Assembly: GCA_963757935.1 (NCBI GenBank)
Contig: CAVWSZ010000016.1
Coordinates: 206,321 to 270,320, forward strand
Length of the DNA stretch: 64,000 nucleotides
Source of the DNA: an uncultured Bacteroidales bacterium
GTDB taxonomy: Bacteria > Bacteroidota > Bacteroidia > Bacteroidales > VadinHA17
Reading direction: 5' to 3'
In this document: positions 1 to 64,000 of the stretch, in pieces
Position numbering within the stretch: position 1 is the stretch's first letter
Layout of the letters: the number at the start of each line of letters is the position of its first letter
Notes under the pieces: generated by a model
Databases searched by the model: none
What the model saw: only the letters and a program-made list of their open reading frames with translations
What the model was told of the DNA's origin: nothing
Position numbers and translations under genes: made by a program

Positions 1-2491
1 GCAGAGCCCTGTTAACACTCTTCTCCTTCACTGCAATCTTCAGGGCCACTGATCCTTCACTGGTGAATTTCATTGCATTCGACAGGAGGTTCGAAAGTAT
101 CTGGTTAAGCCTGATCGGGTCACCTATTAGTTCAGCCGGCAGGTCTGAGGCTTTCTCAACAGTGAAGGTTATGCCTTTTTCTTCAGCCCTGTGTGTGTAG
201 GACCGTATAATATCCTCTATCAGAGTAGTCAGGTCGAATTCGGTCTTCTCGAAGACGATTTTCCCGGCTTCCATTTTATTATAATCGAGAATGTCATTGA
301 CAAGGGTCAGGAGGTGGTTGGCAGAAAAACGGAGGGTCTTGATAAATTCCATCTGGTCTTCACGCGGATCACCCTGGTACAACAGGTTGGTGATCCCTAT
401 TACCTCATTGAGCGGAGTCCTGATCTCGTGACTCATTGTTGACATGAACTGCTGCTTCGAGATTGCTGCTTCTTCAGCTCTCTTCCTTGCGCTGATAAGG
501 TTATCAAGCATCTTCCTCCGCTGAATTGTCAGAACCATCTGATTTGCAATGAACTCGAATACCTGAAGGTCATCATTGTTGAAAGCATCCACCCGTTTAT
601 AGTCCTGCAGGCATATGGCACCGATAACTTCATCATCCATTTTCAGTGGCACTCCCATCCATATTTTGCAGGGTGATCCCACCAGGCTTATTGCACCTGT
701 TTTTTCTATCTGAAGGATGTCATTTTCATCGAGGAGGACTGATTTGTTGTTTTTTATTACCCAGCCTGTAAGGGTATTTTTGGCGTCCGTCTCCTGGAAA
801 TGGTCGCGCTCATCGGCAAAAAACGGGAAGTTGAGTGTATCTTTCTCGCGGTTGTAGAGGGCGATAAAAAAGTTATTTACGTTCCACAGGCGGCCAATCT
901 CCTTTACTATGGTCGGGTAGATATCAAAGATGTCAAAGTCCTGCAGTGCAACCGTGGAAATATTGTACTGAATTTCCTGCATCAGGCGGCTTTTGATCTC
1001 CCTCGTAATATCTCGGTAAATGCCCAGGAATGCAATTGGCTGATCATTGGCTATGACAGACGAGGCTATCAGGGAAACGTTAATCCTGTTGCCCTGTTTG
1101 TCCAGCCTGACAGTCTCCCGTATTGCAGTCTCTCCCGTAGCGGCTTCTTCATCCACTCTTTCGGCCTCTTCCCTGCATTCATCGGGAACCAGAAGGTCAT
1201 CTACCATCCTGTTCTGAGCCTCTTCGGCACTGTATCCGAAAAGCTTGGTGAAACCCTTGTTCACCCTGAGTACCCTGCCATCAAAATCGGTCAGGACGAT
1301 CCCTTCCGGTGCTGCATCTATGAGATGTTCAAGCAGTGCCTTTTCTGTGGAAAGCTGTGATTCGTATTCCTTATGTTTGCTTACATCTGTCAGCACGCAC
1401 CTGTAACCGGTATTGGCCTTTCGTGAGAATATCGGCCCGGCGTGAAAGAGTACTGTGACTTTCTTCTTTTGCTTGTTTAACAGAAGGTATTCATTAAAAG
1501 TAATCTGACCCGGCTTCGTAAGGTCGGAAAGGTCTTTCATAAGTCTTTCCATATCCTCTTTGGCCAGCAGATCTGTAAGGAAGACACCTTCCTGAATGTC
1601 AGTATTGTTAAAGCCCAGGGTGAGCATTCCCTGAGTGTTTATGAAAGTAATACGGCCAGAGGTATCGATTTCGATAATCATTTCCGGCAGGAGTTCTGCA
1701 AAAGTCTCGAATACAATCCCCTGCTTGAGTATCTCGCTTTCTCTCGCTTTCTGATGCTGGCCTGCTTCCCAGGTTACCACTATGTCACCGGAAGAGAGAA
1801 GAAGACCAATGTAGTAACCCGCCTCATCCATCCCTCCGGGTAATATAGGCATCCGGTGGGATTCCTGGCGAATGACGATGGTCTCAAGCAGTGACCTGAG
1901 AACAGTGTTCCCGGCCAGCGATGTCTCTTCTATCTCTTTCCCGAGTACATCTTCGCGGTCAGTCTGCTCAAGCTCCTCAGCCCGGTAGTTGAAGTCTATT
2001 ATATAAAACTTGTTGTCGTTGGTGTATCTGAATATTGCCACATAACTGCTCATCGTGTCAAAGACTTCCTTGAGTATCTTCTCTGATTCGGCACGGGCAT
2101 GGCCTGCGTTAATGGCACTTATATCATTGTAAAAAGTAATGAGGAAGATATTGTCACCCATAAAGATTGTCTGGGCGCTGAAAAGGTACGGTCTTTCAAC
2201 ACCTGATCTGTCACGCAGCCTGATCTCCAGGTCCATAACCCTCCTGAGCCTCGAAAGGAGCCTGATGAACTTACGGCTCTGAATAAGGTCGACATATAGC
2301 TGAATGTCATCGGAAGTCTTTCCGATTATCTCCTCCCTTTTATAACCCAGGGTATCCAGAAAAGCCTGGTTTACCTCTACATATTCTCCAGTCTCCAGGT
2401 TGCTGAGGGTAATCAGCTGATTGGTAGAGTTAAATGCAAGGGCAGGAATTTCATACGAAGTGCTTTCTACTCTCTGGCTTTCATCTTTCAT
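1..2491 (-). CDS. Cytoplasmic multi-PAS/GAF sensor histidine kinase (3' end runs off the window)
   Basis: This gene is absent from the supplied ORF track, probably because the frame is still open at the window edge. My reverse-strand translation from the ATG at 2489-2491 stays open to position 1 (MKDESQRVESTSYEIPALAF...). It shows repeated PAS-like blocks, a GAF-like block, the H-box MSHEIRTPLNEVIG (about 400-440) and the start of the ATPase domain (IGDPIRLNQILSNLLSNAMKFT). No N-terminal TM segment is visible. Confidence 0.85.
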   Translation of the reverse strand, partial: MKDESQRVESTSYEIPALAFNSTNQLITLSNLETGEYVEVNQAFLDTLGYKREEIIGKTSDDIQLYVDLIQSRKFIRLLSRLRRVMDLEIRLRDRSGVERPYLFSAQTIFMGDNIFLITFYNDISAINAGHARAESEKILKEVFDTMSSYVAIFRYTNDNKFYIIDFNYRAEELEQTDREDVLGKEIEETSLAGNTVLRSLLETIVIRQESHRMPILPGGMDEAGYYIGLLLSSGDIVVTWEAGQHQKARESEILKQGIVFETFAELLPEMIIEIDTSGRITFINTQGMLTLGFNNTDIQEGVFLTDLLAKEDMERLMKDLSDLTKPGQITFNEYLLLNKQKKKVTVLFHAGPIFSRKANTGYRCVLTDVSKHKEYESQLSTEKALLEHLIDAAPEGIVLTDFDGRVLRVNKGFTKLFGYSAEEAQNRMVDDLLVPDECREEAERVDEEAATGETAIRETVRLDKQGNRINVSLIASSVIANDQPIAFLGIYRDITREIKSRLMQEIQYNISTVALQDFDIFDIYPTIVKEIGRLWNVNNFFIALYNREKDTLNFPFFADERDHFQETDAKNTLTGWVIKNNKSVLLDENDILQIEKTGAISLVGSPCKIWMGVPLKMDDEVIGAICLQDYKRVDAFNNDDLQVFEFIANQMVLTIQRRKMLDNLISARKRAEEAAISKQQFMSTMSHEIRTPLNEVIGITNLLYQGDPREDQMEFIKTLRFSANHLLTLVNDILDYNKMEAGKIVFEKTEFDLTTLIEDIIRSYTHRAEEKGITFTVEKASDLPAELIGDPIRLNQILSNLLSNAMKFTSEGSVALKIAVKEKSVNRAL

Positions 2492-2598
2492 TTTATCCTC
2501 CGAGGTGTCCGCAATGTACATAACACAATATGAAACAGCTTATTTAAGTGGCATAAAAATAGTGATATATACCATAAAATGAAAGATTCAGGTCAGAA

Positions 2599-3258
2599 TT
2601 ATGTGGTTTTGCCGGTATGCTTTGCATAATAGGCACACCATTGGGCCAAACCGCAATCAGGGCATGCAGGATTGCGTGCAGTACATGTATAGCGTCCGTG
2701 GAGAAGAAGCCAGTGATGTGCCAGCGGTCTTTGCTCCTCCGGAATATGACGGGTTAGCTGAAGTTCTGCATCGAGCGGGGTTTTGGCACCCCTGGTAAGC
2801 CCAAGCCGCCCTGCCACCCTGAAAACATGCGTATCCACGGCTATAACAGGCTTATTCCACACCACTGACGCAATTACATTGGCTGTCTTCCGGCCTACAC
2901 CCGGCAGAAGCATCAGGTCACTTATTTCGGAGGGTACTCTTCCTGAAAATCTGCTGACTATCATTTCTGCCATCCCTTTGATATGCTTCGCCTTATTGTT
3001 GGGATAAGAGCAACTCTTTATCAGATCAAAGATATCTTCAACGGAAGCCCGGGCCATGGAATCTGCATCCGGAAAACGCCTGAACAGGGCAGGGGTAATC
3101 AGATTTACCCGCTTGTCTGTGCACTGTGCCGAAAGAATTACAGCCACAATCAGTCGAAAGGGATCAGACCATGTAAGTTCAGTCTCCGCAACAGGGACAT
3201 TGACGGAAAACCATGAGAGTATTCCATCATATCTCTCTTTTAAATTCATACCCTGCAA
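2599..3258 (-). CDS. nth: Endonuclease III (DNA glycosylase/AP lyase)
   Basis: 219-aa ORF with the HhH-GPD core LPGVGRKTANV and the C-terminal Fe-S loop CTARNPACPDCGLAQWC (C-x6-C-x2-C-x5-C). Confidence 0.9.
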   Translation of the reverse strand: MQGMNLKERYDGILSWFSVNVPVAETELTWSDPFRLIVAVILSAQCTDKRVNLITPALFRRFPDADSMARASVEDIFDLIKSCSYPNNKAKHIKGMAEMIVSRFSGRVPSEISDLMLLPGVGRKTANVIASVVWNKPVIAVDTHVFRVAGRLGLTRGAKTPLDAELQLTRHIPEEQRPLAHHWLLLHGRYTCTARNPACPDCGLAQWCAYYAKHTGKTT

Positions 3259-3288
3259 TATTTTAATGAGATGAAAGTAACACTTTTT

Positions 3289-3296
3289 TATCTTTG
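3289..3296 (+). promoter_or_regulatory. Bacteroidota -7 promoter motif TAnnTTTG (TATCTTTG)
   Basis: Exact match to the TAnnTTTG consensus, ending 18 nt upstream of the ABC-F ATG at 3314. Confidence 0.4.
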
Positions 3297-3313
3297 CCGG
3301 TCAATACGGCAAA

Positions 3314-5200
3314 ATGACTAATTACATCCAGGCAACAGATATCAGCAAACGCATCGGCGACCTGGTGCTCTTTAATGAGCTCACCTTCAATGCAGGCAGC
3401 GGTGACAAAATCGGCATAGTAGCCGTCAACGGTGCCGGAAAATCATCTCTGCTTGATATCCTTTCAGGAAGGGAAGCCCCGGACACCGGAAATATTATCC
3501 GGCGTAAAGGCACTACGGTTGGCTATCTCCGGCAGGTAACCGATCTTGACCAGACCAGGACTGTCTTCGACGAGGTATTTTCATCAGACAACAAAGCGCT
3601 GCGGCTCATAAGGGAATATGAGGAGGCAGTGGATGCCGGAGACCATCAGAAGCTGCATACTGTAATGCAGAAAATCGACGATATCAAGGCGTGGGACTAC
3701 GAGGTGAGGGTGAAGCAGATACTTACCCGGCTGGAACTCCCTGATCATTCAGCCGTTGTCGGGTCGCTTTCAGGAGGTCAGCAGAAACGGGTGGAGCTGG
3801 CAAAAGTGCTTGTCGATGACCCTGACATTCTCATACTCGACGAACCCACCAACCATCTTGACGTGACGATGACGGAATGGCTGGAGGATTATCTCCTGAA
3901 TTCCACAAAGGTCATACTGCTTGTCACTCACGACAGGTATTTTCTTGATAATGTCTGCAATGTCATATATGAGCTTGCAGAGGGTTCTCTTACGCGTTAT
4001 GAAGGAAACTACGGCTATTTCCTTTCCCGACGTGACGAGCTTATGAACAGCCGGCTGGCTTCGGCCGACAAGGCCCGGAACCTGCTGAGAAAAGAGCTGG
4101 AATGGATCCGCAGGATGCCAAAGGCGAGAAGCCATAAGGCCAAATACCGCGTAGAAGCATTTGACGGGCTTAAAGAATCGGCAAGCGGGCCTCCTGAACA
4201 GAAAAGCCTGTCAATAAATATCTCTACATCACGCCTTGGCAGCAAAATCGTAAACCTGCACGGTATCTCCAAATCATTTGGAGGCAAACAGATAATCAGG
4301 GATTTCAGTTACAACTTCGGAAGAGGAACCAAGGTGGGGATCATAGGCGCCAACGGGTCCGGAAAATCCACCCTTCTCAACATTCTTACAGAACAGCTTC
4401 AGCCTGATACCGGTTTCGTTGAAAAAGGGGAGACGGTCGTCTTCGGTTATTACAGGCAGGAGGGAATAGTATTTGACGAGGGGCTTACCGTCATAGAGGC
4501 TGCAAGAAAGATCTCCGAGACAGTCGTTTCCTCTATGGGCAAGGACTTTTCGGTAAGTCAGTTCCTTACCTACTTCATGTTTCCGCCGTCACGTCAGCAT
4601 ACCCTTCTCCGGAAGCTGTCAGGCGGTGAAAGGCGACGTCTGTACCTGCTCACTGTGCTTATGCGGAATCCGAACTTCCTGATTCTTGATGAGCCGACAA
4701 ATGACCTTGATATTCTGACTCTTAATGTGCTTGAAGATTACCTTATGGCATTTCAGGGTTCACTGGTTGTTGTATCTCACGACCGTTATTTTCTCGATAA
4801 GCTTGCAGAGTATATTTTCGAGATCCGCGATGGTGAAGTTGTCATCTATCCGGGCAACTACACCCGGCTGAGGCTTGAGAAAGAAAAGGCAGCCGCGCTC
4901 TCCGATGCTATTGTACCTGTTCCTTCAGGAAGCACCGGCTCACCGGAAAAGTCTTCGCGCCGGAAACCTGACCGCGGAAAGCGCAGTCTCACTTTTTCGG
5001 AAAAAACGGAGCTCGAAAGACTCCCGGCGGAGATTGAAGCACTCACTGCAGAACGAAATGAAATTGAAAAAAGGCTGTCAAGCCCCGACGGCTCGCATGC
5101 TGACATCAGCGAGCTTTCTGCCAGGCTTGCCGAAGTGCTGGATCTTACTGACACTAAGGAGCTAAGATGGCTCGAACTGAGCGAAAAAGCAGAGGGATGA
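3314..5200 (+). CDS. ABC-F family ATPase (Uup/EttA-like, no membrane domain)
   Basis: 628 aa with two Walker A motifs (AVNGAGKSS, GANGSGKST) and two ABC signatures (LSGGQQKR, LSGGERRR). The C-terminal tail is charged and coiled-coil-like. Confidence 0.9.
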   Translation: MTNYIQATDISKRIGDLVLFNELTFNAGSGDKIGIVAVNGAGKSSLLDILSGREAPDTGNIIRRKGTTVGYLRQVTDLDQTRTVFDEVFSSDNKALRLIREYEEAVDAGDHQKLHTVMQKIDDIKAWDYEVRVKQILTRLELPDHSAVVGSLSGGQQKRVELAKVLVDDPDILILDEPTNHLDVTMTEWLEDYLLNSTKVILLVTHDRYFLDNVCNVIYELAEGSLTRYEGNYGYFLSRRDELMNSRLASADKARNLLRKELEWIRRMPKARSHKAKYRVEAFDGLKESASGPPEQKSLSINISTSRLGSKIVNLHGISKSFGGKQIIRDFSYNFGRGTKVGIIGANGSGKSTLLNILTEQLQPDTGFVEKGETVVFGYYRQEGIVFDEGLTVIEAARKISETVVSSMGKDFSVSQFLTYFMFPPSRQHTLLRKLSGGERRRLYLLTVLMRNPNFLILDEPTNDLDILTLNVLEDYLMAFQGSLVVVSHDRYFLDKLAEYIFEIRDGEVVIYPGNYTRLRLEKEKAAALSDAIVPVPSGSTGSPEKSSRRKPDRGKRSLTFSEKTELERLPAEIEALTAERNEIEKRLSSPDGSHADISELSARLAEVLDLTDTKELRWLELSEKAEG

Positions 5201-5246
5201 AAAATATCATGGTATTATTATTTCCTAATGGTTACTTTTAACCTCG

Positions 5247-6291
5247 ATGCACAGGATAAAAATTACAGGTGAAACAGGGGACTCGGTCCTGGTTATCGGA
5301 GGCCAGATCAGTGATCTTTCAGGGTATCTTCCTGGTAAGAAGCTGTTTATTATTACTGACACCAATGTGAACCGCCTTTACGGGGGCTCGTTTCCTCCGG
5401 CGACAGTGCTGACTGTGGAACCCGGCGAGCAGAGCAAAGCGCTCCATGTGGTCGGCGAATTGTGTGGCAGATTGCTTGAAAACGGAGCGGACCGGTCATC
5501 ATTTATCCTCGGATTTGGTGGCGGAGTTGTATGCGATATAGCAGGGCTGGTTGCTTCTCTTTACATGAGAGGAGTCAGTCACGGTTTTGTCTCAACTACA
5601 CTTCTTTCACAGGTAGATGCCAGCATCGGAGGCAAAACCGGGGTGAATCTGGGTTCCTGGAAAAACCTGATCGGCACTTTCAGGCAACCGGAATTTGTCA
5701 TTTGCGACCAGTCAATGCTATCGACTTTGCCCGATGAAGAATATCTCTCAGGCATCGGTGAACTTATTAAACACGCTGTTATACGTGACAGGAAGCTTTT
5801 CTTTGAAATGGCTGGTGCCCTCCCGAAGATTCTGGACAGGGATCCGGCTCTACTGGAAGATTTTATCCTCAGGTCTGTGAGGATAAAAGCTTCGATAGTC
5901 AGACGCGATCCGTTCGAGAGTGGCTTAAGAAGACTTCTCAATTTCGGACATACCTTCGGCCATCCCATTGAGATGGCATCCGGGCTGCCTCATGGCATTG
6001 CGGTCATGAAGGGTATGCTCATAGCCTCCGAGCTTTCAGTTTGGACAGGGGTGATGCCGGCAGAGGAACAGAGGCTCCTGGAAGGGATGCTGCTGCCGCA
6101 TGATCCCCGCTGCAAATGACGATCTGCCGGCAGACATAATGACCCGGGTAACCCGCGACAAGAAAAGCGAGTCAGGTGTGCTGAATGTTGTTCTCCTTCG
6201 GTCCGTTGGGAAATCGTTTGTAAAAAGGATCTCCTTTTCCGGAATAGAGGCATTCCTTGAAGACAGAAATAAGGTAAATTTTAGAAAATAA
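5247..6291 (+). pseudogene. aroB: 3-dehydroquinate synthase, split by one frameshift as sequenced
   Basis: ORF 5247-6119 matches AroB (GGGVVCDIAG, NFGHTFGHPIE) but stops about 60 aa early. ORF 6100-6291 in the +1 frame carries the expected C-terminus (...TRDKKSESGVLNVVLLRSVGKSF...). The combined length of about 348 aa fits AroB. The break lies near 6095-6110, where there is a CCCC run at 6105-6108. Confidence 0.8.
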
Positions 6292-6293
6292 AG

Positions 6294-7289
6294 ATGAATA
6301 CTGTAGGCGTTGCATTCAGAGTATCCATATTCGGCGAATCACACGGACCGGCTATAGGCGTAGTGATTGACGGCTGCCCCGCCGGACTCCAGTACTGGCG
6401 TGAAGAACTGATGGCAGACCTTTCAAGGCGAAAGGGACTGGTGCCCGGTACCACTATGAGGAAAGAGACAGACGAGCCGGAGATACAGAGCGGGATATAC
6501 AAAAACTTCACCACCGGGGCGCCGCTGGTAATATGTACCCGGAACAACGACTTCAGACCCGGAGATTATGAGATGTTTACCAGCATCCCGAGGCCCGGCC
6601 ATGCAGATTTCACTGCAGGTTACAAATACAGGGGATTCAGTGATATGCGCGGAGGAGGTCATTTCTCAGGACGCCTGACCTGGGGACTCGTGACGGCAGG
6701 ATATTTTGCCCGGAAGATACTCTCCCCGGCAATCATTTCAGCCAACCTCATCGAGGCTGGGGGTGATAAAGATATAGCCGCCGCCATAAGCCGGGCGGTT
6801 GAAACAAATGATACAATAGGAGGTGTAGTCGAGTGTGTTGTCCGCAATGTACCGAAGGGTATAGGTGAACCTGCATTTCTATCTGTCGAATCGGAATTGG
6901 GTCAGATAGCTTTTGGCATTCCTGCAGTGAACGGGGTTGAGTTCGGAGCGGGGTTTGCATCTTCACGGAGCTACGGTTCCCGGAACAATGACCCGTTCAT
7001 CGATGCAAGAGGCAGGACCTCAACAAACAATGCAGGCGGGGTCAACGGGGGTATCACCAACGGCAATGATTTGGTAATGAGAGTATCAGTTAAACCTGCG
7101 GCAAGTACAGGTGTGACCCAGACAACTTTTGACCTGCAGAAGGGAGAAATGACCGAACTGGAAGTTACCGGCAGGCATGATGCCTGTATTGCACGCAGGA
7201 TACCTGTCATCCTCGAGTCCGCCGTAGCTATAGGTCTTGCCGACCTGTTTCTGCTCGACCGGGGAATCAACGGTGTGAGGGAGAGGTAA
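6294..7289 (+). CDS. aroC: Chorismate synthase
   Basis: 331 aa with the N-terminal signature FRVSIFGESHGPAIGVVIDGCPAG. It lies 3 nt after aroB. Confidence 0.95.
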   Translation: MNTVGVAFRVSIFGESHGPAIGVVIDGCPAGLQYWREELMADLSRRKGLVPGTTMRKETDEPEIQSGIYKNFTTGAPLVICTRNNDFRPGDYEMFTSIPRPGHADFTAGYKYRGFSDMRGGGHFSGRLTWGLVTAGYFARKILSPAIISANLIEAGGDKDIAAAISRAVETNDTIGGVVECVVRNVPKGIGEPAFLSVESELGQIAFGIPAVNGVEFGAGFASSRSYGSRNNDPFIDARGRTSTNNAGGVNGGITNGNDLVMRVSVKPAASTGVTQTTFDLQKGEMTELEVTGRHDACIARRIPVILESAVAIGLADLFLLDRGINGVRER

Positions 7290-7300
7290 GGAGAATTTTC

Positions 7301-7361
7301 GATTTGCGATTTGCGAATTGCGAATTGCGAATTGCGAATTGCGATTTTAAATTTGCGATTG
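7301..7361. repeat. Heptanucleotide tandem repeat GA(A/T)TTGC, about 8.5 copies
   Basis: Read directly: gatttgc gatttgc gaattgc x4 (perfect copies 7315-7342) gatttta aatttgc gattg. It is intergenic, between the aroC stop (7289) and the next start (7428). Confidence 0.9.
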
Positions 7362-7427
7362 TTTGGCTCGTTTTTTGTGAAATTCAGGTTAGACAACCTT
7401 TCCCAGAACCTGATAAATTCTTCAGTA

Positions 7428-8123
7428 ATGTCCAGAATACTCCTTGTCTACATTGCGCTCATCCTGGCCGCACCACCCCTCTTTTCACAAAAAACCGGCA
7501 AAAAGAGTGTCTTCGGCGTAAATTCGGGTGTCTCACTTCCGTTTAACGATTTCGCTGACAAAACAATGATCTATCGTGCCGGGTTTGCCTCTGCAGGTCC
7601 TAACATCGAGGCGGAATACCTTTATTACGGTAAGATATTCGGTTTCTCCTCAAGCATCGGCTATGCCAGCATATTCTTCAATGAAAAGGCCTACCAGGCA
7701 GAATACGCACGTGTGCTGGGAGGCTACGGCATCAACGAGGTGACGGCAGGTAACTACCAGATAATTAAGTTCCTTGTCGGCTACACCCTCAAAATCCCCG
7801 AGTTCAGTCATACCGAGGTGATGATTCTCTTTCATCTCGGCTATGCACTCACCGTTCACCCAGACCTGCTCGTGACCAACTCGGAGCTGGGTGAGATAAA
7901 CAGAGTAGCAAAGGACGCCGGCGGCGCCCCGGTAAGCAATGCGGGACTGAAAATCAATTACTGGCTGACCAGGCAGTATGGCCTGACCCTGAACGCAGGT
8001 CTGAACCTGACTCTGCCAGGGTTCTATGATGAAACAGGCCCGGGGGGTAGCTTTTTCCTGCCTGTACACTATTCAAACATCAATATCGGGTTCGTTATGA
8101 ACCTTAAACCTGCATCACTATGA
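7428..8123 (+). CDS. Putative outer-membrane beta-barrel protein with signal peptide
   Basis: The internal ATG at 7428 gives MSRILLVYIALILAAPPLFSQ, a signal peptide. The remainder has alternating beta-strand-like Gly/Tyr/Asn-rich segments. The longer ORF from 7311 would translate the heptamer repeat, so I reject that start. Confidence 0.5.
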   Translation: MSRILLVYIALILAAPPLFSQKTGKKSVFGVNSGVSLPFNDFADKTMIYRAGFASAGPNIEAEYLYYGKIFGFSSSIGYASIFFNEKAYQAEYARVLGGYGINEVTAGNYQIIKFLVGYTLKIPEFSHTEVMILFHLGYALTVHPDLLVTNSELGEINRVAKDAGGAPVSNAGLKINYWLTRQYGLTLNAGLNLTLPGFYDETGPGGSFFLPVHYSNINIGFVMNLKPASL

Positions 8124-9110
8124 AAAGAACATCATATTTGTTCCTTCTACCGATGCTCCTCGTCTCCTGTGGCGGTAACAGGCTGAACTTCGACAAGGGG
8201 ATCATTCCTCACACACCTGTGAATTTCTCATTCAGTCAATTCGCCGTATGACGATTACAATTCGGACCTCAAGATCTCGTGGACCGAAATGAATTTCAAC
8301 CTGATCTTCTCCACTAACAGGAATTCCAATAATAACTTCGACTTCATTTGTTACGGAGGACACAATGAGTTTGACCTTATCGACGGAAGCTTCACTATGG
8401 TAGCCTCAACGAAGAATAACAGCCTTCTCGGAGTTGTCAACACAAGCAGCAATGAGTTCGGCCCGTTCTTTACATCAGATTATTCCGATTATTACAATTG
8501 GATGAAAAGCGGCGATGACAGGCGTTTCTTTTACAGCAGCGACCTGAACGGAAACCTCGATATCTTCTGTTGCAAATATGAATTTGGAGAAGAAGTTTTC
8601 CGGTCTGCCGGAGACCCGTTCCGTGTCAGCATACTTAACACAGCATTTGATGAAGGATACCTGACAATTCACAGCGGCGGTGAGACCGGCAGGGAGACGG
8701 TTTATTTCATGTCGGACCGCGAGGGCTCATTCGATATCTACCGCGCCACGGGTGAGGAGGAAAAGCTGATCACCGAATCCGCAGCTGTCACCATCACAAA
8801 GGTCCAACAGCTGAGCAGCAGCGCCGATGACAAGTGTCCCTATATCTGTGGAAACATATTGGTATTTACATCTGACCGCGAGGGAGGTTTTGGCGGTTTC
8901 GACCTGTGGTACTCCGTTTATAACGGCCAGGAATGGTCTGCACCGGTTAACCTCGGCGAGGATTTCAATACGGAATACGATGAATACCGGCCTGTAGTTG
9001 TCGCGGCAGGGGAGAGATACATTAATGATCTGATGATCTTCTCGTCAAACCGGCCGGGTGGAAAGGGCGGGTTTGATCTTTACTATGCGGGCATCCCCCG
9101 TAAAAATTAA
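8120..9110 (+). pseudogene. TolB-like PD40-repeat lipoprotein, frameshifted as sequenced
   Basis: The ATG at 8120 overlaps the upstream stop (ATGA) and encodes a lipoprotein signal, MKRTSYLFLLPMLLVSCGG, but this frame stops at 8249. The frame of ORF 8289-9110 is open from 8223 (ISHSVNSPYDDYNSDL...). It carries PD40-type repeats (VYFMSDREGSFDIYRA, LVFTSDREGGFGGFDLWYS, MIFSSNRPGGKGGFDLYYA). The break lies within 8223-8249. Confidence 0.6.
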
Positions 9111-9152
9111 GAATTAATTCTTTTCGCCTCCCCGCTGTCTGTCTCCTCCCTA

Positions 9153-9180
9153 AAATTGTCCGCCAGCTGGCGGACAATTT
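9153..9180. terminator. 28-nt perfect palindrome, probable bidirectional terminator
   Basis: AAATTGTCCGCCAGCTGGCGGACAATTT lies between the convergent PD40 gene (end 9110) and tilS (end 9227). Confidence 0.55.
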
Positions 9181-9226
9181 CTGAACGGTCGGTCCTCTAT
9201 TGCCTACTGCCCATTGCCTCAAATAT

Positions 9227-10543
9227 TCACATCGTGATCATCAAAATTTTTCCAGTTTCCGGTGTGACTTTGTACCGGTTGTCTATCCGGTAACCCATGA
9301 CCCATACAACATCCTTTCCGGAGAGTAAAACCATCACCTTCTCCTTGGATGTCACAGGCACCTTCAGGTCTGTCAGCAAATCACTTATCTTTTTCATTCC
9401 GGTCATGCCGAGCGGAGAGAATCTGTCTCCCGGTTTCCACCGCCTGACAGTCAGCGGGAATCTTAGCAGATCAAGGTCGAGGCAGGCTGTCAGACTTCCT
9501 GAAGGCAGCGGGTCATTACCCTTGTTTATTACGGTAATATCTGAAAAAAGACCTGATAAGCTCATTTCATCAAGGGATGTAAAGCTGTAGCCAGCTTCCT
9601 GCTCACTTTTCCTGTCAGTTATTATAAGCCTGTTTCTGTCGCGGAGTATCCGGTGACTGGAAGTCGTTATGTATTTCCCGGTCGGTGATTCGAGAAGAGC
9701 AAGCAGATCTCTGGTCTGCCCGGGTGACACACCATACTTTCTGAAGAGTTCGAACATGAAAGCTCCCTCAGGACGGAGTACTGACAGCGCCGAAACGTCA
9801 GCTGCAATATCATCTCCTGCGTTCCTGAAGAGTGACTTGCGTGTTTCCTCAATACAGGTCTCTATAATAGCTGCAGAAGCGGTCAGGTGTTCCATAGTGG
9901 CGGTAATCGCAGACAGGGAGTGGGCATTAACTTCCAAAAGCTCCGGTATAACCCTGTTCCTTAGCCTGTTCCTGACATACTTAATCTGTGAGTTGGAACT
10001 GTCCTCACGGAAAGTGATCCCATTCCTGGCGGCATAAGCTGCAATTTCATCGCGCTTTGCGAAAAGCAAAGGTCTGATAACATTTCCGTGATGAGGACTC
10101 ATTCCGGTCAGTCCGTTCAGTCCTGTTCCCCTCAGCAGGTTAATAAGAAATGTCTCGGCATTGTCATTTAAGTTGTGTCCCACAGCAACGGCATCGAACC
10201 CTTTTTCGGTGACCAGGCTGTTAAACCAGGAGTATCTCAGTTCCCTGGCGGCCATTTGCACCGAAATGCCTTTTTCTGCACAGAAAGCAAGTGTGTTAAA
10301 GGTCTCTGCGTAAAATGTAATCCCGTATTTTGAAGCATAATCGCGTACAAACTTTTCATCACCGTCAGACTCCGCCCCCCTGAGGGAGAAATTGCAATGC
10401 GCGATAGCATGATTTATACCTGCTTCCCTGATAAGCCATGCCAGGACCATTGAGTCGATGCCTCCGCTGACTGCAAGAAGCAGCCTTGCTTCTTTGCTGA
10501 ACAGCCTGTTTTGTTCTGAATATTCGAGGAATCTTTTTATCAT
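9227..10543 (-). CDS. tilS: tRNA(Ile)-lysidine synthetase
   Basis: 438 aa with the PP-loop motif LAVSGGIDSMVLAWL and the TilS-type middle and C-terminal domains. Confidence 0.9.
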   Translation of the reverse strand: MIKRFLEYSEQNRLFSKEARLLLAVSGGIDSMVLAWLIREAGINHAIAHCNFSLRGAESDGDEKFVRDYASKYGITFYAETFNTLAFCAEKGISVQMAARELRYSWFNSLVTEKGFDAVAVGHNLNDNAETFLINLLRGTGLNGLTGMSPHHGNVIRPLLFAKRDEIAAYAARNGITFREDSSNSQIKYVRNRLRNRVIPELLEVNAHSLSAITATMEHLTASAAIIETCIEETRKSLFRNAGDDIAADVSALSVLRPEGAFMFELFRKYGVSPGQTRDLLALLESPTGKYITTSSHRILRDRNRLIITDRKSEQEAGYSFTSLDEMSLSGLFSDITVINKGNDPLPSGSLTACLDLDLLRFPLTVRRWKPGDRFSPLGMTGMKKISDLLTDLKVPVTSKEKVMVLLSGKDVVWVMGYRIDNRYKVTPETGKILMITM

Positions 10544-10592
10544 TAATTTATATTTTTAAGAACAGTTCTGTCTGCCGGGTGAATTAGCTATG

Positions 10593-12416
10593 TCAGCGGT
10601 AGGGGATAACACCTGGCGGTCCCGGTTCGAAGCCGGGAGGTCTGAGTTTAACAATACCGTTGACAGAGGCCCATGAAGTCTCTGACCATGGAGGCGATGA
10701 AGGATAGATACCAAATCTCAGCTGAATTGTGTTAATCACGAGCTGATCATTCCTGATCCTTACTCCCAGTCCGAACCCGGTGACATTATGGTATTCGCCT
10801 GAACCGAGATTGCCCTTGATAAGAAACCCTGCATCGGCAAATGTGAAAAGTGCGAACCTGAAACCGTAGACAGGCTTCGGAGTGAACAGTACAGGCTCAA
10901 CACTTATGACAATCCGGTGATTACCGTTAATAGAGTCATTGACAAATCCTCTTACAAGGTTTGAGCTCTTAAAATAGAGATATTCATCAGAGTACCTGTT
11001 AAATCCTCTTGTATAGTAGAGATTGACAAATGTCCGGAGCTGTGAACGGCCGGTATGGACAAGTGGAGTGAAGTACCTGACAGTCAGCTGAAGCATTCCC
11101 TGTTCAGTGGCCCTGTCATTGTAAAATGAAGAAAAACTTAATCCGCCGTAAATATATCCGAAGCGGTTAAAGATATTTCCGTATGCCACCCTGGCACCAA
11201 AATATGTTCTCCACTTAAATTCATTAATCTCTCTGCCTGCGTCGGCTTCGATGAGATATCCATAGGGTATGTCCTCTGTGCGTCCGTAGCTGTATATCAG
11301 AGAGGTGTTGATGAATTTTTGTGTCGAAAGGGCGATACTCCCGATGAATAACTGGTATTTCTGCAGTCTGTAATAATCGTTTCCGGTTATTTCAGGCCTG
11401 TTGAAGACGTTATTGTTAATATACCGCGTGGAAAAAATAAGTCGTGTGACCCTTGCCCTGTCAAGTAAAAACGACCTTGCGACCCAGTAATCCTGGTAGG
11501 TGAAGCGCAGAGGAACCGGAACAAGCATCGTGTCAAGGTCTTCGGTGGTATTTGTCAGCCGTGCCGTTGCCGACCAGGCATATTTTGTGTCGGAGCTGAT
11601 AAAGGTCCTGCTGAACACACCTCCTAGGGTATTCGACCCGAGGCCGTCAGAAAAGTCAAGTTCAAGATTTGCAAAAGTACGGGCTATATTCTTTACGGCA
11701 TACCTGGTACCTATCCCCGGGTAACTGTATTCCTTGAAATTATAGGGAACGCTGATGTCCCATTCGTGTCCGAATCCCGCAAAATTCCGGTTCAGGAATG
11801 TTACTTTACCCCTGGTAAAATCATCAAGCCTCACTTCGAGGCCCAGTGGATAAGTTTCACGTATTACAATTACCACATCAGCCTGATTTTCTCCGGCCGG
11901 GATGATAAGAATGCGCGCATCCTCGATAAACGGAAGATTCCTGAGAAGCCTTTCATTATCAGACATCTCGAGCGATGAGATCGTGTCGCCAACATTGAAA
12001 AGCATATATTTCCCCAGAACAAAACTCCTTGATTTGGTGTAGGTAGAATTAAGTATCTTTTCAAATTTGGCGGGGTCATAAAATATCGGGTCGTCGATAT
12101 TGGTTCCAAAGGCGTTCAGCCTCATTATCTCACGCTTTCTGATTACCATACCCTCGTATTGAATGAAGGGCCTGGTGCTTCCCAGGTTATTTTTCAGGTC
12201 TACGCCTGACGGAGGGGTGACAACGATAATATCATAAAGGAGGCGGGTAAGACGTCTTTTCTCGGCCCTCACCCTGAGAGTGTCATAAAATGCCCTGGTA
12301 ACAGTGTCACGGCTGATCTCCTCCTGCGCATATGAGGCAGTGGAAAAACCCAGCAGTAAGGTAAGTATTACAGTAATTGGTCTGAATAGAAAAAGACTAT
12401 TTAAGCACCGGTTCAC
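10593..12416 (-). CDS. Omp85/BamA-family-like outer-membrane protein (one POTRA-like region plus a barrel)
   Basis: 607 aa. The GTG start at 12416 overlaps the upstream stop (GTGA). Signal peptide: ITVILTLLLGFSTASYAQEE. The N-terminal region looks POTRA-like (LFNVGDTISSLEMSDNERLLRNLPFIEDARILI). The long C-terminal region is rich in Tyr/Gly/Asn and beta-strand-like. The family assignment is by eye only. Confidence 0.5.
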   Translation of the reverse strand: MNRCLNSLFLFRPITVILTLLLGFSTASYAQEEISRDTVTRAFYDTLRVRAEKRRLTRLLYDIIVVTPPSGVDLKNNLGSTRPFIQYEGMVIRKREIMRLNAFGTNIDDPIFYDPAKFEKILNSTYTKSRSFVLGKYMLFNVGDTISSLEMSDNERLLRNLPFIEDARILIIPAGENQADVVIVIRETYPLGLEVRLDDFTRGKVTFLNRNFAGFGHEWDISVPYNFKEYSYPGIGTRYAVKNIARTFANLELDFSDGLGSNTLGGVFSRTFISSDTKYAWSATARLTNTTEDLDTMLVPVPLRFTYQDYWVARSFLLDRARVTRLIFSTRYINNNVFNRPEITGNDYYRLQKYQLFIGSIALSTQKFINTSLIYSYGRTEDIPYGYLIEADAGREINEFKWRTYFGARVAYGNIFNRFGYIYGGLSFSSFYNDRATEQGMLQLTVRYFTPLVHTGRSQLRTFVNLYYTRGFNRYSDEYLYFKSSNLVRGFVNDSINGNHRIVISVEPVLFTPKPVYGFRFALFTFADAGFLIKGNLGSGEYHNVTGFGLGVRIRNDQLVINTIQLRFGIYPSSPPWSETSWASVNGIVKLRPPGFEPGPPGVIPYR

Positions 12417-13126
12417 TGCTGTTTGGGATTGTCATCCAGAACGTCATCAGAATTAAACTGGAATCCCAGTCGTTTTCCGGTGATGAGCCTGGTCTGCTGA
12501 ATTTTTGATTCTGCCTGGCCGACAGAGGCAATTTTTATTGCATCGTATGGAGGCACCAGAAGATCAAATTCAAGAGAGTAATTGATGGCGGTGTAGACTA
12601 TATTCTGCAGTGATTCTTTGCTGTATTCCTCATTCCCGTAATTGGTGAACAGCATACCCATCTGCCTCTTGCCCTCCACAAAATACTGGTTCTCATGATT
12701 GATGAATATACGGGCAATAAGGTAACCAAGATCCTCCAGCCTTGAAAACCTGAATGAGTCAGCAAGAAAGTTGTAAATGTTGATGACACCGCTGTAGGCA
12801 TTGAACTTGTTCTTCTGGATGTACGCCGTTTTCCAGGCCGGATGCTCGCGGTCAAACTGGAAAATGTTCGAATGCATGCTGAATAAAAGCATATCAGCGG
12901 CAACCCTTAGCTGTGCATCATAGTTGCTTCGGTCAGTGTACTCCATCCGTATCCTGGGATCAATTCCCAAAAGGCTTGTATTGACCTCCTTGGTAAGGTT
13001 TTTAAGTATATCCTTTATGATCATGAAGGCAACCGAGGTGTTGTCATAAACCTTTTCCTTAAGCACAGACTTACTCTTAAGGGTGTCAACGATCATTAAC
13101 TTTTTCTTTGGTGATTCATCCTGCAT
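12413..13126 (-). CDS. Hypothetical protein, no recognisable family, no signal peptide
   Basis: 237-aa ORF with uniform coding appearance, translationally coupled to the downstream Omp85-like gene. I do not recognise any motif in it. Confidence 0.5.
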   Translation of the reverse strand: MQDESPKKKLMIVDTLKSKSVLKEKVYDNTSVAFMIIKDILKNLTKEVNTSLLGIDPRIRMEYTDRSNYDAQLRVAADMLLFSMHSNIFQFDREHPAWKTAYIQKNKFNAYSGVINIYNFLADSFRFSRLEDLGYLIARIFINHENQYFVEGKRQMGMLFTNYGNEEYSKESLQNIVYTAINYSLEFDLLVPPYDAIKIASVGQAESKIQQTRLITGKRLGFQFNSDDVLDDNPKQQ

Positions 13127-13185
13127 GGTACTCTCTTTTAACTATGCGCACCTAATTTAACGTTTTATTTATTACAAAATCAAAA

Positions 13186-13211
13186 CGCCGCTTCATTTGA
13201 ATGAAACGGCG
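13186..13211 (-). terminator. Hairpin plus T-run downstream of proS
   Basis: On the minus strand the sequence is ACGCCGTTTCATTCAAATGAAGCGGCGTTTT. The stems are CGCCG/CGGCG and TTCAT/ATGAA, followed by TTTT, about 20 nt after the proS stop. Confidence 0.55.
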
Positions 13212-13231
13212 TCTTTAAATGCGATTTTTGC

Positions 13232-14707
13232 TCAATAGGAACGGGCAAAAAGAACTCTTCTTTCCGAGGGTTTGCCGGTCCGGACACACCTTCCCTTTTC
13301 TGCGGGGCTGTCGAAGGGAATTATGCGGATTGTAGCCTTTGTCTCGTTTTTAATAATCTCTTCAGTCTCCGGTGTTCCGTCCCAGTGCGCCATCACAAAT
13401 CCGCCCTTATTCTCTATGATATCCCGGAATTCTTCCCAGGTTTCGACGTAATAAGTGCTTTTGTCACGGAATTCAGTGGCTTTGCGCAGCATATTGTTCT
13501 GTATTTCATCCATCAGCGCTGTCACATGAGCCACTATGTTGTCACGGCTGACAGTCTCCTTGGTGAGTGTATCACGTCTTGCCACTTCGACTGTCCCTTC
13601 ATCTGCATCGCGGGGCCCTATTGCAAGCCTTACCGGTACACCTTTAAGTTCGTAATCTGCAAATTTGAATCCGGGCTTCTGGGTATCACGGTTGTCATAT
13701 TTGACATTCAGTCCGGCATTCTCAAGCTTCAATTTGAGGTCTGTGGCTATTTCGGAAATTTTATCAAGCTGTTCATTCCCCTTGTAAATGGGAATTATGA
13801 CGACGTGGATGGGAGCGAGCTTCGGTGGTATTATCAGGCCGTTGTCATCACCGTGAGCCATTATCAGAGCACCCATAAGCCTGGTTGATACTCCCCAGCT
13901 GGTGGCCCATACATAGTCGAGCTTGCCCTCCCTGTTTGTAAACTGTACGTCGAAGGCTTTCGCGAAGTTCTGCCCCAGGAAGTGGCTGGTGCCTGCCTGA
14001 AGTGCCTTGCCGTCCTGCATCAGAGCCTCGATTGCATAGGTGTCTTCAGCACCGGCAAAACGTTCGCTTACAGATTTATATCCCTTGATTACCGGAATAG
14101 CCATGAAGTTGGTGGCAAAGTCGGCATAGAGGTCAATTATCTTGTTTGTTTCCTCCACGGCCTCTTCACGTGTGGCGTGGGCTGTATGGCCTTCCTGCCA
14201 CAGGAATTCTGCCGTACGAAGGAAGAGCCTCGTTCGCATTTCCCACCTTACAACATTCGCCCATTGATTGATCAGGAGGGGAAGATCACGGTAGGAGTGT
14301 ATCCAGTCTTTATATGTACTCCATATGATTGTCTCAGATGTGGGCCTGACTATCAGTTCCTCTTCAAGCTTTGCATCCGGGTCAACGATTACCCCTTTCC
14401 CGTTGGGATCCTTCATGAGACGGTAATGTGTTACGACTGCGCACTCTTTTGCGAAGCCCTCGACGTGTGCCGCTTCGCGACTGAAGAAAGACTTGGGAAT
14501 AAAGAGCGGGAAGTATGCATTTACGTGCCCCGTGGCCTTGAACTTCCTGTCAAGCTCTGCCTGAATTTTCTCCCAGATAGCATAACCGTACGGCTTGATA
14601 ACCATGCAGCCTCTCACGGCTGAATTTTCAGCCAGATCTGCCTTTATTACAAGATCATTGTACCATTGTGAATAATTTTCTTCCCTGCTTGTCAGAAATT
14701 TGGCCAT
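13232..14707 (-). CDS. proS: Prolyl-tRNA synthetase (archaeal/eukaryote-like type)
   Basis: Start chosen at the ATG at 14707 ([27 protein letters not shown]...). The upstream extension of the ORF to 14836 is hydrophobic nonsense and would overlap the divergent gene. The product is about 491 aa of class II aaRS. Confidence 0.95.
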
Positions 14708-14801
14708 TTGTTTGGTATAGTATTTGAATAATGTTAAATAGCATTGCAAAAGATTGCGTAAAAATAGATAAAACTTGTGAACCGGAAAGAGGAGGTACGC
14801 C

Positions 14802-16079
14802 ATGAAGACAAAAATATTACTCGCAGTAACAGCCATGCTGGCATTTGCACTCTGTGCGACCGCTGAAGAACGAAGCCCGGATTCCGGAGCTTCCGGATAT
14901 GGTTATGGCAGTCAGCAGGTTGTGGTGAACAACTATTATTACGGTAACGGGTATGAGTACTCGTCACGCCTGAAAAGGTTTCACAACTCCTACACCAGCT
15001 TTGATTTTTATTCACCGGTTTACACCGAAGCGTACTGGTACAACTTTACTCCTTATACATGGGGTGTCTCCATCTATGACGACTGGTACTATTACGGAGC
15101 AGGTGTTTCAAGGTATTCATGGCGAAGCGGTTTTGGCGGCTCTTACTGGTGGGGCTATGACCCCTGGATGGACTATGATCCCTGGATGGGATACGGATGG
15201 AACTCATGGTACAGTCCGGGATTCAGCAACGGTATAAATATCTACCTGGGCAGGCCGCAGTACCACTACCCGGTGGCATGGAACAGATGGAACTATCATC
15301 AGCACTGGGATTCATACAGACCTGTCTATATTGTGAACAATAACCGCTACAACACATACGTCAATACCAACAATTACGGCAGGAATTACAATCCTTCCCG
15401 GACTGAGACAACAGACCGCCGGTCAGGATATACGATTGTCAACGGTAGGAGTACACGGGATTCAGGCTCCGGAACCGGATCCACAGGGAGCGCAGGCACC
15501 GGCACTCGGCACCGGCAGAACCCAGGGCACAAGAGTCGGCACAGGCACTCCGGCACCGGCAGAACCCAGGGCACAAGAGTCGGCACGGGCACTTCCGGCA
15601 CCGGCAGAACCCAGGGCACAAGAGTCGGCACAGGCACTTCAGAAAACAGTGGCACCAGCACCGGTCAGGGTAACAACGATAAGGAAAAGAGTAATAACGG
15701 ATTGCGGGTGGGTCAGTACAGGAGAGGTGTTGCCGTTCCTGCTGAAGCAAAACCAAATGAACCCGCAAGACCCAATAATCCAAATGTGAATGACAGGATC
15801 GATCCGGGGAAGGAAAAGACAGGAACACAGACCCGGACACAAACTGAGATGAAGGCCCCGGTCCCTGCCCAGTCGCGTCAGCAGACTCAGGGAACAGTCA
15901 GAACCAATACCCGCAGAAATGAGACTACTGTAAGTCAGGGGTCATCAACGGGCACAACCCGGGCAGGAGAGACAACCGTCACAAAAAGCACGGAGAAAAA
16001 GTCAACAGAATCAGCAGAGAGCAAGACCTCAAAAACCGAATCGGGCAGAAGAAGCACTACTTCAGTAAAAAAACGGTAA
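14802..16079 (+). CDS. Secreted Tyr/Trp/Gly-rich low-complexity protein with a Ser/Thr/Arg/Gly-rich tail (YxWGxW-like repeats)
   Basis: Signal peptide [21 protein letters not shown]. The N-terminal half is dominated by Y/W/N/G ([25 protein letters not shown]). The C-terminal half is T/S/G/R/Q-rich and contains tandem repeats. A GGAGG sits 6 nt upstream of the ATG. Confidence 0.6.
15508..15641 (+). repeat. Three tandem copies of a 45-bp unit (the first copy is 44 bp) inside the CDS
   Basis: The unit is GGCACCGGCAGAACCCAGGGCACAAGAGTCGGCACAGGCACT(T)CC, at 15508-15551, 15552-15596 and 15597-15641. Copies 2 and 3 encode [15 protein letters not shown]. Confidence 0.9.
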
Positions 16080-16152
16080 TGATATCAGCGTAACCTTAAA
16101 ATTGGTACGGATTTTGTTATATTCAGATAAAGATAACTTTAGGAGGGTTAAG

Positions 16153-17566
16153 ATGAAAAAATTCAGGTACATAATCCCGGTAATTCTGGTGGCAGCAAGC
16201 TCGTGTACATCACAGCTTTTCACCGGAACTGCTTATGATGATCTCTATTACAGGGAGTCAGATCAGCCGGTTGTAGCGGTACAGCAGAACTCCCCTGACA
16301 GGACAACGGAGCAGTATTATGACAATATCTTTGCCGGCGACACACTTATCGCTGACGAATATGTGCCGTATGACGAGTCAATTGCACAGGAAGTTATTCT
16401 GAAAGACGGTTCAATAGATAATAATTACTATAATTACCTGAGCCCCTCAGATCAGATTTATCTGTTCAATGACAGCTATTTCTACCCCTACTGGAGAGAC
16501 CCGTTCTACTTCAGCCCTTTCTCAACAAGGCTCTCATTCGGATATAATTATTTCGGATCTCCCTACTTCGGTGGCGGAATGTATGATCCTTTCTGGTATG
16601 ACTCCTATATGTACAGCCCCTATATGTATAATCCCTACTACTCATATAACCCATACTGGGGCTATAACTCGTACTGGGGTTACGGATACAATCCATGGAT
16701 GTATTCAGGCTACTATAACAACGGCTACTATTACCAGAGTAATGATGCGAACAGTAACTATATCGCCCGCAGGGGAGGTTTCAGCACATCAATGAGGACA
16801 GGTACTACCGGTGACGGCAGGAACAAGGCCGGTTCATCATATACCCAGGGAAATGTTGCCTCAGGTTCGCAGGGGACTATTCCTTCGAGGAGATCAACCT
16901 ACGGTACAACTGACGGCACGAATACAACTAACAAGATCCGGCTCCGGCGTTTCGAGGACCTCTACCGACGGTACGAGAACTTATTCAGCACCCAACACAG
17001 TAACTCAGAATCCGGGTTATACCCGCCGCGAACAGACAGGCATCTCAACACAGGTAAGATCGCAGGGTCAGATTCCCGCACAGGGAGAAACAAGGACACA
17101 GAGCGTAAACAGGCCACAGTACCAGACAACTGAAAGAACATACACACCGAGCTATAATAACCCCAGGATGAGTTCCAGGCCGTCATACAACAACAGCCGG
17201 AGTACAACCGAAGGCAGTGGCACATCTGTCTACAACAACCAGGGGGCTGTCAGAAGCAGCAGCAGTACACCGGGTCAGTCGAGAACGCAGTATAACAACA
17301 GCTCATCAGGTTACACGCCCTCCAGGTCCTCCTCCTCACCTTCCTATTCAGCACCATCACGGAGCAGCGGCAGCACCTCGGTAAGTTCCGGAAGCCGTAG
17401 CAGCAGCGGAGGTTCTTCATACTCGGGAGGCAGCTCCAACTACTCGTCAGGATCAAGATCCTCATCATCGGGCAGCTACAGCTCAGGTTCTTCCTCAGGT
17501 TCTTCCTCAGGTTCTTCGTCATCATCCTCTTCATCATCTGAAGGTTCGGGAGGAAGAAGGAGGTAA
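16153..17566 (+). pseudogene. Second Tyr/Trp/Gly-rich lipoprotein with a poly-Ser tail, one frameshift as sequenced
   Basis: The ATG at 16153 gives the lipobox MKKFRYIIPVILVAASSC, with a GGAGG 6 nt upstream. The Y/W-rich core reads MYNPYYSYNPYWGYNSYWGYGYNPWMYSGYY. The frame of ORF 16102-17133 and the frame of ORF 16811-17566 join around 16925-16945. The tail ends ...SSGSSSGSSSGSSSSSSSSSEGSGGRRR. Confidence 0.55.
17483..17518 (+). repeat. 12-bp tandem repeat TCAGGTTCTTCC x3 (encodes SGSS repeats)
   Basis: Read directly in the poly-Ser tail of the preceding gene. Confidence 0.85.
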
Positions 17567-17641
17567 TAAAATAAAAATATCCTGAAAGTCATGTTCCGCC
17601 AATGCAGGAGCAGCAGGGTTCTTATACTTCAAAATAAAGAA

Positions 17642-19144
17642 ATGATGAAAAGGAAAGTATTCATAATGATGACAGTTCTGCTGATCCCTCTCGGTATGAT
17701 GGCACAGAACCTCGATGATGCACTAAGGTATTCGAAGCTCTTCTACCAGGGTACAGCACGCTTCAACGGAATGAGCGGAGCATTCACAGCCCTTGGCGGA
17801 GACCTTTCTGCCATATCGCTTAACCCGGCTTCCGCTGCTGTCTTCAGGTCCACGGAATTTGCAGTTTCACCGCAGCTGATGTTCAGAAACGACTGGGCTA
17901 ATTATTCAGGATCATCGAATGACAGCAAGCTGACTGATTTCAATATCGGCCAGATAGGACTTGTCTCTGCAATTACCCTTGGTGAAGGATCCGCGCTGAA
18001 AAGTCTTAGTGTCGCCTATTCATACAACCGGACGAATAATTTCAGCCAGCGAACAATAGTTTCCGGAACCAGCGACGCAAGCTCCATGTCTGACTACTGG
18101 GCCTCACTGGCCAACGGATACTATACAGACGAGCTTGAAGATAATACTTCAGGCGGTTTCATGGCATATGAGACATGGTTGATCGACACACTTTCAAACA
18201 GTTATACACAGTATGCTTCAGTCTTCTCTTATTACGGTGAGATGAACCCGGCATACGGTCAGCAGACCGAAAGGGTAATTGACAACGGCGGCTATACCGG
18301 AGAACATACAATTGCCTTCGGCGCAAATGTAGGAAACAAGCTATACCTGGGTGCAGGATTCGGAATTACGGCACTTTCATTTACAGGACATTATACTCAT
18401 ACCGAATCTGATGACCTGGACAATGTTCCTGATTTTGTAAGGTTTACATATACTGACCATTTTGTTGCCACAGGTTCAGGATTGAATTTCAAGCTCGGGG
18501 CAATCCTCAAGCCGATTGAGGCGATAAGGCTGGGATTCAGTTTCACTACTCCGACTGTTTACCGTGTGACCGAAAATTACTACAGCAACCTTACATCCTA
18601 TTTTGACGGAGATACGCCTTCGAATCCCGCCGACGACGGCAATTATGAGGTCAGCAAGGATCCGATGGGCTACGGATACCGGGTCACTACTCCTTACAGG
18701 ATAAACACAGGTATTGCTTTCCAGATCGGAACGATGGCCCTTGTAAGTGCTGACTATGAATTTGTTGATTATTCAAGTGCAAAACTCAGTCGTGGGTCTG
18801 ACGGATACGAATTCTCCACGGAGAATGATGATATTAAATCTGAATTGAAAAGTGCAGGAAACCTGAGGCTTGGAGCTGAGGTGCGTCTCGGTTCGGTCTA
18901 TTTCCGGGGCGGACTAAGCCATCACGGCTCATCGTACAGTGACGGTGCCCTCAACGAAACGGCTGATTATAACGGTTATAGTGCCGGAATCGGCTACAGG
19001 CAACCTGGATTCTTTTTAGACTTTTCATTTGCAGGCCTGATACATTCCGAGAATTATCTGATGTATCCCGATGCCTGGCTTGAAACTGCGGTGATTGACA
19101 CCAATGACAAGTTTATTACAGCGACAGTTGGTCTTAAGTTTTAA
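17642..19144 (+). CDS. Putative FadL/OMPP1-like outer-membrane beta-barrel protein
   Basis: Start at 17642 (MMKRKVFIMMTVLLIPLGMMAQ, a signal peptide). The N-terminal block GTARFNGMSGAFTALGGDLSAISLNPASAAVF resembles the FadL-family NPA plug region. The remainder alternates Gly/Tyr/Ser strands and ends in F. The family call is by eye. Confidence 0.5.
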   Translation: MMKRKVFIMMTVLLIPLGMMAQNLDDALRYSKLFYQGTARFNGMSGAFTALGGDLSAISLNPASAAVFRSTEFAVSPQLMFRNDWANYSGSSNDSKLTDFNIGQIGLVSAITLGEGSALKSLSVAYSYNRTNNFSQRTIVSGTSDASSMSDYWASLANGYYTDELEDNTSGGFMAYETWLIDTLSNSYTQYASVFSYYGEMNPAYGQQTERVIDNGGYTGEHTIAFGANVGNKLYLGAGFGITALSFTGHYTHTESDDLDNVPDFVRFTYTDHFVATGSGLNFKLGAILKPIEAIRLGFSFTTPTVYRVTENYYSNLTSYFDGDTPSNPADDGNYEVSKDPMGYGYRVTTPYRINTGIAFQIGTMALVSADYEFVDYSSAKLSRGSDGYEFSTENDDIKSELKSAGNLRLGAEVRLGSVYFRGGLSHHGSSYSDGALNETADYNGYSAGIGYRQPGFFLDFSFAGLIHSENYLMYPDAWLETAVIDTNDKFITATVGLKF

Positions 19145-19165
19145 TTATATTTCCTATTCTGTTTT

Positions 19166-19795
19166 TCACTCCGGAGACTTCAGCAGCAATGCTTTAGTCT
19201 CCGGTCCGTTATTGAGCAGGAGGTCAATGATGCTTAATCCCGGCACAAAACCGTACCTGTCAGAGAATACCTGCGTATAATCCGCGCCAGGATTCCTGAA
19301 TGCTCCTTCAGACTTTTTTGGAGTGAGAGTATATCTGTAGTCGGCTTCAGCAATTCCTTCACCTGTAAACTCACCGGTGAAACGTACCGGCACATTTATC
19401 CCTATGGCATCAAGCATAGCCTTCAGGGCATTATAATTAAGGTCGAGCAGGTACCTGAAATCACCGGTTATGACCTCCTTCAGGATATCGAAATAGAATT
19501 CGAAATACGGTGCAGTGGCATAGGCTGACATTATGCCCCGCAGATGAAGCTCACGCCATCTGCGGCTGCTGTCGATTTCAATATCTCTTACAGGTGTCTT
19601 GTGAAATGACCCGCGCAAAACAGGAACTACGAGATCAAGCGGCCCGTTTGCCCCAAGAATTGTACACCTGTTGCGGTATGTCTGTTTGTGATAGTTCTCC
19701 CACCTTTCAATCTGAACATCCCCGGCACCGGCTATGAGAGTGAAATATCTTGCCGGTGGAAAATAGGCGGTGGAAAGAAGAACTGTGGCAGCCAT
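19166..19795 (-). CDS. WbqC-family protein (function unknown)
   Basis: 209 aa. The N-terminus LSTAYFPPARYFTLIAGAGDVQIERWENYHKQTYRNRCTILGANG matches my recollection of the WbqC-like family. It starts 5 nt after the larB stop. Confidence 0.65.
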   Translation of the reverse strand: MAATVLLSTAYFPPARYFTLIAGAGDVQIERWENYHKQTYRNRCTILGANGPLDLVVPVLRGSFHKTPVRDIEIDSSRRWRELHLRGIMSAYATAPYFEFYFDILKEVITGDFRYLLDLNYNALKAMLDAIGINVPVRFTGEFTGEGIAEADYRYTLTPKKSEGAFRNPGADYTQVFSDRYGFVPGLSIIDLLLNNGPETKALLLKSPE

Positions 19796-19800
19796 TGTTT

Positions 19801-20547
19801 TCAGAGCCGGTTGATCCTGCTGGCTGAAAACCCCGCACCGAAACCGTTGTCGATATTTACAACTGTCACTCCGGCAGCGCAGCTGGTGAGCATGGCAAGC
19901 AATGCGGAGATCCCTTCGAAAGAAGCCCCGTAACCCACGCTTGTGGGTACGGCAATGACCGGCATGTTAACAAGACCTCCGATTACACTTGCGAGTGCCC
20001 CCTCCATTCCGGCTATGACAATAGCTACCCTGCATTCACGGATCTCGGGCAGCTTGTCAACCAGCCTGTGAATTCCGGCAACACCTGCATCATAGATTCT
20101 TACTACCTCGTTGCCGAGTAGCTCTGCTGTGACTGCTGCCTCCTCCGCAACAGGAATATCAGAAGTCCCGGCAGTGATGACAGCAATCTTCTTCGGCTGC
20201 GGAATTATCTCCTTTTTTTTGATGCTGATTATCCGCGCAACTTCATAATATACCGAATGGGGAAAGTGTATCCTGATGTAATCGTTCAGACTCCTGTCTG
20301 CCCTGGTACCTATAATATTGTTTTCATGTTCCTCCATCACGGCGAAAATTGCCCTTACCTGTTCATGCGTCTTGCCCGCACAGTAGACAATCTCCGGATA
20401 ACCCGTACGTAGTTCACGGTGATGATCTATCCGGGCAAACCCGAGATCACTGTATGAAAAGTTCTGCAGCTTTTCCATGGCCTCGTTTACCTGCAGTGAA
20501 CCGTCCTTTATATGGTTCAGTATATTCTCAAGCTCTCTGGCATTCAT
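19801..20547 (-). CDS. larB: Nickel-pincer cofactor biosynthesis protein LarB (NaAD carboxylase/hydrolase, PurE-like)
   Basis: 248 aa with a PurE-like C-terminal half (KIAVITAGTSDIPVAEEA ... AIVIAGMEGALASVIGGLV ... PVIAVPTSVGYG). Confidence 0.85.
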   Translation of the reverse strand: MNARELENILNHIKDGSLQVNEAMEKLQNFSYSDLGFARIDHHRELRTGYPEIVYCAGKTHEQVRAIFAVMEEHENNIIGTRADRSLNDYIRIHFPHSVYYEVARIISIKKKEIIPQPKKIAVITAGTSDIPVAEEAAVTAELLGNEVVRIYDAGVAGIHRLVDKLPEIRECRVAIVIAGMEGALASVIGGLVNMPVIAVPTSVGYGASFEGISALLAMLTSCAAGVTVVNIDNGFGAGFSASRINRL

Positions 20548-20548
20548 T

Positions 20549-21349
20549 TCATTCGATTTTCCGGTTCATACTTCCTGTACGGTACCCTTCGAGATCTACC
20601 GTAATATAACTGTATCCCAGCGCTTTAAGTTTCGTGGTAATGCCGGTCCTCAGTTTCTCATCAAGTAATGAAGTCATGTTTTCAGTTCTGCATTCTATCC
20701 TTACAACATCACCATGCACCCTAACCCTTGATCCCTTCAGCCCGAATCCGGTTAGAATATCTTCAGCAGCTTCAGCCTTTCTGAGTTCTTCCGGTGTGAT
20801 CACCGTTCCGTGGGGAAAGCGAGTCATGAGACAGGCATTCGAAGGCTTGTCCCATGTTGGGAGTCCGGCCTCCCGGGAAAGTGCCCTTATGTCTTCCTTG
20901 CTCATTCCTGCTTCAAGCAGCGGGCTCCTTACACCGAACTCCTTCAGGGCTCTCATGCCCGGACGGTAGTCGGATACATCATCCAGATTGGTACCGTCAA
21001 ATACATAGTTGAATCCGGCCTTAACGGCCTCACCCGTTATGAGGTTCATGACTTCCCGCTTGCACAGATAGCATCTCTCCGGAGGATTGTTCCCGACAAC
21101 ATCAGGAATTCCCATTATGATCTGCCTGTGATCAATGCCATGACCGGTGCAGAATGCAATGGCTTCGCTCACCTCAGAAGCGAACATGTAGGGCGAATTT
21201 ACAGTCACGGCAAGCAGCCTTAGTTCTTTTACTTCCGAGGCGACCCAGGCGAGGAAAACACTGTCGGTGCCTCCTGACAGGGCCACCACAGCTGATCCTG
21301 CCTCTGCAAGCAGGTTCCTTAGTGTTTGCAGTTTTTCTTCCCTCTTCAT
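20549..21349 (-). CDS. larE: ATP-dependent sulfur transferase LarE (PP-loop)
   Basis: Start chosen at the ATG at 21349 (MKREEKLQTL...), which overlaps the larC stop as ATGA. PP-loop motif: VVALSGGTDS. Cysteines lie at ERCYLCK and SNACLMTRF. Confidence 0.85.
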   Translation of the reverse strand: MKREEKLQTLRNLLAEAGSAVVALSGGTDSVFLAWVASEVKELRLLAVTVNSPYMFASEVSEAIAFCTGHGIDHRQIIMGIPDVVGNNPPERCYLCKREVMNLITGEAVKAGFNYVFDGTNLDDVSDYRPGMRALKEFGVRSPLLEAGMSKEDIRALSREAGLPTWDKPSNACLMTRFPHGTVITPEELRKAEAAEDILTGFGLKGSRVRVHGDVVRIECRTENMTSLLDEKLRTGITTKLKALGYSYITVDLEGYRTGSMNRKIE

Positions 21350-22665
21350 TTCAGGTTGCCTGTCAGTGTCATGATCTCCTGTATTACCTGCTTCATCGGA
21401 AGGCCTGTTTCCGTGGCTATGGCCGCACACCTGTCAGCCTCGGGTTTAACGGAGACAAGACGTCCGTTGAAGAATGATTTTTTTATAACCACTTTACCGA
21501 AACGGGTCTCAATCTCTTCAAACTCGCGCTGAAGGGTCTCCTTTATAAACGGAATGATCCTCAGTCCGATTGTCGACGATTCGGTGAAGAGTATTTCACG
21601 GATATCACTTATCCTTTCTTCCTCGCATATAATGCTGATTGTAAACGCAGGCCTGCCCTTTTTCATGATGACAGGGGTGAACCATACATCCTTTGCGCCT
21701 GAGGCAAAAAGCTTTGCGGAAATATATTCAGACAGTTCGGGATTCATGTCGTCAATGTTGCACTCTACAATCATCGACTGGTGGCCTGAAACGGCCTTTT
21801 CATCGGTGTCAGCCAGATAAACCCTGAGAATGTTCGGCAGTGAAGGATTGTCCTTCTGTCCGATCCCATAGCCGGCTTTCTCTATTATATAACGCAGGTC
21901 TGCCGGTGCCGGTTCAGCCAGGGCGGCAATTATTGCAGCGCCGGTGGGGGTGGTGGCTTCAAAGCCGACTCCTCCGCGGTGCACCGGGAAACCCTTTATT
22001 ATGCGGGCAGTCGCCGGTGCCGGCACCGGCAGCAACCCGTGTTCACATCTTACCATGCCGCTTCCAAGTTCAAGATCAGAAACATAGACCTTCTCAACAT
22101 TCAACGCCCTGAAGCAAATGGCCGCACCCACGATATCAATAATTGAGTCCACGGCACCCACCTCATGAAAGTGAATCTCATTCACCGATACATTGTGTAC
22201 CGCAGCCTCTGCCTCGGCGATAACGCCGAAGATCCTCAGGGCCAGATCCTTTACATCCGGACCGAGAGAGCTGGAATTAATTATAAGCTCTATATCAGAT
22301 AGATTCCTTCGGCTGTGGCTGTGGCTGTGGCTGTAGTCATGGTCATGGTCATGGTCGTGGTCATGGCTGTGGTTGTGGTTGTGATCATGTTTGTGGTCAT
22401 GATTGTGATCATGGTCGTTATCATGGTGGTGATCATGACCCGCATGGCCATGTTCAGCGTTATTCTCCCCGCTGGTAATTACTGTGACCTTTGTTCCGGA
22501 GATGCCGTGCCTCTGATCCTTCATTATATCCAGTTTCCACCCTTCCAGGTTTAGCCTGGCGAGACCGTCGGTAAGAGTCTCCCGGGTTACTCCCAGGTCA
22601 AGCATTGCGCCGAGGTTCATATCGCCGCTGATGCCTGAGAAACAATCGTAATATAATATCTTCAT
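21346..22665 (-). CDS. larC: Nickel insertion protein LarC (single uninterrupted ORF)
   Basis: 439 aa. The N-terminus MKILYYDCFSGISGDMNLGAMLDLGV is typical of LarC, and there is a His/Asp-rich metal-binding tract. Confidence 0.85.
   Translation of the reverse strand: MKILYYDCFSGISGDMNLGAMLDLGVTRETLTDGLARLNLEGWKLDIMKDQRHGISGTKVTVITSGENNAEHGHAGHDHHHDNDHDHNHDHKHDHNHNHSHDHDHDHDHDYSHSHSHSRRNLSDIELIINSSSLGPDVKDLALRIFGVIAEAEAAVHNVSVNEIHFHEVGAVDSIIDIVGAAICFRALNVEKVYVSDLELGSGMVRCEHGLLPVPAPATARIIKGFPVHRGGVGFEATTPTGAAIIAALAEPAPADLRYIIEKAGYGIGQKDNPSLPNILRVYLADTDEKAVSGHQSMIVECNIDDMNPELSEYISAKLFASGAKDVWFTPVIMKKGRPAFTISIICEEERISDIREILFTESSTIGLRIIPFIKETLQREFEEIETRFGKVVIKKSFFNGRLVSVKPEADRCAAIATETGLPMKQVIQEIMTLTGNLK
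22312..22455 (-). repeat. Coding low-complexity tract (His/Asp/Asn repeats) in larC
   Basis: Encodes EHGHAGHDHHHDNDHDHNHDHKHDHNHNHSHDHDHDHDHDYSHSHSH. On the plus strand it appears as GTGGTCATG-like imperfect repeats. Confidence 0.9.
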
Positions 22666-22817
22666 ACTGTTGTCTTATCTGTTAAACCCGGAGCTCTCTT
22701 CCCCTCTGCCAGGTCGCTCTCCCGGGCCTGCTAATATAGCACTTGGTTACGATAAATTTAAAAATAATGTGTATTTTGCACGTTCTTTAAAGTGGGGTAA
22801 TTCAATTAAAAGAAGGT

Positions 22818-23744
22818 ATGAAAAGAAGGCAGTTTTTAAGAAATTCCGTCGGGGCAGGGCTTGCTGCCGGCACATTCCTGAGTCTGGGCAGATATGAGAA
22901 AGCGATAGCAGGGACTCCGCTGCCGGCTGCTGCCAGCTATGATCTGATTGCTGTAAAAGGTGGCGAACCAGCCGCCATGTTCGACATAGGTATTCAGGCA
23001 ATGGGCGGAATGGGATCGTTTGTCAGCAAGGGACAGAAAGTCGTTATTAAACCCAATATAGGCTGGGATGTGGTACCTGAAAAGGGTGGTAATACCAATC
23101 CTGCCCTCGTAAAACGTGTTATAGAACATTGCCTGAAAGCGGGAGCAAAAGAGGTTTATGTGTTTGACAACACCTGTGACAACTGGATAAGATGTTACAA
23201 GAATTCAGGAATAGAACAGGCCGCAAAAGACGCCGGAGCCAAAATAGTTCCTGCCAACTCCGAGAGTTACTACCAGGAAATATCGATCCCCAACGGGAAA
23301 AAGCTTACAAAGGCAAAAGTCCATGAGCTGATTCTTTCGAGTGACGTATTTATAAATGTCCCCATACTTAAACATCACAGTTCCGCCAAGATGACGGGAG
23401 CCCTGAAGAATATGATGGGTGTTGTCTGGGACCGTGGCTTCTGGCACAAAAATGACCTTAACCAGTGTATTGCCGACTATGCACTTTTTTCAAAGAAACC
23501 GCAGCTTAACGTCATGGATGCCTATAATGTCATGATGCGTAACGGTCCGCGTGGAGTGTCGAAAGATGACCTGTCTCTGATGCAGTCATTACTGCTTTCA
23601 ACCGACTGGGTTGCAATTGATGCAGCCGGTGCCAAAATGATGGGTCTTGAACCGTCACAAATAAATTATTTACCAATAGCTGCCGGAATGGGTCTGGGCA
23701 AGATTGACCTTGCCACAATGAATATCCACAGGATTAAAATGTAA
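22818..23744 (+). CDS. Tat-signal DUF362-family protein (function unknown)
   Basis: 308 aa with a twin-arginine signal, MKRRQFLRNSVGAGLAAGTFLSLG. DUF362-type blocks are present: KVVIKPNIGW and ILKHHSSAKMTGALKNMMG. Confidence 0.8.
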   Translation: MKRRQFLRNSVGAGLAAGTFLSLGRYEKAIAGTPLPAAASYDLIAVKGGEPAAMFDIGIQAMGGMGSFVSKGQKVVIKPNIGWDVVPEKGGNTNPALVKRVIEHCLKAGAKEVYVFDNTCDNWIRCYKNSGIEQAAKDAGAKIVPANSESYYQEISIPNGKKLTKAKVHELILSSDVFINVPILKHHSSAKMTGALKNMMGVVWDRGFWHKNDLNQCIADYALFSKKPQLNVMDAYNVMMRNGPRGVSKDDLSLMQSLLLSTDWVAIDAAGAKMMGLEPSQINYLPIAAGMGLGKIDLATMNIHRIKM

Positions 23745-23750
23745 CACCTG

Positions 23751-25318
23751 ATGAGGTCTTCGGCGTTAAAACATATCCGGGTTGTATTTTCGGTAATTGT
23801 CCTATTTGCTCTTGCCCTGCTCTTTCTCGATTTCAGGGGTATGGTTCCCGTGAAGGCATTCGGTCCGCTGCTTTACCTGCAGTTTGTGCCCTCGTTACTT
23901 AAATTTGCAATTGCCGGCGTTGCCGCAGCAACTGGATTCATGGTTATAATTCTGATAACTGTCATCACAGGCCGTACCTATTGCTCATTTCTCTGTCCGC
24001 TCGGAATACTTCAGGATGTGATAAGCAGGGTAGGAGGCACATTCAAAAGACGGTTCCGGAAATACGGCTTCAAGAAGCCCTACACAGTACTCCGTTACTT
24101 CATTCTTGCAATGACAGCCGGGATAATGCTTCTCGGCGGAGCCTACGTCCTCACAATCCTTGATCCGTACAGCACCTTCGGCCGGTTCATGACATACTTC
24201 GGCAAGCCGGCCCTGATCTTCCTGAACAACCAGGTAGCTGCACTCCTCGGGGAATTTGATATTTACACGATTTACAAAGTTGATATTAAGACATACCAGC
24301 TTGCTGCATATGCAGTGCCTGTAAGTTTTGTGCTGCTCGTGGGCATACTCTCTTTCCGGTACGGCAGGCTTTACTGCAACACTGTATGTCCGGTCGGAAC
24401 TTTTCTCGGCCTCCTGAGCAAGGTATCACTCTTCAGGATCAGGTTTGACGAGTCGGCATGTACCCGTTGCGGCCGCTGCGCTGCATGCCTGCAAATCATC
24501 ATGCATCGATTTTCTCCACCGCCATGTCGACGTAACGCGGTGTGTCAATTGCTTCAACTGTCTTGATGCATGTTCCGAGAAAGCGATGGGATACGGACTG
24601 GTAAGGCTGAAAAAGCCTGTGACTCCTGTCGAACCTGATGCTTCACGTCGTCAGTTCATTGCCGGGTCATTGCTTTTTCTCGCAGGAACATCACAGCTGG
24701 TCAGGAGCACAGGACAAAACTGCACCTGTACCCACAAAGGATTCTACAGTAAAGGAAGACAGACTCTATCCTGTTTCACCTCCCGGCTCTATCGGGACTT
24801 GGAAAATTTACAGACAGGTGTACGGCATGCTCACTATGCGTCAGCGCCTGCCCCACCAGTGTCCTGCAGCCATCTGTCAGTGAGTATGGTTTTGCAGGCA
24901 TTATGCAGCCCAGGATGGATTTTCACAGCGGCTTCTGCAACTATGAGTGCACTATCTGCACTGATATCTGCCCCACAGGAGCCATCATGCCGCTTGATGC
25001 TTGAGGCAAAGAAACTTACCCAGATCGGGAAAGCAGTCTTTATTAAGGATAACTGCATTGTAAAAACTGAAAAGACGGCCTGCGGAGCCTGCTCAGAACA
25101 CTGTCCTACAAAAGCCTGTTCGATGATCCCGTATGAAGGTACACTTGTCATTCCGGAAGTAATAGACGATATATGTATCGGGTGCGGTGCCTGTGAACAC
25201 GCCTGTCCCACGAGACCTTACCGTGCAATATTTGTAGACGGCAACCCGAATCACGAGGCAGCTAAAAAACCTGAAATAAAAGAACTTCAGGTATACAACC
25301 GAAGATTTCCCCTTCTGA
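23751..25318 (+). pseudogene. Membrane-anchored polyferredoxin (NapH-like membrane part plus several 4Fe-4S domains), about 5 frameshifts as sequenced
   Basis: The N-terminus has several TM segments with the membrane Cys motifs YCSFLCPLGILQD and YCNTVCPVGTFLG. Ferredoxin motifs are spread over three frames: CTRCGRCAA/ACKSSC, CVNCFNCLDAC, CTACSLCVSACP, CNYECTICTDICP, CGACSEHCP and CIGCGACEHACP. The frame path is 0>1>2>0>1>2. The end is either 25318 (alternative frame ...EDFPF*) or 25434. Confidence 0.7.
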
Positions 25319-25447
25319 CTTCACCTGTCCGGTGGTTTTGCGGCATTTTTAAAATAATGCAAAAACATGATATTTATCTTTTTAAGGTGTGCGAAACAGC
25401 CTTACTTTGCGCTGTCATTTTTCGAATACTTTAAATCCTCTTTTTTT

Positions 25448-25864
25448 ATGAAACCAACACATATTGAGCATATCGGAATTGCGGTAAATTCACTGGCAGA
25501 GGCAATTCCCTTTTATGAAAAAGTGCTGGGCGTAAATTGCTACAGCATTGAAGAAGTTGCTGAACAGAAGGTTAAGACAGCATTCTTCATGATTGGACAG
25601 ACCAAGATCGAACTTCTCGAGTCAACGGATCCTGAGGGTCCGGTAGGCAAATTTATAGAAAAGAAGGGCGAAGGCATTCACCATATCGCTTATGCCGTTG
25701 AGAATATCGAGGAGAGTCTGAAAGAGGCAGAGGCAGCCGGCATCAAACTCATCGACCTTCATCCGCGTCGCGGAGCCGAAGGCATGAATATTGCCTTCCT
25801 GCACCCAAAATCCACATTCGGTGTGCTCACAGAGTTTTGCGAAGACAGTAATAAAAGAAAATAA
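25448..25864 (+). CDS. mce: Methylmalonyl-CoA epimerase (VOC/glyoxalase fold)
   Basis: ATG at 25448. MKPTHIEHIGIAVNSLAEAIPFYEKVLG ... GEGIHHIAYAV. It is the first gene of the decarboxylase operon. Confidence 0.8.
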   Translation: MKPTHIEHIGIAVNSLAEAIPFYEKVLGVNCYSIEEVAEQKVKTAFFMIGQTKIELLESTDPEGPVGKFIEKKGEGIHHIAYAVENIEESLKEAEAAGIKLIDLHPRRGAEGMNIAFLHPKSTFGVLTEFCEDSNKRK

Positions 25865-25879
25865 TAAATACCACGTTCA

Positions 25880-27439
25880 ATGAACAGTCAGGAAAGAATT
25901 CAACAGCTTCTGGATTACAGGGATAAGGCGCGCAAGGGCGGAGGCGACAAGCGTATTGATGATCAGCATTCAAAGGGAAAGCTAACAGCCAGGGAGCGTA
26001 TTACAATGCTGCTCGATGAGGGCAGTTTTGAAGAGTATGACATGTTTGTCACACACCGTACCGAGGATTTCGGTCTGGCAGACAAGAAGTTCCTCTCAGA
26101 CGGTGTAATCACAGGCCACGGTACAATTGACGGCCGTATCGTCTTTGTTTTTGCCCAGGACTTTACCGTTTTCGGCGGATCTCTTTCCGAGACTTTTGCA
26201 CAGAAGATATGCAAGATAATGGACCAGGCGATGCAGGTGGGAGCACCTTTGATCGGCATTAATGACTCAGGCGGTGCAAGAATCCAGGAAGGTGTACGCA
26301 GTCTTGCCGGCTATGCTGAGATATTCGAGCGCAATATCCTGGCTTCAGGAGTTATCCCTCAGATATCAGCCATTTTCGGACCCTGTGCAGGAGGAGCAGT
26401 TTATTCTCCTGCCCTGACAGACTTCATAATAATGAACAAGAAGAACAGCTATATGTTTGTCACCGGCCCGAAGGTGGCAAAGGCTGTTACCGGTGAAGAT
26501 ATCTCAATTGAGGATCTCGGCGGCGCAATAATGCATGCAACAAAATCAGGCGTGGCTCACTTTGTCTGCGAAGATGAGGAAGAGGGCCTGGACCTGATCA
26601 GGAAGCTTCTTTCCTTCATGCCGCAGAATAACCTCGAGGAACCTCCGCAGACAGACTGTGATGACCCGATTGACAGGCTTGAGGATGAACTTAATGATAT
26701 AATTCCCGAAAGCCCCAACCAGCCTTATGATGTCAAAGATGTAATAAGCAGGGTGGTGGATTATCATGACTTTCTGGAAGTGCATGCACTGTATGCAAAG
26801 AATATTATTGTGGGGTTTGCCAAGTTTGACGGAATGCCTGTGGGCATTGTTGCAAACCAGCCCTGCTTCCTCGCAGGTGTTCTGGATATCGAAGCCTCAC
26901 GCAAGGCAGCCCGTTTCATAAGATTCTGTGATGCATTCAATATCCCGATAGTTACATTTGTTGATGTTCCGGGGTTCCTTCCCGGATCAACGCAGGAGTA
27001 CGGCGGCATAATTATTCACGGCGCCAAACTCATGTTCGCCTACGGTGAAGCCAATGTACCCAAGATTACAGTCACACTCAGGAAATCCTACGGCGGAGCC
27101 CATTGTGTAATGTCTTCAAAACAGCTTCGCGGTGATCTTAACTATGCATGGCCAACGGCAGAGATAGCTGTTATGGGCCCCCAGGGTGCCATCGAGGTAC
27201 TTGAAGGCAAAACCATCAGCGAGATTGAGGATCCCAAGCAGAGAAAAGAGTATGTCACCAGGAAGGAGGACGAATACCGGCTTAAATTTGCAAATCCTTA
27301 TGAGGCAGCGAGGTACGGCTATCTTGATGATGTAATTGAACCGCGAAACACAAGGTTCAGGGTCATCAGGGCATTGAGAACTCTTTCCACCAAGAAGGAT
27401 CCCGGACCAATGAAGAAACATTCGAATATTCCACTCTAA
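25880..27439 (+). CDS. mmdA: Methylmalonyl-CoA decarboxylase alpha subunit (acyl-CoA carboxyltransferase)
   Basis: 519 aa of the propionyl-CoA carboxylase beta / MmdA family (GKLTARERI..., [26 protein letters not shown]). Confidence 0.85.
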
Positions 27440-27441
27440 TA

Positions 27442-27820
27442 ATGAGGATCAATGAACTGTATCAGCTATTTCCGCGGTATACGGTCAGGTATTTGATTCA
27501 CTGACCTGGATAATAGTCCTGGTGGGTATTGGTATTGTTTTTCTCTCACTTCTGATCATTTACCTCTTTTTCAGGTATGTTCTGACATTTATCCTGAACT
27601 TCAGGCTGAAGAGTTTTGCCCGCAAAAAGGGCATCGATCCGGCAGAGGTATACAGACCAAAACTATGATGTCAGGTGAGGTCAATGCAGCCATTGCAATG
27701 GCACTCTATTCTTATTTTAATGAAATGCACGATGTGGAGAGCGGCATAGTTACGATAAAGCGCGTATCAAAAAATTATTCTCCGTGGAGTTCAAAACTTT
27801 ATAATATGAAAAATCTTTAG
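27442..27820 (+). pseudogene. mmdD: Small membrane subunit (OadG/MmdD-like), about 2 frameshifts as sequenced
   Basis: Three frame pieces are visible: MRINELYQLF..., the TM segment ...LTWIIVLVGIGIVFLSLLIIYLFF..., and the tail SGEVNAAIAMALYSYFNEMHDVESGIVTIKRVSKNYSPWSSKLYNMKNL. The tail is typical of the delta/gamma small subunit in Bacteroidota. Confidence 0.55.
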
Positions 27821-27851
27821 TAACAGAAGATTAAGTCTAAGGAAATCCGAA

Positions 27852-28285
27852 ATGAAAAACTACAAATTCACGATAAACGGAAACCAGTACGAGGTTGAGG
27901 TTCATGAGATTGAAGGTAACATGGCCACGCATCGAGGTTAACGGCACCGACATACCAGGTTGAATTGCACCAGGAGGTACCGAAAACCAGGCCAGTTCAG
28001 CCGGCAGCAGCACCAAGAGCTGCGGCGAAGGAAAGTTCCTCCCCGGCTCCTGCCAAAAAGAGCGGAGGACCGTCTACAGGAGTGAAAGCTCCTCTGCCGG
28101 GAGTGATACTCCAGGTACTTGTCAGACCCGGTGATGAGGTTAAAGCCGGACAGACACTGTGCACGCTGGAGACAATGAAAATGGAGAATGCCATTAAAAC
28201 TGATATCGCCGGTACTGTGGCTTCGGTTAAGGTCAACCCCGGTCAGTCAGTTTTGCAGGATGAACTGTTAATTGAAATCAACTGA
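27852..28285 (+). pseudogene. mmdC: Biotin carboxyl carrier subunit, 2 frameshifts as sequenced
   Basis: The sequence starts MKNYKFTINGNQYEVEVHEIEGNMA, continues IEVNGT in the +1 frame, then YQVELHQE... in the next frame. An Ala/Pro linker follows, then the biotinyl motif LETMKMEN. The breaks are near 27925-27930 and 27945-27950. Confidence 0.75.
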
Positions 28286-29641
28286 TGATGGCAAAGAGAA
28301 AACTATGGACCATGCTTGGGATGCTGGTGATCATATCACTGGCATGGACTGCCTTTGTGAAACCAGAGAAGGAGAAAGCGGAGGCATTGAAAGCTGCCGG
28401 TATTGAAAACATTTCGGCTTTACCCCAGTATCAGGCTTCTGATCCGGGGGAATCACAGCTGTCACAGGGTCTTAAGCAATTCTGGGCCTATACCGGATTC
28501 CGGAATGCCACCTCCGGTCACCTGATAATGATAGTTGTCGGATTGGTCTTTATCTTCCTCGCAATAAGATATGAGTATGAACCTCTGCTGCTGATACCAA
28601 TCGGTACCGGCATACTGATCGGAAACATACCCTTTTTACAGGATGGAGACCTGAACCTGCAGGTAGGAATTTATCAGCAGGGCAGTGTGCTGAATTACCT
28701 CTATTTCGGAGTCCTGAAAGGGAATTTATCCTCCTCTTATCTTTCTCGGGATCGGAGCAATGACAGACTTTTCTTCCCTGATCTCCAATCCAAGGCTTCT
28801 GCTTCTGGGAGCAGCAGCACAACTTGGTATATTTGTAACTTTTCTTGGTGCAATTGCCCTTGGTTTTCCAAAACCTGAGGCTGCTGCCATTGGAATTATC
28901 GGCGGCGCAGACGGTCCGACAGCTATCTTTCTGTCTTCCAGACTTGCAAATGGCATAAACATTCTGCCTGACGGTACGACAGTGAAAAACCTGATCGGCC
29001 CTATTGCAATTGCTGCTTATTCATATATGGCGCTGGTTCCGGTCATTCAGCCGCCGATCATGAGACTGATGACCTCAAAGAAGGAGCGGCTTATCCGCAT
29101 GAAACCTCCGAGAGTTGTAACCAAAACGGAAAAGATACTGTTTCCGATTTTCGGGCTGCTTCTTACCTGTTTCATTTCACCGAGCGCACTTCCGCTACTT
29201 GGAATGCTCTTCTTCGGTAACCTGCTGAAGGAGTCAGGGGTCACTAAAAGACTTGCCGAGACTGCCAGAACATCACTGATTGATATTGTTACAATAATAA
29301 TAGGTCTGACAGTTGGTGCCTCAACCCAGGCTGATGTATTTCTTACCAAAGAATCTGTACTGATTTTCGGACTGGGAGCATGTGCATTCGGCGTGGCAAC
29401 CTTCGGAGGTGTTGGTTTCGCCAAGGTCATGAATCTGTTCCTGCCTGAGGATGACAAGATCAATCCTCTCATCGGTAATGCCGGAGTCTCGGCAGTACCT
29501 GACAGTGCCCGTGTTTCTGAGATGGAAGGGCTGAAGTCCGATAAGACAAACCACCTGCTGATGCATGCCATGGGACCTAATGTGGCAGGCGTAATTGGCT
29601 CTGCAATTGCTGCAGGGATTCTGCTGGGATACCTTGGTTAA
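28285..29641 (+). pseudogene. mmdB: Na+-translocating decarboxylase beta subunit, 1 frameshift as sequenced
   Basis: ORF 28285-28878 and ORF 28760-29641 join if one G is removed from the GGG at 28720-28722. The join gives ...[42 protein letters not shown]..., typical of the OadB/MmdB family. Confidence 0.85.
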
Positions 29642-29663
29642 AGGCCCTGGTATTAAAATTTAA

Positions 29664-29692
29664 GGACCGCCGGAAACGACGGTCTTTTTTTT
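29664..29692 (+). terminator. Rho-independent terminator after mmdB
   Basis: GGACCGCCGGAAACGACGGTC is followed by TTTTTTTT, about 25 nt after the stop. Confidence 0.7.
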
Positions 29693-29761
29693 CACGGCAG
29701 GGTAAAAAGTAAGGTCTGCCTGATAGTGATCTATCTCATTCTTTATGCCGGAATATTTATT

Positions 29762-29769
29762 TAAGTTTG
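29762..29769 (+). promoter_or_regulatory. TAnnTTTG -7 motif (TAAGTTTG)
   Basis: Exact consensus match, ending 26 nt upstream of the citD-citE ATG at 29795. Confidence 0.4.
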
Positions 29770-29794
29770 TATAACACTACCTAAAACAGCGGAG

Positions 29795-31012
29795 ATGACA
29801 CAATGCGTAACCGGAAACGCCGGCCCAAAGGTGAGATCTGATATAGAGGTGACCCTTGAACTTACAGATTCGGGCGGCATTGAACTCAGTATTAAGTCAA
29901 AGGTGAAAAGCATGTACGGCATTGCCATCGATAAGCAATGCCGGGAGCTGCTGACACACTTCGGTATCACAAATGCCAGGATGTCGGTAAACGATTCCGG
30001 TGCACTTCCTTTTGTGATCGCCGCAAGGATTGAAGCCGCTGCAAGGGCACTGGGGAAAATCCATTCAGAATTCCTCCCGGAGATGCTTCCTGAAAACCTG
30101 TACACATCTGAGAGGGGACGTTTTCGCTTTTCAAGGCTCTATCTTCCGGGCAACAGTCCCGGCATGTTCCTGAATGCAGGTCTACACTCACCTGACGGCG
30201 TGATACTTGACCTTGAGGACTCAGTTGCTCCGGCAAGAAAAGATGAAGCCCGCATTCTTGTCAGAAATGCCCTTCGCGCCGTTGACTTTTACGGGGCTGA
30301 AAGAATGATCCGCATTAACCAGGGGCAGCGTGGACTCGAGGACCTTGAATGGCTGATCCCCCATAATGTGCACCTTGTGCTGGTTCCAAAATGTGAAGAT
30401 CCGGCGACGCTTGTTGAAATTGAGAAAAAAATAAAATCGATTCAGAAAGGGGAGAAGGATTCACACCCCGTATTCCTGATGCCTATAATTGAAACCGCCC
30501 TTGGCGTTGAAAATGCTTTCGGCATAGCCCGGGCTACACCCAATGTGGTTGCACTGGCTATCGGGCTTGAAGACTACACTGCCGACCTGGGCGTCCAGCG
30601 AACAAAAGAGGGAGCGGAGTCGCTCTATGCACGCACAAGGATAGTGGTGGCAGCGAAAGCTGCAGGTATTCAACCCATCGATTCAGTATTCTCTGACGTA
30701 GGAGACATGGATGGCCTCATGAACAATATAATTTCATCGAAGGCGCTGGGATTCGAAGGAATGGGATGTATCCACCCGAGGCAGATCCCGGTGATCAGAC
30801 GGGGCTTCTCACCCACACCAGATGAAATTGAAAAGGCGAAAAAGATTGTAATCGCTTTCAGTGATGCTCAGGCAAAGGGCCTCGGTGTTGTTTCCCTGGG
30901 GACTAAAATGATAGATCCTCCTGTTGTGGCGAGGGCTGAAAAGACAATCAATCTCGCCGTGAAACTGGGATTGCTGCCGGAGAAATGGGCAGAGGAAGAG
31001 ACAATTGAATAG
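29795..31012 (+). CDS. Fused citrate lyase acyl carrier protein (CitD) and citryl-CoA lyase beta subunit (CitE)
   Basis: 405 aa. Residues 1-95 look like CitD (...SDIEVTLEL..., VNDSGALPFVIAARIEAAARAL). The rest is HpcH/CitE-like (RLYLPGNSPGMFLNAGLHSPDGVILDLEDSVAPARKDEAR). Confidence 0.8.
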   Translation: MTQCVTGNAGPKVRSDIEVTLELTDSGGIELSIKSKVKSMYGIAIDKQCRELLTHFGITNARMSVNDSGALPFVIAARIEAAARALGKIHSEFLPEMLPENLYTSERGRFRFSRLYLPGNSPGMFLNAGLHSPDGVILDLEDSVAPARKDEARILVRNALRAVDFYGAERMIRINQGQRGLEDLEWLIPHNVHLVLVPKCEDPATLVEIEKKIKSIQKGEKDSHPVFLMPIIETALGVENAFGIARATPNVVALAIGLEDYTADLGVQRTKEGAESLYARTRIVVAAKAAGIQPIDSVFSDVGDMDGLMNNIISSKALGFEGMGCIHPRQIPVIRRGFSPTPDEIEKAKKIVIAFSDAQAKGLGVVSLGTKMIDPPVVARAEKTINLAVKLGLLPEKWAEEETIE

Positions 31013-31031
31013 TTAATTAGAAGCTTTAGCC

Positions 31032-32582
31032 ATGAAAATGACAGAAAATGCTGCCGGCAGGCTTGTTCCGGATGAAATCAACGGAGTAAAAGCAGTGCCT
31101 TTCAAAGGCGTAGGGAAACACCGTCCGGACGGCCGTAAGTATGGGCCTCCCATTCCCACATGCATTGACTTTCCTGATGACAACAACAAAGTGGTTGGCT
31201 CACTGCAGGAGGCGCTTGAAAAATGTGGACTGAAAGACGGGATGACAATTTCCACACATCACCATCTCCGCGACGGTGACCTTGTCAGCAATAAGATATT
31301 TGACATTGCATCTGCAATGGGGATAAAAGGCCTTACCTGGCTGCCGTCGGCATCTTTCCCCTGCAATGACCCGGTGATAGCGTATCTTGAGGACGGGACA
31401 ATAGACCATATTGAGGGCAGCATGAACGGACCCCTCGGAAGGTTTGTCTCCGAAGGAAGGATGAAGGGAATGGCCGTTCTGCGTTCGCATGGAGGACGGG
31501 TTCAGGCAATTCAGGACGGTGAGGTGAAGATTGATATTGCCGTTCTGGCAGCACCGGCCTCCGACTCTTTCGGCAATGCCCGTGGCACTGGCGGCCCCTC
31601 GGCAACCGGAGTGCTCGGATATGCTAAGGCTGACTACCTGTACGCCGATAAGGTAATCGTTGTGACTGACAACCTGGTGGACCTTCCCTGTTTCCCAATG
31701 GAAATTGAGGGTAACTATGTCGATTATGTGGTGCTGGTTGATAAGATCGGTATACCTGAAAAAATAGTCTCCGGCACTACCCAGATCACAAAAAGCCCTG
31801 ACAGACTTCTCATTGCAGAACTGACTGCAACATTTCTTGAAAAATCGGGACTGCTGCGTGACGGAGCAACAATGCAGGCCGGGGCAGGCGGCACCAGCCT
31901 TGCAATTGCTGTTTACGCCCATGAGATTCTGAAGAAGAAAGGGTGGAAATTCCGGTTCGGTTTCGGCGGAAGCACAAAATACATGGTACAGATGCTGGAA
32001 GAGGGGCAGATGGGTTATATACTTGATGCCCAGGCATTTGATCTTGACTCTGTGAGGTCAATAGAGATAAACCCCAACCATATTCCTTACCCGGTATTCA
32101 ATGCCTACAATTACCATTCGAAGGGCAACCTGACAGCGATGATGGATATCATGATCCTGGGAGCCACCGAAATAGACATTAATTACAACGGAAATGTAGT
32201 CACCCACTCTGATGGCCTTCTGCTGCACGGCATCGGCGGATGGCAGAACTGTCTCCACGCGCGCAATGTAATAATACCTGTTCCGCTGTTCCGTGACAGG
32301 ATCCCCGTGATTGTGGACCGGGTTACTACTCTCTGCGGCCCTGGAGAACTCATCGATGTTATAATCACCGAAAGGGGTATTGCAATCAACCCCCGGAGAC
32401 AGGATCTTATTGACTCTGTAAAGGGAACGGGATTGCCGGTTATGACTATTGAAGAACTGAAGGATATGGCCGAGAGAATGTGCGGCAAACCTGAAAAGGC
32501 TGCAGTTGATGACCGTGTCGTGGCTGCCATAAAATGGGTTGACGGCACAGTTATTGATGCTGTCCGAAAAGTGAAATATTAA
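31032..32582 (+). CDS. citF: Citrate lyase alpha subunit (citrate CoA-transferase)
   Basis: 516 aa of the CitF family, by overall similarity and by context directly after citD-citE. Confidence 0.85.
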   Translation: MKMTENAAGRLVPDEINGVKAVPFKGVGKHRPDGRKYGPPIPTCIDFPDDNNKVVGSLQEALEKCGLKDGMTISTHHHLRDGDLVSNKIFDIASAMGIKGLTWLPSASFPCNDPVIAYLEDGTIDHIEGSMNGPLGRFVSEGRMKGMAVLRSHGGRVQAIQDGEVKIDIAVLAAPASDSFGNARGTGGPSATGVLGYAKADYLYADKVIVVTDNLVDLPCFPMEIEGNYVDYVVLVDKIGIPEKIVSGTTQITKSPDRLLIAELTATFLEKSGLLRDGATMQAGAGGTSLAIAVYAHEILKKKGWKFRFGFGGSTKYMVQMLEEGQMGYILDAQAFDLDSVRSIEINPNHIPYPVFNAYNYHSKGNLTAMMDIMILGATEIDINYNGNVVTHSDGLLLHGIGGWQNCLHARNVIIPVPLFRDRIPVIVDRVTTLCGPGELIDVIITERGIAINPRRQDLIDSVKGTGLPVMTIEELKDMAERMCGKPEKAAVDDRVVAAIKWVDGTVIDAVRKVKY

Positions 32583-32601
32583 TCCCTGAAAAAGTTATAA
32601 T

Positions 32602-32762
32602 ATGAATAGATATAAATGCCCGGTGTGCGGATATCTGTACGATCCGGAGATTGGTGATGAGATTGCCGGTGTTGAACCGGGAGTGGCCTTTGAAGACCTT
32701 CCGTCAGGATGGTTTGTCCTGTATGCGGGGCTCCCCACGACGATTTTGAGGAGTACGATTAA
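32602..32762 (+). pseudogene. Rubredoxin, 1 frameshift as sequenced
   Basis: The sequence starts MNRYKCPVCGYLYDPEIGDEIAGVEPGVAFEDLPSGW. The second metal-binding knuckle, CPVCGAPHDDFEEYD*, follows in the -1 frame. The break is at the TTT run at 32713-32715. Confidence 0.8.
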
Positions 32763-34237
32763 TTCTCTGTCTGAGGTTCCTCTTCAGGGATGTGTTTTAT
32801 TACATCCAAAAGCAGATCCCAGAACATCTGTACTGTTTCAATCTCTATTCTCTCTTCCGGAGTGTGGGCTCCCCTGATTGTGGGTCCGAACGAGATCATA
32901 TCAATGCCTTTGTACTTCTCAAGTATAAGTCCGCACTCCAGCCCGGCATGAATGGCCTTTACCTGGGGTACTTTTCCGAAGAGCTTCCTGTAAGAATCGA
33001 TAAGAAGCCTCAGAATGGCTGAGTTCATATTCGGCTTCCATCCGGGATAACCGTCAGAATGTGTCACTTTGGCTCCGGCGAGCTCGAAGCACGCTTCCGT
33101 GCTCATTGCCGCATATCGCTTCGCCTCTTCAGAGGAGCTCCTCTGTGTTGTAACCACATGTATTGAATTGTTTTCAGTCAGGCGTACGGTTGCCAGGTTG
33201 CTCGATGTCTCCACCAGGTCAGGCATCTCCTTAGACCATCCTATGACTCCGTGAGGTACGACACTAAGTGCGTTCAGGATTTTATGCTGTGTATCAGGAT
33301 CAATTTTTGTTGCAGGTACATCGGCAGGTGTGGCCATAACCTTCAGGTCAGGCTCAAGTCTTCCGAATTCTTCGCGTATCACTGTGTTGAAAACTGCTGT
33401 ATCCTTAAGGATTGCCTCTTCATGGGAGGGATTGAAAGTGACAGTGACGAATGCCTCCCTTGGGATTGCATTGCGCAGGTTGCCTCCTGTGAAACTGCTG
33501 ACAGAAATTCCGTACTTCCTTTCAAGCTCCTGAAGAAGCCTGGAAATGATCTTTATCGAATTTCCGTAACCCTTATGGATCTCATCGCCCGAATGACCGC
33601 CGTGCAACCCCGTAACGGAGATGTTCATAGCCCTGTCACCTGCTGCTACCGGCTGAGGCGTATACTGAAGCATTGCCTGGGTGTCTATTCCTCCGGCACA
33701 GCCTATGAAAAGAATGCCTTCATCTTCCGAGTCAAGGTTAAGCAGGATTCTGCCTGTGAAAAAATCAGGACTGAGGTTAATGGCCCCGGTCATCCCGCTC
33801 TCTTCGTCTACAGTAAAAAGACACTCTATTTTACCGCATCTCAGATAGGGATCCGTTAGTATGGCCATCTGTGCGGCTATGCCAATGCCGTCATCGGCTC
33901 CCAGGGTAGTGCCGCTGGCGCCGACCCATTTGCCGTCAAGCACCGGAATGATAGGGTCTTCCTGCCAGTTATGGGGGTAAGAAGCATTCTTCTCACCAAC
34001 CATGTCCAGATGACTCTGAAGTACCACTGTCTTCACCCGCTCCATACCCGGAGAGGCTTCCCTCGTTATGAGTATGTTCCCGACACTGTCTTCCTTTGCA
34101 TACAGTTTATGCCGGGCTGCAAATTCAAGCAGGTATTTCCTGATCTTTTCCTCATTCTTTGACAACCTGGGTATCTTGCAGATCTCTTCGAAATAGCTCC
34201 AAACCTTCCCCGGTCTTATTTCCCCCAACTGACTCAT
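32759..34237 (-). CDS. pepD: Aminoacyl-histidine (Xaa-His) dipeptidase, M20 family
   Basis: 492 aa. The N-terminus VWSYFEEICKIPRLSKNEEKIRKYL and the block LGADDGIGIAAQMA are typical of PepD. Confidence 0.9.
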   Translation of the reverse strand: MSQLGEIRPGKVWSYFEEICKIPRLSKNEEKIRKYLLEFAARHKLYAKEDSVGNILITREASPGMERVKTVVLQSHLDMVGEKNASYPHNWQEDPIIPVLDGKWVGASGTTLGADDGIGIAAQMAILTDPYLRCGKIECLFTVDEESGMTGAINLSPDFFTGRILLNLDSEDEGILFIGCAGGIDTQAMLQYTPQPVAAGDRAMNISVTGLHGGHSGDEIHKGYGNSIKIISRLLQELERKYGISVSSFTGGNLRNAIPREAFVTVTFNPSHEEAILKDTAVFNTVIREEFGRLEPDLKVMATPADVPATKIDPDTQHKILNALSVVPHGVIGWSKEMPDLVETSSNLATVRLTENNSIHVVTTQRSSSEEAKRYAAMSTEACFELAGAKVTHSDGYPGWKPNMNSAILRLLIDSYRKLFGKVPQVKAIHAGLECGLILEKYKGIDMISFGPTIRGAHTPEERIEIETVQMFWDLLLDVIKHIPEEEPQTEN

Positions 34238-34283
34238 ATCGGTTATTTCTCCGTCAGGCCGAAGCCTGTTTTATTTTAAGCGA

Positions 34284-34291
34284 CAAATATA
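34284..34291 (-). promoter_or_regulatory. TAnnTTTG -7 motif on the minus strand (TATATTTG)
   Basis: The plus strand reads CAAATATA, 47 nt upstream of the pepD ATG at 34237. Confidence 0.35.
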
Positions 34292-34402
34292 GTTTTTTTA
34301 TTAAGCAACAAACCTGAGATTTAACCGCTAAATATCTTTTTTTAAACTCGGGAAAAACTCTATTTTTACGTCATACCATAATCAAAACAAAAATTTTCAA
34401 AT

Positions 34403-35599
34403 ATGGCAAAACGTACAATAGTGGCACTGCCGGGTGACGGCATCGGTGCAGTAGTTCTGAATGAAGCGGTTCGCGTGCTGAATGCAGCCGGATTTGATGC
34501 AGAATATGTATACGGCGATATCGGATGGGATCTTTGGTGCAAAGAAGGGAATCCCCTGCCTCAACGTACCATAGATCTTATTGCTCAGCATAAAATAGCC
34601 CTTTTCGGGGCGATAACCTCCAAACCCAAGGATGATGCGGTAGCAGAACTGGCACCTGCCCTGCACGGCAAGGGATTTACATACAGCAGCCCGATTGTGG
34701 GACTCCGTCAGCATTTCGGTCTTGACATATGCATAAGACCCTGCAAGAGCTACAAAGGCAACCCCCTTAACTTCATACGCAGGGGAACCGCCACCCCGGT
34801 GGAGGAACCACTGATCGACGTTGTAATATTCAGACAGAATACCGAAGGTCTCTACGGCGGTGTGGAATGGTCCAACCCTCCGGCACAGGTGTATGATGCG
34901 CTGATGACTCACCCCAAGTTCAGGGAGAACTTCGGGTGGTGCCCGAAAGAAGAACTGGCTGTATCGACAAGGATTTTTACCAAAAAATATACCGAACGAA
35001 TCGTCAGGGCTGCCTTTGAACATGCCTTGAAATTCGGGTACAAATCGGTAACCGTTTGCGAGAAGCCTAATGTCATCCGGGAGACTTCGGGACTTATGTG
35101 GAAGATAGCAAAGGATATGCAGAAGAATGAATTTCCTTCAATAAAGTTGTTGAACACCAATATTGACGCCCAGATGATGTGGCTGACTAAGAATCCTGAA
35201 GATTACGGTGTTATTGTTGCCGGAAATATGTTCGGTGACATAGCTTCAGATGCGTTCGCCGGTCTTATCGGCGGTCTCGGGTTTGCCTGCAGCGCACAGT
35301 TCTCCGAAGACGGAATCGGAGTCTTCGAACCTACTCACGGCTCAGCACCCAAATATGCAGATTTCAAGGTTTCGATAGTTAACCCCATTGCAATGATAGA
35401 ATCTGCCTGCATGATGCTTGACTATATTGAGGAGAAGGCTATTGCAGCCCGCATTCGTAAAGCCATTGCCACAGTGATAGAGGATGGAAAGGTACGGACC
35501 TACGATATGATGAAGATGTCAGGTAAGCCTGAGGTTATTGAACAGGGTGCCGCTTCAACCAGTCAGATGACAGATGCCATAATTGCCTGCCTTAAATAG
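34403..35599 (+). CDS. Isocitrate/isopropylmalate dehydrogenase family protein (probably isocitrate dehydrogenase)
   Basis: 398 aa with IVALPGDGIGAVV, the SPIVGLRQHFGLDICIRPCK block and GNMFGDIASDAFAGLIGGLG. Substrate specificity cannot be decided from the sequence alone. Confidence 0.75.
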   Translation: MAKRTIVALPGDGIGAVVLNEAVRVLNAAGFDAEYVYGDIGWDLWCKEGNPLPQRTIDLIAQHKIALFGAITSKPKDDAVAELAPALHGKGFTYSSPIVGLRQHFGLDICIRPCKSYKGNPLNFIRRGTATPVEEPLIDVVIFRQNTEGLYGGVEWSNPPAQVYDALMTHPKFRENFGWCPKEELAVSTRIFTKKYTERIVRAAFEHALKFGYKSVTVCEKPNVIRETSGLMWKIAKDMQKNEFPSIKLLNTNIDAQMMWLTKNPEDYGVIVAGNMFGDIASDAFAGLIGGLGFACSAQFSEDGIGVFEPTHGSAPKYADFKVSIVNPIAMIESACMMLDYIEEKAIAARIRKAIATVIEDGKVRTYDMMKMSGKPEVIEQGAASTSQMTDAIIACLK

Positions 35600-35605
35600 A
35601 CCACG

Positions 35606-36157
35606 ATGACAGAAGAGATTAAAAAACTCTGGCCCGAGCTGGAATGGATCAGTGATCCGGACCTGAGGGAAAAGACCGCACGTACATGGGAACTGGCACT
35701 TGAAAGAAGTGTCCTGAGTGCCGATGATCTTGACCGGATACCGTTCACGCTGCTTTGCGGCCCTGACCTGAAGGTCACATTCATGGATCACAAACGGTGC
35801 GTAGTGCACGTTGCAAAGGATGCAGGCGAAAAAATGAACGAATTCTTCAGGGGTGAATTACCGGTAAATATGGATGTACTGATCTCCGGCGCCATCCTGG
35901 CCGATGTCGGTAAAATGCTCGAGTATGAACTTGATGCCGGCGGAAAAGCTGTACAGGGAAAATACGGACAGTATCTCCGTCATCCCTTTTCAGGCGTCAG
36001 CCTGGCGGAAGAATGCGGCGTGCCTCCCGAGGTTTGCCACATTATCGCCGCCCATGCGCATGAGGGGGATCTTGTTAAAAGGACTACAGAAGCGTATATA
36101 GTGCATCACGCCGACTTCATGACTTTTCTGCCTTTTAAAAGCAGACTGATAGTATAG
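35606..36157 (+). CDS. HD-domain protein
   Basis: 183 aa with HVAKDAG..., GAILADVGK and IIAAHAHEGD, which look like HD metal-binding motifs. It starts 6 nt after the dehydrogenase gene. Confidence 0.6.
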   Translation: MTEEIKKLWPELEWISDPDLREKTARTWELALERSVLSADDLDRIPFTLLCGPDLKVTFMDHKRCVVHVAKDAGEKMNEFFRGELPVNMDVLISGAILADVGKMLEYELDAGGKAVQGKYGQYLRHPFSGVSLAEECGVPPEVCHIIAAHAHEGDLVKRTTEAYIVHHADFMTFLPFKSRLIV

Positions 36158-36172
36158 GTTAAGACAGGGGAT

Positions 36173-38005
36173 CTATCTGACCACTGCTGCACCTCTGTGT
36201 GCATTGCGGACATTCTCAGATCCCATTTTGTCAACCTCACGGTCGTAGGTCATAAGTCCGTTGGTTTCAGTTTCAACATCGGTAGTCTGGGTGTAGACAG
36301 AGGCGCTCAGTCCTTTCTTTTCTACAAGTTCCCTGACAACGGAATAGAAAGCCTCATATCTCCTGAGAAGATCCGTGCTGTCTGTCATATTGCGGTAACC
36401 CCAGTTTTTCTGCTCCCATGTATGACCCGGTACGGGTAGTCCCAGACCTCCGAACTCACCCAGAACAATTGCTCTTTTCTCCTCTGCCGGTGGAGCTACA
36501 GGTTCCGGGTAATTATGGACATCCATGACATCGCCTGTCCCCCTGTCGGTCCATCCGGAGGCACTGTTTACAAGCCTGGTGGTATCATATGCTGAAACAA
36601 AATCAGTGACCAGGGCAGTGTTGTACTGCCCCCATCCCTCGTTGTAAATCACCCACATTATTATGGATGGATGATTGTATTTTGTGTCGATCATGCTTAG
36701 CAGCTCAGTCATGAACTGGGTTGAGTCAGCCTCAGACTTGACAATATCCGGTTTGTCACCCCAGATATAATCATCTCCGCTGGGCATATCCTGCCAGACC
36801 AGCATGCCCAATCTGTCTGCATGGTAATAATATCTCCTGTTCTCAACCTTGACATGCTTGCGCAACATATTGAATCCCATATTCTTCAGCATCTCAATGT
36901 CGTAAACCATGGCTTCATCAGTTGGCGGAGTATAGATTCCGTCTGGCCAGAAACCCTGGTCTAATGGACCATTCTGCCACACAAATGCGTTGTTAAGCAT
37001 CAGCCTTGTATATCCGTCAGCAGTCTTGCCGAGAGAGATCTTCCGCATGCCGGCATATGATTTTATGTTGTCAACAGGAAAGCCTCCCGAGATAAGTTTT
37101 ATCTCCATATCATACAGTACCGGATTCTCAGGGCTCCACAACTGCGGATCACTGATTGATACTGCCAGAGGTTTTCCCGTTTCACCGCTTGCAGTTCCGG
37201 CAACTTCTCCTTTGTATAAGAAAGTAACCTCGGCAAGTGAAGGAGCCATATCTACCGGCGGGCACCCTTCCGCACCCTTGCAGTGATCCTCTGAAACTGT
37301 GACTGTAAATGTGTTTTTATCAATGTCACTCACAACACGCAACCCGCTGATCCAACTTCTGTTTACAGGTTCAAGCCATACGCTCTGCCAGATGCCGGTT
37401 GTCGGGGTGTACCAAATTCCTCCGGGTTTTGACACCTGCTTGCCCCTGGGCTGTCTGCCCCTGTCAGTCGGATCCCAAACCCTGACAAGAATTTTGTGCT
37501 TCTTACTGTCGGCCAGGAGAGGTGTAATATTGAATGAAAACGGATCATAACCGCCTGAATGCTTTCCTGCAAGCTTTCCGTCGATCCAGACTGAAGTCTC
37601 CCAGTCCGATGCTTCAAAATTCAGGATAATCTGTTGTTCGTTCCATTCGCGTGGCATTATAAACTCCCTCGAATACCACAGGGCAAGGGAGTCGGTTACC
37701 CGCCGCCTTACACCTGACAATGCCGATTCCACAGAGTAGGGGACCAGTATTTTACCTTCCGGTTCACCAAATTCTGCATCTTTAAGAGTAAGAGCATAAT
37801 CCCATAAACCGTTGAGACTCATCCACCGGTCTCTTACAAGGTCAGGTCTGGGATACTCAGGCCAGGGCGAGACAGGGTCAATATCTTTTGCCCATCTTGT
37901 CAGGAGCGGGCTTTCAGCCGGTTGCCAGGTTGTATCAGCCTCTCGTAAACAGCTGCTGCTCAGTCCGGCAACAAGCGCAGCAGCCAGGATAAGTGAATAT
38001 TTCAT
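36173..38005 (-). CDS. Glycoside hydrolase family 2 lipoprotein
   Basis: 610 aa. Lipobox: MKYSLILAAALVAGLSSSC. GH2 sugar-binding and TIM-barrel blocks are present (NFEASDWETSVWIDGKLAGKHSGGYDPFSFNIT, IMWVIYNEGWGQ, VLGEFGG). Confidence 0.8.
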   Translation of the reverse strand: MKYSLILAAALVAGLSSSCLREADTTWQPAESPLLTRWAKDIDPVSPWPEYPRPDLVRDRWMSLNGLWDYALTLKDAEFGEPEGKILVPYSVESALSGVRRRVTDSLALWYSREFIMPREWNEQQIILNFEASDWETSVWIDGKLAGKHSGGYDPFSFNITPLLADSKKHKILVRVWDPTDRGRQPRGKQVSKPGGIWYTPTTGIWQSVWLEPVNRSWISGLRVVSDIDKNTFTVTVSEDHCKGAEGCPPVDMAPSLAEVTFLYKGEVAGTASGETGKPLAVSISDPQLWSPENPVLYDMEIKLISGGFPVDNIKSYAGMRKISLGKTADGYTRLMLNNAFVWQNGPLDQGFWPDGIYTPPTDEAMVYDIEMLKNMGFNMLRKHVKVENRRYYYHADRLGMLVWQDMPSGDDYIWGDKPDIVKSEADSTQFMTELLSMIDTKYNHPSIIMWVIYNEGWGQYNTALVTDFVSAYDTTRLVNSASGWTDRGTGDVMDVHNYPEPVAPPAEEKRAIVLGEFGGLGLPVPGHTWEQKNWGYRNMTDSTDLLRRYEAFYSVVRELVEKKGLSASVYTQTTDVETETNGLMTYDREVDKMGSENVRNAHRGAAVVR

Positions 38006-38028
38006 AGAAACTTTTCTTTATTGGGGGA

Positions 38029-39939
38029 TCAGCCGAGTTTCATATTCTCGACTTCTTCCATATTCCGTTCGTTGTAGACAATTTTACCCATCGGCGTGTA
38101 AAGCCACTCGATGAGGTCGCCGTATTTCTCGATGATCTTTCCCCTGACCACCTTCATGGTTGAATTCATCATCCCGTTCTCCTCGTTGAAGCTCTCGTTC
38201 AGCACGCCGATTGCCACCGGCAGCCACCTGTGAGGAAACATTGATCCGTATTTCCCGTTGATCCGGTATTCATTTACCTCGCTCTCCAGCAGGTTGAGGA
38301 TTATTCTCTTCCCGTCCTCGGTCGATGCTGAAATATTCCTTTCCTCGAGATACAATTTAAGGGCATGCTGGTTCGGAACTATCAAAGCAACAGTGTACGG
38401 TCTCTGGTTGTTGTAGAGCATGCATTGATCAATAAATTTAGACTGTTCGCTCACGGCCTCCTCTATTCCTTCAGGACTGAATTTCTCACCGTCGTCGGCG
38501 ATCAGCAGGCTCTTGAACCGGCCCATGACGTACAGGAAACCGTTGCTCATATAGCCCATATCGCCTGTGTAAAGCCACCCGTCGCGCAGGGCTTCAGCAG
38601 TGGCTGTCTCATTTTTCCAGTATCCGTGCATCACATTTCCTCCCCTGATTACAATTTCACCCTTTTGACCCTCGGGCAGACTTTCACCCTTGTCATCACA
38701 TATTTTAAGCTCCATATTATTCACCAGGTAACCGGAGGAACCGAGCACATGACGTGAAAGTGAATTTGACGAAATTATCGGAGATGCTTCTGAAAGTCCG
38801 TAACCCTGGAACATAGGCACCCCGATAGCATAGAAGAAGCGCTGGAGTTCGATGTCAAGCAATGCTCCGCCGCCAATGAAGAATTCAAGTTCTCCGCCGA
38901 ACGATTCACGGATCTTTGAGAAAAGTATTTTGTCGAACATCCTGAGGAAAGGTTTATTGAGCTTTTGCAGCCCCTGACCCTTATTGTAGCCTTCCTTATT
39001 GTAGGAATAAGCCATCCTCATGGCTGTATTAAACAGTGTTTCAGTCACTTTGCCTTTTTCCTTGATGCCCTTCTCGATATTCTTCCTGAAGTTTTTGGCC
39101 AGTGCAGGCACGCTCATAAGCAGGTTCGGTCTGATTTCCTTCATGCAGATCGGAATATTGCGCAGACTTTCCATGGGTGTCTTTCCGATTTTTACGGAAG
39201 CAATGCTGGCTCCCTTACCCATGAATGCATATATTCCGGCTGTATGCGCAAAAGAGTGGTCCCAGGGAAGTATAAGCAGCGTCTTAAAGTGCTGCGGGAT
39301 ATCCATCAGACTGTACGACTGGTAAACGTTTGTGACATAATTGCCGTGACTCAGGATGATTCCCTTCGGATCGGCAGTGGTGCCTGATGTGTAGCATATA
39401 TTGGCGAAATCAGCCGGTTTGATGCCTCTTATAAACTCTTCGAATGCTGATCTGCTGGCGGGGTTTTCAAGCCACTCTCTTCCGGTCTTGCGTACCTCGT
39501 TGAAGTGTATTTCACTGTCCGAGTATTCTTCGCGCGGGTCCATGAAAATTACCCTGGTTATTCCCGGACACTGATCGATAACTGCCCTTATCTTTTCGCT
39601 CTGTCCGCTGGAAGTAATAACCATCTTTGATTCAGAGTGGTTAATACGGAATTTTATCTCTTCGGGGTTGAGCTTGACTGACAGAGGTACATTTATGGCC
39701 CCGGCATACAGAATTCCAAGTTCCCCGATTACCCAGCTGTTCCTTCCTTCGGACAGAAGAGCGACCCGGTCTCCCTTTCTGACCCCCATCTGCATAAGAC
39801 CGGCGGCAAACTCATGCACCTGATGCCTTACTTCCTGGTATGTAGTGCCTTCATATTTGTCCTGCGGCTTCTCCCACAGATATATGTTTGTTGAGTACTT
39901 TTCAACATTTTCCTCGAAGAACTGAATTAATGATTTCAT
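38029..39939 (-). CDS. Long-chain fatty acid--CoA ligase (AMP-binding)
   Basis: 636 aa with the AMP-binding motif YTSGTTADPKGIILSHGNY, plus later GYGLSE and YTGDMG blocks. Confidence 0.85.
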   Translation of the reverse strand: MKSLIQFFEENVEKYSTNIYLWEKPQDKYEGTTYQEVRHQVHEFAAGLMQMGVRKGDRVALLSEGRNSWVIGELGILYAGAINVPLSVKLNPEEIKFRINHSESKMVITSSGQSEKIRAVIDQCPGITRVIFMDPREEYSDSEIHFNEVRKTGREWLENPASRSAFEEFIRGIKPADFANICYTSGTTADPKGIILSHGNYVTNVYQSYSLMDIPQHFKTLLILPWDHSFAHTAGIYAFMGKGASIASVKIGKTPMESLRNIPICMKEIRPNLLMSVPALAKNFRKNIEKGIKEKGKVTETLFNTAMRMAYSYNKEGYNKGQGLQKLNKPFLRMFDKILFSKIRESFGGELEFFIGGGALLDIELQRFFYAIGVPMFQGYGLSEASPIISSNSLSRHVLGSSGYLVNNMELKICDDKGESLPEGQKGEIVIRGGNVMHGYWKNETATAEALRDGWLYTGDMGYMSNGFLYVMGRFKSLLIADDGEKFSPEGIEEAVSEQSKFIDQCMLYNNQRPYTVALIVPNQHALKLYLEERNISASTEDGKRIILNLLESEVNEYRINGKYGSMFPHRWLPVAIGVLNESFNEENGMMNSTMKVVRGKIIEKYGDLIEWLYTPMGKIVYNERNMEEVENMKLG

Positions 39940-40081
39940 GGTGCTTCCCTATAAATTTATTTTTTGGCAAACTAATATAGGAAAGAATTGAATCAATATG
40001 GCATTGAATATCAGATTTTCATTGGAATTGTGTTCATAAGATTGTATCTTTATAAACTGAAACCTCTATAAGCTGTTATAT

Positions 40082-40561
40082 ATGAAGAGATTAATCATGG
40101 TATTGATGGCCGCACTGCTGCTTCTGACACCCTCATGCAAGTTCATAGAAAGCATTAATCCGTTTGGGAGAAAGGCCAGGGCTACGGAGGCACTGCAGAA
40201 GCAACAGGAGGCATTTCGTGTTGCTGACTCGATAAAGGTGGCTGCACAGAAGGTTGAAGAAGAGAAGGCGAGACAGGCAGAACTCGAAAGAGTGGCCGCT
40301 GAGGAGCAGGCCAGGCTGGCTGCTGAATCAACTTCAAAGTACCATATTATCGTGGGTAGCTTCCTGAATCGCGCCTATGCAGCTTCATGGTCAGACCATT
40401 GCAGTGAAATGGGATACGATACAAAGATCATTGAATGGAATGATGGACGCTGGAACCTTGTCTCTGCCAAGTCATTCGCGACTTTGCGCGGTGCCTATAA
40501 TGAACTGCCGGCTTTCATGGCCAGTTTTGACATGCAGGCCTGGGTTCTTACAGGCAGGTAA
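40082..40561 (+). CDS. SPOR-domain lipoprotein
   Basis: Lipobox LLLLTPSC, then a charged coiled segment, then a C-terminal SPOR-like fold (YHIIVGSFLNRAYAASWSDHCSEMGYDTKIIEWNDGRWNLVSAKSF). Confidence 0.7.
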   Translation: MKRLIMVLMAALLLLTPSCKFIESINPFGRKARATEALQKQQEAFRVADSIKVAAQKVEEEKARQAELERVAAEEQARLAAESTSKYHIIVGSFLNRAYAASWSDHCSEMGYDTKIIEWNDGRWNLVSAKSFATLRGAYNELPAFMASFDMQAWVLTGR

Positions 40562-40563
40562 AA

Positions 40564-41826
40564 TCACCGGTACACAGTTGCCGATCTGTCGGGCCCCACT
40601 GAAACAATGGTTACGGGTACTCCTGTCTCCTGTTCGATGAATTCAATGTAAGATGAGAGCCCTGAAGGCAGCTCATCCCACTTCTTGCAGCCGGTTATCT
40701 CACAGTTCCATCCCGGCATTGATTTGTAGATTATTTTGTCAATATCAGACAGACAGTAAGGCAATTCTGTCATTTCTTTCCCTGCAACAGTATATGCGGT
40801 GCAGACCTTGATTTCGTCGAAACCTGACAGGACATCGGCTTTCATCATGAAGAGCTGCGTAACGCCGTTAACCATAATCGCATACTTCAAAGCAGGCAGG
40901 TCAAGCCATCCGCAGCGGCGGGGCCTGCCGGTTGTCGAGCCGTATTCATTGCCACGGTCCCGCATTTTCTGACCATCTTCATCATTGAGTTCCGTTGGAA
41001 AAGGGCCGCTCCCGACACGGGTACAGTAAGCCTTGAAAATGCCGAAGACCTCACCTGTTCTTCCGGGGGCAACACCAAGCCCGGTGCAGGCACCTGCGGC
41101 TACAGTGTTTGAGGAGGTGACAAACGGATAGGTTCCGAAATCGATGTCAAGCATAGTACCCTGCGCTCCTTCAGCCAGAACCCGTTTACCCTCACTCAGG
41201 CTCCTGTCGATCAGGTACTCACTGTTAACCATTGTAAACTGTCTGAGAAATTCTATTGCATCAAACCATTCTGCCTCAAGCTCAGACAGGTTCAGACCTG
41301 ACTCGAAGTTTCCCAGTCTTTTTTGGTGTTCGGCTGTGTGGGTATCATATATTTCCCTGAAATTCTTCTTCAGGATATCACCTACACGCAGACCGTTGCG
41401 TGAGGCCTTGTCTGTGTAGGCAGGGCCAATACCGCGGAGAGTGGAGCCGATTTTCGATGTGCCGAGTGAAGATTCACTGGCGGCGTCAAGCATCTTGTGG
41501 GTCGGCAGAATCAGGTGCGCCTTGAACGAGATCACAAGCCTCTCACGTACCTTTTCAACTGCGATACCGAGATCATTGACCTCTTTCCGGAACACCACGG
41601 GATCAAGAACCACCCCGTTGCCAATTACATTTATCTTTCCCTCATGGAAAATCCCCGAAGGTACAAGATGGAGTACATGCTTCTGTTTATTGAATTCGAT
41701 TGTATGACCTGCGTTTGGTCCGCCCTGAAACCGGGCTACAACTTCATATTCATGACTCAATGCATCAACTATCTTCCCTTTTCCTTCATCACCCCACTGG
41801 AGTCCTAACAATATGTCAATCTTCAT
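40564..41826 (-). CDS. purA: Adenylosuccinate synthase
   Basis: 420 aa. N-terminus: LLGLQWGDEGKGKIVDAL. Also GIGPAYTDKASR and the GTTGRPRRCGWLD block. Confidence 0.95.
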   Translation of the reverse strand: MKIDILLGLQWGDEGKGKIVDALSHEYEVVARFQGGPNAGHTIEFNKQKHVLHLVPSGIFHEGKINVIGNGVVLDPVVFRKEVNDLGIAVEKVRERLVISFKAHLILPTHKMLDAASESSLGTSKIGSTLRGIGPAYTDKASRNGLRVGDILKKNFREIYDTHTAEHQKRLGNFESGLNLSELEAEWFDAIEFLRQFTMVNSEYLIDRSLSEGKRVLAEGAQGTMLDIDFGTYPFVTSSNTVAAGACTGLGVAPGRTGEVFGIFKAYCTRVGSGPFPTELNDEDGQKMRDRGNEYGSTTGRPRRCGWLDLPALKYAIMVNGVTQLFMMKADVLSGFDEIKVCTAYTVAGKEMTELPYCLSDIDKIIYKSMPGWNCEITGCKKWDELPSGLSSYIEFIEQETGVPVTIVSVGPDRSATVYR

Positions 41827-41905
41827 ATTAGATAATCCTGATCTGGTTGAAAATCAGACAGCAATTTACGCATTATTTTATGGCAAAATCTCGCGGTGCG
41901 CATAA

Positions 41906-42358
41906 TTAAGCTTTATTGATTCTGTCTTTTTTTACCCCGTAAATATACAGGGAATGATACAGCGGAATGAAATTGTTGTTTTCTCCGGCTGTCTTGATAA
42001 TCTCATCAATCCTGGGATCACTGAACTCAATTACATTTCCTGTATCCGTATCGATGAGATGATCATGCCGTGCGGACTGGTATGCTTTTTCATACTGCGC
42101 CATGCTGCGGCCGAACTTGTGCTTGATGACCAGCTTACAGTCAATGAGGAGCTCAATTGTATTATACAGGGTCGCCCTTGAGACACGGTAATTCTTGGTT
42201 TTCATAAAAATGTAGAGCGATTCGATATCGAAGTGTCCCTCCCTGCAGTATATCTCATCGAGAATTGCAAACCTCTCCGGTGTTTTGCGGAAGGCGTGCC
42301 TTGTCAGATATTCGGTAAAGACCTGTCTGACTGTTGCCCTGACATCATCATTAGCCAT
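41906..42358 (-). CDS. fur: Fur-family transcriptional repressor
   Basis: 150 aa with a winged-helix region ([14 protein letters not shown]...[15 protein letters not shown]) and His-rich dimerisation/metal-site residues. Confidence 0.8.
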
Positions 42359-42399
42359 TTTTACGGCATTTATTGATCCAAATTATTGTTCGTTCACTC

Positions 42400-44664
42400 T
42401 TACTCAATGAATTCTTCAACTCTTTTTACACTCGCTACACCCCTGACATTGGAAAGCTGCATCAGCAGGTTGTTAAGGTCACTTGTATGATGCACATAGA
42501 GGTCAATTGTGCCTTCGAATATTCCGTTGTAAACCGAGACGTTGATGTTGCGGATGTTTACACTCAGCTCTGTTGAAATAATGCTGGTGATCTCATTCAC
42601 CATCCCGATTCTGTCTATTCCGTTTATGCTGATCCTGGCAAGAAATGATGCCAGCCTGTGAATTGTCCATCTGACGGGTATAATCCTGTTGCCTTCATTT
42701 GACATAAATCTTATTGCATTCGGGCATTTCGGCTTGTGCACGACAATCGAGCTGTCAGGCGCCATATAACCGATAACCTCATCTCCGGGGATGGGATTGC
42801 AGCACTCTGCAATCACATAGGAGTTGCCGGTGTTGTCCACATTCTCCCTGAGCAGATATGGATGACTTTTATCGATAGGAGCAGGCGATTCGGCCTCCGG
42901 CTTCACAGGTCCGGACCGCTTGGTAACCCCTCCGATAGCCAGCTTCCAGTACTTCTTCAGGCTTCCTTCAGGCGCTTTTTTGAGAACCTTGCGCAGTTCG
43001 TCGAGATTGATCACCCCCAGGCCGATCCTGGAATACAACTCATCTTTGCTGAGAACCTGGTAATTATCAAGCAGTTTTTTAATGATGTCCGAGTTAGGTA
43101 CTACACCCAGTTCGCCGAGCCTCTGCTCCAGCAGATCCATGCCCTTCTGGATGAGATCTTTAGACTCATCTTTAAGAATATCTTTTATTGCTCCCTTTGC
43201 TCTCGAGGTATGTGCATATTCGAGCCATTCCTTCTCAGGTTTTGCAATGCTTGAGGTGATTATTTCCACCTGGTCGCCGCTCTGCAAAGTGGTTGAGAGC
43301 GGAGAGAGCTTATAATTTACCTTGGCTCCGATGGCCTTATTACCAACATCCGTATGGATGGCATACGCAAAATCAAGGGCTGAAGCACCCTTGGGCAGAT
43401 TCACGAGCAGACCTTTGGGAGTAAAGACCATTATCTCCGATGAAAAGAGGCTCATCTTGAAATCATCAAGAAAGGAGACCGGATCAGCCATGGGGTTGGC
43501 AAGCATTTCGCGGATATGTTTGAGCCACTTGTCGAGTTCGCTCTCTGACTGGGAGGTGTCACCCTTGTATTTCCAGTGAGCTGCAAAGCCCCTTTCTGCA
43601 ATGTCATCCATTCTCTGGCTGCGAATCTGCACCTCTACCCAGCGGCCACCCGGACCCATTACTGTAAGGTGAAGTGCTTCGTAACCGTTGGGTTTGGGTC
43701 TGCTCACCCAGTCACGCAGCCTGTCAGGTTTTGGGGTATATATGTCCGTTATGAGCGAATATATCTGCCAGCACTGGGTTCTCTCGCTGACGTCCTCCGG
43801 CCCCGGCTCGAAAACGATACGGACAGCTAGCAGGTCAAAAACCTCCTCGAAGGGTACGTTTTTCGACTGCATCTTCTTCCAGATGGAATAGATGGATTTA
43901 AATCGTCCTGAAATGTCGAAGACAATGTTGTTCAGATTCAGTTTGTCAATTATCGGAAGGCTGAACCTGTTTATGAGTGCAATGTTCTTTTTCTCATCCA
44001 GCTTAATCTTGCGGGCAATTTCCTCATATATACGGGGATGCCTGAATTTAAAGCTCAGATCCTCAAGCTCGGTCTTTATAGCGAAGAGTCCGAGCCGGTG
44101 CGCCAGCGGTGCATAAAGGTAGATGGTCTCCCCGGCAACTTTCATCCTCTTGTGCTCGGGCATAGACTCGAGGGTCCGCATGTTGTGAAGCCTGTCAGCG
44201 ATCTTTATAAGAATGACCCTGATATCATCTGAGAGGGTCATCAGCATCTTCCGGAAATTCTCAGCCTGCATCGAGTTGGCCTCTTTGCTGTAAGTCCCCG
44301 AGATCTTCGTCAGCCCGTCAATGAGGGTGGCTATCTTTGGTCCGAACTCCTTCTCAACCGTTTCGAGAGTCACATCAGTGTCCTCCACAACGTCATGCAT
44401 CAGTGCAGCTGCCACTGACTTGGCTCCCAGGCCTATCTCCTGGTTTACAATCCGTGCCACACTGATAGGATGAATAATATACGGGTCACCGGAGTTGCGC
44501 CGCATGTCCCGGTGCGCTTCGTTTGCAAACCTGAATGCCTTGTCAATGAGAACCCTGTCGCTGGGCTTATCACACCTGTAAAGACTGTCTGTCAGTGATT
44601 TGTACTCGGCTTCAATCCGGCTGATATCCTCTTCTGTGAAAATTTTCGTCTTTGTTTTGCCCAT
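42400..44664 (-). CDS. Bifunctional (p)ppGpp synthetase/hydrolase, RelA/SpoT family
   Basis: 754 aa. It has the HD hydrolase motif (ALMHDVVEDT), a synthetase domain (ALHLTVMGPGGRWVEVQIRSQRMD) and TGS and ACT-like C-terminal domains. Confidence 0.9.
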   Translation of the reverse strand: MGKTKTKIFTEEDISRIEAEYKSLTDSLYRCDKPSDRVLIDKAFRFANEAHRDMRRNSGDPYIIHPISVARIVNQEIGLGAKSVAAALMHDVVEDTDVTLETVEKEFGPKIATLIDGLTKISGTYSKEANSMQAENFRKMLMTLSDDIRVILIKIADRLHNMRTLESMPEHKRMKVAGETIYLYAPLAHRLGLFAIKTELEDLSFKFRHPRIYEEIARKIKLDEKKNIALINRFSLPIIDKLNLNNIVFDISGRFKSIYSIWKKMQSKNVPFEEVFDLLAVRIVFEPGPEDVSERTQCWQIYSLITDIYTPKPDRLRDWVSRPKPNGYEALHLTVMGPGGRWVEVQIRSQRMDDIAERGFAAHWKYKGDTSQSESELDKWLKHIREMLANPMADPVSFLDDFKMSLFSSEIMVFTPKGLLVNLPKGASALDFAYAIHTDVGNKAIGAKVNYKLSPLSTTLQSGDQVEIITSSIAKPEKEWLEYAHTSRAKGAIKDILKDESKDLIQKGMDLLEQRLGELGVVPNSDIIKKLLDNYQVLSKDELYSRIGLGVINLDELRKVLKKAPEGSLKKYWKLAIGGVTKRSGPVKPEAESPAPIDKSHPYLLRENVDNTGNSYVIAECCNPIPGDEVIGYMAPDSSIVVHKPKCPNAIRFMSNEGNRIIPVRWTIHRLASFLARISINGIDRIGMVNEITSIISTELSVNIRNINVSVYNGIFEGTIDLYVHHTSDLNNLLMQLSNVRGVASVKRVEEFIE

Positions 44665-44689
44665 CAGTCCCTCAGGTGATTGGAAGAGT

Positions 44690-44697
44690 CAAAGATA
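44690..44697 (-). promoter_or_regulatory. TAnnTTTG -7 motif on the minus strand (TATCTTTG)
   Basis: The plus strand reads CAAAGATA, 26 nt upstream of the relA/spoT ATG at 44664. Confidence 0.35.
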
Positions 44698-44729
44698 CAA
44701 AAATCGGGCTTAAAAACTGCACCTGTAAA

Positions 44730-46193
44730 TCATTGCAGAATGGTAACAGTACCGTTCCGTCGCTCGGTAATTCCTGAAGGTTTTGTAAGAGTGAGTGTCC
44801 ATAGGTATGCGCCGGCAGGCAGCGGTGTGCCGTTGTGGCGGCCGTCCCACCCCGTGCCGTGGGCGGATGTGCGGAAAAGAAGCACCCCGAGTCGGTTGAA
44901 GACCCTGAACTCGTATGTGAGCGGGGTGAAGGAGAGCACGGGGGCGAAGGTGTCATTGAGGCCGTCACCGTCAGGGGTGAAGGCGTTGGCAACATAAATG
45001 TTCTCCGCAACCCTGACCGCCGCCGCTGACGAACGGCACACCGTTATGCCTGCCGGCGCATCATCCCCCACAGCTGTCACATAATATATCACTTCACCTG
45101 TGGAAACTTCATATGCAAAACTCCTTAAATCTTCAGTCCAGAGGGTGTCAGACAACTCCCGGGCAATCTCCTCAGGACCGCTGCCTGTATTCCTCCACAC
45201 CGAGAACTGTGCCGGTGCGGAAGGAAAGGGATTGTTCCACCTCAGAGCCACTTCCGTTCCATCCTGAAAGACTGAAAGAACAATGTTCCTTACCGGCGCC
45301 GAGACAGCAACCGGGTAGCCACAACTGCTCACCGCCGATAACCTGAAAAGGTTTATAAGCGTTGTGTCAGCACTGCTGTCACTTATTATTACTGTTCCGC
45401 CACTCCCCGAAACCGGGTCAGAGAGGATCCATGACCCGGAGGCTCCTGTCTTTCGTTCAGACCTGAATGTGTGAATGTCGGAAGAAGGGTCGTAACTGCC
45501 TGTAATTATTATCTTCCCGTCAGTAACCGCAGTCGCTTCCGCAATAGTCCAGGCGGGAGCCCCTTCACTGCCCGTAACGAGACACTGCCTGTTTGAGGTC
45601 GAAAGCTGTACGGTTCCGCTCAATGCTGATATATACAGACAGTATCCGGTGTCAGGTATATATCCCTGCAAAATATAGGACACTGAGGTCACCGGTACCG
45701 TACCGTGCAGAACTGCAGGGGCATTGTCAACAGAAAGGTAAATGCCGTATCCGTCGGCCGGATGTGCTGTATTGGAGTAAGGTGTCCATGTCATCACAAT
45801 ACGGCCGTTGCACGTATCATTTACAGCTTCGAGATACATTGTACTGAGACTGTTGCTGAGCGGACTGATATTCAATGAAGAATCCATCGCGGCAACTACG
45901 TAAGTAACACTCCGGTACCTTGCTGCAGAACCTGTATGGGTATAGTTTACAGCAAAGGGAGACCAGAGCGTGTCAACGGCAAATGCGGTGTTGTTGCTGA
46001 AGGCATAAACCACGTAACTGCCAACATCCGGTGAGCCGCCGGGAAGCCAGTTCAGTACTGCAAATCCTGTTGAGGGGTCAACTGATACCCTGTCGAGCAC
46101 CGGAGGCAGCGGTTGCGTGACATCCTGTCCCTTAAGACTTGAAAGAGTTAAGGAACAAAATGCAAATGTCAGTATGATCCTGCAAAATTTCAT
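44730..46193 (-). CDS. Secreted protein with a T9SS type-B sorting (gliding-motility C-terminal) domain
   Basis: 487 aa. Signal peptide: MKFCRIILTFAFCSLTLSSLKG. The C-terminus reads NAFTPDGDGLNDTFAPV...FRVFNRLGVLLF...GWDGRHNGTPLPAGAYLWTLT. The start overlaps the upstream stop (ATGA). Confidence 0.8.
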   Translation of the reverse strand: MKFCRIILTFAFCSLTLSSLKGQDVTQPLPPVLDRVSVDPSTGFAVLNWLPGGSPDVGSYVVYAFSNNTAFAVDTLWSPFAVNYTHTGSAARYRSVTYVVAAMDSSLNISPLSNSLSTMYLEAVNDTCNGRIVMTWTPYSNTAHPADGYGIYLSVDNAPAVLHGTVPVTSVSYILQGYIPDTGYCLYISALSGTVQLSTSNRQCLVTGSEGAPAWTIAEATAVTDGKIIITGSYDPSSDIHTFRSERKTGASGSWILSDPVSGSGGTVIISDSSADTTLINLFRLSAVSSCGYPVAVSAPVRNIVLSVFQDGTEVALRWNNPFPSAPAQFSVWRNTGSGPEEIARELSDTLWTEDLRSFAYEVSTGEVIYYVTAVGDDAPAGITVCRSSAAAVRVAENIYVANAFTPDGDGLNDTFAPVLSFTPLTYEFRVFNRLGVLLFRTSAHGTGWDGRHNGTPLPAGAYLWTLTLTKPSGITERRNGTVTILQ

Positions 46194-47475
46194 TTTGCTC
46201 CTGCAATGATCTCTATGGCATTGTCAGTATTGTAATACGTTGCCACCAGGTCCTTTATTTCACCGGGCGTTATGGTTTTTACTTTTTCTTCAAATCTCCT
46301 GTAATAGTCCGGATCCGGTCCGTAATCAATAAGTCCTCTTATTGCCTCAGCAGATGCAAAGGGGCCGTCAAAGGTTCTTGCTATCTCACCCATGATATGG
46401 TTTCGCACGGTCAGAAGTTCGTCAATACCCACTTCAACAGTAGCCAGTTCTGTGATCTCCCTGCGTATCTCTTCCAGTGTCTGCTCGCGGTATTCATTTG
46501 CCACTTCGGTGACAACTGCTATAAATCCTATATCCCGAAGGGCGCCTGACACGGAGCTTATACCATATGTATAACCCTTTTCTTCCCTGATATTGCGCAT
46601 CAGCCTCGATCCGAAGTAGCCTCCCAGTATGACATTCGCCACCTGCAGCCCCTGGTAGTCGGGATGTTGCCTCGTTATGCCCCTCCATCCGACCCTGACA
46701 GCGCTTTGAACCGAGTTGCTGACTTCGAAGAACAACCGGCCGGGTGATGCCGTTTTGAAGATGATTTCAGGAAAAACCGGATTGTTCCACTTTTCTTCAC
46801 CCTGCACGAAAAATATTTCTCAAGTTCAGGCAAAGCCTTCTCCGGATCTTTGCCTGCAACTGTAATGTACATGTTGGAAGGCCTGTAATGAAGTGAATGG
46901 AACTGACGTGCATCTTCCAGGGTAAGCGATGTGTAATCTTCAGGAACAGTTACCCTTCCGTATGGATTGTCACCGCCGAAGATCGCCCTGTAGAATTCTT
47001 CCCTTGCGATAACTGATGTCTTCTGCCTGTTAGTCCGGAAGCTCTGTATCCTCTTTTCCATCAGCATCCTGAATTCGGTGGCGGGAAATGAGGGCTGAAA
47101 AAGTACCTCGGCTGCGAGTGCCATGACTTCACCCAGTTTCCTTGTCAGGGTCACCGCAATGAGACAGGCGGTATCCTTGTCGGCCATATGCGTGAATGCT
47201 GCACCGGTCCTGTCGATGAGGTCATTGATTGACATGGCATCGTGAACGATAGTGCCCTCGGTCAGCATTGCATTCGCAGTGGAGGCTGCCAGATGCACCT
47301 CTTCCATGCGCTGGCCTGCGTTGAACACGAACTCAACCCGCAGCAGGTCAAGTGTTCCTGTGCCGAGAAGATAAACGGGTACTCCGCCGGTAAGCTCATG
47401 TATGGCAGGAACAGGAAAACTGCCGGCTGACGGGGTAATAATCTCAGGAGGTACGGTTCTGTCAACTTTGCTCAT
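46190..47475 (-). pseudogene. M16-family peptidase, non-catalytic partner subunit, 1 frameshift as sequenced
   Basis: ORF 46675-47475 (N-terminal half, no HxxEH motif) and ORF 46190-46807 (C-terminal half) join at the AAAAA run at 46809-46813 (...LEKYF / VQGEEKWNNPVFPE...). Confidence 0.75.
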
Positions 47476-48713
47476 AACGTTTCCGGTAAGTAGTGGATTA
47501 CACTGCAGTTGCTTTCAGCGAAGGTTCGTGCGGAGCATTCCATTATCTCCTCCGCGGTAACACTCATATACTTTTCTTTCTCGGTGTTTATGCCGTTTGC
47601 ATCTCCCAGAAGCTCGTTGTAGGCCAGATTAAATGCCTTGTTACCGGCGTTAAGGAATGACATCAGCTGGTGCGATTCGTACCTGTTACGCGCCTTGTCA
47701 AGTTCAGCGGCAGTGACCTGTTCTCCTGCCACCCTGTTCAGCTCATCCCTGACAGCCTTCTCCGCTGTTCTTATATCCACACCCTCCTTTAACCTTCCGG
47801 AGACTATCGCAAGCCCTGGGTCGATTTCCGCTGAAAGATAGATGTCTGCCTCGCTGAATATCTCCTTTTCCCTTACAAGGATACCCGGGAAGCGCCCTGA
47901 GTCGCAGCCGGAGAGTATGTCGGTAAGAAGATCCAGGATATAAAAGTCGCGACTGGTTCTGCCTCCTGTATGAAATGCCATCAGAAGCTCTGCCGAAGGA
48001 ACCCTGCGCTGAACCGTCATTTCTCTCCTTGCATCCTGAACCGGCTCTCCGGGAAGATTACGCATGTGCGGAGTCCCCGGAGCGATATCATCAAACCATT
48101 TTTCTGCCATCCGGAAAACAGTTTCAGGCTTTACATTTCCGGCTGTGCTGAGTATTGCATTCGAAGGCCTGTAATGTCTCCTGAAAAAATCCGTAACGCT
48201 TTTCCTGTCTGCATTCTGAATATGTGCGATGTCTTTGCCTATTGTCGGCCATTGATAAGGATGAATTTTGTATGCCAACGGCCTGAGAAGCAGGAAGAGG
48301 TCGCCGTAAGGCTGGTTGAGGTATCTTTGCCTGTATTCCTCAGTCACAACGCTTTTCTGTGTCTTCAGTTTTTCATCTGAAAGGTCAGGCCCGTTAAGCC
48401 TGTCGGACTCAAGCCAAAGCGCAGTCTCCAGGTTTCCGGCAGGAAGTGTAATGAAGTAATTCGTGATGTCACTGTTTGTAAATGCATTGTTCTCACCCCC
48501 GGCGAGCATGACAGGAGTATCGAAGACAGGCACATTATCTGAGCCTTCGAACATCAGATGTTCAAAGAGATGGGCAAAACCGGTCGCTTCAGGATCTTCA
48601 TCCCTCGATCCCACATTGTAAAGAAGATTGGTAGTGACCATAGGGGTGGATGGATCATAATGCGCCAGAACCTTAAGCCCGTTTGACAGGATATGTTTTT
48701 CAAAGTTGATCAT
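47472..48713 (-). CDS. M16-family zinc peptidase (pitrilysin/insulinase type, catalytic)
   Basis: 413 aa with the inverted zinc motif GFAHLFEHLMFEGS (HxxEH). Confidence 0.85.
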   Translation of the reverse strand: MINFEKHILSNGLKVLAHYDPSTPMVTTNLLYNVGSRDEDPEATGFAHLFEHLMFEGSDNVPVFDTPVMLAGGENNAFTNSDITNYFITLPAGNLETALWLESDRLNGPDLSDEKLKTQKSVVTEEYRQRYLNQPYGDLFLLLRPLAYKIHPYQWPTIGKDIAHIQNADRKSVTDFFRRHYRPSNAILSTAGNVKPETVFRMAEKWFDDIAPGTPHMRNLPGEPVQDARREMTVQRRVPSAELLMAFHTGGRTSRDFYILDLLTDILSGCDSGRFPGILVREKEIFSEADIYLSAEIDPGLAIVSGRLKEGVDIRTAEKAVRDELNRVAGEQVTAAELDKARNRYESHQLMSFLNAGNKAFNLAYNELLGDANGINTEKEKYMSVTAEEIMECSARTFAESNCSVIHYLPETL

Positions 48714-48771
48714 GAAAATACATTTTTCAGTAACCGGCAGGTTAAACGGTAACAGTTGCCGGAATTCCCGT

Positions 48772-48779
48772 CAAACTTA
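48772..48779 (-). promoter_or_regulatory. TAnnTTTG -7 motif on the minus strand (TAAGTTTG)
   Basis: The plus strand reads CAAACTTA, 59 nt upstream of the M16 ATG at 48713. Confidence 0.3.
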
Positions 48780-48810
48780 CCAAAATTAAATGGTGCTCCT
48801 CATTTTGTCC

Positions 48811-48818
48811 TATATTTG
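48811..48818 (+). promoter_or_regulatory. TAnnTTTG -7 motif (TATATTTG)
   Basis: 35 nt upstream of the ClC ATG at 48853. Confidence 0.4.
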
Positions 48819-48852
48819 TGAGCAGGAGAGCTAAAAGGATTCCGTACAGACA

Positions 48853-50628
48853 ATGTCAGGGAGTATATTTTCAAGGTTTCAAAAGATTATAAGTTCATTT
48901 TTTGCCGACCAGCAGAAACTTCTTTACCTGCTGAGTTTTGTCGTCGGGATTGCGAGTGCAATGGCAGCCGCTGCAATGAAGAATGCAATCCATTACACTC
49001 ATCTCCTGTTTACGAAGGGCGTAACGGACGGTTCAGCGGGCATTCTTTCTCTTGTCTACCCAATGGCCGGCATTTTGCTTACGGTGCTGGTAGTGAAATA
49101 CCTGGTCCGCGACAATATTTCGCACGGCATCAGCAGGGTACTGTATGCAATTTCACGAAGGAACAGCTACATAAAACGACATAATAACTGGTCATCAATT
49201 CTCGCAAGTTCCCTTACTATCGGATTCGGAGGATCAGTGGGAGCAGAAGCGCCGATCGCCCTCACGGGTGCTTCTATCGGCTCTACGATAGGTCGTTATT
49301 TTAACCTCAATTACAAGAATATTACCCTTCTGCTTGGCTGCGGTGCCGCAGGAGCAATCTCAGGCATCTTCAAGGCCCCTATCGGAGGCATATTGTTCAC
49401 CCTTGAGGTCCTCATGCTTGACCTGACAATGTCATCAATTGTTCCCCTCCTCATTTCATCAGTTACCGCGGCTTCCGTCGCCTATTTCTTCATGGGAAAT
49501 GACGTGCTTTTCTCTTTCCAGGTGAGGGAAAGCTTCCTTCTCCGGAACCTCCCTTACTATCTTTTGCTGGGAGTTTTCAGCGGCCTGGCCGGTGCCTACT
49601 TTACGAAAATGACAATTGGCATTGAGAAGCTCTTCCAGAAGATCGGCAACATGTACGTCAGGCTGATCACGGGAGGTATTGTTCTTGGTGTCCTGATATA
49701 TATCTTCCCCTCACTCTATGGTGAGGGCTATGATACTGTAATGGTTCTGCTGAAGGGAGAATCACTCGCTGCTGTGGGCCAGACTCTCTTTGGGGATGTA
49801 GCATCAGGAACCTGGATCATTATCCTCTTCCTCACAGCGCTCGTACTTATCAAGGTGGTGGCCACTGCATCGACAAACGGTGCCGGCGGGGTGGGAGGCA
49901 TTGTGGCACCCACGCTTTTCACCGGCGGCGTGGCAGGTTATCTTTTCTGCAGCATTATGAACACTGTTTTCGGTCTTGGACTTCCCGAGAGCAGTTTCAC
50001 CCTCGCCGGCATGGCCGGTCTGTTCGCTGCAGTGTTGCATGCCCCGCTTACTGCCATATTCCTTATTGCAGAGATTACGGAAGGTTACAGTCTCTTCATA
50101 CCACTTATTGTAACATCAACTGTCGGATTCATTACAATCCGCAGCTTTCAGAAACACTCAATTTATCACCAGCAGCTTGCATCGACAGGAGAACTGATAA
50201 CGCACGACAAGGACAAGGCGGTTATAACAATGCTCGAATGGACAAAAGAGGTGGAGACCGACCTCCTGACAGTACACCCTGAGGACACCCTCGGTGACCT
50301 TGTCAGGCAGGTGGCCAAATCCAAACGTAACATCTTTCCTGTTGTTGACGAGTTCAATATTCTGGAGGGTGTGGTACTTCTTGACGACATTAGAGACAAG
50401 ATGTTTATCCCTGACCTTTATGAAAAAGTATCAGTCAGTGAACTTATGACAATACCCCCGACGTATATCGACATCCATGAGAAGGGTGACGTTGTCCTTG
50501 ATGCCTTCACACGGACAGGTGCGTGGAACCTCCCGGTGCTGGACGGCGGAGAGTATGTGGGGTTTATTTCCAAATCAAGAATCTTCGGGGCTTACAGGGA
50601 ATTGCTGAAACAGTTTTCCGAAGAATAA
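48853..50628 (+). CDS. ClC-family chloride channel/antiporter with a C-terminal CBS pair
   Basis: 591 aa with the selectivity-filter blocks GFGGSVGAEAP and GIFKAPIGG, many TM segments and a CBS-like C-terminus. Confidence 0.9.
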   Translation: MSGSIFSRFQKIISSFFADQQKLLYLLSFVVGIASAMAAAAMKNAIHYTHLLFTKGVTDGSAGILSLVYPMAGILLTVLVVKYLVRDNISHGISRVLYAISRRNSYIKRHNNWSSILASSLTIGFGGSVGAEAPIALTGASIGSTIGRYFNLNYKNITLLLGCGAAGAISGIFKAPIGGILFTLEVLMLDLTMSSIVPLLISSVTAASVAYFFMGNDVLFSFQVRESFLLRNLPYYLLLGVFSGLAGAYFTKMTIGIEKLFQKIGNMYVRLITGGIVLGVLIYIFPSLYGEGYDTVMVLLKGESLAAVGQTLFGDVASGTWIIILFLTALVLIKVVATASTNGAGGVGGIVAPTLFTGGVAGYLFCSIMNTVFGLGLPESSFTLAGMAGLFAAVLHAPLTAIFLIAEITEGYSLFIPLIVTSTVGFITIRSFQKHSIYHQQLASTGELITHDKDKAVITMLEWTKEVETDLLTVHPEDTLGDLVRQVAKSKRNIFPVVDEFNILEGVVLLDDIRDKMFIPDLYEKVSVSELMTIPPTYIDIHEKGDVVLDAFTRTGAWNLPVLDGGEYVGFISKSRIFGAYRELLKQFSEE

Positions 50629-50667
50629 AAATTTTCACAGGGCCGGATAACCTGGTACTTAATTATC

Positions 50668-50675
50668 TACATTTG
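50668..50675 (+). promoter_or_regulatory. TAnnTTTG -7 motif (TACATTTG)
   Basis: 21 nt upstream of the kup ATG at 50696. Confidence 0.4.
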
Positions 50676-50695
50676 CGGGCTCAAATTCCTGAGGT

Positions 50696-52648
50696 ATGAC
50701 TTACGACAGGTCCGACTTTCTCAAAAAACTCAGTCTTTTGGGGGTGATAATGTCCCTGGGGATAATCTACGGTGACATAGGGACCTCCCCGTTATATGTC
50801 ATGAAGGCAGTGGTTAACAATGGAGGTCCGGTTGACAGAATGCTTATACTTGGTGTCGTTTCAGCAATTATTTGGACCCTCACCCTCCAGACCACAGTTA
50901 AATATGTTTTGATAACCCTGACGGCTGACAACAAAGGTGAGGGAGGTATCTTCTCCCTGTTTGCCCTTATGCGCAAGAGAAAACGCAACCTTTATATCGT
51001 TGCTGTTATCGGTGGCAGCGCACTCCTGGCTGACAGCATCATCACACCTTCAATTACGGTTGTGTCAGCAGTTGAAGGATTGCAGATAATCAAGCCTGAC
51101 CTTCCGGTGACTGTTATTGCCCTGGCCATACTTACCTTTCTTTTCTTCATTCAGCAATTCGGTACCTCTGTCGTGGGGAAATCTTTCGGTCCTGTCATGT
51201 TTGTCTGGTTTACTGCTCTTGGCGCACTGGGTTTTGCAAGTCTTATTAAAGTCCCCGGAATGCTGGCGGCATTCAGTCCTGTTTACGCTTACAAGCTTCT
51301 TTCGGCTCATCCCCAGGGATTCATTCTCCTGGGGGCGATATTTCTTTGCACCACCGGAGCAGAGGCGTTATATGCCGACCTTGGGCACTGCGGCCTGAAG
51401 AATATCCGCGTAAGCTGGATATATGTCAAGACCATGCTCATTCTCACTTATCTGGGACAGGGTGCATGGCTGCTGGCTAATCCTGAAAAGGCAATACCGG
51501 GTATAAATCCTTTTTATGCCATTATGCCCGAATGGTTCCTGCCGTTCGGAATTTTGCTTGCAACCGTTGCGGCGATAATTGCCAGCCAGGCGCTTATAAG
51601 CGGCTCCTATACCCTTATAAGCGAAGCCATCTCCCTTAACTTCTGGCCCAAAATAAAGATAAAATACCCCTCTTTTGCCAAGGGCCAGATGTACATTCCT
51701 TCCGTTAACTGGACATTATTTCTGGCTGTGGCCACGGTGGTCATCGCTTTCCGGACTTCATCAAACATGGAGGCGGCTTACGGCCTTTCCATAACAATAA
51801 CAATGATGATGACCACCCTGCTCATGATCGCCTGGCTGCGTCTTCACCATAAATCTCTGGCTTCTGTGGCTCTCTTCGGGATTACGTACCTGACTATAGA
51901 ATCGCTTTTCCTCGCAGCCAACCTCACCAAATTCATTCACGGAGGCTGGTTCACAATTGCCACCGGCGGATTCTTATCAGTAATTATGCTCGTACTTTTC
52001 AAAGGCCGGCGCATAAAAAACAGGTTCATCAGTTTCGACAAACTGAAAAACTACCTTACTGTACTCGCAGATCTTTCACAGGATAAAACGGTCCCAAAAT
52101 ATGCAGGGCAACTTGTCTATATCACTCATGCCGACAGGTGTGATGAAATAGAGGCCAAGACAATCTGGTCGCTCTTGTTTCGCCAGCCGAAAAGGGCTGA
52201 TGCCTACTGGTTTCTCCATGTAGATATAATAGATAATCCCTATACGGCAGAGTACAGGATCACTCAGCTTGTCGCAGGTAAGGTTTACAGGATCGACCTT
52301 TACCTGGGATTCAAAGTCCCCATCAGAGTAAATGATTACTTCCTTCAGATACTTCATTCGATGAAAGAGGAGGGAGAAGTCAATCTTACAAGCAGTTACC
52401 CCTCACTCAATCAGCACGGCATTGAAACTGATTTCAGATTTGTACAGCTTGTCCGCGTCCTCCCGGGTTATATAGACCTCCCTTTCTGGGAAAAGCTGAC
52501 ACTGAACTTATATTTCATCTTTCGCCGGCTGGGCATAAATGATGTGGCTGCTTACGGTCTCGATACAACCCTTGTGACTGAAGAGAAAGTACCGCTCACA
52601 ATACCGTCAGGGATAAAACCTGTACACCTCAGACTGCGCAAAAACTGA
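50696..52648 (+). CDS. kup: KUP/HAK/KT potassium uptake transporter
   Basis: 650 aa. The N-terminal signature is GIIYGDIGTSPLYVMK, followed by 12 TM segments and a cytoplasmic C-terminal domain. Confidence 0.95.
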   Translation: MTYDRSDFLKKLSLLGVIMSLGIIYGDIGTSPLYVMKAVVNNGGPVDRMLILGVVSAIIWTLTLQTTVKYVLITLTADNKGEGGIFSLFALMRKRKRNLYIVAVIGGSALLADSIITPSITVVSAVEGLQIIKPDLPVTVIALAILTFLFFIQQFGTSVVGKSFGPVMFVWFTALGALGFASLIKVPGMLAAFSPVYAYKLLSAHPQGFILLGAIFLCTTGAEALYADLGHCGLKNIRVSWIYVKTMLILTYLGQGAWLLANPEKAIPGINPFYAIMPEWFLPFGILLATVAAIIASQALISGSYTLISEAISLNFWPKIKIKYPSFAKGQMYIPSVNWTLFLAVATVVIAFRTSSNMEAAYGLSITITMMMTTLLMIAWLRLHHKSLASVALFGITYLTIESLFLAANLTKFIHGGWFTIATGGFLSVIMLVLFKGRRIKNRFISFDKLKNYLTVLADLSQDKTVPKYAGQLVYITHADRCDEIEAKTIWSLLFRQPKRADAYWFLHVDIIDNPYTAEYRITQLVAGKVYRIDLYLGFKVPIRVNDYFLQILHSMKEEGEVNLTSSYPSLNQHGIETDFRFVQLVRVLPGYIDLPFWEKLTLNLYFIFRRLGINDVAAYGLDTTLVTEEKVPLTIPSGIKPVHLRLRKN

Positions 52649-52762
52649 TACCCGCGAAATAGTCCCGGCGGACTCCGTGCCGGTTGAATTCCGGTAACGG
52701 TTTACCGGTCGCTGATCAGAAGTGCAAAAATATATGTCATCAGAAAAATAAATATTAAAGCG

Positions 52763-52770
52763 TATATTTG
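52763..52770 (+). promoter_or_regulatory. TAnnTTTG -7 motif (TATATTTG)
   Basis: 71 nt upstream of the glyA ATG at 52841. Confidence 0.35.
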
Positions 52771-52840
52771 TGTGAATACCGTGAATCTGCAGGTAATCTA
52801 AATAATTAATGGTTAAACAGTTAATTGATTTTTTAAAATC

Positions 52841-54121
52841 ATGAAAAGAGACATTGAGATATTTGACCTCATCACTGAGGAGCGTCTTCGTCAAACCAAC
52901 GGAATAGAGTTGATAGCATCCGAGAACTTTGTAAGTCCCCAGGTCCTGGAGGCTATGGGATCAGTACTTACAAACAAGTATGCTGAAGGTTATCCGGGAC
53001 ACAGGTATTACGGGGGTTGCGAGGTGGTCGACAAGGTTGAGCAGCTTGCCATTGACAGGCTGAAGAAGCTTTTCGACGCAGAATATGCCAATGTCCAGCC
53101 ACATTCCGGAGCACAGGCCAATATGGCAGTCTTTCTGACGGTTATGAAACCGGGTGACACTTTTCTGGGCCTTGACCTTGCTCACGGAGGCCATCTGTCT
53201 CACGGTTCTCCTGTGAATTCATCAGGCATTCTGTACAGACCCGTATCTTACAGTGTCAAACAGGAAACCGGAAGGGTTGACTATGACATGATGGAAGAAG
53301 TGGCTCTCAGAGAAAAACCGAAAGTAATTGTCGGGGGCGCTTCTGCATACTCAAGGGAATGGGACTATCCGCGAATGAGAGAAATCGCAGACAGGATCGG
53401 GGCACTGCTTATGATTGACATGGCTCACCCTGCAGGTCTCATTGCCGCCGGACTTCTTTCCAACCCGTTGAAATATGCACATATTGTAACATCAACCACG
53501 CACAAAACTCTGAGGGGTCCACGCGGAGGAATCATTCTTATGGGCAGTGATTTCCCGAATCCCTGGGGGATCACAACACCGAAGGGCGAAATAAAAATGA
53601 TGTCTGCCATGCTTAATTCTGCCGTCTTCCCTGGTATTCAGGGCGGTCCGCTTGAGCATGTGATAGCCGCAAAAGCAGTCTCTTTCGGAGAAGCTCTTAT
53701 GCCTGAATTCAGGGTCTACCAGGGACAGGTAAAGAAAAATGCTGCTGAAATGGCTGCCGCATTCATGGCACTCGGATATAAGGTAATTTCAGACGGAACC
53801 GATAATCACTCGATGCTGATAGATCTCAGGCCAAAATTCCCCGATATCTCAGGCAAAAAGGCCGAGAATACTCTTGTCAGAGCCCATATAACAGTGAATA
53901 AAAACATGGTGCCCTTTGATTCACGTTCTCCGTTCCTGACATCGGGAATCAGGGTGGGAACCCCGGCTGTGACAACACGCGGACTGAAAGTAAATGAGAT
54001 GGGAACCATTGTCAGCCTTATCGACGAGGTTATGACGAACATTGAAAATGAATCGGTTATTGAAGGAGTAGGAGAGAAGGTGATGAAAATGATGAAGGAC
54101 TTACCGTTATTTTTTATGTAG
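52841..54121 (+). CDS. glyA: Serine hydroxymethyltransferase
   Basis: 426 aa with ELIASENF, and the PLP-lysine block [15 protein letters not shown]. Confidence 0.95.
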
Positions 54122-54144
54122 TGTTCACTTTAGTTTTTGTTTTA

Positions 54145-54152
54145 TATCTTTG
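54145..54152 (+). promoter_or_regulatory. TAnnTTTG -7 motif (TATCTTTG)
   Basis: 19 nt upstream of the ATG at 54171. Confidence 0.4.
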
Positions 54153-54170
54153 AATCAAATCTCTGATCGA

Positions 54171-54557
54171 ATGCCGTTGAATGACAGACTGGTCTTTGTA
54201 GTAGATGATGATCCTTTCATCACAGCACTTGTGGCTGGCCGTCTTGGGACTGAGGGTTACCGTGTCAGGACCTTTTCCTACGGAGAGGATTGTCTTGCAG
54301 CATTACGTGAGAACCCGGACCTGATCATCCTTGATTATTACTTCGTTAGTGACAAAGGCCGTCCAATGAACGGTATGGCTGTGTTCGACGAAATTCTCAG
54401 GCTGATGCCCGACGTTAAGGTGATCATGCTCTCTGCACAGGAAAAAGGTGATGTGGTGCTCGAACTGGCGAGAAAGGGAATATCTGACTACGTCATCAAG
54501 GACAACAGCCTGATGGATAATCTTCTGGTTTCGGTTAAGGAAATCTTCGAAAAATAA
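54171..54557 (+). CDS. Stand-alone response regulator receiver domain
   Basis: The ATG at 54171 (MPLNDRLVFVVDDD...) is preferred over the TTG at 54150. CheY-like features are present: the DD pair, the phospho-acceptor D in LIILDYYF, and the K in DYVIKD. There is no output domain. Confidence 0.8.
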   Translation: MPLNDRLVFVVDDDPFITALVAGRLGTEGYRVRTFSYGEDCLAALRENPDLIILDYYFVSDKGRPMNGMAVFDEILRLMPDVKVIMLSAQEKGDVVLELARKGISDYVIKDNSLMDNLLVSVKEIFEK

Positions 54558-54568
54558 GCCGGCCCTTT

Positions 54569-55342
54569 ATGGAATGGTATCTTTATGTCGCTGTAATTGC
54601 AGCCGGCCTTTTTGCAGGTTTTGTGAATACCCTCGCCGGGAGCGGATCGCTTCTGACACTTCCACTGCTTATGTTTCTCGGGCTGCCTGCCAATGTTGCC
54701 AATGCCACCAACAGGATCGGGGTACTTGTTCAGAGTGCGGTAGGCTCCTGGAGCTTCAGGCAGCAGAAGATCTATACAGTCAGGGAAAGTCTCTGGATGG
54801 CCTTGCCTGCAACTGCCGGCTCACTGATCGGGTCACTGGCGGCGGTCCGCATCAATGAACACGCAATGCGGGTCATGATTGGCATCCTCCTTGTATTCAT
54901 GTTTTTCATTATTCTTTACAAGCCTGAGCAATGGGTCCGCGAACATGCCCTGAACATAACCGCGAGGAGGCGCTGGTGGGTATCAGTGATTTTCTTTTTC
55001 ATCGGTATTTACGGAGGGTTCATCCAGGCCGGAGTGGGATTCTTCCTGCTGGCTGCACTGGTCCTGGGAGCGGGCGTCGGCCTTACGAAGGCAAACGCAC
55101 TCAAAGTGGTGATAGTTTTTATCTTTACGGCTGTCGCACTGGCAGTCTTTATGCTCAGCGGACAGGTCGACTATTTCATTGGGGCCATACTGGCAGTAGG
55201 GCAGGGTGTAGGCGCCCTCATCGCTTCGAGGTTCGCGGTAAGCTGGGGCCCGAAGGTCGTCAGGATAATACTGCTGGTGGCTGTAATGGCCTCCGCCCTC
55301 GAACTGACAGGAGCCTTTGATCTGCTGATCAGATTATTCTGA
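54569..55342 (+). CDS. TauE/SafE-family sulfite/anion exporter
   Basis: 257 aa with 7-8 TM segments and the typical N-terminus AGFVNTLAGSGSLLTLPLLMFLGLP. Confidence 0.8.
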   Translation: MEWYLYVAVIAAGLFAGFVNTLAGSGSLLTLPLLMFLGLPANVANATNRIGVLVQSAVGSWSFRQQKIYTVRESLWMALPATAGSLIGSLAAVRINEHAMRVMIGILLVFMFFIILYKPEQWVREHALNITARRRWWVSVIFFFIGIYGGFIQAGVGFFLLAALVLGAGVGLTKANALKVVIVFIFTAVALAVFMLSGQVDYFIGAILAVGQGVGALIASRFAVSWGPKVVRIILLVAVMASALELTGAFDLLIRLF

Positions 55343-55354
55343 AATAAAAGTTTT

Positions 55355-56254
55355 CTAATTCAGCCTGAAGATGTAGGTGATGTTGCCCTTTTGCAGAAGG
55401 GGGGCATCGTCACTTCTGTTGAACTTCGCTTTCATGGCGGCATCTCGTGCTAACTTGAGGAGGTTCCCATCAAGTGTTGTTGAACCCTTGACACCGGCAT
55501 CAGCCTTGGTGACATTGCCTGACCTGTCAACAGATATTTCCACAACAACTTTACCCTCAACCTGATATTTATATTCAGGTTTAGGCAGTGACTGAAATCC
55601 CCTGCTGCCCAGACTGTATGAAATGGTCCCGTTACCCGGGCCTCCTCCGGGGCCGTAATTGGGAGCACCAACGGTGCCTGTCTCAACACCCTGGTTTCCC
55701 TCGCCACCTGCAATGCCCTCGCTGGTCCCTGACTCCCCTACATTACCGGCATTGCCAAATGCATTTTTGGTACGGTTGCTTATCTGGTCGCGCCTGCGCT
55801 GTTCTTCCTCGCGTCTGACCCTTTCAGCCGTCTCCTGTGCTATTCTTTTACGTTCAGCTTCAGCCTCTTCCTTTTTTTTTGCCTCTGCTATCCGCGCCTC
55901 AGCATCTCTTTTGAGCTGCTCGGGATCAGGCTCCTTCTTTTTCACTTCCACCGCTTCCTCAAAATCCTGCGTCAGAATGGCGTCATCTGCTCCCTGTTCA
56001 CCTGCAGAGGGTTCAGGTGGCGGAGCTATTTCTTCCTGCGGAGCAGGTTCAAAGAGACCGTCACCGGTTTCGTCAAAGCCGAAATTGACAAGAAGACCTT
56101 CCTCGACGGTCACAGACATAGCCGGCTTCACCTTGAAGGTGAAGATCAGAAGAAAGACTGCCAGGAGCAAATGTATTACAACACTTGCTGCAATTCCCTG
56201 CTTCTTTTCCCTGCTGAAAGCTGATTCTTTCCGGTTATTTGGGTGAGGTTGCAA
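55355..56254 (-). CDS. tonB: Energy transducer TonB
   Basis: 299 aa: an N-terminal TM segment, a Pro/Glu/Lys-rich spacer and a C-terminal TonB domain (YKYQVEGKVVVEISVDRSGNV...). Confidence 0.8.
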   Translation of the reverse strand: MQPHPNNRKESAFSREKKQGIAASVVIHLLLAVFLLIFTFKVKPAMSVTVEEGLLVNFGFDETGDGLFEPAPQEEIAPPPEPSAGEQGADDAILTQDFEEAVEVKKKEPDPEQLKRDAEARIAEAKKKEEAEAERKRIAQETAERVRREEEQRRRDQISNRTKNAFGNAGNVGESGTSEGIAGGEGNQGVETGTVGAPNYGPGGGPGNGTISYSLGSRGFQSLPKPEYKYQVEGKVVVEISVDRSGNVTKADAGVKGSTTLDGNLLKLARDAAMKAKFNRSDDAPLLQKGNITYIFRLN

Positions 56255-56627
56255 GAATTAGTTTGTATTGGTTCTTTGCTGCAATATTCATCACATTCAC
56301 AACATACTCAATAGGCACACTTCTGTCAGCATGAACTGAAATATAAATCTCGGGATTTGCTCCCACCTTGGCTTGCAAGGCTGCCTCCAGGTTATCAATA
56401 CTTATCAGTTGGTCCTCAATATAATACTGATGATCCGGAGTGATGGAGACGGTAGTCATGGGCCGTGCGTTTGACTGTGTTGTCCCTTTCGGTAACAACA
56501 GCTTCAGTGCAGTCGGGTGCACCAGGGTCGAGGTAAGCATGAAGAACAGCAAAAGAAGAAATACAATGTCTGACATTCCTGCCGAGCTGAAACTTATGCC
56601 AACCTTATTTTTACTGGTTATTGCCAT
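56235..56627 (-). CDS. exbD: Biopolymer transport protein ExbD
   Basis: 130 aa with a single TM segment (MSDIVFLLLLFFMLTS) and an ExbD/TolR periplasmic domain. Confidence 0.85.
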   Translation of the reverse strand: MAITSKNKVGISFSSAGMSDIVFLLLLFFMLTSTLVHPTALKLLLPKGTTQSNARPMTTVSITPDHQYYIEDQLISIDNLEAALQAKVGANPEIYISVHADRSVPIEYVVNVMNIAAKNQYKLILATSPK

Positions 56628-56633
56628 GGAGCG

Positions 56634-57314
56634 TTACTTTACAGGTTCGTTCAGGATGTCCATGAATTCCACTGCCGTGGACTGCAGTTTGAAAACTACA
56701 TTCTCGACCCTGACTACAAGGGCATTATATCCGAAATAGCTGAGGATACTTACAATAAGTCCCCATACCGTGGTGAGGAGAGCGACGTATATACCGCCGC
56801 TGAGGGTGCTTATGTCGAGACTGTTGCCTGCCTGTGACATTTCATAGAATGCCTGTACCATCCCGATGACAGTACCGAAAAAACCAAGCAAAGGGGCGGC
56901 TCCTGCAATGGTGGCCATGGTTGGAAAGTTTTTCTCGAGCTTGTAGATCTCCATTTTCCCAACATTCTCAATTGCAGATTCCACATCGGCTACCGGCCTT
57001 CCGAGACGGGTGATCCCCTTCTCGATCATCCGTGCATGAGGAGTATTGGTTGATTTGCAGAGCTTCAAAGCGGCATCCACCTTCCCGTCAAACATGTAAT
57101 CCTTAATACGGTTCATAAAATTGGAATCTACTTTTGTGGCTTTCCTGATTACCAGGAACCTCTCAACAAAAATATAGAACGCTGCAAGAGAGAGAAGGCT
57201 TATGATGTGCATGACCCAGCCGCCGGCGAAGTACAACTCAGCCAATGACATGGAAGCCTCTTTTCCAGCTGCAACAGCTGAAGTACCCTGCAAGAAAATT
57301 GTTGATAATATCAT
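56634..57314 (-). CDS. exbB: MotA/TolQ/ExbB proton channel protein
   Basis: 226 aa with 3 TM segments and the conserved block AAPLLGFFGTVIGMVQAF. Confidence 0.85.
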   Translation of the reverse strand: MILSTIFLQGTSAVAAGKEASMSLAELYFAGGWVMHIISLLSLAAFYIFVERFLVIRKATKVDSNFMNRIKDYMFDGKVDAALKLCKSTNTPHARMIEKGITRLGRPVADVESAIENVGKMEIYKLEKNFPTMATIAGAAPLLGFFGTVIGMVQAFYEMSQAGNSLDISTLSGGIYVALLTTVWGLIVSILSYFGYNALVVRVENVVFKLQSTAVEFMDILNEPVK

Positions 57315-57452
57315 ACTGTAAAAGTTTTGTTAACTGTTTGAATTTCTGTGATTGTTACCCTCTTTGCAACAACGGGCGAATATATGAAAAAAACGCGCAA
57401 ACACTCTCCGAATTATGCGGCCTGTGAAAAAAAGGGGCCTGATGTTGAAATG

Positions 57453-60400
57453 TTATCTCTCTGAAGCCACTTCAGCACTATCGGTTTTTTTCTTCTTCCT
57501 GGTTTCCGGACGTATGAAAAGGTCCTTCAGCCTGTCAAAGTCACGCCTCAGAAAAATACCGAAACCCTGGGTGTAAGGCGCTGTCTTGTAGAAAAGATTG
57601 TCATTGGACCTGTTGAAAACCTTGAACCGAAGCTTCTCGGTTATCTTGAATTCAATATCAAAGTCACCTGAGATGTTGCTGGCCTGGGTGTTCGACTGTT
57701 TGCCCCCGACGTCAAAGTTCCCGTTCAGAACCACCTTGTCATTCAGCAGCTGCGTTGAAAGAGCCACCTCGAGTTCCTGGGGTGTAATCTCATTGCCGGG
57801 CCGGTAGGCAAAACCTACATCGAAATCATTGCTTATCTGTGACAGCCAGTTACTGAACTGGTTTGTGAGCATCTCCGTTGTAGTGACCCCGATGGCAGAT
57901 GCACCCTGCGCCGTCGTCTGCGGAGCTGCGGAAAACAGTGATGGATCAGGATAAAAACTGTTCATGACAAGAAGGTACAGGAACTGGCGGCTTAGTTCCT
58001 CCTCGGTGTTTATGGCCATTTTAAGGTACTCCCGAGTCTCGTCATCCGCAGTAGGAAGACTTATGTCGAAGCCCACAACAGGGTTGATGAGCTTCTCCGA
58101 GAGATTGAGCCTGCATTCAACAGGGATCCTCTCCCTGAATGCCTCATCGGGGAAGAGGTCATAAAGCGATGTCTTGAGCCTGTATACAGCCCTTAAATTG
58201 ATTACAGCATCCTCGAGGGCTCCGTTCCATGATATCGTTCCCCCTTCGTCAACTGAAAATCGCTTGTTTAGTATGTTGCCAAGTGTGAAAAGATAATCGC
58301 CGTCCTCTATCACATAATCGCCAGCCATCTTTACATTCCCCTTGCTGCTCATGCTGATGTTCAGTTTGCCCGCCCCGGTGCCTCGTATCACGTCACCTGC
58401 CTTCGAATCCATAATAAGCTGAACCTCGGCATCAGGTGTCACTTCAAGATCAAAATTAAGTTCCATTCCCGCCGTGGACTCATTTTTGACAAACCTGTTT
58501 TCGCGTTCCAGCGCGGCCTCATTTTCTTTTTGCCTGTCAATAAATATAATATACGGGTACTCGCTCACAGTGGCGCTTGAGCTCAGGGGGATATAAAATT
58601 CCGTGTTTTTCTCCGTACGTGCAGAGATGTTGAAGGCAAGCTTCTCCGTTGAACCCTTTATCCCGGCGTACCCGGATGCATATGCCGTACCGTAGAAAAT
58701 TTCATTGTCCTTGGGCTTGGTATTCAACACCAGCATGTTGTTCATGTCGAAATTGAGGTCAATCCTGAAATCCTTGAATGAGTTGTGGGCAAGTATCCCG
58801 TCTACCTGTCCCTGGTTCCTCTTTTCGTCATAAATCTTAATCTTTCTGAACTCGATTCCCTTCCTGGTGAACCGTACAGAGTCAGAGAAACTGTACCTGG
58901 TCTGAAGAAAATCTACTTTCATTGATGCATCATCAACCTTAATTGCCCCTGTCAGGAACAACCGGTTCAGCTTTCCTTTCAGGTTTACCTTACCTGACCC
59001 GGTACCCCGCACATCTGAGGCAAATGTTTTAACGATCGAATTCAGGCTGTTCAGCGGCAGTCTGAATGTGGATGCCGTTATATCCGTATACCTGGCGACC
59101 GGATCGTAGGTGCCGCTTATGTCAAAATACCTGGATCCCCCGAAGTCATTCTTTACATTAATTACTGCAACCTTTTTCTGGGTATTCCATTCGCTTCTTG
59201 CCGTCACAAGACCATAGGGACTGTTATTCAGGAGGAAGTCGTGGACCGTGATATCACTTTCAAAAAGAAATTCATCGAAGACGTCTGAAAGTGTGATGTT
59301 GCCGTTAAGTATACCTCCGAAACTCAGTTCCAGGGCGCTCTCCCCGTCTTCTTTCCCGTTTTTTTTGCTGATATTGTTCAGGTATGCAAGGTTCAGCCCT
59401 TCAAAGTTGAATGTCAGCTTGTCACGAGGATTTGACGACAACACTCCATCAAGCCTGAGATAATTTGTCCGGCTGCTAACCAGTATATCATCAAACCTGG
59501 CACTTGTTGAGTCAATTACAATATGACCGGGATTTACTTTCCAGGTCGTGCTGGATACAATAAACTCCGTGGGTATGATGCTGATATTCAAAACCGGTTT
59601 TCCCCGGTTATTAAGACCGTAATAACCTTCAGCTTTCAGGTCACCGAGTGTCCTGCCGCCGTCCCTGTTATCCCAGTTAATGTCAAGGTTCATCGAGTCA
59701 GGCCGTGTGTCAACCTGGACAATGAAATTCCTGAGATCTGAGTTGTCAGGAAGATGGAGGGTATCTGAATTGACTGTCACATTCATTTTATTGCCGCTCA
59801 CTGAACTGTTAACCGTGAGGTTCCTGAATTCAGCCCCGGCTATTCCAAGTGCCGGTGAAAAGACCCTTGCAGACGCTTTTTTGCTCTCGGCATAGAAAAA
59901 GCCAGAAAGGGTGCTTCCTTCGGCCACACTTATGCCGGCATTGAAGAACTCACTTAACTTGTCTATTTGTTTGAAACGGGCGTTGAATGTAAAATTGTTC
60001 TCAGAAAGCTTTTCAGGTGCCGCCGGTGATTTGAACCTTGTGGGAAACAGTCCTGCCATTGCTGCTTTTACGGCAGTACCTATCGAGGCATATGTATGCT
60101 GCCCCCTGATCTCGCCGTCAGCAAAGTCTGAACGAACAGTCAGCAGAGGAATACCGTTCTCCGTACCGGAATGAAGCATAAAATCATATATTGTAATTTC
60201 CCCGTTTGAATTCCGGAGAGTTGAATTGATAAGGCGAAGATCACCGTCAAGATTGTCAATGTTGTTGCCGGTGAATGTTGCAGTCAGAAGTGCCGATGCA
60301 CGGTACGCGGTATCCTTTTCCACGAGCCTGAGCTTAAAAAGGTTTGCCTGAGCAAGATTCATTGTAAAGTCAAACTCCGGGAGGACATCGCTGAGATCAA

Positions 60401-61934
60401 ACCTCCCCAGGATATCCATTTTAATATTCCTGTCCCTTACCTCCACGGCACCGTCCCAGACCTTGTCACTGTATTTACCCCTGAGCGAGACATTCCTGTA
60501 CTTGTAACCGTTTATCCCTACACTGTCGATGACCCCGTTGATATTGGCTGACAGGTGTTTGAATGACTCCATCGACCCGTCAACCTCAGCATGTAACGTC
60601 AATCCGCCGAAGAGTTCGCTGTTTTTCGTAAGAAAACCGAGGTCTACCTGGTCTGCATTTAGCAAACCTTTGAATGCGAAACTGTTACTCCCGTCAGGTC
60701 TGAGGGAGATGTCAGTCGCAAAATTGCCCCGTTCTGTTTTCAGTCTGCCGAAGGCGACAAAATCAGTTATAAACCCCGTAAAGTTTCCGACAAAGGTGAC
60801 TTTCCCCAGGTCATGTGCAATTACAGGCAACTTCAGCGATCCGGCCTTGCTTAAACGGAGCCTCTCAATGTCGTCTGCACTTGTCCTCAGATCGGCAAAA
60901 TCGAGGAACATGTACATGTCACTGACATCAGGCAGTCCGGAAATGTCAAAGTCACAACGCAACCTCGTGTCAGCTGAATAATCAATTGCAACATCCCTGC
61001 CTCTCATTTCAGCCACTGTCCCTGTCAGCTTGCCTGACAGGTATACGGTCTCGTAAATTCCCTTTAAGGGTTCCACAAAATATGCAACATCAGATGTTCT
61101 GATTACTGACCGGCTGAGGAGAATGTCAAGCCTGACCCTGTTAATGAAATCGGCATATGCCGATGAATCTGCAGGAAGTATGCTGATCCTGTCGGCCTTT
61201 ATAATGCTGGAGTCAGTGCTCAGGTCAATGTCTCTGAAGTAAAGGGAACTCTGCCTTATCACTGCATCCATATCCAGTCCTGCAGACTTAAACCCTGTTG
61301 ACTCGGTAAAAGTCAGTCCCCGGATATTGAAAGAGACTGAATCCGGAATGATTACCATATCTTTAACGCTGGCATTCACGGAGGTCAGTTTCAGATCCTT
61401 GAAATTAATGACTCCGGGCTTAATGGTGGCGGTATCTCCGAGATCTGTCAGAGACCATGCACCGTCAAAAATTTCAATACCGTCAATTGTGATAAGTGAC
61501 TTCTTCAGTGTATCCTTCGACTTATCACCGCTCAGGGTTTCAATCAGCCAGGTAAGATTCAGCATTCCCGAAGTGTCCTGAACCATCCTGAAATCTGGTT
61601 CGTAAACATCAACATTACCGAATATAAACCGTTTTTCTGCAGGCCTGAACTCTTTTATTTTCAGAATTGTATGTCGTATTGACAGAAGGGTGTCCTTATT
61701 CTGATCCCTGATCAGGATATCATTTAAAGCCAGTTTGTTAAAGAAAGTGTATGAAACCTTGCCAACTGAAATTTGTGTTCCTGACTTACCGGAAAAATAT
61801 TCAACGAACTTTCTTGCAGCAAAAGTCTGGAACTTAGGTGCACGGGCAAGCATAACTGCAACCGCCGCAATAAAGATCAGCAGTACAATCACAACAGTAA
61901 GTGACCTGACGATTTTTTTGATAATTTTGGCCAT
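57453..61934 (-). CDS. tamB: Translocation and assembly module protein TamB
   Basis: Start chosen at the ATG at 61934 (MAKIIKKIVRSLTVVIVLLIFIAAVAVMLA, an N-terminal anchor), which avoids overlap with tsaD. The product is about 1493 aa and beta-rich throughout, with a DUF490-like C-terminus. Confidence 0.8.
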   Translation of the reverse strand: MAKIIKKIVRSLTVVIVLLIFIAAVAVMLARAPKFQTFAARKFVEYFSGKSGTQISVGKVSYTFFNKLALNDILIRDQNKDTLLSIRHTILKIKEFRPAEKRFIFGNVDVYEPDFRMVQDTSGMLNLTWLIETLSGDKSKDTLKKSLITIDGIEIFDGAWSLTDLGDTATIKPGVINFKDLKLTSVNASVKDMVIIPDSVSFNIRGLTFTESTGFKSAGLDMDAVIRQSSLYFRDIDLSTDSSIIKADRISILPADSSAYADFINRVRLDILLSRSVIRTSDVAYFVEPLKGIYETVYLSGKLTGTVAEMRGRDVAIDYSADTRLRCDFDISGLPDVSDMYMFLDFADLRTSADDIERLRLSKAGSLKLPVIAHDLGKVTFVGNFTGFITDFVAFGRLKTERGNFATDISLRPDGSNSFAFKGLLNADQVDLGFLTKNSELFGGLTLHAEVDGSMESFKHLSANINGVIDSVGINGYKYRNVSLRGKYSDKVWDGAVEVRDRNIKMDILGRFDLSDVLPEFDFTMNLAQANLFKLRLVEKDTAYRASALLTATFTGNNIDNLDGDLRLINSTLRNSNGEITIYDFMLHSGTENGIPLLTVRSDFADGEIRGQHTYASIGTAVKAAMAGLFPTRFKSPAAPEKLSENNFTFNARFKQIDKLSEFFNAGISVAEGSTLSGFFYAESKKASARVFSPALGIAGAEFRNLTVNSSVSGNKMNVTVNSDTLHLPDNSDLRNFIVQVDTRPDSMNLDINWDNRDGGRTLGDLKAEGYYGLNNRGKPVLNISIIPTEFIVSSTTWKVNPGHIVIDSTSARFDDILVSSRTNYLRLDGVLSSNPRDKLTFNFEGLNLAYLNNISKKNGKEDGESALELSFGGILNGNITLSDVFDEFLFESDITVHDFLLNNSPYGLVTARSEWNTQKKVAVINVKNDFGGSRYFDISGTYDPVARYTDITASTFRLPLNSLNSIVKTFASDVRGTGSGKVNLKGKLNRLFLTGAIKVDDASMKVDFLQTRYSFSDSVRFTRKGIEFRKIKIYDEKRNQGQVDGILAHNSFKDFRIDLNFDMNNMLVLNTKPKDNEIFYGTAYASGYAGIKGSTEKLAFNISARTEKNTEFYIPLSSSATVSEYPYIIFIDRQKENEAALERENRFVKNESTAGMELNFDLEVTPDAEVQLIMDSKAGDVIRGTGAGKLNISMSSKGNVKMAGDYVIEDGDYLFTLGNILNKRFSVDEGGTISWNGALEDAVINLRAVYRLKTSLYDLFPDEAFRERIPVECRLNLSEKLINPVVGFDISLPTADDETREYLKMAINTEEELSRQFLYLLVMNSFYPDPSLFSAAPQTTAQGASAIGVTTTEMLTNQFSNWLSQISNDFDVGFAYRPGNEITPQELEVALSTQLLNDKVVLNGNFDVGGKQSNTQASNISGDFDIEFKITEKLRFKVFNRSNDNLFYKTAPYTQGFGIFLRRDFDRLKDLFIRPETRKKKKTDSAEVASER

Positions 61935-61996
61935 TCGTTTCCGCAATCCTGCCGTGAGCGAAGTTAATTTAAAAAAACGGCGAAAACAAAGCGTCA

Positions 61997-63016
61997 ATGA
62001 GCATAACGATACTGGCCATAGAATCATCCTGTGATGACACCTCTGCAGCAGTGGTCACCGACGGTTTTGTACTCTCGAATCTCATTGCGAACCAGGAGAT
62101 ACACCGTGCCTATGGCGGAGTTGTACCCGAGCTTGCTTCCAGGGCTCACCAGGCAAACATCATTCCTGTTGTAGACATGGCTCTTTCGAAAGCGGGCAAG
62201 GGCAGGGATGAGGTCAGCGCCGTGGCCTTCACCCGGGGACCCGGATTGCTGGGTTCATTGCTCGTGGGAACATCTTTTGCAAAGGGGTTCGCACTGACGC
62301 GCAATCTGCCGCTGATAGAGGTGAACCACCTGCAGGCGCACGTAATGGTGCATTTTGCAAAGGAGCATGGAAGAGAGAACCGTGTTCCGGATTTCCCCTT
62401 CCTGTGCCTGCTGGTCTCAGGAGGTCATACACAGCTTATAGTTGTTCGTGACTACCTTTCTATGGAGCTGATTGGAAATACAATCGACGATGCGGCAGGG
62501 GAGGCCTTTGACAAGTGCGCCAAGGTCATGGGACTTCCTTACCCGGGAGGCCCGTTTATAGACAGAATGGCCGGAGAGGGAGACCCCAATGCATTTCAGT
62601 TCTCGAAACCCAGGATACAGGGACTCGATTTCAGTTTTTCCGGACTTAAAACCAGTTTCCTCTATTTTCTCCGCGACAGGCTAAAGGAGGATGAGAATTT
62701 TGTTGAGGCAAATATAAACAGCCTGTGCGCCTCATTGCAACGCACAATAATCGAAATTCTGATTGCCAAACTGGTAAGGGCATCCAAAGAGACCGGAATA
62801 CGCGAGATTGGAATCGCCGGAGGTGTTTCGGCAAATTCGGGTTTGCGATCAGCTGTAATGAACGAAGCCTCAAAACGTAACTGGAATGTTTTTCTGCCGG
62901 AATTCAGGTATACAACTGATAATGCAGCAATGATAGGGATTACAGGTTATTATAAGTACCTGCAGGCGGAATTTACAGACCACTCGGTGACTCCGCTTGC
63001 AAGGTTTGATATTTGA
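61997..63016 (+). CDS. tsaD: tRNA N6-adenosine threonylcarbamoyltransferase
   Basis: 339 aa with ILAIESSCDDTSAAV, and the LVSGGHTQL and GIAGGVSAN blocks. Confidence 0.95.
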   Translation: MSITILAIESSCDDTSAAVVTDGFVLSNLIANQEIHRAYGGVVPELASRAHQANIIPVVDMALSKAGKGRDEVSAVAFTRGPGLLGSLLVGTSFAKGFALTRNLPLIEVNHLQAHVMVHFAKEHGRENRVPDFPFLCLLVSGGHTQLIVVRDYLSMELIGNTIDDAAGEAFDKCAKVMGLPYPGGPFIDRMAGEGDPNAFQFSKPRIQGLDFSFSGLKTSFLYFLRDRLKEDENFVEANINSLCASLQRTIIEILIAKLVRASKETGIREIGIAGGVSANSGLRSAVMNEASKRNWNVFLPEFRYTTDNAAMIGITGYYKYLQAEFTDHSVTPLARFDI

Positions 63017-63078
63017 TTATTTCCGGAACCGTTCGTTTCAGAATTAACTATTGATTACATTCGCATAAATTTTTTTGA

Positions 63079-63462
63079 ATGGAGGGGAAGAAAATTGAAC
63101 CGACGAGGAAAACACCCGAAGTTTACCTTGGTCCGGAAGGTGTTATCAAGATCTGGGGGAGGTCTGTTTCTGAAGATTCAAGGGCATTTTACGACACAAT
63201 AGGCCTTTGGATTGACGAGTACATCCTTGATCCTGAGGATATTACTACCGTTGAGTTCAACCTTGAGTATGTCAATTCTGCATCATCAAAGCAGATCATT
63301 AAACTTTTAAGGAAGCTGCTGCTGGTTACTCTTAAGCACAAATTGCTCAAAGTAAACTGGTACTATGAGGAAGGCGATTCTGACATCCTTGAAAAAGGAG
63401 AGTATTTTTCTTCAGCTGTGAAACTGAAGTTTACCTACATTGAGACCGGAGGGCATGCCTGA
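63079..63462 (+). CDS. DUF1987 (SiaC-like) family protein
   Basis: 127 aa. The pattern TPEVYLGPEGVIKIWGRSVSEDSRAFYDTIGLWIDEY...FNLEYVNSASSKQIIKLL matches my recollection of DUF1987. Confidence 0.65.
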   Translation: MEGKKIEPTRKTPEVYLGPEGVIKIWGRSVSEDSRAFYDTIGLWIDEYILDPEDITTVEFNLEYVNSASSKQIIKLLRKLLLVTLKHKLLKVNWYYEEGDSDILEKGEYFSSAVKLKFTYIETGGHA

Positions 63463-63491
63463 GGCATATCTCCGGAAGTCCCTGCTTCTTT

Positions 63492-63974
63492 TCAGTCATA
63501 GTAAAATGCCTCCCTGCCGGGATAATAGTAGCGTTTACGGGCTATATCCTCAGGGTATAGGAAGTAGTCGATATCAGCCTCTGCACAATGCTTTCCCCCG
63601 CCGTCATACAATCTGCACAACAGCCTGGCACTCTTCCCGTCGCGGCTGACAATGGCCGCATCAAGGGTTATCTTACCTTTGTTTATGTAAACCGGTTTCA
63701 GGTACCTTACGGTCATCACTGAGGTGACAGCAGAGGTCCCGGCTTTTATATAAACACACCACGCACCTATCTCATCAAGGAGGGTGGCGATAATTCCCCC
63801 GTGTATAACGTTTATGTACCCCTGGTACTCAGGAAGCGGGACCCATTCTGCATGAAGGTGACCGGCGCTTTCTTCGAACGTAAGTCTGAGACCGACAGAA
63901 TTCGCAGGGCTGCATCCGAAACAACCGTGCTGGTCCCACTCAAAGGGATTCCTTATTTTCTTTCTCTTTTCCAT
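63492..63974 (-). CDS. PaaI-type hotdog-fold thioesterase
   Basis: Motifs: CFGCSPANSVGLRL... and HGGIIATLLDEIGAW. The ATG at 63974 is the preferred start. A GTG at 63998 is also possible, and the frame is open to within 2 nt of the window end, so the true start is uncertain. Confidence 0.65.
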   Translation of the reverse strand: MEKRKKIRNPFEWDQHGCFGCSPANSVGLRLTFEESAGHLHAEWVPLPEYQGYINVIHGGIIATLLDEIGAWCVYIKAGTSAVTSVMTVRYLKPVYINKGKITLDAAIVSRDGKSARLLCRLYDGGGKHCAEADIDYFLYPEDIARKRYYYPGREAFYYD

Positions 63975-64000
63975 CTTTTTCCCGTTTTTTCTGGGCACTC

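Follow-up and report, generated by a model that had tools for sequence, protein, structure and literature searches.

A larA-less nickel-pincer nucleotide operon back-to-back with a DUF362-polyferredoxin module in a Bacteroidales bacterium

The analysis of a 64-kb stretch of Bacteroidales DNA (the window, meaning here the whole stretch) raised the question of which protein makes use of the nickel-pincer nucleotide (NPN) when the genes for its synthesis are found in a larA-less setting. The initial annotation proposed that a divergently encoded DUF362 protein accepts NPN and serves in the periplasm as a hydride-transfer enzyme, with a polyferredoxin encoded behind it as the wire to the membrane. 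The features of the locus are collected in Table 1.

Table 1. Features of the lar operon, the divergent spacer and the DUF362-polyferredoxin pair
Feature	Coordinates	Strand	Description
wbqC-family gene	19166..19795	-	209 aa; final gene of the lar operon; Pfam PF08889, 124.6 bits (cut-off 21.3)
larB	19801..20547	-	248 aa; NCBIfam NF033503 equivalog, 296 bits (cut-off 175); Pfam AIRC
larE	20549..21349	-	266 aa from ATG 21349; TIGR00268, 286 bits (cut-off 150)
larC	21346..22665	-	439 aa; Pfam Ni_insertion, 464 bits; NCBIfam LarC1, 206.6 (cut-off 90), and LarC2, 141 (cut-off 50)
Divergent intergenic region, 152 bp	22666..22817	.	Between larC and the DUF362 gene
Tat-signal DUF362 protein	22818..23744	+	308 aa; Pfam PF04015, 182 bits; LarA-superfamily fold (model)
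NapH-NapG fusion polyferredoxin (PFD class)	23751..25318	+	520 aa once corrected; five +1 insertions

The genes on the minus strand follow the order larC-larE-larB-wbqC, and the coordinates confirmed both this layout and its junctions: the larE start overlaps the larC stop as ATGA at 21346-21349, larE and larB are separated by 1 nt (20548) and larB and wbqC by 5 nt (19796-19800). LarB, LarE and LarC1 plus LarC2 exceeded the NCBIfam equivalog cut-offs, and WbqC, Ni_insertion and DUF362 exceeded those of Pfam. We take LarB to be the NaAD carboxylase/hydrolase of NPN biosynthesis, LarE the sulfur insertase and LarC the CTP-dependent nickel insertase. LarE carries an SGGTDS PP-loop together with Cys93, Cys96 and Cys172, the counterparts of Cys92, Cys95 and Cys172 in T. 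maritima LarE (PMC9283937), and these residues place it in the catalytic [4Fe-4S] CXXC-C type. A His/Asp-rich insert is encoded in larC, and its His-rich tract differs in length among relatives via in-frame indels at 22313-22355. The genes of the operon are under strong purifying selection (dN/dS 0.055-0.11). As far as its coding sequences tell, larC-larE-larB is a complete, intact NPN operon, LarA-less in the window, and the WbqC-family gene is co-transcribed with it.

The claim that the 64 kb hold no LarA was borne out. A tblastn search of the window with three LarA structures gave nothing below E=4.9, and Pfam scans of window ORFs of at least 200 aa detected no LarA, AKR or ornithine-cyclodeaminase (OCD) family; the ProRS, citrate-lyase and OAD-beta ORFs lay outside these scans and were assigned via the annotations of relatives. 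The accompanying statement that NPN is used by LarA enzymes alone no longer holds, as NphT, which has an AKR fold and was discovered through operon membership, and an NPAD-dependent ornithine cyclodeaminase are also users (PMC13524815). Like known larBCE loci with no larA nearby, the window has an adjacent candidate client with conserved Lys and His. Three things set it apart from them: its candidate belongs to the LarA clan and does not have an NAD(P)-enzyme fold, the gene for it diverges from the operon instead of lying inside it, and the protein would be periplasmic and Fe-S-wired. Within the 64 kb no other candidate NPN client was seen, though the lar operon is clearly under selection, a point against reading the locus as two separate units.

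The operon's NPN-related partner might instead be the WbqC-family protein, either as a client or as a tailoring enzyme, in which case it would act as a nucleotide-dependent ligase or transferase on NPN or an NPN precursor. We consider this improbable. Its gene belongs to the same transcription unit, was kept behind larB wherever a lar-linked locus had room for it, down to 42% identity, and is under purifying selection (dN/dS 0.11 against L001, the closest relative); the client NphT, found by operon membership, is a precedent (PMC13524815). The AF2 model of WbqC (pLDDT 80) had a sole notable PDB match, to BshC in its ADP-binding, Rossmann-like domain (4wbd; E 9e-3, prob 0.97, TMq 0.40), but this fold match is weak and no PDB match was obtained at E<=1e-3. 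Moreover, canonical NPN synthesis requires no fourth enzyme, and the WbqC family is otherwise found in polysaccharide/O-antigen loci beside DegT aminotransferases with no lar link, as in BT2884-85 of B. thetaiotaomicron (PMC10434189).

The twin-arginine start of the DUF362 protein, MKRRQFLR, was confirmed. Its signal consists of KRRQFLR, a hydrophobic region and AIA, and twin-arginine signals are conserved in the family (R3 at least 90%); the dN/dS of the gene is 0.010. The suggested comparison of its fold with LarA gave a positive result. When an AlphaFold (AF2) model (pLDDT 86, pTM 0.84) was run against the PDB with Foldseek, all 18 matches at E<=1e-3 were of the LarA family (E 3e-6 to 8e-5), headed by 9q3j, a LarA homolog with a single catalytic His. 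The LarA/DUF2088 superfamily (PDB 5HUQ, 2YJG, 6D6Z, 9EIA, 9Q3J), which comprises NPN-dependent 2-hydroxyacid racemases and epimerases, was the sole source of significant matches. By this model the DUF362 protein has a LarA fold. Pfam places DUF362 and DUF2088/LarA_N in one clan, CL0471 (PMC11770544); it gave no LarA family at E<=0.01 for the protein itself, and no sequence-level match to any LarA chain was found.

Across 79 diverse DUF362 relatives, nine residues (K78, D176, N180, K185, H187, K197, N198, R206 and H210) showed a conservation of at least 90%. H187, K197 and H210 were retained in 74 of these relatives and lost jointly in the other five, where K197 and H210 were missing in every case and H187 in four. 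The top local hhalign alignment, with two independent DUF362 alignments, put D176/H187/K197 on LarA D163/H174/K184 with identical spacing. On sequence grounds alone, however, this residue mapping is statistically unsupported, with an hhalign probability of ~0.2% and inconsistent HMMER alignments; His187, Lys197 and His210 may correspond to His174, Lys184 and His200 of LarA. The His-x9-Lys spacing equals that of LarA His174-Lys184, and a conserved His follows further downstream. A co-varying His/Lys/His triad with this spacing is what an NPN site would be expected to look like, an observation that runs counter to the two-unit reading of the locus given below. The differences from LarA are a mature length of ~270 aa against ~424 aa, the lack of the S-D-x-T-R loop and of a His108 equivalent, the constant pairing with a membrane polyferredoxin, and predicted export by Tat, whereas characterised LarA enzymes are to our knowledge all cytoplasmic.

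DUF362 and polyferredoxin genes were adjacent in 80 of 80 species loci from genomes and in 4 further look-ups. Among distant metagenomic loci that span 7 kb or more and yielded the DUF362 ORF, nearly all also had the polyferredoxin downstream of it, and the genes flanking the pair there were otherwise unrelated. The pair, found at more than 150 loci, forms an ancient two-gene module that stands on its own. The suggested check for conserved synteny of larBCE with this module gave a largely negative result: lar genes were missing at ~12 orthologous loci outside one Bacteroidales clade (Ignavibacteria, Melioribacteraceae, Tenuifilaceae and others) and at all 80 distant metagenomic loci. Inside that clade the whole ~20-kb neighbourhood is syntenic, with the arrangement ProRS...OMP / lar / DUF362-PFD / MCE ... 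CitEF ... M20; the adjacency is inherited within one clade and is no general property of the module. Divergent lar-DUF362 adjacency was seen in ~65 species, even at LarC identity down to 44%, and at four loci (L069, L077, L082 and L084) the junction was kept despite changed flanks, which hints at selection for linkage rather than mere inheritance. In ~10 lar-linked species the operon has no larE, and no lar::DUF362 fusion was found among the longest family representatives.

The polyferredoxin gene begins at 23751, at the annotated distance of 6 nt from DUF362, but does not form the single ORF that had been assumed. In comparison with L001, which has 91% nucleotide identity and an intact gene of 520 aa, it carries one extra base at each of five positions, 24486(T), 24709(A), 24791(A), 24997(A) and 25293(A), and none of these +1 shifts is compensated. 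These could be explained by a genuine, recent inactivation, leaving the DUF362 module dead or decaying beside a functional lar operon, which would argue against functional coupling of lar and DUF362. The five insertions crowd into 808 bp (24486-25293) and all lie outside homopolymers, and since five frameshifts in 0.8 kb exceed the background of ~1 per 3 kb elsewhere in the 18-kb alignment several-fold, a real inactivation in this strain keeps a small chance. It is nevertheless unlikely. Once corrected, the protein shares 97.9% identity with that of L001, with a dN/dS of 0.025 on either side of the first frameshift, equal to that of its neighbours, and with neither deletions nor an excess of nonsynonymous changes. 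Furthermore, a full-length single tblastn match (~515-540 aa) was obtained in almost every relative with a contig that spans the gene. Because five neighbour genes, those for OAD-gamma, OAD-beta, BCCP, rubredoxin and p470, are likewise frameshifted against L001, an M16 peptidase gene is frameshifted too, and the OAD and BCCP genes belong to core energy metabolism, the frameshifts are most likely assembly indel errors and not gene death.

The corrected polyferredoxin has four strong TMDs, two CX3CP motifs and six Cys motifs of the [4Fe-4S] type, of which four are canonical (CxxCxxCxxxC) and two are variants. An internal RRQFIAG precedes a weakly hydrophobic TMD5, which is followed by positive charges. 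NCBIfam matched NapH/MauN to the N-terminal half and NapG/NapF to the C-terminal half, the Tat-signal region of NapG itself aligning with RRQFIAG; since the NapH, NapG and NapF scores are all below the family cut-offs, the protein is not a NapG or NapH ortholog. It belongs to the PFD class of dual Sec/Tat NapH-NapG fusions, in which topology features were shown experimentally, as described for Q1NSB0 of delta proteobacterium MLMS-1 in the sections of Tooke et al. 2017 (PMC5449189) on this protein. The two proteins share four NapH-like TMDs with CX3CP, cytoplasmic-side [4Fe-4S] motifs, four NapG-like periplasmic clusters and a twin-arginine motif directly before a TMD5 of weak hydrophobicity, behind which positive charges follow. 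The window protein differs in having two cytoplasmic-side clusters instead of three, a frame broken five times and a Tat-exported DUF362 partner, those sections of PMC5449189 mentioning neither DUF362 nor another periplasmic partner. With NapGH, NosGH and MauMN it shares the domain content and the presumed link from the quinol pool to a periplasmic redox enzyme; unlike them it is fused into a single polypeptide, and genes for nitrate reductase, N2O reductase, methylamine dehydrogenase and cytochrome c are absent nearby in the window.

Gene identities, fold class, pairing and neighbourhood distribution lead us to favour, by a little, the reading that the locus consists of two functional units placed back-to-back, a LarA-less lar operon and a DUF362-polyferredoxin module. 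The DUF362 protein would be folded, and presumably loaded with its cofactor, in the cytoplasm and then exported by Tat. The polyferredoxin, inserted via Sec and Tat with five TMDs, would bear two [4Fe-4S] clusters on the cytoplasmic and four on the periplasmic side and, by analogy with NapGH, most likely serves as the electron conduit that links the DUF362 enzyme in the periplasm with the menaquinone pool; the direction of this flow and the substrate and cofactor of the enzyme are conjectural. The picture of an enzyme in the periplasm with a polyferredoxin wire to the membrane is well supported by membership in the dual Sec/Tat class (PMC5449189) and by the invariable pairing with DUF362.

Whether this enzyme depends on NPN made in the cytoplasm by LarB, LarE and LarC is more doubtful, although NPN is tentatively its leading candidate cofactor. 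NPN would be tethered to Lys197 and its Ni bound by His210, with His187 as acid/base; once exported, the holo-protein would use the polyferredoxin to trade electrons or hydride equivalents with the quinone pool, and genomes with no adjacent lar genes would encode lar elsewhere. The LarA-restricted structural matches, the common clan, the equal spacing of the aligned residues and the joint loss of the triad all argue for such an enzyme, as do the lar junction kept under changed flanks and the absence of LarA, AKR and OCD from the window. Export by Tat implies that folding and cofactor loading take place in the cytoplasm, and Lys plus His are the NPN signature in the unrelated fold of NphT too (PMC13524815). 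Against it stand the statistically unsupported residue mapping, the missing S-D-x-T-R loop and second catalytic His of LarA, the lack of fusions and the operons with no larE. Four of the five triad-less relatives retain twin-arginine signals, so export of DUF362 is independent of the triad. We know of no precedent for a hydride cofactor, which transfers two electrons, being coupled to 1-electron Fe-S clusters. Finally, the adjacency counts as about a single evolutionary event against dozens of independent genomic contexts, and because it reflects inheritance within one Bacteroidales clade the locus does not demonstrate NPN use by DUF362. The protein is a plausible new NPN user, and this is directly testable.

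The divergent spacer was confirmed at 152 bp and matched no Rfam family. Both putative promoters sit in it, and two blocks were kept in 19 lar-linked relatives: GCTAATATA at 22730-22738, and, at 22761-22783, an A-rich tract with TGTATTTTGCA behind it. Loci that lack lar have no GCTAATATA box upstream of their DUF362 gene.

The listing of open reading frames and direct reading of the sequence bore out the initial annotation of four tightly coupled minus-strand genes, larC, larE, larB and wbqC, together with their junctions: the larC stop overlaps the larE start as ATGA at 21346-21349, and gaps of 1 nt and 5 nt separate larE from larB and larB from wbqC, respectively. The mechanical ORF of larE reaches a GTG at 21430; the ATG at 21349 fits the 266-aa protein of the relatives. 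LarB is assigned as the carboxylase/hydrolase of NPN biosynthesis, LarE as the PP-loop sulfur transferase and LarC as the nickel insertase, of which both parts, LarC1 and LarC2, are present. LarE carries the PP-loop SGGTDS and Cys93, Cys96 and Cys172; the LarE of Thermotoga maritima, which is of the catalytic [4Fe-4S] type, has this CXXC-C motif as well (PMC9283937). The lar genes do not stand out within their families. The operon for the nickel-pincer nucleotide (NPN) is intact and under purifying selection. A model of WbqC (pLDDT 80) showed a weak likeness to the ADP-binding domain of BshC and no other likeness.

Features of the window and of related loci (L numbers designate loci of relatives; all other positions are those of the window)
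Feature	Position	Strand	Match or remark
wbqC	19166-19795	-	Pfam WbqC PF08889, 124.6 bits (gathering score 21.3)
larB	19801-20547	-	NCBIfam NF033503 equivalog, 296 bits (cut-off 175)
larE	20549-21349	-	NCBIfam TIGR00268, 286 bits (cut-off 150)
larC	21346-22665	-	NCBIfam LarC1, 206.6 (90), and LarC2, 141.3 (50); Pfam PF01969 Ni_insertion, 464 bits
Divergent spacer larC-DUF362	between 22665 and 22818		152 bp, from minus-strand larC to plus-strand DUF362
DUF362	22818-23744	+	Pfam PF04015; begins MKRRQFLR
Polyferredoxin (PFD)	from 23751	+	NapH-NapG-type; starts 6 nt after DUF362
Frameshifts in p470, OAD-gamma, biotin carrier, OAD-beta and rubredoxin genes	16929; 27650; ~27927-27947; ~28716; 32715		relative to L001
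M16 peptidase	46190-47475		split into two overlapping ORFs
fam2	L054:3601-4104, L060:9338-9850, L066:9385-9939, L072:9347-9859, L080:9385-9936, L083:9405-9911, L085:9323-9772, L086:9374-9874, L087:9347-9859, L088:9378-9911	-	
TMEM260-like	L066:5343-8240, L072:4012-7035, L081:385-3564, L083:2418-5315, L087:4010-7033, L088:2811-5687		

The absence of LarA from the 64 kb, also noted initially, was confirmed. Tblastn with the sequences of three LarA structures, taken from a PDB search, gave no match in the window, and Pfam detected no LarA, aldo-keto reductase or ornithine cyclodeaminase among the scanned window ORFs (200 aa or longer); ORFs for ProRS, citrate lyase and OAD-beta lay outside that scan and were identified through the annotations of relatives. 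Tblastn also gave no LarA match in 168 related loci, and a canonical lar locus, with a LarA/DUF2088 gene close to larBCE, was not seen. The accompanying statement that NPN is used by LarA-family enzymes alone no longer holds. So far, two clients other than LarA have been reported, NphT, which has an AKR fold, and an NPAD-dependent ornithine cyclodeaminase, and hundreds of larBCE-positive prokaryotic genomes are without LarA (PMC13524815). In the literature searched, no link of DUF362 or WbqC to NPN was found, apart from DUF362 as an outgroup.

The N-terminus of the DUF362 protein, MKRRQFLRNSVGAGLAAGTFLSLGRYEKAIA/G, comprises KRRQFLR, a hydrophobic stretch and AIA and forms a canonical Tat signal. 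All three elements by which a Tat substrate was recognized, an (S/T)RRxFLK motif, an h-region of moderate hydrophobicity and an AxA site for cleavage, are present, in agreement with the twin-arginine signal read in the initial annotation. We aligned 79 diverse DUF362 relatives (32-57% identity, about 47 clusters; alignment A3). In this set the conservation of R3, with which the RR pair begins, is at least 90%, nearly all listed N-termini have RR, and the Pfam TAT_signal is present in the homologs P0125 and P0362.

An AlphaFold2 model of the DUF362 protein was obtained from 43 homologs (pLDDT 86, pTM 0.84); it is confident outside the signal peptide, residues 1-36 being disordered. The comparison of this model with LarA, which had been suggested as a check, was positive: in a Foldseek search, the 18 PDB structures matched at E ≤ 1e-3 all belonged to the LarA family (5HUQ, 6C1W, 8EZF/H, 2YJG, 6D6Z/7S91, 9EIA/D, 9Q3J/K), with E of 3e-6 to 8e-5, probability 1.0, TMq of 0.35-0.52 and 161-278 aligned columns. 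The next matches were generic Rossmann proteins with E > 2e-3. The protein is therefore predicted to have a LarA-type fold. In agreement with this, the known but functionally uncharacterized family DUF362 belongs to the clan of LarA: Pfam places it with DUF2088/LarA_N in clan CL0471, and because of this common clan it has served as the outgroup of a LarA tree (PMC11770544). The relation is at the clan level, PF04015 being the sole Pfam match of the protein, with no membership in DUF2088/LarA_N.

Twelve further positions are at least 90% conserved in the 79 relatives: K78, P79, N80, D176, N180, K185, H187, K197, N198, R206, H210 and D234. K197 is lost in five relatives (P0143, P0149, P0161, P0169 and P0237), all five of which have also lost H210 and four of which have lost H187. 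This joint loss indicates that H187, K197 and H210 behave as one functional unit. Four of the five K197-less relatives retain the twin-arginine signal, which indicates that Tat export is independent of this triad. The best local hhalign alignment, which a shallow and a diverse DUF362 alignment each gave independently, places D176, H187 and K197 onto D163, H174 and K184 of LarA with identical spacing, at a probability of about 0.2%. If this mapping holds, H210 would sit near the LarA Ni ligand His200. Global hhalign and hmmsearch --max against the three LarA sequences yielded alignments that were either uninformative or inconsistent; given these and the low hhalign probability, we regard the residue mapping as no more than a lead. 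Searches of PDB sequences with phmmer and hmmsearch gave no LarA match to DUF362, even with profiles, and on all these grounds a link between DUF362 and LarA at the level of sequence was rejected. The DUF362 protein differs from LarA in having neither the S-D-x-T-R loop nor an equivalent of His108; its best structural match is a LarA homolog that likewise has a single catalytic His.

The gene directly after DUF362 encodes a polytopic polyferredoxin (PFD). The initial annotation had described a multi-TM protein with NapH-like motifs and Fe-S clusters, and the frame-corrected protein agrees with this, although in the window it is not a single ORF. Four strongly hydrophobic TMDs (residues 8-26, 54-72, 118-136 and 184-202), two CX3CP motifs (78-83 and 209-214) and six [4Fe-4S] motifs were found, two of the latter before residue 275 and four at 356-366, 395-406, 434-451 and 474-484. 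An internal twin-arginine motif, RRQFIAGSLLFLAG, starts at residue 299 and is followed by a weakly hydrophobic segment and then by Arg and Lys. NCBIfam profiles, all scoring below their cut-offs, related the N-terminal half to NapH/MauN and the C-terminal half to NapG from the Tat-signal region of NapG onwards. By these features PFD is a member of the described class of dual Sec/Tat polyferredoxins, NapH-NapG fusions that are recognized by four NapH-type TMDs with CX3CP, cytoplasmic clusters, an RR pair immediately ahead of a weakly hydrophobic TMD5 trailed by positive charges, and four periplasmic clusters. According to the passages of Tooke et al. 2017 on this class, Sec inserts the first four TMDs, and Tat translocates the fifth together with the Fe-S domain; the experimental demonstration was made with the MLMS-1 protein (PMC5449189). 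These passages do not mention DUF362 and name no periplasmic partner (PMC5449189).

Three-frame translation revealed that the window polyferredoxin jumps between frames. The reference was L001, the closest relative (Bacteroidales MAG GCA_038248855.1; 91% DNA identity, DUF362 99% identical), which has an intact 520-aa PFD. Compared with it, the frame is broken by five uncompensated single-base insertions at 24486, 24709, 24791, 24997 and 25293. When these five bases were removed, PFD was 97.9% identical to that of L001, and its dN/dS, 0.025 on either side of the first shift, was like that of the neighbouring genes. An old pseudogene was rejected on this value, and the simplest reading is an assembly indel error or a very recent change. 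Five further genes are frameshifted in the 18 kb alignable to L001, including three methylmalonyl-CoA decarboxylase sodium-pump subunits. The occurrence of frameshifts in several genes points to indel errors left in the assembly, for the most part insertions of one base outside homopolymers, and the five PFD insertions are probably errors of this kind. Their density exceeds the local background, which leaves a slim chance that the polyferredoxin is genuinely inactivated in this organism.

The conservation of the locus was analyzed in a scan of one genome per species, which gave 80 loci with DUF362 of 60-99% identity. PFD follows DUF362 in all 80, and the lar operon lies divergently upstream of DUF362 in about 65, with LarC identity down to 44%. 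These ~65 lar-linked loci have the whole ~20-kb neighbourhood in common, in the order ProRS, three uncharacterised envelope proteins, lar, DUF362-PFD, methylmalonyl-CoA epimerase, (decarboxylase) citrate lyase and M20 peptidase; they are essentially one inherited arrangement of a single Bacteroidales clade. In four loci (L069, L077, L082 and L084) lar-DUF362-PFD is kept despite one differing flank, which is mild evidence for selection on the lar-DUF362 junction. DUF362 orthologs outside the clade (57-65% identity) occur in Ignavibacteriaceae, Melioribacter, Rosettibacter firmus, Tenuifilaceae, Prolixibacteraceae and other Bacteroidota, and no lar genes are present within 10 kb of them. In most of these orthologous loci the divergent slot upstream of DUF362 is taken by fam2, a small membrane protein of about 170 aa. 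A second scan, seeded with a distant clade of Tat-DUF362 proteins, yielded 80 metagenomic loci with 34-42% identity to the window protein. LarB, LarC, LarE, WbqC and LarA were found in none of the 80. Where distant loci were at least 7 kb long and the DUF362 ORF was recovered, PFD was downstream in nearly all, usually as the next gene, and the remaining flanking genes were otherwise unrelated. The pairing across unrelated contexts indicates that DUF362 and PFD are an autonomous, ancient two-gene module and that the lar adjacency is lineage-specific. Conservation of the larBCE-DUF362 neighbourhood across Bacteroidota, which the initial annotation had put forward as a check of its proposal, was confined to the one Bacteroidales clade. 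Overall, the data show that PFD is the obligate NapH-NapG-type partner of a Tat-exported DUF362 protein of predicted LarA-type fold.

We lean slightly towards the view that the lar operon and DUF362-PFD are two independent units that are juxtaposed. The initial annotation had proposed that NPN is the cofactor of DUF362, with putative binding of NPN and Ni and hydride transfer. We consider this possible but doubtful. The adjacency to lar in the clade of the window speaks for it, but amounts to about a single event among dozens of contexts. The LarA-type fold and the His/Lys/His triad point in the same direction, whereas the mapping of residues to LarA is unsupported. Tat export and the lack of another client within the 64 kb would also be consistent with NPN in DUF362; on the other side, a Rosetta-stone search found no LarB, LarC or LarE fusion among the ten longest DUF362 representatives, and a hydride cofactor coupled to one-electron Fe-S centres is unprecedented. 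Part of what probability then remains falls to WbqC being the real partner of the lar operon.

By analogy with NapGH, PFD would join the menaquinone pool to the periplasmic DUF362 enzyme via its cytoplasmic-side and periplasmic-side clusters. The triad of DUF362 would form a cofactor or metal site loaded before Tat export. We put forward only tentatively that the triad-bearing Tat-DUF362 proteins are a large unrecognised nickel-pincer branch that acquires NPN in the cytoplasm, is exported in the folded state and receives quinone electrons via the dedicated NapH-NapG polyferredoxin. If true, the nickel-pincer cofactor would for the first time be seen in use in the periplasm and coupled to a respiratory chain, and part of the many larBCE-positive, larA-negative genomes would be accounted for. 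Confirmation would take nickel-pincer chemistry beyond racemisation in the cytoplasm to redox catalysis in the periplasm that is coupled to the membrane. The locus nominates a testable NPN-client candidate from the structural clan of LarA in a very different setting, exported and Fe-S-wired. Apart from NPN, DUF362-PFD is a widespread two-gene module in anaerobes, and the polyferredoxin class, an orphan in the passages of Tooke et al. that describe it, gains a partner in the Tat-exported DUF362 protein consistently encoded upstream. The PFD class, the DUF362 family and the lar families are already known. The consistent pairing of Tat-DUF362 with a dual Sec/Tat polyferredoxin appears to be new, as does the nomination of a LarA-clan DUF362 protein as a periplasmic NPN candidate.

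Two blocks of the divergent spacer are conserved in 19 relatives, GCTAATATA (22730-22738) and an A-rich tract followed by TGTATTTTGCA (22761-22783). The block with TGTATTTTGCA probably serves the DUF362 operon as its Bacteroidetes-type -7 promoter element. A shared operator in the spacer was also considered: the GCTAATATA box is kept in the lar-linked clade and missing upstream of DUF362 elsewhere, which is not decisive. No Rfam match to a regulatory RNA was found in the window.

The lar operon varies among relatives. A His/Asp-rich tract of LarC, HDHHHDNDHDHNHDHKHDHNHNHSHDHDHDHDHDYSHSHSH (22313-22355), differs in length among close relatives through in-frame indels. LarE is missing between larC and larB in about ten lar-linked species (L003, L029, L039, L041, L042, L047, L049, L050, L051 and L056), which keep larC, larB, wbqC, DUF362 and PFD; in L003 a 93-bp gap takes the place of larE. 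Matches to LarB or LarC are merely partial in L059, L067, L073 and L076.

Downstream, at 25448-32759, there is a propionate/citrate fermentation block, which shows synteny throughout the clade and has no connection with the lar-DUF362 finding. It encodes a methylmalonyl-CoA epimerase (TIGR03081, above cut-off), methylmalonyl-CoA decarboxylase alpha, OAD-gamma/BCCP/OAD-beta-type subunits, the citrate lyase subunits CitE and CitF, and rubredoxin. Upstream of the lar operon, the gene at 16102-17566 encodes a protein of very low complexity, rich in Tyr, Asn, Ser and Gly, with a lipoprotein-like N-terminal signal and no Pfam match; it is conserved there together with a 517-aa putative outer-membrane protein.

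Three distant metagenomic loci (L149, L154 and L167) have tandem DUF362 duplicates before a single polyferredoxin gene. In ten of the lar-less orthologous loci examined, a multi-TM protein of 149-184 aa (fam2; about five TM segments by hydrophobic pattern) is encoded divergently upstream of DUF362-PFD, in very different contexts and in the slot that the lar operon occupies in the clade of the window. Fam2 has no Pfam, NCBIfam or PDB match and was not found in the window, the lar-linked loci or the distant loci; its invariant residues include S44, H45, E55, P56, R58, H67, T68, N72, H90, P91 and K95 (alignment A4). That it is a third component or a cofactor-related transporter is pure speculation.

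Genes for TMEM260-like protein O-mannosyltransferases were found within 10 kb of DUF362-PFD in six lar-less loci, in several of them alongside GT9 and/or GT2 glycosyltransferases. Among the ten longest DUF362 representatives there is one PMT_2::DUF362 fusion, P0130, with 778 aa. These neighbours, this fusion and the presence of wbqC in the lar operon give a weak hint of a link to envelope glycans.
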